From NCBI GenBank assembly GCA_021432655.1, contig MU271243.1, positions 68,780 to 125,825 of the forward strand: 57,046 nt of DNA. Reading direction: 5' to 3'. Both the position numbers and the translations under genes were made by a program. Below are positions 1-57,046 of the stretch, piece after piece (position 1 is the stretch's first letter; every line of letters begins with the position of its first letter). The stretch is from Atractiella rhizophila. Lineage: Eukaryota. The notes beneath the pieces are model-generated. The model ran no database searches. It worked only from the letters and a program-made list of their open reading frames with translations, and was not told the DNA's origin.

Positions 1-174
1 ACATTCTCTACCCAATTCTTGAAGGTCTTGAAGAGTTCTGGGGCCTCTGATTTCTTCTTGAGGAAGGCAATTGTGCAATGATTTGTTGCTTCGTCCATGA
101 AGGTGACCCAATATCGATATCCTTCTCTGGAAGTGACTGGAAGGGGTCCATGCAGGTCTGAGCTGATTCTACCC
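1..174 (-). pseudogene. Ty1/copia integrase (rve) fragment
   Basis: The minus strand reads ...SSDLHGPLPVTSREGYRYWVTFMDEATNHCTIAFLKKKSEA, paralogous to 2130-2280. It abuts the LTR at 175. Confidence 0.85.
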
Positions 175-395
175 TGAGAGAATCTGATGCTGGATGGAGC
201 TAGGGGACAGAGATTGGTGGTCAAAGATGATGACATTGATAGGGAAACACATACCTAGGGGACAGAGATTGGTGGTCAAAGATGATGACCGCCTAAACTG
301 CCCCCTAGGGGGCTAAAATTCCGAAATGAAGCAAACACAACAAAGGTGGCTGACCACACAACACAAGACCACAAAATATAACACCTAATCCAACA
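175..395 (-). repeat. 3' LTR (copia LTR type 1, 221 bp)
   Basis: Near-identical to 4006-4226 (4 substitutions seen). Contains a ~35-bp internal direct repeat and the palindrome gccccctagggggc (300-313). Confidence 0.93.
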
Positions 396-407
396 CTCCC
401 ACCTGGG
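396..407 (-). other. Polypurine-tract-like site (CCCAGGTGGGAG) before the 3' LTR
   Basis: Directly precedes TGTTGG of the LTR on the minus strand. The same motif precedes the LTRs at 4822 and 8006. Confidence 0.8.
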
Positions 408-621
408 CAGCCACCTCTTGAAGCTCCCACCAAATCCAAGAACCATCCAAGATAGCCACCGAACAAAGCTCCCACCCAATAAAGACAGCATGAAATAGCA
501 TGGCAAAAGAAAACATATTAGTTGACTGTCTAAAACCAGTAGAGAGATCCTCGTACCGCTTAAAGCGGCGTCTTATAACCCCCAGAAGGAGGACAGAGTT
601 TTATTGCGCCCCATAACTGCC

Positions 622-3600
622 TCATGCACTTGGGTAGGGGCGCAGATCCATCATTTCTCGGAATTTTGCAACTCCAGCAACCGGTAAAGCCTTGGTGAGG
701 AGGTCTGCAGGCATAGACTCGCCAGGGCAGAAGACTGGGGTGATGAGTCCAGATTCTACTGTGTCCCTGAGCCAGTAGAAGCGAAGATCCAAGTGCTTCA
801 TGCGCCTGTGGTGCTCCGGATTCTTGCTGACTTGCAAAGCGCTGTTGCTGTCCATGAAAAGTGTTGTCGAACCTTTTGGAGCGAAGCCAATCTCTTGCAG
901 AAGACTTCTGAGCCAAACCACCTCGCCTCATGCCAGTGTTTCGCCTCTGGAGTCTTCATGGCTTCTGCATACGTCTTGGGGATGTGTTCCTGCGTTCCTA
1001 CAGCCATGGCATGCTCAGTAACCTCCATAAAACCATACTCCAACGCTTCAGGCTCTGTAATAATCCAACAATCCTTAGCCATCATTGCCAACTCGTCCTC
1101 AGAGCTCTCCTCCTGTGGTTGGGGCAGCTTGGGTGCCTTCCAGAACTCGACTGGTGGTCTCCTCTGCCGTTCAGGATAGCGTCTTTCGACTGGTGGAGGA
1201 GCTGCAGGGACAGGGATAGCTTGAGGAGGCGTCATTTGGAGAGGATCAGGCGATTCTGTCTGTCTTCCCACCATCATTAGTCCAGTCCAAGGGTCTCTCT
1301 GAGGAACAAGACGTAGTGGGGGTGTTACTGGCCGCTCTGGAGCAACCTGTGGCCTGTCTGGTGCTTCTTCCCTGTCTTGCTCCGCTTCCTGATCTTCTCC
1401 TTCATCCCTCAATCCTTCAAAACGATTTGGGGACTCCACCCGAAGTCTCCCCTGCTCTCCCTGATCTTCCAAAACGTCCTCCTCCTCTTCATCTTCACCA
1501 AAATCCAAAAGGACGGCAGGAGCATCTCTCTTTCCTTCTCCCACCTGATCCTGACGTTCTTTCCACTCATCCAGTGGCCCCTGAGGCGGTTCCAACGCGT
1601 TTTCCTTCCTCCTGACTTTGCAAAGCATCTCCCTCTCATCAAATTTCGCAATATCTCGAGTGTAGACCTTCTTAGTGACTGGATCCCAGAAATCCCAGCC
1701 TTTAGCGTTGGTAGAGTAACCTATAAAAGCACATCTGCGTGTATGGGATGCCAGACTGTGGCTTCTTTCGTCCTTCTGAGACGTGAAATATCGACTAGTT
1801 GTCCTGTCAATTTCGTGTAGGGAATGGAGTGATTGATGGAGGAAGAAGGGGATCTGTTTCTGATATGAACGATAGCCGTGGCAAGATGAGGCCAGAGGAA
1901 TAGTGGCAAACCAGATTCCTCCAGTGTCGCCACCATACCCTCCTGAATCGTCCTGTTTGCTCTCTCTGCTCTCCCATTTTGATGTGGAGAGTTCCTAATC
2001 GTTTGCTCACGCTGGATGCCACAGTTTCGCAGATATTCATCAAACTCCTTTGAGGAATAGGCTCCTTCTTTGTCTTCTCTGAACCGCTTGACCTTCTTCC
2101 CAGTTAGGTTCTCCATCATTTCCCTGTATTCCTTAAAGCGTTGAGGCGCCTCTGATTTCTTCCTGAGGAAAGCGATCGTCCAGTGACTTGTTGCCTCGTC
2201 TATAAACGTCACCCAATAGCGAAATCCTTCTCTTGAAGCAACTGGGAGCAGTCCATGAAGATCTGAGCTGATCCTCCCTAAAATTTCCGTCTCCTATTCT
2301 CTGCAGCCTTGTTGTAGATCCTATGCTGCTTCCCAGCGATGCAGGGCTCACAGATGGGGTCAGGAGCATCTTCTGAGTCCAGAATCATTCCCTTCACAAG
2401 TCCTTTCTTCAGCATTCGCTTTACATCTTCATGATTCAAGTGGGCAAGTCTCCTGTGCCATAGGGAAGCATTGAGAGGGGTAGTGGAGGCGTGTGCAACG
2501 GTTTCTGAGGCCATGAGTGTTCTTCCATCTATGAATGGCACTCATGCTTCCTCTCCTGTGATCAACTGTCGCTGTGAAACAGGGATTTCCAGCCTTGAGG
2601 AAGCGTACTCTGCTCCCAATGATGGTCACAGTCACTCCTTCGAAGATAGTAAGCTTGAAAACTGATAGCAGATTGCTACAAAGCTTGGGAACGTGTAGGA
2701 CATCTTGGATGGTGACCTTCTTCGATTTTTTATCCTCCAATTTTGCCTCAATTACCACCTCTCCAATCCGAGTTGACCAGATCACTTCTCCATTAGCAAC
2801 TCTGATGGGTACAACGTGTTTTCGATAGGATTTGAAGAATCGGTGCTGTGGGGTCATTGATGAAGTTGCCCCTGTATCTATAAGCCAGTCAGTCCCAGCT
2901 TTCTGGCGACTAATGGCATCATCTACTGCTGCATAGCTGGTCTCCCCAGCGAATTCTGACCCTTCCCCATCCACTTGAGCTTCCTTTGCCTCTTCCAGCT
3001 TCCCATACTTTGTCCTGTACTTGTCTAGCTCGATCCTATTGTGTCCAGTGGGTGTTTCTGGACAATGGGAGACGAAGTGGCCCTTCCTGTGGCAGTAGTT
3101 GCACTCAGGTTGCGAAAAAATGCGAGTTCCACCTCTTCCTCCACCCCTACCACCTCTGGGACGCCATCCTCCTTGTCCTTTGTTGCTGCTGGATGCCTGA
3201 TTTGCCATTTGAGTGTTGGAGATGGCTTCCTCTGAGTTCTTGGTGGCTTGGATTGAGTGGAACACCTGTTTGATCGATTGGAGGTCAGTAGAGGTCATGA
3301 GGGTGATGTTCTGGACGAAACTAGCGTATTCTGGGCCTAAGGAGCGAATGAGAGCGAAGGATTGAAGATCTTCCTTCAAATCATCAAGGGAATAGTCCGT
3401 GGAAAGTGTGTTGGTGAAGTCCAGGAGGATCTGGTCGCTTCTGGCACACGGGGTGATGAGAGATTCGCTTTCCTTCTTCTGGAGGGCAAGGAGGGTGTTG
3501 AGAGCAGTGAAACGAGTTGAGGAGCGCTTCTGTTGGTGGATTTCTTGAAGGGTAGACCAGATCTTGACTGGATCTTGAAGGACAGAGACGACATGGGCTT

Positions 3601-3955
3601 TCGGGTTCACTTCTAGGCTAAGGAACAGGATCCCAGCCGCTTTGGAGCTGTCCTTTTGCCACTGTTTTTGCTCCTTCAAATCTTCTGGTTTTGTCTCTAC
3701 TCCAGAGACTATCTCCCATAACCCCTTTCTCATCAATTCCACCTGCATATCAATGCACCAGGTGCCATAGTTCTTCTCTCCAAGGGGGGTAATCAAAATT
3801 TTTTCTTTCTTCAGCCATGGTGATAAAATTTGAGTTTGGATCGTCCGATCTTCGTAGAAATGGGTGGATATAGGCATAAGGGGGTCTCGTTCATGATCCC
3901 AAAGTTTCAAACCGATGGGACAACGGATGGCTGAGTGATGAAAATTTTCAACCAA
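622..3955 (-). pseudogene. copia gag-pol polyprotein, frameshifted and lacking RT
   Basis: ORFs 2429-3955 (gag, CNYCHRKGHFVSHC knuckle, protease), 2278-2541, 1721-2212 (integrase, PHQNGRAER), 798-1628 and 622-921 (RNase H, MPADLLTKAL). Confidence 0.9.
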
Positions 3956-3995
3956 GTGGGTGGCAAAACTGATCTGTCAATCCCTAGCCACCTCT

Positions 3996-4005
3996 CTCGC
4001 TACCA
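3996..4005 (-). other. Primer binding site, probably tRNA-iMet (TGGTAGCGAG)
   Basis: Immediately follows the 5' LTR on the minus strand and resembles the Ty1 iMet PBS TGGTAGCGCC. Confidence 0.75.
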
Positions 4006-4226
4006 TGAGAGAATCTGATGCTGGATGGAGCTAGGGGACAGAGATTGGTGGTCAAAGATGATGACATTGATAGGGAAACACATACCTAGGGGACAGAGAT
4101 TGGTGGTCAAAGATGATGACCGCCTAAACTGCCCCCTAGGGGGTTAAAACTCCGAAATGAAGCAAACACAACAAAGATGGCTGACCACACAACACAAGAC
4201 CACAAAATAAAACACCTAATCCAACA
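4006..4226 (-). repeat. 5' LTR (copia LTR type 1, 221 bp)
   Basis: Direct repeat of 175-395 with TG..CA ends. Confidence 0.93.
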
Positions 4227-5002
4227 AGGAGCGGTCAGTTGGAGCAGCAAACTACAATCCCTCATTGCTCTTTCTACTACGGATGCGGAATATGTCTCAG
4301 GAGTCTCAGCGGGTCAAGAAGTTGTCCGGCTAAGGAATCTTCTAGAAGAAATCGGCTTCGCTCCTCAAGGTCCTACTCCCCTCTTCAGACAGCAGCAGCG
4401 CTCTCCAGGTATCCAAGAACCCTGAGCACCATGGTCGAATGAAACACCTGGACCTTCGCTTTTATTGGCTCAGAGATGTTGTTGAGATGGGCAAGATCAG
4501 TCCAGTCTTCTGTCCGGGGTCAATACGCGTGCGGACCTCCTTACCAAGGCACTTCCAGTCGCCAGCATAGACAAGTTTTGAGTTATGATGGGTTTGCGTC
4601 CCTACCCAAGTGTCTGAGGCAGTTATTGGGCGCAATAAAAATTCCTTTCCTCCTCTGTGGGGTTATAAGACGCCGCTTTAAGTGGTGCGAGGACTTTCCC
4701 TCTTCTTTTCACTGCAAAACTAATATGCTTTCTGCTTTATATAGAGTATACATTGTACACATTCGGTGGAAGATGCTCTGGATGTGGTGGGAGCGTCAAG
4801 AGAAAGCTGCCCAGGTGGGAGTGTTAGTTGCAGCGTGTTGTGTTGGTCATCTGTCTCTTATGACTCATATGAGTCATCACTATGTAGTTTAGTTTTGCCT
4901 AGGAGTGTTGGCGCTCATTATTGACCACCTAGGTATGTCTCTCTATACTTCATTAATGCCTCATTATTGACCACCAACTACTCCTAGCCTTAGATCCTTA
5001 CA
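4227..5002 (+). mobile_element. 3' part of a second copia element: RNase H, PPT and LTR type 2 (4822-5002)
   Basis: GAVSWSSKLQSLIALSTTDAEY motif, then cccaggtgggag, then a 181-bp tgttag..cttaca LTR that recurs at 8006-8186. Confidence 0.85.
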
Positions 5003-5876
5003 CCAAACACTTCATGCGCTATCTCAAGGGCACTCAAGACATGTGCATGGAGCACTCTGCCACAGATTTTGATATCTCTCGACCATTCAAGGCATATTAT
5101 GATGCAGACTTTGCAGGGTTGCAAGGATACTGGCCGGTCCACTGGAGGATACCTCTTAACTGTCGGAGGAGGAGCAGTTAGCTGGAGTAGCAAGTTGCAG
5201 TCTCTTGTGGCACTCTCTACCATAGAGGCAGAATATATCTCTGGGGTATCAGCAGGGCAAGAGGTGGTATGACTCAGGAAGCTTTTGCAAGAGATGGGTT
5301 TTGCTCCAAAGAGTCCTACAAAGCTTTACACAGACGACAATAGTGCCCTTCAAGTCAGCAAAAATCCAGAACATCTGGACACATGAGACACTTGGATCCT
5401 CACTTCTACTGGCTCAGAGATGTTGTAGAAGCAGGCCAAACCACCCCAGTCTTCTGTCCTACTGAGTCCATGCCTGCAGACCTCCTTACCACCCAGCTAC
5501 TGGAGTCGCCAAATTCTGACACATGATGGGTCTGCATCCCTGTCCAAGAGTTTGATGATAAATAGGAGGGTACTGGGTAGATACCAGAGACTGGACAGGT
5601 GGAGGGAAATACATGCTTGTCATGAAGAGAGCCAACTTCGGCACCCTTGACAAAGCAATCTCCACTTCATTTAACAAGCTGTTATCCCAAACTCTCTGTG
5701 GGAAGCATAGCTATACGAATCCCATAGCTGTGTCAGTTACCTAGAATTATTATAGGAGAACTTTGAAAGATTTCAATTGTTATCATTTCATTTGAAGTGT
5801 TTGCTCCTGCTCAAGACTTCATGTCAGGTTTGCATCTTACACAAATTGGCGCCCATTCGCCGGATTGCGTCTCCTA
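4339..5876 (+). repeat. ~1.54-kb segmental duplication, copy 1 (copy 2 at 7520-9058)
   Basis: Colinear near-identical sequence at an offset of ~3.18 kb, spanning several nested TE junctions. Confidence 0.92.
5003..5560 (+). pseudogene. copia RT-end/RNase H fragment (host element of the nested LTR)
   Basis: MRYLKGTQD..DADFAGCKDTGRSTGGY..AVSWSSKLQSLVALSTIEAEY, with stops. Duplicated at 8187-8740. Confidence 0.85.
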
Positions 5877-8186
5877 ACAGATCTCCCTGAGCTTCGATCA
5901 ACCATGCTATTCCCCACACGAAACTCACTGGACTTACTCTAACCATCTCAAGATTCAGAATCATTGGATGCACTGCCTACATTCAAGTTCAGAAAGATGA
6001 AAGGCCACACAGCTTAGGATCTCATACACGAAAATGTGCATTTATAGACTATTCTCTTGCAGTGAAAGGGTGGGAGTTCTGGGATCCTGTTGCAAAGAAG
6101 GTCTACGTTCGAGATGTTGCCAGATGTGATGAGAGAGAGATGCCCTGTAAGGTGAGGAAGGAGAAGATTACGTGGAAGAGCCACAGGGACCACTTGATGA
6201 GTGGAAGGAGCGTCAGGATCAGGTGGGAGATGGACAGAATAATGCTCCAGCCACTCCTCCAGCTAGGATTTCGCTAGATGACGACGATGAAGATGAAGAT
6301 GGATGGATTCAACAGCCAGGAGCACCTCCTACACCTCAGGAACAACCCAGACCACTTAGAATACAGTCTCCAAATCGATTTCAGCCCCTTCAGGTTGAAG
6401 AAGAAGAAGAAGAAGAAGAAAGAGAGCCGTCTCCAGACCCACTACAGCCTGAACGCCCTAGAACACCACCTTGTCAGTACACTATGGAGAGAGATCCCTG
6501 GACAGGAGTTCACATGCCTAGATTCTCAGAGTCTCCAGATCCCCTCCAGATCCCTCCAACAACACCCGATCAACCTCCTCCAGCAGCTTCAACATCTCCT
6601 GTCACCAGGCCTTCAAGAATTTATTCTACAAGTAGAGGACAACCTGTAGACAGATTTAGGACCCAGAAGCACCTCAAAGCAACGAAGAAGGATCAGCAGA
6701 CGAGCTGGGGATGTTGGTAAAGGAATGTGACATCCTGACAGAGTATATGCTTGTCACAGAGCGGGCCATGAGTGCAGCAACAGGAGTAGAGGTCCCTCAG
6801 TCATATTCAACAGCAATGGCAAGCCCAAATGCAAAGGAATGGCATGAAGCGACAGTGAAGGAGATTCATCTCACTTGGACAACAAGAGTTGGATTCTGAT
6901 CAAACCGCCTAAAGGAGGAAAAATCGTTGGTTCTCATTGGGTGTTTGCGGTTAAGAAGAAGTCGGATGGTTCTATTGAGCGCTTCAAGGCCAGATTCGTC
7001 ATCAAGGGGTTCTCTCAACGCCCTGGATTCGACTACTTTGATACTTTCACATCTACGGTCAAATGGGCGACACTTAGGACGATTCTTTCACTCGCTTATG
7101 TCTTGGACATGGAGTTGGAGTCAGTGGATATCTCTACGGCATTCCTTAACAGCGATATGGATGCAGAAGTCTATGCACAACAACCAGAAGGTCATCCACA
7201 GGGTCCCCCAGAGTACGTTCTCAAGCTAATCAAGGCCATCTATGGCACAAGGCAAGGAGGACGTCAATGGCAGAAGAAACTCGATAAGGAACTTGTCGAT
7301 ATGGGATTTAAGAAGATCAAGAGCGACTCTAGTCTGTGGATTTACTCGAAGGGGGACATCAAAGTACTTGTCCCGGTCTTTGTGGATGATATTACAATCG
7401 CTAGCACATCAAAGGGTGCTGTAGAGGACTTCAAGAGGGAGTTAGGGAAGCGATTCAAACTCAGAGACCTTGGACCAACGGAATTCCTACTTGGGGTTCG
7501 TATTAGGAGGGATAGAAAGCTTCTAGAAGAAATCGGCTTCGCTCCTCAAGGTCCTACTCCCCTCTTCACAGACAGTAGCAGCGCTCTCCAGGTATCCAAG
7601 AACCCTGAGCATCATGGTCGAATGAAAAACCTGGACCTTCGCTTTTATTGGCTCAGAGATGTTGTTGAGATGGGCAAGATCAGTCCAGTCTTCTGTCCGG
7701 GGGTCAATACGCCTGCGGACCTCCTTACCAAGGCACTTCCAGTCACCAGCATGGACAAGTTTCGAGTTATGATGGGTTTGTGCTCCTACCCAAGTGTATG
7801 AGGCAGTTATGGGGCGCAATAAAAATTCCTTTCCTCCTCTGTGGGGTTATAAGACGCCGCTTTAAGCGGTGCGAGGACTTTCCCTCTTCTTTTCACTGCA
7901 AAACTAATATGCTTTCTGCTTTATATCGAGTATACATTGTACAAATTCGGTGGGAGATGCTCTGGATGTGGTGGGAGCGTCAAGAGACAGGTGCCCAGGT
8001 GGGAGTGTTAGTTGCAGTGTGTTGTGTTGGTCATCTGTCTCTTATGACTCATATGAGTCATCACTATGTAGTTTAGTTTTGCCTAGGAGTGTTGGTGCTC
8101 ATTATTGACCACCTAGGTATGTCTCTCTATACTTCATCAATGCCTCATTATTGACCACCAATTACTCCTAGCCTTAGATCCTTACA
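5877..8186 (+). mobile_element. 5'-truncated copia element: integrase C-terminus, RT with deletion, RNase H, PPT, LTR type 2 (8006-8186)
   Basis: ORF 6875-7801 has RVT_2 motifs (ERFKARFV, VDISTAFLN, LIKAIYG, VFVDD) and jumps from RDRK directly into RNase H (LLEEIGF). Confidence 0.9.
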
Positions 8187-9058
8187 CCAAACACTCATGC
8201 GCTATCTCAAGGGCACTCAAGACATGTGCATGGAGCACTCTGCTACAGATTTTGATATCTCTCAACCATTCAAGGCATATTGTGACGCAGACTTTGCGGG
8301 TTGCAAGGATACTGGCCGGTCCACTAGAGGATACCTCTTAACCGTTGGAGGAGGAGCAGTTAGCTGGAGTAGCAAGTTGCAGTCTCTTCTGGCACTCTCT
8401 ACCACAGAGGCAGAATATATCTCTGGGGTATCAGCAGGGCAAGAGGTGGTATGACTCAGGAAGCTTTTGCAAGAGATGGGTTTTGCTCCAAAGAGTCCTA
8501 CAAAGCTTTACACAGACAACAATAGTGCCCTTCAAGTCAGCAAAAATCCAGAACATCTGGATGCATGAGACACTTGGATCCTCACTTCTACTGGCTCAGA
8601 GATGTTGTAGAAGTAGGCCAAATCACCCCAGTCTTCTGTCCTACTGAGTCCATGCCTGCAGACCTCCTTACCACCCAGCTACTGGAGTCGCCAAATTCTG
8701 AAACATGATGGGTCTGCATCCCTGTCCAAGAGTTTGATGATAAATAGGAGGGTACTGGGTAGATACCAGAGACTGGACAGGTGGAGGAAAATACATGCTT
8801 GTCATGAAGAGAGCCAACTTCGGCACCCTTGACAAAGCAATCTCCACTTCATTTAACAAGCTGTTATCCCAAACTCTCTGTGAGAAGCATAGCTATACAA
8901 ATCCCATAGCTGTGTCAGTTACCTAGAATTATTATAGGAGAACTTTGAAAGATTTCAATTGTTATCATTTCATTTGAAGTGTTTGCTCCTGCTCAAGACT
9001 TCATGTCAGGTTTGCATCTTACACAAATTGGCGCCCATTCGCCGGATTGCGTCTCCTA
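7520..9058 (+). repeat. ~1.54-kb segmental duplication, copy 2
   Basis: Matches 4339-5876. Confidence 0.92.
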
Positions 9059-9440
9059 TCGCCCATCTGCGTTCCCCGCGAATCGGCGCCTGTTCGCCCG
9101 TTTGCATTCTATACAAATCTGCGAACTGTTGCCACTCTGCGTCTCCTGTGCATCACCACTTAGCTCATTTGTGTCTATTCTCCGCTTATTAACTCCGCGT
9201 AATCCCACTGTCACTTCCCCCTTTTAGTTCTCTTACATGTTTCATTTGCTCTCCTCTACACTTTGTGGCAGTGCTATTCCGCTTGTATATATAGATCAGA
9301 GAGTAGTGGAGGTGACCCCAGAGTATTCTCTTAGGTTTATCTCCACTATAGGTTAGTCTTCATGTCATATCATGCCCTTAGGTTTATCTCCACTGCGACG
9401 CATCGCCTGTCGGCGACCGCACATAGTGTCAGCCCTAACA
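9004..9440 (+). mobile_element. Ty3/gypsy solo LTR with 4-bp TSD (ttca)
   Basis: TGTCAGG...CCCTAACA ends, homologous to the LTRs at 34958, 45195, 45677 and 53849. ttca occurs on both flanks. Confidence 0.88.
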
Positions 9441-9627
9441 TTCAGCTCCGGCTCTCATAGCCGGAGGTTATATCTAAAAGACCCCCACCAAGAAGGTACT
9501 GTGAAATTTCTATCCACATGATGCATCTCAGAAGCCACATCTGGAATGACAGTCTCTATGAGATAATACTTGTGACTGAGCTGGGTACTCCACCGGGTTA
9601 CATTATGATCAATTAATAGACAGGAAA

Positions 9628-11498
9628 TCAATCTACACTATGCCTACCCCACGTCTTTGTGCCCATCTCGTGCAAACGACTCACGCATCGCACAAAGGCA
9701 AATATCTCTTCTTCTCCGGTGAACAGTGGGGAAGAACCGATGTTCACGGCTAGACCCTAAAATACTGGCTTAGCAGCACACTGATAACTAATAAGGGCCC
9801 ACCAAATCGTCCATAATGCTCCGCTGTTTTGAATCAAGGCTGTCATTACTGTTGGCCGTATCCGCCGAGAAGATTTCGAAGACCGGAACATCAGAAAGTG
9901 CAAAGAGCTTCGTCTTCGCCTCCTTTGTGTTAATGTCATGTCAACGCGACCCAGCCCACTCGAAAACAAAGACGAACATAACAGGAATCGATGAAAGTGA
10001 TTAGTCTGCGTGCTTTATCGCGCTCATTCATTGTAAGTTTGGGGATATTTTCAATGAAAATGATGTCAAAAGTCTTGGTGAGCTCTAAGTAATCTGCTGC
10101 CGACATGGGCTTTCCGCATAATTCCTCGAAGCTGAACTTTGCGACTTGTGAAGTGGATTCTGGGACCGAGACTATGCCAAGGTCAACCTCTCCAGTGCGA
10201 ATTTAGGTGGCTCCTTACGTGGTCGACCCCAAACTTCTATATTATGCCCATATCGTACTGGCTCGTGATCTGTTAGGGCTTCAAATATCTTCTTGAACTC
10301 CCGCGTATTGGCTTTATCTTGTGGATAAAAATATACTCTAGACAACGCCTTTGGTTGTTTTCTGTAATCTGCATAGAATAGATGCATCAGATGAGGTTCA
10401 GACCACAGTGAATTGCTAACCAGTACCGGAATCCAAACATTTTACGACATAATTATCTTCTAGAAGGTCGATGCAAGGTAAAAACGATTCACGTTGAAGG
10501 CCATTCTTGTATAAATCTCTCGGAGCGCGGCTGACATCTTTCCAGTCCGCTCGGACCATTCTGCGGAAGGTAGAAACTTACTTGGACGTCATTACACAAA
10601 CTGTCCCATACTGGATCAAGCCTTCCAGCAGCCGGCGGAGGATCATCGCGTCAGCGATGTCAGTGACCTTTCTGCGTGATAAATCAATTGATGGTGCTTT
10701 GAACAGCAGTAACGATACCTGGAATTCGTCAAGGCAGAGGATGTTGGCCTCCTCCGAGATGCCGTTGGCGACAGGCATCACTAGGTCTTCGCGATCCCCA
10801 TTTTCCTGCTTCAGCCGATGGAGGGTCTTGTGAATGTCAACCATGAATTGATGGAAATGGACTCGTTTGGATGTTAGACGAGGCGAAAGGGAAGAGGAAA
10901 CCGAATCATAAAACAGGTCCATAAGAAAAGATTTGCCTTTTTGGACGTCAAGAGAAGCCATAATATCAGGACGATGCTCACCACACCCGACGTCACCATA
11001 GAGGTAAATTCCATTCGGGGTTCTGGCTTCAGGGGAGGTCGAGGAACGTTGCCCGAAAACGGACGGTAGCTGATTTCCGGGGTTAGATTTATTACCCTGA
11101 CAGTAAAGCGTACCCAACGATGCCGCTTGGCCACATCTTCTAACACCGGCACACGCCGCCAATTCTTGAGTTGAATGTACAGACTCTGTAAATTGCTCAG
11201 CACATTCTGCTGATGCTCGTCATGAGCGATCACGCCCCTGTCAAGGAGACGCTGATAGAGGACAGCAGGCGAGCGTTCGTCTGAATAGGCTCCGTTCGAG
11301 AAATGGCGGTGAGGTATGGGACCGAGGAAAGGAGTTCGACGGAACCGTCTTTGGGGGAAAGCATGCCTGCATCCCTGGTTAGGTATCTCTCAAGAGGCAC
11401 AGCTACACTCACGCTAGTAAACGATTGTTCCTCATACAACTGGTTCCTCAGCGGCCTCAGCCTCAGCAGATTCACTTTGGTTATTGTTTCTTGACATG
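9628..11498 (-). CDS. AFG1: AFG1/LACE1-family mitochondrial ATPase (multi-exon; start uncertain)
   Basis: [20 protein letters not shown] Walker [40 protein letters not shown]. Stop TGA at 9628-9630. Several GT-AG introns. Confidence 0.88.
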
Positions 11499-11632
11499 GT
11501 ATTTCCGCCCGTCCACCACAACTGTGAGCCAAGGCGAAATGAAACGACGATCCGCTCTCTTCCCTTCTTCCTTATTTACCACCGCCTCCGTGTGCTTTCA
11601 GTTTCAGTTCGCCAATAATTTCGACTCAGTTC

Positions 11633-12762
11633 ATGGAATCACAACCTCAAACTCACTTTCCTTCCTCTCCCCCAAACGACGTCAAGCACATCACTAAAGA
11701 CTTTTATTCCCTCCTTCCCTCTTATGCAGAATCGTATCTCCAACATACCGGTGTCGTAGATGAAGAAGCCGTCTCAGTCGACGACGACGGCGAAGACAGA
11801 GGGGATCAGGACCTTGCTATGGCTTTAGGCGGCTTTTCAACTAAGGTGGACGATAGTGCAGCTGTTGACACATTGGACCTGTTAGTGGCCAGGTCTTCGT
11901 CCCTCTTGAGGCTCTCTCGCAGCGCTTTAATGAGCACGCTGGAATGTAGGGAGCAGGTGCTGCAGCTGTCTCAAGTTTTCATCTCAAGGCTCATGTGGGC
12001 TGACAGCTCGATCGTTTTAACGTGCTCTACGCATCCATGGAGTCTACCTTCGATCATAGCGAGAGAGAAATCAGAAGGCGGTCCCAACAACACAATCGAC
12101 TTGATCGGATTATCCGAGATGTGGAAAGTTCCCTGGACGGGCTCATACAAGATCGTCATTCGACAACGCTCACAAACACAAACATGGTGCCTCCGCGGCT
12201 GAGCCGCCTGCGCTCTGCAAGCAATCGCCCAGTCCCCCCTCGGCCGAAAACGCTCTATCTGAACGCTTCAGTAGTCTTTCAAGATGATCAAGATCTCAGC
12301 CCTTCTCCTTCCCGACAGATTCCATCAGTGCTTGGGCACAATCGTTACTCCCCGTCGGCCTCTTCCGCTTCATTCTCTCTATCCTCTTGGGACAGCGATA
12401 CTTTTGCCAGTGCAGCGCAAGCGCAACCTGATTCAAAGCCCAACCGAAGTGCCAAACAACTGCTGACATCTCTCAACCAGAAGAACCCGCCAGCGGATTC
12501 AGCTCGAACACCGCCGGCAGCTCGGGATTTACTTCTTCGTATAAGGGCAGCATCTCCAGGCAAAGGCAAGGGGAAAGAAAGAGACCAACGAGAAAGTGAA
12601 AGCGGGTGGGTCCCGACAGTCTCACCAGAGACCCTGCTGGAGAAACCTAGACGGCGCTCAATGCCAACTAGCAGCAACCCAGCCTGGAGTTCTGCCCCGC
12701 CAGTCCCTGCTTTGCCAGCCGATAGCAGACGGATGGATGCAAGTGGTGGGAGAGGGACATAA
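11633..12762 (+). CDS. Hypothetical protein, two exons (intron ~11957-12006)
   Basis: Two overlapping long ORFs join in phase through a gtgctg..ctgacag intron. Ser/Pro-rich C-terminus. No family recognised. Confidence 0.6.
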
Positions 12763-12857
12763 CTTGTCCCTGAAGAGGTGTTCCATTGTTTGTATTGCTG
12801 GCTGAACAAAAGCCTTGTATTCGTAGACAGAGTAAGCTCTCTTCCGCTAGGATCACC

Positions 12858-13479
12858 TTTGATTGACAACCTGCCGTGAAAAGAAGACGTCAAACGCTCC
12901 GCTGATCTTGGCGTGTCAGGCGAAGCTTACCTGGATGTTGTATTCTTTTTTCCACTGTTCGAACTGTTTTTCCTGATACCCCCTTCGTTATTCGCTTTGT
13001 TGTATTTCTCATACTCACTTTTTCTTCGTACTGCCCTGTGAGCGTTGTAACCAATCGCGAAATCTCAACATCATATTTCAGCTCGAAATCACGTCCTTGT
13101 TGAAGCACCTACCCCGTCGACGTTTCCCTTCAATGCCGGGAGAACATCTTTAACATTGCTCTCGACCAAAACACCTCCTATGAGCCGGAAGCATTTACGA
13201 TCTGGATCCAAAGTTTGCACCTCATCAAGGGTTTCAATTACCAACCTAAAGGTTTCAACTTTGATGCTTTGTAGAGATGGCCAGAAATCGAGTTACGTAT
13301 GCTCATCTTTGTCCTTCTCCAATTCGCCGACCTTGGATACCAATGCTTGAAGTTCTTGCTTTTGTTGATTGTATAGTTGTGTCAGCTCTGTCCAGAATCC
13401 AGAATTGTCAGGCGGCAGGGCGATAAGCTGAAAACCGCGCACCCTGATCAGACGGTCGAGGAGGCTTTTTCGTGGACAT
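12858..13479 (-). CDS. GIM4: Prefoldin subunit 2 (multi-exon; 3' end uncertain)
   Basis: Spliced minus-strand reading MSTKKPPRPSDQ/ELTQLYNQQKQELQALVSKVGELE...DPDRKCFRLIGGVLVESNVKDVLPAL...WKKEYNIQVV. Missed by the ORF track. Confidence 0.85.
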
Positions 13480-13667
13480 GACTTAAGACCTGAGAAAAGC
13501 AGGAAGCCTCAAACACGGTTGCTGTGGTGAGAGAAGCGCAATGAATGTGCACTTTACAAAACTTCAGAACAGGCACTTGGACAATGATAACCATTCGGAG
13601 CCGATAAATTTCAAATCCTAGTTAGTTTGTGAAGGTAACTGTTACTTCTACACCCTCGTCATTCGCC

Positions 13668-14630
13668 ATGTTGGCCCTTCGACGCTCTCCCATCCTCCTC
13701 CGGGCCGCCCAGCAGGTCCGCTTCCAGTCTTCTCAACTTTACCCAGCAGAGAAGCTGCGTTTCACGGAAGCCATCAAAGTGCCTGCAAAGCCCCCGTCTA
13801 TGTGGGAGCAGGATTACAATCCGCAATTCGAGACCAGAGTCCATCATCAAACCGCATTAGACAAAGCAGCAAACCTTTTCTTTCTCACAGAGATCCTTAG
13901 AGGTCCGTATGTCCAATTTACAGGGACCAGACTGAGCCAATGTAGGCATGTGGGTTGTTGTGGAGAATTTTTTTCGACCTCCATACACTATCATGTCAGT
14001 TTTTTTTATTATGTATAACAACTTGGGATGCTGAGCTTGTCTTTCAGGTACCCCTTTGAAAAAGGACCGATTGGTCCCCGGTTTCGAGGCGAACATGCTC
14101 TGCGCAGGTATGCCAGTGGCGAAGAGCGCTGTATTGGTGAGTAGGACGACCCGTCAGGAAGCAACCTGAGAATTGGTTCTATAGCTTGCAAGCTCTGCGA
14201 AGCCATCTGTCCTGCACAAGCGATCACGATCGAGTCTGAGACTCGTGCGGACGGTTCCCGCCGCACTACTCGCTATGGTTCGCTCATTCCGTCATCTTCT
14301 GCTCTCTATGTGAACAGCATTGCAGATATCGACATGACTAAATGCATTTATTGCGGCTATTGCCAGGAAGCTTGTCCCGTTGATGCCATCGTGGAAAGCC
14401 AGAACTTCGAGTACGCCACCGACACGAGGGAGGAATTACTCTACAACAAAGAGAAGTTGCTGGGTATGTTTTTCCCTCATTTTTTCTCGCACCCTTCTTA
14501 TGCCCCTCTTAGCCAACGGAGATAGGATGGAACCGGAACTTGCCGCAAATTTGCACGCGGTAGGCTCATGTCTTTCACTCCACAGGTGAGGTTGCTGATT
14601 AGTATCACATAGGATCATGTATACCGATAG
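13668..14630 (+). CDS. NDUFS8: NADH:ubiquinone oxidoreductase 23 kDa/TYKY Fe-S subunit (NuoI homolog)
   Basis: [41 protein letters not shown] and [22 protein letters not shown] (two 4Fe-4S motifs). Ends DHVYR*. Confidence 0.95.
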
Positions 14631-14827
14631 AACATTGCCTATTCCTAATCTGATCGATCTAAGATTGCCTTGAATTGATTTTAAAGAGAAATGGCTGTCA
14701 CGTCTTTGCATTCATCTTTGATTCAAACACTTATTGCATCATCGGATAAATATAATTGGATGTGAAGTAATGTGGATGCTTAACACGTGGACTAACCAGA
14801 CTTCTTGCACGCCAAACTTAAATCACT

Positions 14828-16283
14828 TTACGCCAGTGGTTGTCCTGCGGCCAAACCACTTTTTCGCTTTTTCGCTTCTTCTGTTCGATGAGGCTCGTCC
14901 CTGGTCCCAGAATCAGCATTGCGGACGGGGTGACTCGTGATTGTACCGTGCACGCTTCAGTCCTATTACATTCGGCAGTGTTGGAACAGTACGCTCTGGG
15001 GGATCAGTGAGTGACTTAGATGCTTCAGGCAACGGTCTGTTCGGAGCATCTATGGGCTTGGTACCGCTCACTTCGTCAGGGGATGTCTTCTGTGCTGCAG
15101 TTATGTTGTTGCCGGTTGCTACTGTTGAAGACAGAACACTTCGGCTATGCTCTATTTCTTGTGGCGTTTTCTGATAGTTGCTGGCATCTAAATCAACATC
15201 GGCGTATGCTGAATCCTCATCGTCCCAATGGTCAGAACTGGGAGCCTTTGGGAAAGGTACCTTTTTATTGTCGGTTTTGACGCCTGTTGGAGCTAGAGGA
15301 GCTAGACGCTGCACGTGGGTTCGGGCACCTTGACGAGATGGTTGTGCCTGGAGTGGTTTGGTGGCAATGTTTGGAGCGACGACTGTTGGATGGCCAGCAT
15401 TTTCTTCCTCTTTTGGGACAATACTCTTATAGCTTCGGTCTGGAAGAGATTCAGTTTGTGCCAGCACAGAACACGGAGGCGTTAGCGGCTGATTGGGACG
15501 ATGAAGAGAACTGATAACGATTTTCTCCTGAAGCTATATTAGGACTGATGTAAGAAGGTAAACACACACACCTTCGGAGCCTTCATCTTGCCCACAACTT
15601 CGAGGTATGACTTATCATAAAGGCAGTTCCCCAAGAGTGAGCCGAATATTCTCAAAGCTCTGTACAAAGATTGAGTGATGCGTCGCACATCAGAGCTGAC
15701 CAACCGTTTAAGACCGTCAGTGACGGCTTCTTTCTTGCACTGTTCAACTCATTTCGGATGTGGACACAACTGAAGGATGGTTGCTTACCTTGTCTAAAGC
15801 ATCACCTTTAGACTTGCAGTTTTCCACCTTCCCGTAGCCTATATCCTCATGGGACGTCCCGTCCTTCAAATAAACTCGGATCCTCGCTGTGACGCCTACA
15901 TCGAACCTTCCCGTCTCTGGATTTTGATCGCACTCCACCGCTTTTCAGTGGCTCGCAGGAGAGTCAATAGACATACGCACATAATCCGTCTCGAGTTCTT
16001 TGATCTCAGTGTTCCAGCCATTGAACCCAAACACTTCATTCGCAAGACTGATAGCTCTCCAACCTTCGAGATAAGTAAGTTTCGTTCCACCGCCTCCCGT
16101 TCGCGTGCTAAGGTATTCTGGGCCTAATTTCCGCTGGAGCAAAGCCTGCAGCCTTTCGATCTGTTCTTGTGTCTGCAGAGTGGGAGTTGTGCCGCCCATT
16201 TCCGGCGGTAAAGAATAGGCGAACAGATTCGTAGGTCTCCCGTTCTCCGCAGTTGTTCTCGCAAATGGGTTGGTCCTCTTCAT
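14828..16283 (-). CDS. RAD52: DNA repair and recombination protein Rad52
   Basis: [83 protein letters not shown] across GT-AG introns. Confidence 0.95.
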
Positions 16284-16800
16284 ATTGCAATCGAAATCTG
16301 AAAGCGGAACCCTCAAATTCAAACTTGAGCGTACACACTGCGCAAGATAGGTAGCGAGATCAGCGCAACATAAGGCACACTGGATGATAACACGACAAGA
16401 GAAGGTCATAATATCGCATCATTGCATTCTCCATTCTATGAACTGGAACATGGAGTAAGGCAGTACAAGCGCGGAAAGAGTTTCACTAGTGCCCGTCAAA
16501 AGGTACTCTTTTCCTTCTCGATACCTCAAATGCTAAATATTGTAATCGTGTTCAAATCTAATTGATACGGGAAGGATGCACAGAGGAGGTTGACAGACTA
16601 AGATCAGGGCTCACCTATAAGTTCAGATGCGCCGACCGAGAGGAACCCCTGAACGCGCTCCTTCAATCTTTGAGCGTGTCTCTGTCGCTTCGTCTTTGTG
16701 AACACGTCACTTGCCCCGGACCCGAGGAAACCACCTGGTTTGGTAAGAACCAAAAAAGGTTGCCTCCAACCCGTTAAGAACCAAAACGGGGGCAAAGGTG

Positions 16801-16825
16801 GGAAAGGAAAGGAAAGGAAAGGAAA
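16801..16825 (+). repeat. (GGAAA)n microsatellite / purine tract in the RAD52-RAD54 intergenic region
   Basis: Five tandem ggaaa units. Confidence 0.8.
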
Positions 16826-16972
16826 ACAAAAACAAAGGGACAACATACAAATAGAGTAATCAACTTAGCAAGTGATTCACGTTTATTGTAAGTTATGCTT
16901 GAGCTGTGCCAGTTGCCGTAGAGGCGTTTGAATTCCTTTTAACTACCTCGTGCTAGATACATTCCTCAAAAT

Positions 16973-19920
16973 ATGAGGCGTTCCGCACTCGCTGACCCGC
17001 TCACTGGAACATTGGGTAGTTTGAAAGTGAGTGGAGGTGGAGGGGGCGATTCAGCCACTCTCAGGAAAGCCTTCGTTCCACCATCTTTCACAAGGCCCCC
17101 GAGTAGGAAACGAAACCGCGCCGATTACAACGAAATTGTGCCAGAGGAACCAGTAAGAAAGAAATCGCGGAATAAGAAGTCGACAAAGAATGACGACGAC
17201 AGTGATTCGGAGGATGGCACGAAGAGGAGGAACATGTGGGATGACTATTCTGCTCTGACGCCTCGGAGGGTCTTTCCCGTGTTCAGAGTGACACCGAAGC
17301 AAAACAGCCTCTATTCAGGATTCAGGATACCCGCTGGCAACAATTCAAACATCCCAACTGAGCTCTCTGGAGCCGTCCTAGGAGCTCGCCGCCAGTCCGT
17401 CGTCATCCCTCGCCCACTCCATGACCCTATGGCGGAATCTGCCGTCGTTCTATATGATCCTACGGTTGACGACTTCGCCTCCCGTTTGCAAGCAGCAGCG
17501 CTCATAGCCAATGCTGCTGGGCAAGAAGAGAGTGAAGATTCATGCCACAAGAGTTTGGCAAAAATCCTTGGGATTGATAAGAAGAACATAGAAGTGGACA
17601 AGGTCCCAGTCGTTATCGATCCCAAAGTCGGCAAAATCTTGAGGCCACATCAAGTAGAAGGCGTAAAGTTTCTGTACAAATGCGTAACCGGAGCTGTTGT
17701 CGATGGCCAGTATGGGCAAGCTACTTTCTGGAAACGTCGACTATTTACTGACATTTCCGATCATAGTTGCATAATGGCAGATGCAATGGGGCTCGGGAAG
17801 ACTCTTCAATGTATCACGCTCCTGTGGACTCTTCTGCGCCAATCTCCAATTCCAAGCAAGCCTACCATCGACAAAGCCATTGTTGCGTGTCCAGCGAGTC
17901 TCGTTTCGAATTGGGCAAATGAACTAGGTATTATGATTTGTTGACACCGTCTCATTGGTTTCTGAGTTCTGCAGATAAGTGGCTCGGCAAAGGAACCGTT
18001 CATCCAATCAGCGTGGATGGGAAATTGTCCAAGTCCGAGTTACATGCCCTTATACGCCAATGGACTGCACAACGCGGCAGAATGGTCAGCCAACCAGGTC
18101 AAACTTTTCCTATTTCATGACCAGAAAGTGAGACGATCTAAATCTGAAACCAGTCCTCATTGTTTCATACGAGGGTCTAAGTCGCTTGACCTCTGAATTA
18201 GGTCGAACGGAAGTGGGACTGCTGTTGTGTGACGAGGGCCATAGACTTAAGAACCAAGGTGTGATTTCAATACTGCATGCTCCATATTTCGTTCTCATTT
18301 GGCGTAGACTCTCAAACTTATAAGCTATTAAAAGAGTTGAATGTCAAACGCCGAGTGCTTTTAACGGGGACACCAATTCAGAATGATCTCACTGAATATT
18401 TTTCTTGTGAGAGGCTCTGCTGCAGCCACCCCGCCACATTTAATGCCTTATTCACAGTACTCAACTTCATTAACCCAGGCTACCTTGGGACCTCCCAAGA
18501 ATTTCGCAAGAATTACGAGCTTGCCATTCTGCGCGGACGAGATTCCACTTGCAGTGACAAAGAGCGTCAACTAGGGGAGGAGAAGACCAGAGAGCTGGCT
18601 CAGAATGTCAACAAGTTTATTATTCGTCGAACAAACGAACTTCTTACTAAATATCGTGAGCAACTTCGAGGTATATTCTTTTCAGGTAGCTGACGCATGC
18701 ACAGTACCGGTGAAGTACGAACACGTCGTCTTCTGCAGTCTCACGCAATTCCAACTTGACCTTTATCGTCGTTTCCTCGATTCAGACATCACAAAAGCTT
18801 TGCTCAAGGGCAAAGAGTCTCAACCGCTTAAGGCAATAAATCTTCTCAAAAAACTGGTGAATCATCCCGATTTATTAGATCTAGCCAATGAGATCCCCGG
18901 CAGCGAACACGTATACCCTGAAGGCTACAATCAATCCGAGAAAAGCTCAAGGAGAGAATTTACGGCAGAACTAGGTGGCAAAATGGCTGTACTGGAGAGA
19001 TTTCTTTACAAGATCAATGTAGAGACGACGGACAAAATCGTACTGATCAGCAACTTCACGCAAACGTTGGATCTCATGGAGAAGTTGTGTCGACAACAGG
19101 GGTAAAGTATTTATCAGAGGGAGTTTGACTCTAATAAGATTATGTGGCAGGTACGGCTACTTCAGACTAGACGGCACCATGACCATCCAGAAGCGACAGA
19201 AACTTGTCGATAATTTCAATAATCCTCATGGGAAAGAGTTCGTGTTTTTGCTGAGCAGCAAAGCCGGCGGGTGTGGGATCAACCTGATCGGAGCTAACAG
19301 GCTCATTCTGTTTGATCCAGGTGATGGCCTCCGTGTCTCCAGTGCTGCGTATGTTAATACAATGAAGTTCTTCAGATTGGAATCCGGCATCAGATCAACA
19401 AGCTTTAGCTCGAGTATGGAGGGATGGACAAAAGAAGACCTGTACGTTAGCCCAGTGTCCTCACAACTTTCGCATGACAATCGGGTTCAGGTTTTGTCTA
19501 TCGCTTCATTGCAACTGGCACAGTGGAAGAGAAAATCTTTCAGCGGCAAGCGCAGAAGCAGCAACTTTCCTCATGTGTCGTGGATGAGAAAGAAGACGAG
19601 ATTCGACATTTCTCCAGAAATGAGCTACGAGAGCTCTTTAAACTCAGGAAAGACACAATTTCGGACACACATGACATGTTTAAGTGCAAAAGGTGCAACA
19701 AGGATGGCGTACAGATAGCGAAAGCACCTGCTATGCTCTATGGTGACACATCCACGTGAGTGTCTGTCTCCACTTATGTGACCAGCCACTTGACCAAGGC
19801 ATTAGCTGGAACCACTTTTCAGCCCAGTGTCTCGCCAAGATCCACGACGATATGTTACGGGCTGAGACAGGACTAGGAACTGTTTCCAGCGTATTCCAAT
19901 TTGTTACCACAGTTGCATGA
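16973..19920 (+). CDS. RAD54: Snf2-family DNA translocase Rad54
   Basis: Rad54 N-domain ([14 protein letters not shown]), [72 protein letters not shown]. Stop at 19918-19920. Confidence 0.95.
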
Positions 19921-20159
19921 GCCTCCTTCCCCGTGTCATGCGTAAATTTGATCATGCAAAATCCTGGATTTTGAAATGTCGAAGTCAACAGGAACACAAT
20001 ATTTACCGAGATTAAAATTTACCGGATTTGACATTGACTCCACTGATATGTGGCGTACTAGTATCGCATTCCTGACGAAAGATTTTGAAGACTTGCATTG
20101 GGTAGAAATGATAAAAATCCAGGAAAGCGTACATTACTATGAATAGGTACATGCAATTC

Positions 20160-23100
20160 TTAGACCATACTATCTCTCAGGGATTCAGCGAAGGCTAATT
20201 GACTCAAGGATTTGACTAAGTCTTGCTTTTCTGCGACATGTAAGCAAGATTGTGGAATATGTCGAAGCTGTTCACTTGAAGTCGCACAGACGGAAACAGT
20301 CTGGGCAACTCTGCTCGCCATCTCTGCCGCAGAAATATTTAGTTTCATGTTAGTCGAGTCGTATCTTCTTGTCAACTGGCCAAGGGAAGATACAACAGTT
20401 GGATCCACTCGTGAGACTTCCCGATCCTGGATTAGATCCGCATACTTGAGATATAGATCACCACCCTGAGCAAAGTGCGGGACGACCGTGGCTCGTATAG
20501 AGTCAAACAAAGAGCGGACTAAGCGAACATCGTTACTCAGAACAGCTTCAGGAGCGAGGTTGGCGACGACAACATCATGAGCTCGAATCTGTGACCCAGC
20601 TTGTAGGAGATTCTCGCGAGTGCCTACCCGGTCGCCCTTGTAAGAGGAAAAGGTCGCTTTACTGTCGTATATCCATGCCACAGGGATGCGCAATGTCTCA
20701 ATGAGGTAGTTTTGATCGTTTATCTTCACAGATTCGATGTTCCGAGTGAGGATATCTCGAATAGCAATTTCTCGACTGACACAGGTGCTCAATAAGTTTA
20801 ACACTCAAAAATACGCCGAACTCACCATTCTGGCAGCTCCAGGTGCAGCAGAACAAAAATAGCCCATTTCCAAGCCCCATGAAGCTCCAACTGACTGGCG
20901 TAGCTCAGAGTTATCCTATCAGCTCGGTGACTATGACCTTCGACCGCATCACCATTTTGATATTCAATGGGAATGGTCTCTTCACGGTCGTCGAGGTCAC
21001 GAATGTGAAGCGCCCTGGAGAAGACAACGTAAAGGTGCCAAGGGATGCTATAATCGAGGGCATCAGGACCGTAACTTCGTGGGGAAAGAGCCGCTTCGAG
21101 AGGATAGTCGACGCTGCAGAAAAGTTGAAGTAACTCGTAGATGGAGTCATGAACCGAATGAGTCTTGCTGGCACTATCTATATACCACGGGAGCGGTTTT
21201 GTCGCCCCACCAACCCGTTTGGTGCTCTGCGTGTAGGACGAAAGAGCGGAACCAATATCCGCGCAATGTACGCCATACCAAAAATGAAGCCCGAAAACTC
21301 TCTTCCAATCCAAGCCATTTGTCATACTAACTTCCTCTCCTCTGATATTTGGAATGATGTGCGTGTTCCCATCCAAAAGCTCGTAGATCTTCCGTAAATC
21401 TGTTGGAATGTGGGGGTCAACCTGGTCTTGCTTCCAGGTGGACAACTGAAGCGCAATATCGTTACGAAAGGTCTCATCCCCGCCTATCTGACTCAGAAGG
21501 GTTGCTAAGCGAAGGTTTTTGGCGTCAAGACTAGACTGGCATGCTCGATCTACTTGAAAGCCTGTCAACAACGCGAAAATTCGAGCGTAATGCGAATCTC
21601 TAGCAGACGAAGAAGGAAGAGAGTCCTCCACGTCTTTGGCCACTGTGTGCTCTAGCCAATGTGAAAAACCATCGCGGCGCTTGTGAGCGAGAATATGTGA
21701 CAGAACGTCTCGGTCCTTTGGAGTGCATCCCAAGTCGACTTCGTCAAAGAGAACTTCGCAAAGACGGTAAACAATTGCTTTATGTGAACGATCATCTCGA
21801 GGGAACTGCGAGGCCAAATCCGCAAAACGAAGTGAGGATCGTGGTATCGCCTGAGGTATTCCCTCTACGTCCTCAATTATCGTATGCTGCAGGTGGACCG
21901 AAAGCGAGGTGTCCAAGTGCAAGTCGGACTCCTCCTTCACTTTTCGAATGACTACAGTTCCCTTTGGTGGACTATAAACACATCAGGAAATCGTTCCATG
22001 TCGACTTGGAGCCTTACTTCGAGGTTGCTCCGCTAAGCTTGCCGAGATAGACTAATTGGCCTTTTGAACCCCAGCTTGCACGAAACGATCGACCCAACAT
22101 CAAGCCAGCATCCACAGAGCTGCTTGGAGCAAAATGTGATGCCGTGTTACGCATATCGTACCGTTTCACGGGGTGCGACCTTACCGGAATATTCGGTGGA
22201 GTAGTTGGCTAAAAGGAGGTTTTAGTATGACAAGTATTAGGGCAAGGGAATACAGACCTTGAGCAATGAAAGGTGAGCAACGGCTGATCTTGACGAAGGG
22301 GGAGCAGGAACATTGATCGAGACAGGAGAAGACTCTGCGGCAAAAAGAGAAGCTTGCATGACGGCAACACGCTTCGGTTCTAATCCCAGCTTCTTCGGCC
22401 AGGGTTCGCAGATCGATGCGGAAGTGGTTACTCGATACCTGGCCATCGAGGATTGCGGCAACTTCTCGTCGTCGTCAGACTCTGTCTCAAGGCCGCTGTC
22501 TTCATCTCGAGATATCAACTTGATGTAGCGAGACGGGGCAAATTTGGCCACTCCTACCTGGGGAGAAGGTGGATCACTGTCTTCTGTCTCGCTTTCTCGG
22601 TCGTCCTCTTCCTCTTCCTCGTCAGTTCCTTCCGCCAAAGACTTGCGAGGCGGCAAATCGTCTTCCATCCCATCCGAAGGGCTGACCCTAACGTCGACAT
22701 CGATGTTAGGCTTCCCCAGTTCTGAATCCGAGGCCGAATCCTCGTCATCGCTGTCGTAAAGACCGTAACGCGAGAAGTGTTGAACCTGGAAAGTCCAGGT
22801 ACCAGTCTCGGCGGCATAATCGACAAATTTTGTATCGGGCATTTTCTTCAGTCTTTTAATGTGTTTGATGACCCGAGTATCGTCAGGATCTTTGACAGGA
22901 TCTCTGGTGGCTTTGTCATGAGGCCAGCACTGTTCTAGGCGAACAACTGCTGGAACGTTGATGCCTTCTCCCACAGAAGGCTTCTTTGCCACGTACCCAG
23001 TCGGGTACACATTTATGCTTCGATCAGAAAATTGAACCGCTTTTCCGAGAAGATCTTTGAATTGATGCAACTGGGACAGATCGACTGGTTTCATGAACTT

Positions 23101-25853
23101 GACCGAACCATGGCCTTTCCGTCCAACTTCCAAGTCAGGGAAAGCTTTAACGTCACGCAATGTAGCGATATACTTCAACGAGGGCTTGGTGTAGTACTGT
23201 CCGTCCTTGAGTGACGCTATGTCCACGTCCCATTCGCTTTGAACTAAACGAGCGTTGTCCTCCTCTTCCTCAGACGCCAAAGGCTGGGATGTCGTAGCAG
23301 GTAAGCGAGTAGCAGCAGATGGAGGTATAGAAGAAGTCAGAGAGTCTAAGCTTTGGCTGGTATTCAGGGATGACTCTTGGGGGTTATTGCTGAGGGAGCC
23401 GTTCGGAATCCCTTTGTGTTGAAATGGAGATAGGTAGGCAGATTTCTCCAAATTTGAGTCAAGCTGAATGGGTTTCTGCTTAGCAGATATCAAGAAGTCA
23501 AGCTGGTTTGTTGCTGGAGAACTGGCGAGGTCTCTAGAGGGAAGAGCACGCGCTATCAGCTCCTCTTTAGTCACCGTCCGGTCGATCACCAGCTTCTTCA
23601 CGCTGGACCTTGGTTGGAAGGCAAGAGGGCTGACAGTGACGTCTTCTCCCAATCCTACTCCAAATTTGAGGGGAGAGTTCGTGCCACTTCCTGGACTCCC
23701 GGGTGAGGAAGCTGGAGAACCTGATACGTCAAGAGCATTCCCAAATGACGGAGAGCTAAAGCCGCGAATTTTTTTTACGCTTGACCTCGATGGTGAAGAA
23801 GTACGAAGCATTGACATTAGAGGGGGTTGCTTCTTGGTGTTGGAGACCAGACTGGTCTGAGAAGCCGTTGAGGATTTGAAGTTAGCGAAGAGAGAGCTGT
23901 TGCCGTATGGATCTTGGTCGACAGATGCGTGAAGTGCTGGAAGTTGTTGAGTTTGTGGGAAAATGGAATTCCCTAAGGGAGTATTCGTGGAGCTTCCCAG
24001 CGAAGTTGTGTTTAAAGTGGACGCGCCGAAAGGAGAAGTGGTATTGGTAACCCCAAAGGTCGATGCACCAAACGGGTTGGTGGAAGCAGTTGTGGATGCA
24101 AAGGGGGCAGCTGGCTGAGAAGACGCCCCGAGTCCGAAGGTGTTGGTAGATGGCGCTGTACTGGTAGCGAAAGGGTCTGTGTCACAGATGAAGGGACCTG
24201 TTCGACTCGACGAGGAAATACGCTTACTCGCAGGATTGGACGATGTAGTGGTTCCAAAGCCACCAAATGGTTTCGGTGCTGTTGACGCCGCAGTACCAAA
24301 GGAACCAAAGGTAGTAGCAGGCTTTGCTGCAGTTACTGTTCAAGTATGAGCATATATTATAGGATGAAAGGTCTGACTGACATCCAAAGGTGCCGAAACC
24401 GCTTGTTGAAGGCTGAGTGGTGCTGCCGAAAGCGCTGGTTTGAGGCTGAGCCGTGGCTCCAAACGCGTTCGAAGCAGGGGCGGTTGAACCAAATGCAGAG
24501 TTCGTGGCATTCGACGTAGACGAGCCTGTGGTAGAAATGAAATCTTAGTATTTGCGCTGGAAGACATTCTCACCGAAGGCTCCTCCTCCAAATGTCGAAG
24601 CACCAAACGGCTTGGTCGCACTAGTACCTCCACCAAATGCTCCGAAACCACTTGTCGCAGGCGTGGTAGATCCAAATGTGCTCGTTCCGGTGCCACTGAA
24701 AGCGGTGGATGTGGCTGGTGCAGCCGCACCAAAAGCTGACGTTGACGCAGGTGCACCAAAAGCAGACCCTGTACTTGAAGATCCAAAACCAGTCCCCCCA
24801 CCGAAAGCTGAAGGTTGTGATGTTGACCCGAAGGCATTCGGCGTTGAAGTGCTTCCAAAGCTGTTCGTGCCTCCTGTTCCGAAAGCAGAAGGTGTGGATC
24901 CAAAAGCGGAAGTTGTTCCGCCACCGCCGAAAGATGTCGTATTGGTACTCCCAAAAGCACTGTTCGATGCAGGAGCACCAAAAGCACTTACAGTTGTACT
25001 AGTACCAAAGCCACCTGCGCCAGCGGTGGGGGTCTTCCTTCCCTGCAGATAATCCATCACTCTCAACTCTTCGTGGCTCATGTTTCGATAAGCGGGCATT
25101 GCGCTGATGCTTTGGAAGACGCTCGTCGTCGAATCGCCAGCCTGCTTTTCGGCCTGTGCAACAAATGGAGTGGTGGTGCCATTAGTAGGTATTCCTGGTG
25201 CGGCTGGACTGGACCCGAATGCGCTCGCTGCTAATGCAATCATGTAACCACCCATTAGCAAAAGGATCTACGCACGACCAAATGCACTTGTCGACGGTTG
25301 AGCACCGAAAGCGCTCGTCCCTGTCCCAGCTCCAAAGCCAGTGTTACCAGATGTTCCAAACGCGCCAGTGCCGCCACCACCACCAAAAGTCCCAGTATTA
25401 GACCCTGTAAGCATTTAGCCACCAGAAAGTAACAAGCGAAAGGAGATTATACCTCCGAATCCACCACCACCACCAAAGGCGCTAGTTCCAGCTCCTTGTC
25501 CAAAAGCACTTGTTCCCGTCCCCCCAAAGGCGCTTGTCGATGTCCCAGAGGCACCGAAGGCATTGGATGTGCTTGGCTGTCCGAATGCACCTTCCAACAA
25601 CCCTGTAAATAAAAGACTCTAGATATTGTGGCGTGCGTACCAAAGCCTGAGGACTGCTGTTGTTGTGGCTGCCCAAAAGCACTTCCAGTGTTACCAAACC
25701 CTGGAGTTGTCGTCACTACTTTATATCCCTAACATGAGACGACACACCAAATCCTGTGTTTTGCTGTTGTTGGCCAAACGCATTCGTCTGCTGATTTGAC
25801 TGTCCAAACGAGCTGGTGCTCGCTCCGAATCCAGGACGCGACTGCCCAAACAT
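20160..25853 (-). CDS. NUP98: Nup98-Nup96 precursor nucleoporin (Nup145/Nup189-like)
   Basis: N-terminal FG repeats, GLEBS motif (SISAMPAYRNMSHEELRVMDY), autoprotease domain with the HF/S site (WTFQVQHFSRYGL, ~22771), and a Nup96 domain (LDWKRVFGLHFWY, WKWAIFVLLHL). Confidence 0.93.
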
Positions 25854-25989
25854 GACGCCTTCGAGCTAGACCAAATCTCTCTTGCTGTCCTTCGCGTCCT
25901 TCGTGGTTTTGTTTTCAGATCCTTGTCATGCACGATATTAGGGTCAGGGTCATTCCACAGTAACACAGTATCACCCTCAGTTAACTTCA

Positions 25990-28900
25990 ATGAGCAACTC
26001 TTCTTCTCAAATCAGCCTCAATACTCTAGCAGCTATCTCTACAGCACGCTCAGGCTCTAATTCGCCAAGTCTGAGGAGGAACTTTAGCATGGATAATGCC
26101 GCCAAGGGCAAGCATAAATTGGTGGATGTTGGATCGGAAGACGAGGATGAGGTAGACGTTTTAGACAGGAGGGATAACACCTATGAAATAGACGAGGACG
26201 AAGGCCATGAAAGCCAAGGACTGTTAGAAGGTGAGATAAAAACAGGCAGCAAGGTGGGTTTCCCTGTGCAGCTGGCTTCCCACATTTCAACTTGACTCCC
26301 AGCGCGTGCGCCAATCCACCCTGAAGGCTTCAACGTCAAATATCAAGCTACAAAGCGGAAGTTCACCGATAGATGGGTCTGGTAGCAAATCACGGACAAT
26401 TCCTCTTCCTGGCTCATCACCTCGTCATAAAACGCCACCAAGAAGGCAGCTCTTTCCTCCAAATGTTGTGAAGAACTCAAAGTACAACATTATAACATTC
26501 TTGCCTCTTGTGCTCTACGAACAGTTCAAATTCTTCTTTAATTTATACTTCTTATTAGTAGCGCTCAGCCAATTAGTGCCGGCACTTCGAATCGGTTTGT
26601 TCCCAGACTTCCTCACAATATTTTGACTCACCAGATGAGCTGCAGGATTCCTTATCACCTACATTCTTCCTCTCGCATTTGTGTTATTTGTCACCCTCTC
26701 TAAGGAAGCTGCAGACGACTACACCCGTCATGCACGAGATCGGGCCGCCAACTCCCAACTGTATACCATCCTCGATCCCCTTTCATCCTTTCTTCCCGAT
26801 CCTGCGGACACCCATAGCATTGGTAACGACGACGAGACAGACCCAGTCTCCCCGAGTCACAGGATGCATCCCCTTCCCCCCATAAAGCCCGTTCCGGCAT
26901 CCAAGCTCAAGGTTGGCGACTTGGTCATGTTGTCTCAGAATGAAAGAGTACCAGCAGACCTAGTTCTCCTCCAAACGAGCGATGAGAGCGGTACATGTTT
27001 TGTGCGGACAGATCAACTTGACGGAGAGACGGATTGGAAGCTGAAGGTGGCGACAGAGAGGACTCAGCGAATGAGGGCGGCAGAACTTCTCGCTATTAGA
27101 GGCCATTTATGGGCGGAGGCACCCAAGAAGGACATACACGATTTCAAAGGCAGCTTGATTCTTCAGGGGGAATCCACGCGGTTGGACATTCTCATTGACG
27201 AAGCCTGCTCACCTAAGAAAGCTGACGACTTGACTGTGCCACTGAATGTAGAAAACATTCTGTGGGCGAACACTGTGCTAGCAGCAGGAACGGCAATCGG
27301 CCTAATCGTCTACACCGGAAAAGAGACTAGGGCCGTTATGAACACGAGCCATCCCCAAACGAAAGTCGGCCTACTGGATCACGAAATCAATAGTCTCGCA
27401 AAGGTACGTTGTTCACAAAGTAAGGCCGACTTTTAAAAGGAAACAGATTCTATGCGCGGTTACCTTTGCGCTATCCCTTCTTCTCGTTGCTCTCAACGGC
27501 TTTCGAGGTTGGTGGTACGTTTATGTCTTCCGGTTTCTTATCCTTTTTTCGTCCATTATTCCTATTTCGTGAGTTATTTCGCCGCCTTCTTGCATGCGAT
27601 AAATGGAATGCAGACTTCGAGTCAACTTGGATATGGGGAAAACGGTTTACGCATCACAGATTCAAAGAGATCCGGAAATTCCTGAAACTATCGTCCGCAC
27701 CAGTACCTTACCGGAGGAGCTCGGAAGGATCGAATATCTTCTTAGCGACAAGACAGGCACTCTCACTCAAAATGGTGAACCTCGTTCACTTGTAAAATTC
27801 AAGGGCTGATTACGTTGATTAGAAATGGATCTCAAGAAACTCCATATGGGCACCATGAGTTATGGACATGATTCAATGGACGAAGTAACTTACCAGTTAT
27901 CCGTCGCATTCGGTGCAGGTGACCTTGGTAACACTGGTCATGGTCGCAAGACTAGCCTGACCACTGGTTTCGCCCTCGCGAGTCGCGGAAGAAGGGATAT
28001 GTCATCGAGAGTGAAAGATGTCGTGTTAGCTCTAGCTCTCTGCCATAATGCAAGTCTCATTCTCCCATTCCCTTCCCTCCTAAACTGAAGTTTGTTTTCA
28101 GGTAACTCCTGTCAAAAATGACGACGGCACGGCCATTTATCAAGCTTCATCTCCAGACGAAGTGGCAATCGTCAAATGGACAGAATCTGTCGGTCTCCGC
28201 CTAGTTCACCGCGACCGCGTTACCATCAAACTAGAGGCACCTAACAAGTCTTTGCTCTGCTTCGAAGTCCTTGAGATCTTCCCTTTCACTTCAGAATCAA
28301 AACGTATGGGCATTGTTGTCCGGGATCTCTCCAGCGGCGAAATCATGTTTTACCAGAAAGGTGCAGACGTGGTGATGGCGAAAATAGTGCAGTACAACGA
28401 TTGGCTCGAGGAAGAATGTGGAAATATGGCCCGTGAGGGTCTGCGCACGCTCGTGATGGCAAGGAAGAAGTTGAACGAGGAAACATGGCGAGAGTTTCAG
28501 CGGCAATATCAAGCGGCCAAAATATCGTTGCAAGATCGTAATGAAGTAATGGCGGAGGTTGTGAGGAGCCACTTGGAACGTGATCTAGAGCTGTTAGGAG
28601 TCACTGGCGTTGAAGATAAACTACAAGAGGATGTGAAGATGACCCTTGAGCTGTTGCGGAATGCTGGCATCAAGGTTTGGATGTTAACAGGAGACAAGAT
28701 CGAAACTGCAACATGCATCGCTATTTCTACCAAACTTGTGGCTCGAAATCAGTACATTCACCAGGTCGCGAAGCGTAAGCGCCTATTGTAGATTCAAATA
28801 CCGAGCTGATCCTATGCTAAAGTCAGATCTTCGGCCGAAGCTCGAGACATGCTCGAATTTCTGCAAACCAAACCGGACTGTTGCTTGGTCATAGATGGAG

Positions 28901-30090
28901 AATCACTTCAGCTTTGTCTCCAGCACTTCTCGACAACTTTTATATCCATCACTACGCAGCTTCCCTGCGTTGTTGCATGCCGTTGTTCGCCCACACAGAA
29001 GGCAGATATCGCTCTACTAATCCGGTCGCATACAAAGAAAAGAGTGTGCTGCATTGGCGACGGCGGGAACGATGTGTCTATGATCCAAGCCGCAGACGTG
29101 GGGATTGGAATCGTTGGAAAAGAAGGAAAACAAGCTAGCTTAGCTGCTGATTTTAGCATAAACCAGTTCAGTTTCCTGACAAAACTACTTGTTTGGCACG
29201 GAAGGAACAGCTACAAGCGAAGCGCGAAGTTGGCACAGTTTGTCATTCATGTGAGCTGTCACAGCACTGAACTCTCCCTGCTAATCGATATTCTTGTAGA
29301 GAGGGCTTATTATCAGCATCATTCAGTGCACATTCAGTATGATCTTTTATTTCAGCCCGATTGCCATGTAAGTGCCTTTACTCCGGAAAGGGTAGCACCT
29401 AACAATCCGCACTAGATACCAAGGATGGCTTATGATCTGCTTTCCCACCGTTTACACCATGGCTCCTGTCTTCAGTTTGGTCATGGACACGGATATCAAC
29501 GAGGATCTTGCTCTTCTGTATCCAGAACTATACAAGGAACTCACAAAGGTGTGTACACAACCAATCTGGGCTCGTTCTCATCTGCTTGCAGGGCCGCTCG
29601 CTATCATACAAAACATTTTTTCGTTGGACAATGGTGTCCGTTTATCAAGGAGGGCTCATCATGATTCTTTCTCTTTTATTATTCCAAACCGATTTCATCA
29701 ACATTGTCTCGATCTCTTTCACTGCTCTCATCCTCAATGAGTTGATTATGGTTGCTTTGGAGGTGAGGATGTTGTATGGATCCCGAATTCACCTCATATC
29801 CCCACAGGTCACAACGTGGCACACTTATATGGTCATTTCCGAGCTCGTGAGTATAACAATATACGCCGCCAGCATTTTCCTACTGCCAGAATATTTCGGT
29901 GAGCCTCCGCCATTCTTAACCAGGCTCATTCACTTCCTGACACCTTTTAGACTTAAACTTCGTCTTGACTGTCGATTTCGTTTGGAAGGTCGCCTTGATT
30001 GTCTCAGTCTCAGCAGCACCGCTATGGGTGTACAAACTAGCCAAAGCAAGGTGGGCTCCAGCAAGTTATACAAAGTTAAGGGATCATTAG
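25990..30090 (+). CDS. NEO1: P4-type ATPase (phospholipid flippase), Neo1/ATP9 class
   Basis: [66 protein letters not shown]. Ends [11 protein letters not shown]. Confidence 0.93.
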
Positions 30091-30199
30091 TTTCATTTGT
30101 ATTGATACCCTTTGTATTCAATGTCTCAGCTGCTGCGCTTAGTTTCCCTAGACTGTCGCAGATTTGTTCTACCATGGTCGGCTATGATGCTTAAAGCAA

Positions 30200-33100
30200 C
30201 CTGAACTGATGAACTCTAGATTTTCCAGGCAAACTTTTTCATCTGTGAGGTGCACGGAAAAAGGTAGAAGTTGCAACTGGGTAGAACCGAGAATCCAGAA
30301 AAGACTGAAGTGAGTCATGAGCGAAAGATCCGCCCTTCCAACAAATTGTAGAATGCGAAGTGAGGTCATCACTTGTTTTTACAACCACTTCGCCATTCCC
30401 TCTCAGCAGATCAGCTCACTCAAGTGAGTTTTCATGCGTCCTAAAAGCGCAAAAGCTTCATACGGCACCTCCCAACAGCTCTCCCTCACTAGATTCGCTC
30501 AGTTCAAGATAATGGCGGATATGGCAGGAAAATGATGGCAGCAGTGGAGGACAAGGTGGAATGACGTCCTCTGAGTCTCTGGAGAATTTTTTCGCGGGAG
30601 GAATGTCTGGCGCTTCGGGAAATAATTGGGGGGAGAGGGGATTGGCAAGTGGTCTGAGAGAAGGAGAAGTCGGAGAAGGGATAGGAAGCCAAGTAAGGGA
30701 GGATCGTGCTGTATCGGGTTCGCACGTGTCGGGACCTGGTGGCATGGAATCAGGAGCAGGAAATCCGGAAAACGCATCGGATCGAGCTTTCTTTGACTCT
30801 TTACAACGCCTGGCTAAGGAAGGACGACTTCAAGGCATCCTGAACACGTCGGGTTGGGTGAATACTTCCGAATCGGCATCACAGGTAGCCACCACCAAGT
30901 TCCTGAATTCTATCAGCAACCTCGTTCAAAATCTCACCGGTTCGGTTACGAAGGAGAAAGAAAAGGAGGGAGGAATGCCTGTGATAGACGGGACGGCAAG
31001 AGTTTCAGGCGCTTGTCCTCAAGTGAGTGTTTCGTTTGTCGTTGGGAAAATGATGCTTGGAGTTTTGGGCGTCCGCCAGCCAGCCAGCGTTGTGCGTGCA
31101 GGACTGGTTAGCCAGGCTGCAGAAGCTGTTCCGTCAGCTTGCGTTGCGTTTTGCGTGAGAGCAGTTAGCCTGGTTAAAATTATACAACTGTGTAGGCAGT
31201 TGTAATGCGTTGCGTCACTGGTTAGCCAGCTCTTGCAGCGGTCTTGGCAGCTGCATTGCGTTGCGGTACTGGTCAGCCAGTTTTCTCTCACAATTGTGCG
31301 GACAACTGCATTCTTTGCATTACTGGTTAGCCAGTTAATGCAGCTGTGTTGGCAGTTGCCTGCGTTGTGTTGCTGGTTAGCCAGTTAGTACAGCTGTGTT
31401 GGCAGCTGCCTGTGTTGCGTTACAGGTAGCTGGATTGTGTTGGGGACTGCATTATGTCCCAGTTTTTGTCTTAATACAGTTGTGTTGTAGGCGGTCATGG
31501 TGTGTTGTGTTTCACACCAAGTTTGGGGGGTTGTAGTTGAGAACGGAGTTGATGAAATGTGCGGTGGAACAGTGGCTGCATGTCAAGTTGTATGAACATG
31601 CGAAGAAGAATCCGCACACATTCCTCGAAACGGCCGCTCATTCGCCAGGATTCAACAAAACACGTACCCCCAACATGTCAGACAAAGTCGCAATTGATCT
31701 CAACCTGGGCACCACGGCTTAGGCTACCAACTCGGTGGATCATATCCTGAAGAACTTCAAAGGAAAGGACAAGCTGCTCTCCTTTGATGAATGGTACGGG
31801 GCAGCAAAAGTTCTTTGAGAATTTTCCGAGAGGCAGTGGACAACCATGAAGGGCTGGCGGCGTGTTGGGAAAGATACATCAATTTGTGGAGGGTATCTAC
31901 TATGGCAAGAGGAGAATTGGCCGGTCATCTGCGATGCAGATATCTGCCACAGGAACCAACACGCCGTTTCAGGAAAGGATCTTGGGAACGGGGTGAGAGC
32001 ATGGCCCGATATCAGCAACTCGGCTGTGTTCGAGTCGCTGTATCAGTTAGTGGTATGAGAATCGCTTCATTTGATTGTCTCAAGACCATCCGCGGCACCT
32101 TTCCCTTCACCTTCGAATTGCCCACCTTCCCAGAGAAACAGCCAGCCCTTTCAGAGCGGCTCCACATCCCCCTACGAGAGACGTCAATCGGCAGCGGGTA
32201 GCGTCGCCTTTAGCTGTTGCATACAGTGTGGGAAGGATAAAGTGGTCTGCAGTAGTAGGACATGTAGGTTGATTGCAGGGTGCGGCAGTTACGTTGCTGG
32301 GCTTAAGAATAGGGCTGTGGTGCAAGGAAATGACCACAGTTGCGGGAAAGCCTATCAAGAAACAATCCCTTCCTCGCTCCACCCTCCTCGACCCTCATGG
32401 ACACATCACATGCTCTCAATTCAACATCAACCATTGGAACTTCAACACCAGCTGCAAGTACAACCATTCGTGCACTATCTGTAGAGGAGCCCATTCAGCC
32501 CAACAATGCCCATCCGTCGAAACTAGGCGCGGCAGCACCACTTCCTCCTCATCCTGAACGAATTCTTCCTTCGCCGCCGCTGACGCTCTCTAGCAAAGAC
32601 TTCGTGCGTGCAAAGGAATTGGTGACGCCTCTCAATACGCCGGTGTGGATTAATGGTTTAACAGTTTCAGGATTCCTGGATCAGTTCCAAGATGTGTTTT
32701 TTACTCTGGCTCACAGTTTCAAATGGACTGACTCAACTCCCCCCTTCCTTCTCTTCCAAAACCGCTGCCGCCATGTCCTTGAATGAATCCCATCCACACT
32801 CGTACTTCTCCGTTTCTGCCCTTGCATTCACTGGCTGAGGGCCGCCGTCTTGTCCTGCCCCTATCACTCACTCCTCTCCCTCATCCAACCGCCTTTATCC
32901 ACCAGCTCTGTTTCTTCCACCTTTTCCACAACCACCAAGGGACTTTCCTGTCCTTGGGGAAAGATAAATCTTGTATCAATCGAAATTCTCCTGGCTCTGA
33001 CTTGGGAACGATTGCCAATGGCGATGACTGAAAAGGGGAGCCCAGCAGTTCCTCAACTTGCTCCTTTGTAAACGGACCCGCATACCGCTCTAAAAGCACC

Positions 33101-34957
33101 TCCGCTGCGTACTCATCTAAGAATGATTGGTATTGCACAGCTGAGGGATGGTTGTCGGGAGTGAAGGCCCCACCTGGCGCACAGGCCGCGGTCATGGACG
33201 TCAAGTCCGCCTTTTGCCTCATCCCCTCTCATCCATCCGTTCGATGCTAGCTTGTCTTTCAGATCTGGCCAGGACATTTCTACATCGACATGTGCGGTTG
33301 CTTCGGTTTGGCACCAATGCCAATGTTCGACTGTCGAGTAGGGGATGTGTTGGTGGCGCTCGCAGAGTTCCATGGTTACGGCCCATCAAGGAGTGGGTGG
33401 GCGACAAGGCGATTTTTCGTTTCCTGCCTTACAAATATGACCTAGCAGGCTTCTTCAACAGCATGGTCTCTTACAGCGTGGTGTGGAAAGAGGCGAAATG
33501 CAAGGATTTTGCGTTTCGTTGCCCGTATGTCAGTTTCGAATGGGATCTTTCGTTGAAGACTGTAGAGTCGAAATGGGAGAAGTATGACAAAATCTTAGGA
33601 ACGGTGCGAGAGTGGTTGGGGGACAGGTTTGTGTACATGGCCAAGGACCTGGTACACCTCACGTACATCATTCTTCAACACAAACCATACTCGGCCAGCT
33701 TAATCACATTTCGGAAGGAATCGGGTTTCCAGCCTTCAGTGCCCTGCTTGCTCAACAACTCAGTCCACGCGGATTTGGAAGTCTGGCTCTTTTTCCTCAC
33801 TCACACCCCCATTCGCCAGCTAATCCCTTCTGTTGCTCCGGTCGACATCTCTTGGATCGGAGACACGTCTACATCGTTCAGGATGGCGGGTATTATTGGC
33901 GATTATGCAGCACTTTGGGTATGGAAGGGGGGACTTGTGGAAAATACGTGGACTGGATGGGGTGAAATGCTCACGGGGAATTGGGGTTGAGATTACTGGA
34001 TTGGATGCTGGAGAAAGGTTTTCTTCGTTTAGGACCGCATGGACAAACAATACTCGTCAGATCAGACAATTCAGGAGTTGTAGGTGCTGTCAACCGAGGA
34101 AGGTCACAAAACGTTCCGATCAATGAGTCGCTGAAATGAGTGTACCAGTTGCAATTCACCAGGGGTCTGACAGTGCACTCCCAGTATTCAGCGGGTAAGG
34201 AGAGTCGCTCAGATGCTCTGTCCAGAGGTTCTTTTTCGCGTTTTTGTCATGATTTTCTTCATTGCAAGATAGTAGAGATTATGGTCCCTTAAGAAATTTG
34301 AGGGTTTTATGGCCAAAGCCATATGAGGCTTCATTCGATTTCATGTAACCAACAGTATGTTGTAGCAATTTACTTTTTACTTTTTCAGTCTTCAGTTCAT
34401 TGGTTTGCTGTATGGGCGCATGGGTTTTTCATCAAATTATCACCAGCATGGCGTATTAGCAGATCTCTTTGTACTCAGTGACGATGTGCAAATCCCAATT
34501 ATCAATGTTGTTTTTACTTATATATAAACTGCCGGTTGGAGGAAGAGAGGCAAGTACATTGGAGCTTGATGGGCCATCACCATCACCATCATACCTCCTT
34601 ACCAGGACCTTGTCCAACACGCGCAACAATCGGCTTATCGTTGACTACTGGCTTACGATCCATAGATTTTGTTTCCAAAGGTCAAAGCACAAGATAGAAT
34701 TTTACAGTGGAAACCAGAGCAACAGCTAAGCGGTCTACAGCCACCCTCAACTTCAAACCCTGGTTGCCCTCACATCTGCATCTTCCCTGGACGAATCAAT
34801 GTGTAAATCATACGGTTCAGGATTAGCGAAGTAACTAGAATACTGCGAAAAGATGAATTACCTTTTTTGGTTTGACGAGATAGGGAGAAGCTACCGTGCC
34901 TAGCAAACCGGAGTATGTACGACCCCCAGAGAAATATATCCCTCTTCATAACGCGAC
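30200..34957 (+). mobile_element. Degenerate DIRS/Ngaro-like (tyrosine recombinase) retroelement; ends approximate
   Basis: gag-like ORF with CKYNHSCTICRGAH. RT motifs FQSSPLAIVPK..FRLIQDLSFP (inverted) and APPGAQAAVMDVKSAF. RNase H ending SDALSRG (~34210). SLDES.CKSYGSGL..LEYC at ~34780-34850 resembles the N-terminal domain preceding fungal YRs. Confidence 0.7.
31095..31432 (+). repeat. ~50-55-bp period minisatellite, ~7 degenerate copies
   Basis: Core actggttagccag at 31103, 31217, 31268, 31322 and 31372, with degenerate copies at ~31161 and ~31422. Confidence 0.85.
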
Positions 34958-35445
34958 TGTCAGGCTTGCCACTACGCATTACCGAAATGCACCATTTGAA
35001 GTCACGTGACTCACTTTACCACATCATGGGAGCGTGTGTCTACTCGTCGCCGCTTTGCTCATGCCCACGCTGTTCGCCGATTTCCCCTTTCTCATACGAA
35101 TCGCCCCTCAGCAAACCTTACACATTTCGCCGGTCTGCACCATCCCGTTTTCGCCTCACTACCCATTCTCTCTAGTACTGCTCAGTATCTCTTATTTCTG
35201 AGTATTCCCTTTATTGCTTTCCTGAACTAGTTACCTTACATGTTTCAAGAAGCATGTGTTACAGTTTATGGCAGTGCCTTTACATATGTATATATACATC
35301 AAGAAGTAGTGGTGGTGATCTCAGAGTATTCTCTTATGTTTACCTCCACTACAGGTTAGTCTTCTCATGCCATACTATAACTTAGGTTTACCTCCACTAC
35401 AGATGCATCGCCCATTGGCGACCACACATAGTGTCAGCCCTAACA
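34958..35445 (+). repeat. gypsy 5' LTR (488 bp)
   Basis: TGTCAGG..CCCTAACA ends, a TATA-like tatatata at ~35289, and a duplicated taggtttacctccactac-like motif. Confidence 0.9.
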
Positions 35446-35488
35446 GAAGAATACTCTCCCTACCTTTCAGAACAGCAAAACTTAAAAA

Positions 35489-38400
35489 ATGTCGGAGGTT
35501 TGGGGAGATATGGAAACGCGCGAATCACCGACGAGCGAAGAACGCATCTTGCACTAGAAAGAATGTTCTAAACTCTACACCTCACAACGGAAAAACAGTT
35601 CAAAAAACTCGAACGAACACCTTATAACAAGTTTCAACCAACAAAACGCGCAAAACTCCCAGAATGCGAACGAAATTGCGCAACTGAGGTCCGACGTCCA
35701 AACACAAACGACCGAATTTTGCAATTATTGGACTCCAGACTGCCCCCTCCTAGAGACAGTGGAACCACCTCTCCGTTTTATCACGAACAGACCCAATACC
35801 TCAAACTTACTCTCCTCCATCTATACCTCAGACCGCCCAAGTAGCACCATATGCAGGTATCAAGCTTGCTCCACCTTCAATCGTCAAAGGAGTGCCTAAC
35901 ACAGCTCCGGCATTTTTACGCGAAATTTAAGTCTACATCTTTACCGTTCCAGGCTAATTCCCGACCGAAAAATCGAAAATCCTATTTACCTTCTCTTACA
36001 TGAAAGAAGGCGACGCAGAAAAATTCGCTGCTGGGATTTTGCACCAACTTGTCGAAAATCAGGAAAAAGTTTCGTGGGAACAATTTTTGTCGGAGTTCAA
36101 ATCGCGCTTCTGCAAAACAGACTACAAGCTTATTGCGCAGACGAAATTGGCTTCACTCCAGCAAAAAGGGAACCTGGAATCCTACATCATCAAGTTTGAA
36201 GAATTGGCAAATCAGGCTGACTTTGACGATGAAGCCCTTATTTTTTTCTTCAAACAAGGACTCAATCCTGCCCTACATCTCAAAGTAACCCAAGGAGAGT
36301 TCCTAAAATCGCTAGAAGACTGGAAAGAAAAATCTCAGCGAATTGATGCAGAAGAATCTGCTCATTCAACCTTCTTTCGAAACATCCCATCGGCGAAAGA
36401 CGGACCCCAGAATACGTTTTCTGCCAAAAGAGACAGCTCAAGATCATCAAAGCACAGAGAGAGCAGAACACCCGTATCGTATCGACCGAGCGCCGCTTTG
36501 TCAACGGTCGCCGATCTGTCACCAAACACCGCTACACAAGCACATAGAGCCAAGGACCCCGATGACATGGAAGTCGATGCGACAAAATCTAGACCTCCCC
36601 GTTGCAGACGATGCCAAAAGATAGGACACCGGGAAAGAGAATGTAGAACGACCATGAACAAGGAACAATATCTCCGAGCCCAAAGAGAATATTTTGATTC
36701 AAAAATGATGCACCAAGAGCGACAATTTGGACAATTTGTCGACCAGTCGCAGTGTTACCCAGTTGAAAGATCTAGAGGAGGATTTTTAGGACGGCGGTGG
36801 GTGAAAGAAGTGTCCCCGTCGCCGACTTGCAATTCATTTACGTCACCTAAAATCACTTCCAACAAAACGCCGCGCAGCACAGTATTCCCCTCTTCTGAAC
36901 AAGACTCCCCATTCCCGAAATTGCGTTTTTCTTCTTGGAGACAAAGATACGCAGAAGTCGCAAAAATGTACGACAAAGTCCATTTACGTTCGACAACAGC
37001 ATCCCTTGTCAGTTCGAAGACGAAGCTCAGAACTACATTCCATCATCCACATTCCCATCGCCGACACGCCACATCGGCGCTCGTTGACAGCGGCGCAACC
37101 ACCTCTTTTATTTCTCCAAAAGTTGTTTCCACATACAACCTACCCGTCACTCAACTCCCTTCCCCAGTGCCCGTTTACAATATCAATGGATCCCTCAATC
37201 AAGGGGGTTCCATCCATTCTGTCGCTTATTTTACCCATTTCGATCGCCACCCATCACGAAGTTTGGCAATTCGCGGTGGCAGAGTTGGGGACTGTCGACA
37301 TGATTCTAGGCCATGACTGGCTAAGACACCACAACCCAGAGATCAACTAGGACTCAGGGAAAGTTGAATTCTCTCGTTGCCCTACCAGTTGCAATGCAGA
37401 TGACGTATCTATCACTCGCGAACACTTCCCGTCATCGTCTACCTCAATATGAGCCGCTATGACAAAATCACAGAAACTGGCAAAAGACACGGCGGCGATG
37501 AGACCAAAAAATGCCGTTGAAATACCAACGCAAATCGCCGATTTTGCGGACATTTTTGACGACGAAAAATTCAAAACTTCACTTCCTCCTCAACGACCTT
37601 GGGATCACGCGATCAACCTCATACCGGAAACCCGACCATATGCGGGTCCTGTCTACCCCTTGAAAAGAGACGAACAAGCGGCGCTCGACCAATTCATTGA
37701 CGCCCAACTAAGCGCCGGTCGTATACGTCCTAGCACAGGTGAACATGGAGCTTCTGTTTTTTTCACGCACAAAAAAGACTCCTCCGAACTTCGTCCCCTT
37801 TTCGATTATCAAAAGCTGAACGAAGCCACAGTCAAAGACAAGACCCCACTCCCCATTCAAGCTGACCTCTTTTCCATGGTTTCAGGTAAGAAGTTTTTCA
37901 GCAAGATTGATCTGAGGAAAGGATTCAACAACGTTCGTATCAAAGAAGGGGACGAACACAAAGCAGCGTTTCGCACAAATTGCGGACTTTTCGAACCATT
38001 GGTGATGTATTTCGGTCTCTGCAACTCACCAGCGACTTTTCAGGCTTTCCTGAACTCTATTTTCTTTGCGATGATCGCTGCTGCGTTCATCTTCATATAC
38101 ATCGACGATATCCTGATTGCGACAGAGACAGAAGAAGAACACTGGCAACGCGTTCGACAAGTTTGTCAAATTTTGCGCGAAAATGGGCTTTATGTTAACT
38201 TACAGAAACGTGTTTGGTGTCAAAGCGAAGTAGAGTATCTGGGATTGATCATAACCAGCAAAGGGATTGAACCGGATCCAGTAAAGGTTGCAGGAGTGAT
38301 GGATTGGCCAGAACCGAAAAACATGAAGGAGGTCCAAATGTTCCTCGGCTTCGCTAATTTCTATCGCTGCTTTTGCGATAGATTCAGTCACATCGCACGA

Positions 38401-40590
38401 CCTTTATATGAACTGACCAAAAAGAAAGTTTCCTGGATCTGGGGGGTAGATGAACAACGTTCGTTCGCCGCTTTGAAACAGCTCATGACTTCGGCACCCG
38501 TTTTGGCACATCCCGAACAAATAGGACTTTTTTGCTCGAAGTCGACGCGTCAAATTTTGCGACAGGCACCGTTTGTCACAAATGAAACAGGATGGAAAGT
38601 TTCACCCGATCGGTTTCGTGTCAAAATCGCTAGATGCTGCCCAGAGGAACTACGACACCTACAACAAAGAAATGCTCGTGATTATGCGCGGACTGCAAGA
38701 ATGGAGACACCTTCTCCAAGGTACTGATGAGCCATTTCTGATCTTGACCGATCACAAAAATCTTGAGTATTTCAGAATGCCACAAAAGTTGAATCGTCGA
38801 CAGGCGCGCTGGACCACAGAACTCGCATCCTTCAACTTCACTCTTTTACACCGTCCTGGACGAAACTCCGCAAAACCAGATGTGTTCAGTCGGCGACCGG
38901 ATCACAAACCGGCAACTTGCGACAATTTCGATGTAGTGTTACTCCCAGATCGTTTTTTCAACACGGATCGTATCACCATCAACGCGACTGGGAGCACGGT
39001 TGCGCTCACAAGACACATGTCGGAGTTGAGTATACTGGAACGTGTGAAAAGGGTGCCTGAACGGGAAGAACAAGTAGTCAAGGCCTTGAGAGAGATCCTA
39101 GACGAACCAGCCGATGCAATTCGCCGACGGGAGTGGCAAGAAGTTGATGGTGCTGTCTATTTTCACGGAAAACTCTACATTCCCCGCGATGATGAAATTC
39201 GCCGCTCAATTTTGCAAGACCTACATGATTCGCAAATCTCCGGTCATCCAGGCGTAAAATCGACGATGGCTCTCGTAAAAAGGTACTACTGGTGGCCAGG
39301 TTTGGCACATTACGTTTGCCGCTATGTCGGCGCCTGTCACACTTGCCACAGAACGAAAAACTTTCCTTCCCCACCTGTCGGGTTTTTGCAACCAATTGAC
39401 ATTCCCACACGTCGCTGGCAAATTGTCAGCATGGACTTAGTTGGACCACTCCCAGAATCTGGGGGGTTCGACACGATTTTCGTCATAGTTGACAGACTCT
39501 CAAAACGTACCCATCTCATCCCACCCATTCGACGATGGATGCAGAAGGCCTTGTAAGACTTTTTCGCGATCACGTATGGAAGATACATGGACTTTTCGAT
39601 GTCGCAATTTTCGATCGAGGTAAAGAGTTTGTGTCCAAATTCACATCCGTGCTTTTTCGCCTATTAGGTATCAAAGGCTCACCACTGACAGCCTATCATC
39701 CACAAAGTGATGGCCAGACTGAACATATGAACCAAGAAGTTGAACAATATTTGCACATTTTCTGCAATCACCTTCAAGATAATTGGGTAGAAGGACTTCC
39801 CAACGCAGAATTTGCGCTCAACAATCGCGTCAGTTCGGTGACGGGCGTAACTCCATTTTCGCCTGATTGCGGTCAACATCCCCGCATGGCTTTTGAACCC
39901 ATCTCCGACGAGGACGTTCCTGCGGCGGCACAATTCGTCGAAAAGATGCAAATCGCCGACCGGGAAGCACAAGCGGCACTCAGGCAAGCAGCAGGAGCAA
40001 GGAGCAGATCTCATGGCAAAACATTATGACAGAAAACGCGCACTGGCATCCGAATATCAAGTCGGCGATTTCGTCTGGTTGAGCGTGAAAACATCAAATT
40101 GACGAGACCTGTCAAAAAGTTGGACGACAAATGGCATGGTCCCTTTCGCGTTTTGCAAGTTTTGGGTCCCCTCAACCTTAAACTTGAGTTCCCATCCTCA
40201 TGGAAGATACGTCCAGTGTTCCATGAGGGCCTAATACGAAAAGTCAACAAAGACGACATCCCTGGCAGAGTCCAGTTGCCCAAACCACCTCCGGAATTGG
40301 TGAATGGAATTGAAGAATGGGAAGTGGAAGAAATTGTTGATGGAAAATGGTTCGGTACCCGAAATAGAGTTTTCAAATATGGTGTCCGGTATAAAGGGTA
40401 TTCACCATCTGAGGACGAGTGGATCAACATCACAGATCTAGAAAACTCACAGGATGCCATAAAAGACTATCACACTGCACACCCCCTTGCAGTTCGTCCT
40501 GATTTCACACCGAACTCCACAAAAAATCACCCAAATGCGCGTCCTCGTAACCTTCGACGAAAATGCGCTGGAGGGTCTTCCTCACTTTAA
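35489..40590 (+). pseudogene. gypsy gag-pol: capsid, CCHC, protease, RT, RNase H, integrase, chromodomain (frameshifted)
   Basis: CRRCQKIGHREREC, ALVDSGAT, FSKIDLRKGFNNVRI, YIDDILI, TDHKNLEYF, GHPG..CHTC, HPQSDGQTE, and EWEVEEIVD..YKGYSPSEDEWI (chromodomain). Confidence 0.95.
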
Positions 40591-41040
40591 GGGGCCAACA
40601 CCCCTATATGCCTTGCCAGTTGAAATCCTAGTCGTTGATACTTAGGTCAATGCAAGGCGCCGACGTGCTCCTCACCGGGCAGGTCGGCGACTTGGTCGTT
40701 GGTGAGTCCATTCGTCGCCTGCCAAAGACGAATACTCATTGCGTTCTCGCACCATCACCAATGTCGCACTTACAAAAATTGCCCTCAATTGAGAGGTCCC
40801 CTCCCCCTCACTTTAAGAGGTCCTACTCCTCTACACGCCTCGCTGGGTGAATCCCTAGTCGCATTGTTGAACATAGGTCTAGGCAAGGCGCCAGTCTGTT
40901 CCTCAACGGACAGATCGGCGACAGGGTTGTCGGTGAGTTACTCACCCCATTTTCCCAAACGGTTGCTTACTGCACCAAAACAACACCGGTCAAACTTCAA
41001 AATCCCTCAATTGCAAGGTATACAACGACTTCCCCTCATC
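40575..41040 (+). repeat. Two diverged ~227-bp tandem units downstream of pol
   Basis: ctcactttaag..cctagtcg..gcaaggcgcc..tcggcgac..ggtgagt occurs at ~40581 and ~40807. Confidence 0.75.
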
Positions 41041-41399
41041 CTACACTTTGTTTCGGTTTTGATGATTATTATTTGCTATTTTTGCTTTCACCTTTTGTTT
41101 CCCCATCCTTGTTCGCTCGACAACACATTCTCCCACAAAGAAGACGGACCGGCGACGAGCATACACATCGCCGACACGTTATACTGCGCGTTGTGTCCAC
41201 GAGCGCGTGGCCCAGGCCTGTTTGGTTGTGAGCTCCAAAATAAGCTTGGGTAGCTAGTGGGAGGAACGCCTGAGGGTCCTCCCCTAGACAGGGGAGTGTG
41301 AGTCCTGCATCACCCACTCTACCATTGTTCTCCCCACTCACTACGATCCCTTTTGCCACTACAACACATTTACATCTGTCGCCGCCTAGCAATTCACCG

Positions 41400-44300
41400 C
41401 TAATACGGAGACGCAAAACAGAGACCGAAATCACCACTCTGGACAGACTCCTCACTATCGCTACTGCTGGAAGAAGAAACGGAATATGCATCATAATTGG
41501 AATTATCATAGGCCTCTTGGGCCAACGAAGGGTTTAAGTCGCCCAATTGAAACTCAATTTCGCCGATACGACACATTTTCTGCAGCTGGCTACAGATCAG
41601 GTGCCCTATGATGCCTAAACAACATCTAGATGATAGTCAGATGGATCGCCGAAAAACGGATAAACTCACCCTACCGGTCATATCGGCGATCACACCTTCC
41701 ACCACAGAATCCTCGCTAGCCCCATCCTCCGCAGTACGATCGTCCTGCCTCCTCTTATACAACTCCATTTGCAACTCGGTGGCCTTAAGAGCGTCTGCCG
41801 CCGCGTGTGCATTCAACCTGGCGGCCGCGAGCATGGTTTGTGCGAAGTCCAGGCTGAACGCTTCAGAGTACAACTGAGTGGCGCTCAGCATTGATTGTGA
41901 GGGAGAATCCTCGTTGCCGTCCGATATGTTCTCGTAGTTGCTCTCGACCAAAGCCGAAGGACTTTTTTTCCCGTCGCCGACACGTTTAGGATGGAATGTA
42001 GTCGACATTACGACTAACATCGAGAGCTCTCGCAGATACCCCAAAGGCAAAACCTCGCGCCTTTTTCGCGAACTGTGACAGCGCGAGCAGACGCGACCGA
42101 ACGCAGTTGCGACATGCCCAGCAGATAAGTTGCACACCGAGAGTCGTTGTCGGCCTTGGCCTTCTTTTTTGCCGCTTTGACGGGCGCCGCACGAATCTTT
42201 CCAGTATAGTTGCTACATTGCTGTGTCCCGATGATGATGCGCCTTCATTGCAGGTGGGTTCTTTCGAGTAGTTTCGTTAGTATTGTACAACAGCTTCATG
42301 TCCGGATTGAGCCATCAGCAGTATACCCTATTACAGTGGACTGCCCCAGTCAGACAGTTTGCAATTGCAACCGATATAATCTTCACCGATTTGGGCAGTA
42401 TCTTGTCTAAATGAAATCAAGATGCCTTAGCTGCTTCAGTTCTTTTTTGTCTACTCAAGTAGCAATGTCACCACCTGTCCCTTGCAGCGTGAGAGTGAAA
42501 GCACGCACTGTTCCAGCTGCTTCTTTCTCTCTTCCATCTCCCTCCTTTCCTGCTCAGCCACTGCGTCACTTTTCAGTTTGCGCTGTTTCTTCCTTTGTGC
42601 AACCAAGTTTTGAACTTCTTCGACGTCTTTGAGTGTGAGCGGAAGAGAAGATGCTGGGCGGAGGATCATGGTCTTATTGGCAGAAGTTACGTGCGGTATC
42701 CAGCAGAGACCTTCACACTCTCTAATGGAGTGTCCAATTATTCTTGCTCAAGTAATTGTTCTGATAACGGAAACGCGGGAACTACTTTAGCCGCTTGCGC
42801 CAAAGTCGAAGTTGAGGCTCTCTGAAAACAGGGTTTGGTAAGAAATTCAGTCAGTTCCGTCAGTCTGCCACAAGTGACTGAATGTTCGACAGTCCGATGT
42901 CAGCAGTTTTGCAGTTCCGTTTCGGTGTCGGTGCCTGTATCAACGCCCAGCTTAGATTGTACTGCTTGTTCTAGCGCACAAGTACGAGCAGTGGGCATTT
43001 GGAAGTCAGAAGGTATGGTCCCACTGTCACATTTGTGTATTTGAGAGTTTGTGCAACAGAAATACACGGCTGACAACAAATGTGTGTTGCGCTGGAAACC
43101 GCTAGATTGGTGGGGCAATCTTATGTATATTATTGCCTCGGCATATCCTTCCCTCCCACCATATTCATGCTTTCCATAAATCAGTCAAGCTATGGGAGAC
43201 AATAGATCGCATGACTTACAACGAAACGATGTGCTCGCCTTATAGCATTACGTTGCCGACTTTCATTTTCCAATGAGCAAACCACTGTTCCGTCTGCAAG
43301 ATGCATTTTGGCCGACTTCTCTGATTGAGAATGTATCTTAGCAATGTCTTCACTTTCATATTCAGTTCCCATAACGGACATAAGGTAAGACTGAGGTGTG
43401 GTCAAGATGCTGCTTTCAAGAGCAGAATCAAACGTCCTAGACCGTGATTTGGAGGAAAAAGTGTTTGTTCTTTCCGTCGGTTTAGGAGAGGTGTCAATGT
43501 GAGGAATGTAGAGCTTGAGAATATTCAGTTGTTTGCGCCGGATCAGGTTATTTGCTATTTCGCCATATGGCAGTCTTCGTGAACCCAGCTTGTCTTTCTC
43601 AGTTCCTAGATTTCGCTCCAAAGGAAGCTGCGTGAAATTCATTGGGCTTCCTAGAATCCTGCTCGAGGGAACAATATGCAGGAGCTGATGCAGGCTCATT
43701 GGAACACAGCAAACCAGAGCAGGGATGTTCGGCATGTAGAGCTCCTCAAATCCAGTGCAAAAGCTCCTCATGAAGGAAGCTGCACTTTGAAGTTGTGGCA
43801 AAGAGGCGGCCTGGATGTTTGTGATGATTTTGACTGCAGGGACAAAGTTCGTCCAATGTTGTTTGAGCTCGATGTGGAAGCCAACGTCCAGCAATATGGG
43901 AATAAAATACCAATGCACCATCCAGGCCACTCGTATATTGAATATCACTTATTGCAGAACTTGTCTAGATTGTGAATGTGGTTTGAGAAGAGGCAGGACC
44001 TCACACCTCTTCCGAGAACTGTGACAACGCCAACAGACCCGACCGAACACAGTTGCGACATGCCCAGCAGATAAGTTGCACACCTGAGAGTCGTTGTCGG
44101 CCTTGGCCTTCTTTTTTGCCGCTTTGACGGGCGCCGCACGAATCTTTCCAGTATAGTTGCTACATTGCTGTGTCCCGATGCTTGCCAACGTGGGAAGCAG
44201 ATTTGCACGAGGAGTCGTGATGACCAATTCGAGTTCCAACTCGCCCAGATTGATGTTCGCCGCAGCGTGAGAATAGGCCTCTTGAGTACCAGGCCAGAAG

Positions 44301-45069
44301 TACCGATATTTCGCCGCATCTAATTCCTTGTCGCTGATTCGCACTGTCCCGTCACGCACTACAAATTCGGCGACTGGCACACCAGCGAATGGATTTCGGT
44401 CCCCCAACGCTGCAGGCAAAAGGAAAGTAGTCGCGGTCACTAGATGATCAGACAGCACCCTCACAACCCCAACCTCAGATCCTTTCACCGCTGCACTCGA
44501 TTTCTGAGCGCGCAAATTCTCCTCCCCCCTCGACGCTTACTTTCCAGCGCCGCCCGTTGTCGTTCCTCCTCCTCCTTTGCCAAACGCTTTTTTGTGTCAA
44601 ACAGGAAAAGCTCTCGTTCCTTTCTTCGCAAAACAATATCACCGTTGCTGATTCAGAAGGCTGAAACCAAATTTCGCAGCTTCTTCCTCGACAAGCACCG
44701 CTTGTTCGACCCAGACTCGAAGTTCATCCCACAATGCCTGCATGTCTTCCACAGACATCCGCAGCAGGAACGACAAAACTGCCCATCACCAAACCCTTTC
44801 GCAGGCTCATAAACCATTCGCACCTTCCCACCGGCGATGGGTTATCACACACACCCAACCACAATATACAAAACAGGAAATCTCACCTCTGCTTGTACCT
44901 CATCACAAAATTTGATATACAAAGGATAACACCTTCTCCTACATTCCAACACATCGGCGAATCACCCAAAGTTCACCTCTTTCGCCTTCTCCACGTCCCA
45001 GTAAACGGTGCTCTCCTTCCTATCTTTGTTCGCCAGAACGAAGTCGAAGAGTTGCGTGTCAGTCGACAT
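41400..45069 (-). pseudogene. Antisense spliced gene of unknown function with a Cys motif, inside the gypsy element and interrupted
   Basis: ORFs 43949-44515 and 41637-42137 are contiguous via a duplicated segment (CNL..GRVCSRCHSSRKR). A phase-0 GTGAGT..CAG intron at 41669-41580 joins a last exon ending TAG at 41400. The 5' part has stops and frameshifts. Confidence 0.55.
43190..43948 (-). pseudogene. CACTA/CMC-EnSpm-type transposase C-terminal fragment
   Basis: FEELY..SLHQLLHIV..ILGSPMNFTQLPLERNLG matches the H-x-L-x-H...G-P...ER-x-x-G signature of CACTA transposases. Confidence 0.7.
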
Positions 45070-45194
45070 TTTTGCAAGAAAAGAAGAGAAGGAGATGGTG
45101 GAAGACGTGGGAAAATTTTTCGTCCAAGCTAGCCGCAAACCTTAACCTTAAATTTCCGTGACTCACGCATACTAGTCAGAAATTTGGGGGGTGT

Positions 45195-45636
45195 TGTCAG
45201 GCTTGCCCCTACGCATTACCAAAATGCACCATCCAAGTCATGTGACTCACTTTGCCACGTCATGGGATCATGTGCCTACCCATCACCGCTTTGCTCATAC
45301 CCGTGCTGTCCGCCGCTTTACCTTTTCTCACATGAATCGCCGCTCTGCAAACCTTATACATTTCGCCGTTCTGCATCGTCCCCATTTTCGCCTTATCATC
45401 CCTTTTCACTAGTACTGCTCAGTGTATCTTATTTCCGAGTATTCCCTTTATTGCTTCCTTACATGTTTCAAGAAACATACATTACAGTTTATGGCACTGC
45501 CTTTACATATGTATATATACATCGAGATGTAGCCTCCACTACAGGTTAGTCTTCTCATGCCATACTATTCACTTAGGTTTACCTCCACTACGTACGCATC
45601 ACCTGTTGGCGACCGCACATAGTGTTTGCCGTAACA
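45195..45636 (+). repeat. gypsy LTR (3' LTR, with ~33-bp internal deletion)
   Basis: Homologous to 34958-35445 and preceded by a G-tract. Confidence 0.9.
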
Positions 45637-45676
45637 TGCCACCCTCATGGAAGATACATTCAGTCGTCCATCTGAG

Positions 45677-46036
45677 TGTTAGGGCTGACACTATGTGCGG
45701 TTGCCGACGGGCGATGCGTCTGTAGTGGAGATAAACCTAAGAGCATGATATGACATAAAGACTAACCTGTAGTGGAGATAAACCTAAGAGAATACTCTAA
45801 GGTCACCTCTACTACTCTCCGATCTATATACAAGCGGAATAACACTGCCACAGAGTGTAGAGGAGAGCAGATGAAACATGTAAGAGAACTAAAAGGGGAA
45901 GTGACAGTGGGATTATGCGGAGTTAACATGAGGAGAATAGACACAAATGGGCTAAGTGGTGATGTGGGCACAAATGGGCGACAGGAGACGCAATCCGGCG
46001 AACGAGCGCCGATTTGCGTAAGATGCAAACCTGACA
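45677..46036 (-). repeat. gypsy solo LTR (same subfamily as 9004-9440), internally deleted
   Basis: The reverse complement begins TGTCAGGTTTGCATCTTAC and ends CCCTAACA. No TSD seen. Confidence 0.88.
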
Positions 46037-46835
46037 CATTAATTATGATATGGCTGAATTAGGGCAAGATGATGTGATAAATTGCTGACCTTTAGTTAAA
46101 GGAAATACAAGACCTCAGCGTAGGGAATGGAAACAGCAGGGGGTCTGGCACTTTCAGAAGGAGGGAACATAAGGCATTTGTATCTGATCTGGCGGCTGAT
46201 GTGCACTTCGTCAGAGGGCCGCTGGAGCTCTTCCACCTGGTACAGACAATCTCATTCTACGGCAACTACAATCTTGCCCATTTGGTAAAGCGACCATTCC
46301 AAGTATCTGGTGGATGCCAGAAACCTGGTCCAATTCTACCACTAAACCCGAGTTCCCACTTCTACCTTTTTCCTTGCAACCTTGACAAATGTTTTCCTCG
46401 GTTCCTGGTGATTTATAGGTGATGGAGTTGCTGTGAAATCTATTCAGAGGGAAACTCTTCATTTTCAAGGGATAGAAATATGCATAAAGGAAAATTTGTT
46501 TTAAAATACCGAAAGTCCAAGTGAAACAAGTTCCTAATAACCAAAATATCAGATCACTGGGATTGTAGTTTACACAGCAAATCTAATGACCATGAACCTG
46601 TTGATACAGCACCCACTACCTATGTACACCATTTTTTCTTGTTTACGCTTCAGTCAATCACAAAAGTGGTAGTTAATATGTAAGAGGTCAGGTCGGTCAG
46701 GGTAGGTGTAAAAATCGCGAATAGAGGAGATGATAGCAGGTTCAAAAGTTCAAGGCCTTGGGGGCCAAGATTACAGTTGATGACGAGAAAAAACGACCAT
46801 CTCTTCCCTTCCACGACAAGTTTTGGAGCGGCGAT

Positions 46836-49578
46836 ATGACAGACGTACAATCCGTCTACGATACGCCTCATGTACCCGCAGCTTCCGAGGCCTCTGCGGC
46901 TACAGAGCCTGTGGAAGAGAGCCCCAAGAAAGTGTACGGCGCCACCCCTAAGTTGGCAACGCCGACCGCCGAATTAGACGACATAATTGACAAAGAATCA
47001 CCTCCAGTAAGGGTGGAAGGGCTCAAGCCTAAAGTGACGAAACGATTCGACTTTTCCGAGAAGGTGAAGAAATACGTGCCGCACGAATGGGAGAACGAGA
47101 AGGCGTTGATAAATTTCTTCCAGAGGCTATATGCGGCAAGTGGCTTCCTTATTTCTATGTGAATTCGTTGACAAAATGCGTGCAGGAGCTTCCGGAAGAT
47201 GATGGAGGCCCTGTGGCTATGAGGTACCTCGTTCTCGATAAGGAAGTACAAGGTGAAAACATGACTGATCGCACTCCTGTGAAACTGGATGCCGTTCTCA
47301 CACCGAAATTTTTGGACCCACTTACCAAGGATACCTTTACCTACGCCGAACTGGGAGCTTCGTTAGAGCTGAAAAATAAACTGAAAAGCGATGAAAGAAA
47401 GGCGCGCCGGACATTAGCCCGAGGAGGAATGGCTGGTCTGTCTGCTCGACCTCGCAATTTTACTTGGGGGATATCCATCGGCAATCACATGTCGCAGAAT
47501 GCGTTGACGAAGTCTTTTTCTTGGGTCTTTTGCACGCGTGCCGGACGATTCGAATCCGAACCGTACGACTTGGAACCGAACTTTGAAGACTTAGTTCAGA
47601 CTCTTGCATCTTTTGCTACGGCCGACGAGTCTCAACTTGGTTTTCTTGACGCTTTTGACCATCCTCCTAAGGCAAGATTTTCATGGGAGCAACCTGATGT
47701 GCCCAACCTGCCCAGTATCAGTCTACCGTCAAACCCCACAGGCACTCGGTCTTCTTCTCGTTTACGCGCCATTGCTGTCTCCGTCAGCTCGGCTTCTGCA
47801 GTATCTTCGCCCGCTGTAACGCACGGTTTTAAGCTTGATGAGATTGGAAAACTTAGGCATTGGAAGAAGGTGGGAAGTGATTTTATTCCCAATGTGGTAC
47901 ACAAAAAACTTTTTGCTGCCAACAAGATTGCGGGAAAAGGAACCCAAGTGTGGCTCGCTAAATTGCTAGGGGAAGCTGACGGTCATTTGGGAACCGTGAA
48001 CTTCCTCTGGCTACCCGATCCGTTCCTGGAGCGTATGAAGGCACACATCCAACTATTTGACTGTTGGCGCCAAGAAAGTTTGACCAGACAAAAGGAACAT
48101 CCTATCGAGAATTGGGATTGGCTGGATGACGCGCCGTTTTCTATTTTCTATCGCGACGATTATTCCGTTGCTCAGCTAGCTAGCGAGTACGCAACCTGGA
48201 CGGCATCACCCAGCCCTTTTGTCACGCAAGATCGTAAACCTGTCCTAGTTTTTCACAAGACGACGGGTCAACCACTTCGGGCAGGTCCTACGGCTCGTGT
48301 CGTTTTAAAATCACTGATTTCGGTTGTGCAACGTTAGTACTTAGTGTTGTTCTATTGGAAACTAAATTTGGTCACAGAGATTGCGACGATGTCATTAAAA
48401 TCCTTTGTCCATCGGGATATCTCGTATGACAACATGTATTCTCGCAACGATCAGAGCCAGCCTAGCGGTTTTGCTAAAGATTACGAACAAGCAAAAGTCC
48501 GAGGGAAAACCTATGCATTTGGCAATAAAAGTGCGGGAGAATTAACAGTGCGTTCTTTGCTCTCGTTATCTCTTTACTCATTGGTTGGTAGGGCACATTT
48601 CCATTCCTTTCGCGTTGCGTTCTCACAGCGTACCTTGTGAAACATGCCACGCACCCGCCCCCTGATCCAAAAAATATATATCAGAACTATGCTCAGAAGA
48701 CGTTGGACGATTTGGAATCAGTTTTTTACTGTGGCGTCTATTTCTTCTGCCATTTTGTCCCGAAGGATAAGAATAATCCCTTGGGAGAACTACGAACTCG
48801 TTTATGGCCAGGCTCGGTCCCCTCGCTTGCAATGAGCTCCACGTCCAAATCGAACTTAATTACACCAGCATCAGAAGTGTCAGGACAGCTAACATCAGGG
48901 ACCAGCGGCTCATCAGCGTCGAGGAAGCGTCATGCCCGCGATTCCAAGCAGCGACAAGAAACCATTTTTGACTTACCGGTTTTGCAATATGAAACACCCT
49001 ACCCTCTTGCCCAATGGTTCTCAGCGGGGCCGGCGAGCTTGGACAAGTTAGCGCTCTTGGGAAGAACCAAATTTTTGCCCGGAGAAGAAAGCGATTTCGA
49101 GACGCTGAAAAGGGAGATGACCGATTGCCAACATCGAGAAGAGGAATTAAAGAAGGAGTGTGATATATTGACTAAGGCAGGGAAGTATCGCGAGTTAGCG
49201 GAGCAACAACGTGAGCTCGTGCAACTTCTGGAGAGAAAAGCGACTCTGGAAGGGATGCAGGCAGGGATGCAGGCGAGGATGCAGGCGGTGATGCAGGCGA
49301 GGCTGGAAGCGAAAAGAACCTTCAGAAACACGATCGGTCAACGTCTCGGCAAAGATCACAATTGGACGTGGGACAGCGACACTATCGATGATATCCTATG
49401 GAAGCTTTCGGAACCCATCAGTTTTCCTGCGAATGAAATGGATGATGGATGGGACTCTGTTCTGAGTGGAGAAGATCATGCCAGGCAGGTCATGGACATC
49501 GCCTCAGAGATGGTAGCAGCATTGGAAGCTGGTTTAGATTCTTTGGATGAACTGTGCAAAGCCTCACAGGGGAGTTGA
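46836..49578 (+). CDS. Fungal-type protein kinase (FunK1/Pkinase_fungal); probable frameshift near 47100, possibly a pseudogene
   Basis: IAGKGTQVW, FVHRDISYDN, KDYE, ELT/GTFPFLS and DDLESVFYC motifs joined by introns at ~48332-48377 and ~48548-48590. Confidence 0.78.
49252..49303 (+). repeat. 12-bp coding tandem repeat (GMQA/RMQA/VMQA)
   Basis: Four ggatgcaggc-type units in the kinase C-terminal coiled region. Confidence 0.75.
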
Positions 49579-49643
49579 GCGCAATTAACGACTGATGTTG
49601 TGGATTGACTGATGAAATGACACCAAAGTTCTGTGTTCTACTA

Positions 49644-51899
49644 CTGTGTTGACACCAGAGATCCTTAACACCACATATTAATGTCCCTCAAAATTCGCTC
49701 CAGCCCTTAGATATCTGGATTCAAGATCTTCACACCTGTGTGCAGCAGATTTTGTCTCCAAACAGTGAGACCATTGCTTGTAATCTCTCAGAGATATCAC
49801 TGAAAATATAGTGTTTCATAAAATCTGTGTTTTTCAAGTATCTATATGCAATTACTGGATTTTTTTCGCAATCTCAAGAATTAGGGCAAGTCTTTCATAT
49901 TCCAAACATCCTTAATGATCTTGACTGCAAGTTGCTGAAAGACAGCCTGTTGAAGGCAATTCAACTTGCGCAGGTGAAGTGCGCAAAATGCACAAATTGG
50001 AGTTATTTGTCTCCCTCCCCACACAACCCACAAATTGCAACCTCTTGACATTGGTGTGTTTGGGCCGATTAGAAAAGCTTGGAGCGACATGACGGACGAT
50101 ATGTTGCAGGATGATCATGAAGTCTCCAAGAGAAATCTTATCAAGAGGTACTTACGGTGTCATGATGGGCTTCAACAATTGTCAGTGCTTGTGCAGCTAC
50201 CAGACTCTTAGTCCATGACCACTCTGGAAGGGAATTTTGTGAGTTGAAATCACTTTACGGAAGCCAATTCTGCTCCTGCCTGCCAAACCTCGTCTAGAAA
50301 GTTGCCAGATTGTATACCTCTGGACCCTCAAACTTGATCTTTCCAGCTCATCCAGCTCTTCTGATAATGATGATGACTCTAATCACCCATCCAATCCAGA
50401 GGAACCTCCCGCTCTATCTCATTGACCCAACAACCTGCCTCCCTTACACACAAGCACCGACTCCTGTTACACTTCTGGACTGCCCCCACATCGATCTGAA
50501 CCTCAAGCCAGCATTCCAGCATCCAACCTGCCACAACCTCCACCAATCAATCCCCAAGCTCAGAGCTCTCTAACAGTAACCCTGCACAGTCCCATCAATC
50601 TGGCTCACTTCTACCCAAAAAACCTCATACGGTCTTCTGTGGTCAACACGGTAAGATCATCCAGCTACCTGTCAAAGGGCGACTCCAGGCTGCTCTATGG
50701 AGCCTTGTCAGCATTGGATAATGCAGATGCGTGGACTCAGTTTGAAGAAGGGAGGTTGAGGATATCAGTTGTGATGATGGGCCAGGAGATTGGGCAGTTG
50801 TGTCACATGGTTGCTTTGAAGACAAAATCTGCCAAGAAGACTGAATTGACTACCACAGCTCGATTGTTGAGTAGCTCAGATGCCTGGGAGATAATGTTAG
50901 AGGCTGAAAAAGCAGCGAAGGAGAAGGCAAAGGAAGGAGAGAGGAAGAAGCTGAGACAGCTAGGAAGAAAGCGCAGACAGCGCAGAAGAAAGCAGAGAAG
51001 GAACGAGGAGACGTGGAGAAAGCTAATGCAAGGGAAGCAAAGAGGAAAGAGAAGGAAGAAGCAGAAGCAGAAATCTGTTGTGTTCTTCTCAATCCTTTGA
51101 AACTCATCCTAACTGAGATTTGTAGCACCACATGCCGGTCCATCAGACCATCCAGCTGCCACCAGGTGCTTCAGCAAAACGAATTCCACCACTGGACAAC
51201 TTTGGACTGCCCCTCCCACCACCAAAAACACCATTCTTTCACACACAGGGTCCTGAACCGATGCAGCAAAGGTACTCACCACATCAGAGCCTTCAACATC
51301 AAATACTGTTCATTCTACCCAGCAGCACCACTATAACTTTAATCTCCTCCACACAGCACCTCCTCCATTGCCAAATTTCACACGATACTTCTCTGAGAGC
51401 TTAGGATGCATGACGGATTTGATGGCGATGGGACTTCCGGAAGCTGGTTAAGCTGAATCTAATTTGAGAGTTATTTCGTATTATTACGATAATAGAGTAC
51501 TTGCATCATCAATACATAACTACTAAAGCATAATAGATGGCCTCTCATGCCTGGAATGTTGGGGATTGCTTACGGAAGTCAGCTGAGAGTTGAACATGCC
51601 GGACCGATTGTTGCCTAAATAGGAAAGTGCGCAACCCATCATGATCTGTCATCATGACTGTCTGAGAGGGCTCAAGTTGCACTTTTTTCAAGAATGAGTA
51701 CTCCTCAGTCGGAGCACTATATCTGAGCAAAAGAACGTGATTCTCTTCTGAAATTCAGTGTGTTGATAAATAAGAAGTGTAGTGAGGTTTCCCAGGCTAT
51801 CCGAGATAAATACATTTACTATTGGATGCACAGAGATGTACTGTTAAGGATCTATGGTATTTTTTGAGTATAGGTGTTAAGGTTCTGGTGTCAACACAG
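49644..51899 (+). mobile_element. pogo/Fot1-like Tc1-mariner DNA transposon, degenerate
   Basis: TIRs ctgtgttgacaccaga (16 bp exact, ~29 bp imperfect) with TA on both flanks. DDE_1 motif LPPHTTHKLQPLDIGVFGPIRKAW at ~50010-50085. Confidence 0.9.
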
Positions 51900-51989
51900 T
51901 ATATCGTGGATGCCTTACTTGCAATGAATACCATACTCAAGAAGAAAATGAATCCCAAGAGTCAGGCTCATGTCTATACCATTCCACTT

Positions 51990-52215
51990 TGTTTGATTGA
52001 TGCCACAGTTAGTAGGACAGTGATTGAGTTTGATGGTCCCAGGTTTTCAGTCAATTGATGGACTGTGTTCAAAAAGCCAGTCATGTCCTAGGATTTCATC
52101 CACAGGTCTGAGCTCACAGATTGCAATCCAGTGGTTTGAATAAAGATGCGTGACTTCTTGTGGATGGGTTGAATGAATTCATTTTATCACATCTATTAAC
52201 CCATTTCAACCAACT
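51990..52215 (-). pseudogene. gypsy aspartic protease fragment
   Basis: The minus strand reads DEILGHDWLFEHSPSID*, like ILGHDWLRHHNPEIN at ~37300. Confidence 0.65.
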
Positions 52216-52346
52216 GGATGACGCTAGACATTTGGTTTCCAGCTGCTGACAATAGTCACAATTAAGATTCCTAGCTCAGATCTTCCATTCTTCAAGAGTG
52301 CTGGGTTTATGCTCTGAAATAGTAATACTTTGTGAAAGTGGGAGTA

Positions 52347-52599
52347 TTGCGATAATTTTGACGCAGTGCTACTCCCTGAGCATTTTTCAACGCAGGTCAT
52401 ATTACCATTAACACAACTGGGAGCACAGTTGCGCTCACATGGCAAATGTCAGAGTTGAGCATACTGAAACACGTGAAAAGATGCCTGAACAGGAAGAACA
52501 AGTAATGAAGGCCCTGAGAGAGATCCTGGACAAACCAGTTGATTCAATTTGCCAACAAGAATGGCAGGAAGTCGATGATGCTGTCTATTTTTGTGGAAA
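52347..52599 (+). pseudogene. gypsy RNase H-integrase linker fragment
   Basis: Aligns by eye to ~38917-39171 (PEQEEQVMKALREILD..EWQEVDDAVYF). Confidence 0.85.
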
Positions 52600-54339
52600 A
52601 TTTTCTCCTTGGGCTCGGAGATATTGCTCCTTGTTCATAGTCGTTCTACATTCTCTTTCCCGATGTCCTATCTTTTGGCATCGTCTGCAACGGGGAGGTC
52701 TAGATTTTGTCGCATCGACTTCCATGTCATCGGGGTCCTTGGCTCTATGTGCTTGTGTAGCGGTGTTTGGTGACAGATCGGCGACCGTTGACAAAGCGGC
52801 GCTCGGTCGATACGATACGGGTGTTCTGCTCTCTCTGTGCTTTGATGATCTTGAGCCGTCTCTCTTGGCAGAAAACGTATTTTGGGATCCATCTTTCGCC
52901 GATAGGATGTTTTGAAAGAAGGTTGAATGAGCAGATTCTTCAGCGTCAATTCGTCGAGATTTTTCTTTCCAGTCTTCCAGCGATTTTGGGAACTCTCCTT
53001 GGGTTACCTTGAGATGTAGGGCAGGATTGAGTCCTCTTTTGAAGAAAAAAATGAGGGCTTCATCATCAAAGTCAGCTTGATTTGCCAATTCTTCAAACTT
53101 GATGATGTAGGTTTCTAGGTTACCCTTTTGCTGGAGGGAAGATTATTTTTGTCTGTGCAATGAGCTTGTGGTCTGTCTTGCAGAAACGCGCTCTGAACTC
53201 CGATAAAAATTGTTCCCACGAAATTCGTTCTTCGTTTTCGACAAGTTGGCGCAAAATCCCAGCGACGAATTTTTCCGCATCTCCTTCTTTCATGTAAGAA
53301 AGGGTAAATAGGATTTTCGATTTTTTCGGTCGGGAATTGGCCTGGAGCGGTAGAGGTGTAGACGTAAATTTCGCGTAAAAATGTCGGAGCTGTGTTCGGC
53401 GCTCCTTTGAAGATTGAAGGTGGAGCGAGCTTGATACCTGCATATGGTGCTACTTGGGCAGTCTGGGATATAGATGGAGGAGAGTAAGTTTGAGGTATTG
53501 GGTCTGTTCGCGATAAGAAAGGAGAAGTGGTTCCACTGTCTCTAGGAGGGGGCAGTCTGGAGTCTAATAATTGCAAAATTCGGTCGTTGGTATTTTGGAC
53601 GTCGGACCTCAGTTGCGCAATTTCGTTCGCATTCTGGGAGGTTTGCGCATTTTGTTGGTTGAAGCTTGTTATGAGGTCTTGTTCGAGTTTTTTGAATTGC
53701 TTTTCAGTTGTGAGGTGTAGAGTTTGGAACATCCTTTCTAAGTGCTGGATGCGTTCTTCGCTCGTCGGCGGTTCGCATGTTTCCATATCTCCCCAAACCT
53801 CCGACATTTTTTAAGTTTGGTTTCAAAAATAAGGAGAGAGTATTCTTCTGTTAGGGCTTCCACTATGTGCGGTCGCCGATGGGCGATGTGTCTGTAGTGG
53901 AGGTAAACCTAAGAGGATAGTATAGCATGAGAAGACTAACCTGTAGTGGAGGTAAACCTAAGAGAATACTCTGAGGTCACCACCACTACATCTCAATGTA
54001 TATATACATATGCAAAGGCACTGCCATAAACTGTAACATACATTTCTTGAAACATGTAAGATAGCTAGATCAGGAAAGCAATAAAGGGAATACTCGGAAA
54101 TAAGACATACTGAGCAGTACAAGTGAGAAAGGACAATAAAAGCAATAATGGAGACCGTGCGGACCGGCGAAATGTTTAAGGTTTGCTGAGCGGCGATTCA
54201 TGTGAGATGGGGGAAGGCGGCGGTCAGCGCGAACGTGCGCAAAGCGGCGACGTGTAGGCACGTGTTCCTACGACGTAGTAAAGTAGGTCACGTGACATCA
54301 AATGGTGCATTTCGGTAATGCGTAGGGGCAAGCCTGACA
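52600..54339 (-). mobile_element. 3'-truncated gypsy copy: LTR (53849-54339) and gag
   Basis: LTR homologous to 34958-35445. gag ORFs 53115-53807 and 52585-53088 are nearly identical to 35489-36690. Confidence 0.92.
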
Positions 54340-56757
54340 CCTCCATGGAGGATCAAAGATTGGTGGAAATGATGATGACAAAAGCATGGCTGGTGGAAGG
54401 TGTGAAGGTGCCAGAGGTCTGGTGAATTCCGATACAGATACCTTTGTTTATTTTCAATTATTTCTACCCTTTTTAATTGTTCACACAACTATACAGTTTC
54501 ATCATTGCTTTATTGCAATGTTAAGTGTAACGGACTGTCAGTTCTTTTAGCCCACAGTAATTTATCTTCTTGTTCTAAAGCAGTTCTTTACACATTGCAT
54601 TTTGACTGTCTTGAATATCCGTTCAATCACGTAAAAATACTACGGAAACACCGTAAACTGTATTTGCCGGGAGCCTACCCAGATGATGCCATGGTCGCAA
54701 GGCGCGCAATGCGCAACACTTTCCTACTTTCCTGATGACCAGTGGAACTCTTCAACAGTTGCCAACGATGTTCTGGACGATGATTGAGAGCCTTCAATGG
54801 GTACGAGAGGCTTGGGGGAGTCCTACATAGGTGAGTTCTCCATTTCTTAGATTTTCTTGGTATCTTTTTCTGAGCTGATCATGAATGCAGAAACGACAAC
54901 TTTGACCTATTCCCACCCTCAATAAACGCCCCAGTGCTCTCCAGTTCCCCTCGTAGACTCAGTCCAACCTTTCCAGCACCACATGACTTCATTCCACCCA
55001 AAATTAGCGAAGCGGCACCTCCCCACCGTCATCACCGCCAAAATCAGGTCAGTCCCGCTCCTCTCGCCTCATTTTCACGCTGAAGATGCTTGTAGCATCA
55101 TTTCCAGATCTAGTACGACCCTCCCAAATGATGCCTCATGCAGAAATCCCCATTCCGAACGCTCCCAACCTGCTGGGCTTTCTGACCCCAATCACGAATC
55201 GAGGCGTTGTGCTCGGCATTGGGAGTACTTAGGTGGTGCATATGAGTACTTGCAGTGTTTATGGGCTTACAGAAGACAGTTCGTCCACTTTTTCAGTCAT
55301 TTAGGCATGGGTTGAGTGAAAAAAGGCGTGTGCCTCTCGTCCCCTTTCCTTCATCTTTCCAGCATTCGTGGCAACTCCCTACTCGATTTATCACCGCCGA
55401 AATCTAACAGAACGGTTGCATCATGCTAGGCATATATGTACTGCACGATGTGGTATGGTCAGATTGTCAGGTATGTGCATTGTTTCTCCATGTCCCGCTC
55501 CGTCCCCGTCCCCCCCTCTTGTACTAACCACCGTCGGAACAGGTTCCCTTCATTTCTCAGGACATTGTCCTCTCCCCCCATGACCAACATTTGCAATGTA
55601 GCCGGCTCTCCTCCCTTCGAGTGTGGATAAGCGGACTTTCTCAGCCGTACAACAGTTTTGGTGCGCTCTGTGAATTGCCTGTTCATGTTCCATTGTAGTT
55701 TCAAGTTGATCGCTTTCTATATGTCATTTATCTGTGTACACTTTATGATGAGTTGCTCCCTCCAATTGAGTCCTCCAAGTCCAGTTACAACTCCTGCCTT
55801 GCCACTGTTCTGCAAGCGAGTTTCGTCACACATCGAAAAGCGTGAGGGGCAGTCAGAGGTCAAAGATAGGGTGACAGTTGAGCGAAAGAGGGTGAGTGTC
55901 GTCGCGGATTCGAGGTGGAAAGCACCGCTAAGCTAAGTTACGCTGTTCCCAACGCAGATTTAATGAAGAACAAACTGCTAGATATACAGCTACACCTGAT
56001 GCTATTCTACTTCATCCAAGTGGCGCTCATTTCTTTTGGCTGAACCGAAAGTCCATTTGTCGTCGCCGTTTCAAGCGATTTCGATGAGAATTAAACCTTT
56101 TACACCAAATTCAGCGCTTTCAATGTATAAGCGTAAGCGCGTACCTTTTCATGACCTGATATCCATTCCACTGCCGTTCCTCCGTTTTCCAGCAGTATTT
56201 TGTTGTTCCAACAAAAAAAAGCTCCTTTCCCCCAATTCAAAACGAAATTACGTGTTTCTCTGCGTGCATATGACAACACACTTTAATACACCTATCCCAG
56301 CTGACGACGACATCTTAGAACTTCTCCCTCGTACAAATATCGTCGTTGTTGGCGTCGAAGGAAGGTTCCATCATGAGATTGATTTTGCGCGGTTATCACG
56401 CGTTCCGTTGTCGGAGGAAGCATTGAAAGCTGTTTATGTTGTGATTGAAGGCAGCGAGGAGGAGACGGAGTGGGAAGGAGGATGAGTGTGAGGAATGTCG
56501 AGGCTTGCATAGCCACATCATGGGAACCTTAAAATGATGCCATGGGGGTACTCCACTTGGGAATATCACGAAAGTGAAGCGTGAGCCCAACTCTCGGGAT
56601 TCATTTTCAACTTGAGCCTGGGTATTAATTTCAAGTTTTGCAGCGGGAGGCACAGAAGCACGTCACTGCACTGCAAAAGGCATTCACCACACAGCAGAAC
56701 ATATAGCTTTAGTGCTCATTTCATCAGTCAATCCACGAAGTCAGTCGCCAGCCGCGC

Positions 56758-57046
56758 TCAACTCCCCTGTGAGGCTTTGCACAGTTCATCCAAAGAATCT
56801 AGACCCGCTTCCAACGCTGCTACCATCTCTGAGGCGATGTCCATGACCTGCCTGACATGATCTTCTCCACTCAGGACGGAGTCCCATCCATCATCCACTT
56901 TACTCGCAGGAAAACTGATGGGTTCCGAAAGCTTCCATAGGATATCATCGACAGTGTCGCTGTCCCACGTCCAATTTTGATCTTTGCCGAGACGTTGACC
57001 GATCGTGTTTCTGAAGGTTCTTTTCGCTTCCAGCCTCGCCTGCATC
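56758..57046 (-). CDS. C-terminus of a second FunK1-type kinase copy (continues beyond the window)
   Basis: MQARLEAKRTFRNTIGQRLGKD..LDELCKASQGS* is nearly identical to the end of ORF 48637-49578. Confidence 0.85.
   Translation of the reverse strand, partial: MQARLEAKRTFRNTIGQRLGKDQNWTWDSDTVDDILWKLSEPISFPASKVDDGWDSVLSGEDHVRQVMDIASEMVAALEAGLDSLDELCKASQGS

Follow-up and report, generated by a model that had tools for sequence, protein, structure and literature searches.

An antisense gene between pol and the 3' LTR of a degenerate Ty3/gypsy chromovirus from Atractiella rhizophila, a probable accessory gene of an element sub-lineage

In Atractiella rhizophila, a sub-lineage of a Ty3/gypsy chromovirus probably carries an antisense accessory gene of the aORF-3R kind, and the copy described here would be a dead, transposase-filled representative. 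All coordinates are positions within the window, i.e. the whole analysed stretch of 57,046 nt. The accessory gene would sit between a PPT-like run at 41288-41298, where the internal region normally ends, and a second PPT followed by the 3' LTR. Its intron or introns lie on the opposite strand, so that splicing would not take them out of the sense genomic RNA. They would stay in this RNA and then be copied with the element, as expected from the general logic of retrotransposition.

The host chromovirus

The element in the window is an old, damaged copy of a Ty3/gypsy chromovirus. Its parts and immediate neighbourhood are as follows.

34958-35445, plus strand: 5' LTR, 488 nt, with TG..CA ends
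35958-40590, plus strand: Ty3/gypsy chromovirus gag-pol, broken up into five ORFs that occupy three frames
40591-41298, plus strand: 3' internal region common to cargo-less family members, ending in the PPT-like run ACAGGGGAGTG (41288-41298)
41299-45178, minus strand: cargo module, absent from the cargo-less form, containing the antisense gene
45179-45194, plus strand: polypurine tract (PPT) GAAATTTGGGGGGTGT, read from the sequence, adjoining the 3' LTR
45195-45636, plus strand: 3' LTR, 442 nt, starting with TGTCAGG
45677-46036, minus strand: inverted 360-nt LTR of a related sub-family, 40 nt past the element end

Pfam matches in gag-pol comprise Retrotrans_gag, aspartyl protease, RVT_1, RT_RNaseH, Integrase_H2C2, SH3_Tf2-1 and Chromo, and they follow the Ty3/gypsy order gag, protease, RT, RNase H, integrase. 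The chromodomain at the integrase C-terminus (PF00385) was detected with an E-value of 4.3e-8 and 33.4 bits, exceeding the cut-off of 25.1. The ORF at 39493-40029, corresponding to the integrase core, had no Pfam match at E<=0.001 and is flanked by Integrase_H2C2 before and SH3_Tf2-1 after it. The pol ORF with SH3_Tf2-1 and Chromo ends with a TAA stop at 40588-40590, leaving a gap of 4,604 bp to the 3' LTR. An Rfam search of 40000-46200 returned no matches.

The two LTRs are 87.0% identical across 440 aligned nt, with additional indels of 14 and 33 nt, and a target-site duplication is absent at the element ends, where the flanks read GCGAC and TGCCA. Consequently, insertion of the window copy as a single unit cannot be shown. 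The copy may be a recombinant of two elements, as its LTRs and flanks suggest.

Anatomy and decay of the antisense gene

The cargo module resolves into the following parts, all on the minus strand.

44181-45069, minus strand: N-terminal part of the antisense gene, from ungapped tblastn of P0005, P0153 and P0152
44824-44886, minus strand: only credible intron of the gene; 63 nt, GTGAGA...GGGAAG, containing TGA and TAA in frame
43991-44180, minus strand: repeat copy A, Lys-rich stretch and Cys cluster CSNY..C..CWRC-x6-C
43043-43989, minus strand: fragment of a Transposase_21/tnp2 (CACTA-type) transposase, from Pfam, HMMER and tblastn
42234-43042, minus strand: remaining inserted filler, with no homolog except P0127 and P0154
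42045-42233, minus strand: second copy (B) of the Lys-rich/Cys-cluster repeat, 1 nt deleted and one Cys replaced by Arg
41400-42044, minus strand: C-terminal part of the antisense gene, contiguous with the Cys cluster in paralog P0152

Five predicted paralogs (P0002, P0005, P0006, P0152 and P0153) and the public locus model P0154 were used for comparison. The gene begins with an ATG at 45069, 126 nt from the LTR edge, and its opening MSTDTQLFDF is common to all five predicted proteins and the locus model. Relative to P0005, P0153 and P0152, codon 36 is a premature TGA (44964-44962), and tblastn with these three proteins places about three frame changes near 44780, at 44663-44649 and at 44530-44524. 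The models P0005 and P0153 both skip exactly 44886-44824. A second intron is possible near 41681-41618, with approximate boundaries. At about 44164-43997 the pattern C-S-N-Y...C...C-x2-C-x6-C occurs in a Lys-rich context. The best paralog has six Cys and reads CSNC where the window copy has CSNY, i.e. one Cys was changed to Tyr.

The gene is broken by a duplication/insertion of 1.95 kb, consisting of 42234-43990 and a 190-nt repeat. The two copies of this direct repeat (43991-44180 and 42045-42233) bracket 1.76 kb of foreign DNA. Part of it (43989-43043) resembles the C-terminal region of fungal proteins of 700-1100 aa which bear Transposase_21, the tnp2 transposase of CACTA (En/Spm-type) elements. 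By tblastn, the fragment aligns to residues about 600-850 of relatives of about 950 aa, which is their C-terminal third. Among 11 distant matches scanned, nine contain Transposase_21, eight of them above the cut-off. In the fragment itself Pfam found DUF4218 with an E-value of 8.1e-5 and 22.9 bits, under the cut-off of 27. In contrast to a CACTA element, the insert holds only about one third of the gene; tblastn mapping and Pfam found no Transposase_21 catalytic domain in 43043-43989, and the junctions 43990/43991 and 42233/42234 show neither terminal inverted repeats nor a target duplication. The transposase piece is filler in a broken cargo gene, not an element. Presumably the antisense gene broke directly after the Cys cluster and the gap was filled with the 3' third of tnp2 and other DNA. 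The point at which the gene resumes lies 190 nt upstream of the break, as might result from templated repair or a template switch. Inspection by eye, and phmmer alignments whose first query position was residue 150, had pointed to an origin of the Cys cluster from the transposase gene. This was rejected, as a profile of 26 relatives matches the window only from about 43992 onwards and does not match P0152.

Owing to the premature stop, the frameshifts, the lost Cys and the break after the Cys cluster, the antisense gene in the window copy is, by its sequence, a dead pseudogene. The preliminary description had located a minus-strand gene in the roughly 4.6 kb between the chromodomain stop and the PPT and 3' LTR, starting about 125 bp inside the LTR boundary and encoding the pattern CSN(Y)..C..CxxC-x6-C in a Lys/Arg-rich context. 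Position and pattern were confirmed, the stretch being Lys-rich. Its single intact, intron-containing gene has to be given up in view of the TGA at codon 36, the frame changes and the 1.76-kb insert. As for the canonical introns it had noted, 44886-44824 is credible, but most introns required for an open frame by-pass lesions, and P0154 needs two gaps of 19 nt.

Gene family, selection and linkage to the element

The antisense gene is encoded at six loci at least. Three of the five predicted paralogs are named by NCBI as hypothetical proteins of A. rhizophila. None of the six predicted versions reads clean over its full length: P0152 runs from the N-part through the six-Cys cluster into the C-part without the transposase piece, but lacks two segments; P0153 is frame-shifted in places, and P0005, P0002 and P0006 cover only part of the protein. 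The family protein would be an orphan of about 530 aa, encoded by an antisense gene of roughly 1.7 kb. Its N-terminal half is predicted to be helical or coiled, and a Lys-rich, NLS-like run is predicted as well. Six Cys (C-x2-C-x24-C-x14-C-x2-C-x6-C) and then an acidic tail would follow towards the C-terminus. In a HMMER search of 1.84 billion proteins, three of the 150 matches listed belong to the gene family, to which P0152-P0154 have to be added. A metagenome scan with P0152 yielded 92 pattern matches and no relatives.

Copies A and B of the repeat differ at 14 of 96 nt in the Cys segment. Ten of these differences are synonymous and four non-synonymous, corresponding to a pN/pS of 0.135 between the local copies (32 codons; Fisher p 9e-5). 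Translation in the gene frame gives only three amino acid differences, compared with 10 and 8 for the two alternative frames (P 0.00035 by simulation). Since the differences are mostly synonymous, the Cys segment was once selected coding sequence. Thus, one segment of the gene bears the signature of past purifying selection.

Residues 1-38 of P0152 match two LTR sequences, namely the antisense LTR at 45385-45242 with an E-value of 6.8e-4 and an LTR copy at 54148-54291 with 4.5e-5. The first exon of this paralog thus maps to the antisense LTR, and the gene is LTR-linked at one other locus or more. Diverged contigs (87% alike) from X1 (record 7, covering 44285-45205) and X2 (record 16, covering 44730-45205) span the PPT and 11 nt of the LTR. 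The bridging rule demanded 31 letters on each side, and contigs ending at 45205 were not counted across the cargo/LTR edge. In one X2 contig, 31 letters of different sequence separate 41298 from 41428, hence the 3' region and the cargo are connected in a further copy as well. X1 and X2 each contain one contig in which 41298 is connected to 46036 of the opposite strand. The shorter arms measure 60 and 54 letters, and the inverted LTR begins at 46036 with TGTCAGG. Because of this cargo-less junction, the antisense gene is dispensable for the family and not fixed in it. It seems to travel with a sub-lineage of the element, judging from these alignments and contigs. A standing accessory gene, as proposed in the preliminary description, is thus retained in part: an LTR-linked antisense family exists at six or more loci, but the gene is a pseudogene here and a cargo-less form exists.

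The summed contig depth in X1 was about 5,000-16,000 over pol, about 1,900-3,500 over parts of the cargo and about 150-500 over 42340-43173. This hints at a cargo repeated less often than pol and at a filler that is partly unique, with the reservation that such depth cannot rank the parts.

The cargo-less junction at 41298 also fits a passive hitch-hiker, i.e. a foreign module of 3.9 kb captured a single time next to the PPT and since multiplied to a few copies, without any role in the retroelement. It would originate from a host or orphan gene acquired by transduction, or from part of another mobile element, and the selection signal would predate the capture or stem from a separate free-living paralog. 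PPT-like runs flank the module (41288-41298 and 45179-45194), as after read-through or recombination capture, and all predicted gene copies are damaged. However, the gene occupies at least six loci, and beyond the small family no homolog turned up that might be the donor gene. The available part of PMC7264820 describes transduction of low-copy aORFs, but also states that transduced genes are usually sense-oriented. On balance, we regard a hitch-hiker as rather unlikely.

It is improbable that the gene is no cargo but belongs to the host or to another transposable element and lies between two separate and incomplete elements, with a chromovirus lacking its 3' end to the left and an unrelated LTR to the right. 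At another locus, the first exon of P0152 falls on an antisense LTR, diverged contigs reach the same PPT/LTR edge, and in X2 a contig ties 41298 to 41428 in a further copy. These observations argue against such a chance arrangement, for which the missing target-site duplication and the TE-rich surroundings with an inverted LTR 40 nt away could be invoked. The same holds for the LTR pair, which at 87% identity is no closer to each other than either is to the LTR at 54339-53849 (85.9% and 84.2%).

P0154 (579 aa), the public model of the locus, matches exactly as 10 exons across 45069-42334. For this it needs nine gaps, two of them just 19 nt long, and it joins the N-part of the cargo to the transposase fragment. 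To all appearances, P0154 is a chimera spliced around lesions. Run X3 comprises 6 short contigs under a different organism label; its RNA nature is a guess and it is not usable as expression evidence. That P0154 is correct and represents a domesticated fusion of an orphan N-part with a transposase C-terminal domain, expressed as one spliced gene, is very improbable despite its exact mapping with GT..AG-like gaps and short X3 contigs identical to 42293-42443 and 42657-42822, since two gaps measure only 19 nt, the TGA and three frame changes are skipped where paralogs read straight through, the X3 contigs cross two P0154 introns unspliced, and the downstream second half-gene (42233-41400) is left unexplained. 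The locus is a warning for annotation, as the public model combines a dead retroelement gene with a transposase fragment.

Possible function and known counterparts

As to the accessory gene of a chromovirus sub-lineage, P0152 had no match in Pfam, and the matches listed for P0153, P0005 and the Cys segment were noise. A PDB sequence search had 0 matches at E<=10. The AlphaFold2 model of P0152, built on a 7-row alignment, has a mean pLDDT of 34.4. These results lend no support to the Zn binding or to the regulatory or anti-silencing part proposed in the preliminary description. In the Atlas, residues 47-435 had no usable feature match, and residues 270-350 gave only leads below the bar, namely DUF3716 (28% of one cluster) and clusters containing Zn_clus (TM 0.40-0.49). 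The Zn2Cys6 consensus (PF00172) is C-x2-C-x6-C-x5-12-C-x2-C-x6-8-C. A zinc cluster of this type was rejected because the spacing in the family is C-x2-C-x24-C-x14-C-x2-C-x6-C, and Zn_clus did not match at E<=10. It is conceivable, though doubtful, that the protein acts in the nucleus, binds nucleic acids and modulates expression or transposition of its own element. The gene would be transcribed from the 126-nt spacer or from the antisense 3' LTR, as Grande gene23 or HTLV HBZ.

HTLV-1 HBZ is a retroviral bZIP protein and nuclear regulator, encoded by an antisense gene near the 3' LTR. The Atractiella gene shares the antisense position near the 3' LTR and, putatively, an antisense promoter in or beside the LTR and a nuclear regulatory product. 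The two differ in that HBZ comes from a retrovirus and is a bZIP protein, whereas the Atractiella product is predicted from gene sequence. HBZ is brought up in the available parts of PMC7264820 and PMC11963269.

The preliminary description had suspected an undescribed system. Both plants and the fungal chromovirus Boty, however, are already known to bear extra ORFs in antisense orientation in the interval from pol to the 3' LTR, and such ORFs of LTR retrotransposons are called widespread and of unknown function (PMC7264820, available part). Examples of aORF-3R are maize Grande gene23, rice RIRE2, Silene Retand and Phaseolus PvRetro13 (PMC7264820 and PMC11963269, in the accessible text). They resemble our case in a long region between pol and the 3' LTR, in antisense orientation, in an orphan protein without clear database relatives and in a proposed nuclear or regulatory role with an own or LTR-antisense promoter. 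They belong to plant Tat/Retand lineages, whereas the present gene resides in a chromovirus of a fungus (Pucciniomycotina), and no relationship at the sequence level was detected. The Atractiella gene has at least one credible short intron; the word 'intron' does not occur in the text of PMC7264820 or PMC11963269 as far as it was accessible. By the definition in PMC7264820, an aORF-3R occupies the interval from pol to the 3' LTR in antisense orientation to gag-pol, occurs in all or most copies, is conserved like gag-pol, has no similar gene outside the element and is transcribed in antisense from a promoter of its own. Position and orientation agree in Atractiella. With respect to copies, at least six loci were found and one paralog abuts an LTR, but the cargo-less LTR junction also occurs; in contrast to the plant genes, only part of the family has the gene. 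A similar gene outside the element was not found in the exhaustive HMMER search, which covered the middle part of the protein.

The original study of brtn, the antisense gene of Boty, is reportedly that of Zhao et al. from 2011. Boty (BcGypsy1) of Botrytis cinerea carries this gene (PMC7264820, PMC8365987 and PMC4227169, each seen in part). It is likewise a fungal Ty3/gypsy element with a chromodomain and an extra antisense gene after pol (PMC4227169, available part). Boty belongs to the Ascomycota rather than the Pucciniomycotina, the Atractiella copy is degenerate, and the likeness to brtn is one of description in these partial sources only. A literature search for Atractiella rhizophila and transposable elements found no paper.

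In a more far-reaching reading, which we consider unlikely, the Atractiella chromovirus sub-lineage keeps, by purifying selection, an intron-bearing antisense gene, expressed from the 3' LTR side, for a six-Cys, NLS-bearing nuclear regulator. The product would then be a new kind of protein, possibly with a permuted Zn2Cys6-like cluster, and its targets would be the element's own transcription, silencing or integration.

A fungal aORF with a measurable selection signal and an intron would be a tractable system, and the case would illustrate cleanly why antisense introns survive retrotransposition. If the regulator reading is true, the gene would be a fungal counterpart of the retroviral antisense regulators, and the function of an aORF-3R protein would become testable in a culturable fungus.

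The chromovirus copy and its surroundings

The DNA is eukaryotic and rich in transposable elements. The Ty3/gypsy chromovirus copy considered here, the other elements and the host genes are located as follows.

34958-35445, plus strand: Ty3/gypsy 5' LTR
35958-40590, plus strand: gag-pol, five ORFs over three frames
45195-45636, plus strand: 3' LTR, with GAAATTTGGGGGGTGT directly before it
798-1994, minus strand: Ty1/copia remains, SH3_retrovirus
2429-3976, minus strand: Ty1/copia remains, copia-type gag and Pol_BBD
6848-7801, plus strand: Ty1/copia remains, RVT_2
16943-17944: host gene, Rad54-like SNF2
20822-24339, minus strand: host gene, Nup98-96
26639-30194: host gene, P-type ATPase
47033-48337: host gene, fungal-type protein kinase

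The elements are thus flanked by ordinary host genes at 16943-30194 and 47033-48337. Pfam domains of gag-pol are Retrotrans_gag, aspartyl protease, RVT_1, RT_RNaseH, Integrase_H2C2, SH3_Tf2-1 and Chromo, and the pol stop codon is 40588-40590. Since the two LTRs are only 87.0% identical (440 aligned bases, plus two indels) and the 5-bp flanks do not match between the two ends, this is either a copy of great age or one recombined from two family members.

Ten nucleotides right after the 5' LTR (AGAATACTCT, 35448-35457) are complementary to AGAGTATTCT within it (35323-35332), in agreement with a separate remark in the preliminary description on Tf1-like self-priming. TGACTCA motifs, which are of the Gcn4/AP-1 type, occur once per long LTR (35007 and 45243) and at 45159, within the 126 nt that separate the antisense ATG from the LTR. 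Downstream of pol, the region 40591-41298, which cargo-less copies have as well, contains a sense ORF of 204 aa (40639-41253, plus strand) with no match in Pfam. A direct repeat of about 130 nt (40580-40707 and 40806-40938, 75% alike) starts within the last pol codons (CCTCACTTTAAG), its second copy lying 226 nt downstream in the same region.

An inverted LTR of a related sub-family (45677-46036, minus strand, 360 nt, TGTCAGGTTTGC...CCCTAACA) lies 40 nt past the 3' LTR. Its summed contig depth far exceeds that of any other part of the stretch covered by the contig comparison, and an LTR fragment at 9200-9445 matches it at 94.5%. A second, truncated copy from the same gypsy family (54339-52347, minus strand; LTR and gag, then a pol piece with an internal deletion) is about 90% alike to 34958-36695 and uninformative on the cargo, because its 3' part is absent.

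A broken antisense gene and its relatives

The cargo is a minus-strand gene between pol and the 3' LTR, starting at an ATG at 45069, 126 nt off the LTR edge (opening residues MSTDTQLFDFVLANKDRKESTVYWDVEKAKEVNFG). The sequence 44536-43193, translated straight through with X in place of one TAA, was searched exhaustively with HMMER against 1.84 billion representative proteins and gave 186 matches at E<=0.001. Among the 150 listed, three predicted paralogs (P0002, P0005 and P0006, 77-87% identical) align to the first half of the query only, and the remaining 147 match its second half. Word-index searches retrieved three further proteins, P0152 (515 aa), P0153 (569 aa) and P0154 (579 aa), named by NCBI as Atractiella rhizophila hypothetical proteins; a 'near'-length search with the C-terminal part of the cargo found no protein. 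In P0152 the cluster CSNC-x24-C-x14-CSRC-x6-C follows an N-terminal part and precedes a C-terminal one (LGYLRELSMLVV...LQMEL), all three in one contiguous run. None of the six predicted paralogs gives a clean full-length reading.

The window copy holds the same three parts, but damaged and apart from each other. Codon 36 is TGA (R or H in paralogs), the frame shifts near 44780, 44663-44649 and 44530-44524 relative to P0005 and P0153, and the Cys motif reads CSNY instead of the CSNC of P0152. Moreover, a 190-nt direct repeat (copy A, 43991-44180; copy B, 42045-42233), encoding the Lys-rich segment with the Cys cluster, flanks 1.76 kb of other DNA. Copy B has lost 1 nt and has Arg in place of a Cys, and the C-terminal part continues past it to about 41400.

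P0154 matches the window exactly, in ten exons from 45069 to 42334, and is therefore the public model of this locus. Its open frame needs nine gaps, two of just 19 nt, which drop the stop and the frameshifts along with the latter half of the Cys cluster; we rejected them as splicing evidence, since they by-pass lesions. One intron is credible, 44886-44824 (63 nt, GTGAGA...AAG, in-frame stops inside), which the P0005 and P0153 models from other loci omit at the identical point. A second is possible near 41681-41618, with approximate boundaries. Hence, of the intron-containing gene with a Cys pattern and canonical introns described preliminarily, the start near the LTR and the Cys cluster stand, but the copy is broken and only one intron is credible.

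The bracketed DNA, the Cys cluster and function

Transposase_21/tnp2 homology in the bracketed DNA begins within a few bases of 43990, and a profile from 26 transposase relatives places its onset at about 43992. Transposase_21 was found in 9 of the 11 distant HMMER matches scanned, over the cut-off in 8, and Pfam gives DUF4218 in the bracketed DNA itself at E 8.1e-5, under the family cut-off. Because the fragment aligns to residues about 600-850 of relatives of roughly 950 residues, its homology identifies it as the C-terminal third alone of a transposase gene. The catalytic domain is absent from it, as are terminal repeats at both junctions. The Cys cluster as part of this homology was ruled out, for the 26-relative profile excludes it.

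Copies A and B, compared over 43988-44180 and 42042-42233, are identical for about 130 nt bar one gap and then differ at 14 of 62 positions, a mosaic suggestive of a diverged paralog as the source of the end of copy A. In the cargo frame 10 differences are synonymous and 4 non-synonymous (pN/pS 0.135, Fisher p 9e-5), with 3 amino-acid changes, where the alternative frames would have 10 and 8; only 0.035% of random placements in a simulation match this low count. This predominance of synonymous differences indicates that the Cys cluster was once under purifying selection.

Searches with the cargo protein found nothing on its function in Pfam, nothing in PDB sequences and no usable feature match in the Atlas, and its AlphaFold2 model has a pLDDT of 34. 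The final three Cys (C-x2-C-x6-C, the third preceded by R-K-R) resemble a Zn2Cys6 cluster in its first half. The protein has neither the full Zn2Cys6 pattern nor a Zn2Cys6 Pfam match, and Zn_clus neighbours in the Atlas lie solely below the Atlas's own bar. Our best guess is a putative nuclear nucleic-acid-binding regulator.

Association with the element and known antisense ORFs

Translated in antisense, both the window 3' LTR and the LTR at 54148-54291 align with P0152 over its first 38 residues; consequently, the P0152 locus also adjoins an LTR in the same orientation. Two stretches, 44285-45205 and 44730-45205, are covered by diverged contigs (87% alike) from the source-like runs, which cross the PPT and enter the LTR by 11 nt. 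A bridging record requires 31 letters on both sides, so that contigs stopping at 45205 do not qualify across the cargo/LTR edge. A single contig connects 41298 to 41428, with 31 letters replaced. In each of the sequencing runs X1 and X2, one contig joins 41298 (...ACAGGGGAGTG) to the TGTCAGG LTR start (46036, opposite strand). Cargo-less members therefore exist, with the LTR about 700 nt after pol. The proposed standing accessory gene is thus LTR-linked in a paralog, but we conclude that it is carried by a sub-lineage and not fixed across the gypsy family.

Nor is the suggestion of an undescribed system supported: PMC7264820 and PMC11963269 describe additional antisense ORFs, placed between pol and the 3' LTR, in the plant elements Grande, RIRE2, Retand and PvRetro13, and the fungal chromovirus Boty likewise has one, the gene brtn (PMC7264820, PMC8365987 and PMC4227169). 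The Atractiella cargo gene is a new, lineage-specific example of such ORFs, here decayed, which adds to those known an intron, a selection signal and a dimorphism of cargo-less and cargo-bearing members.
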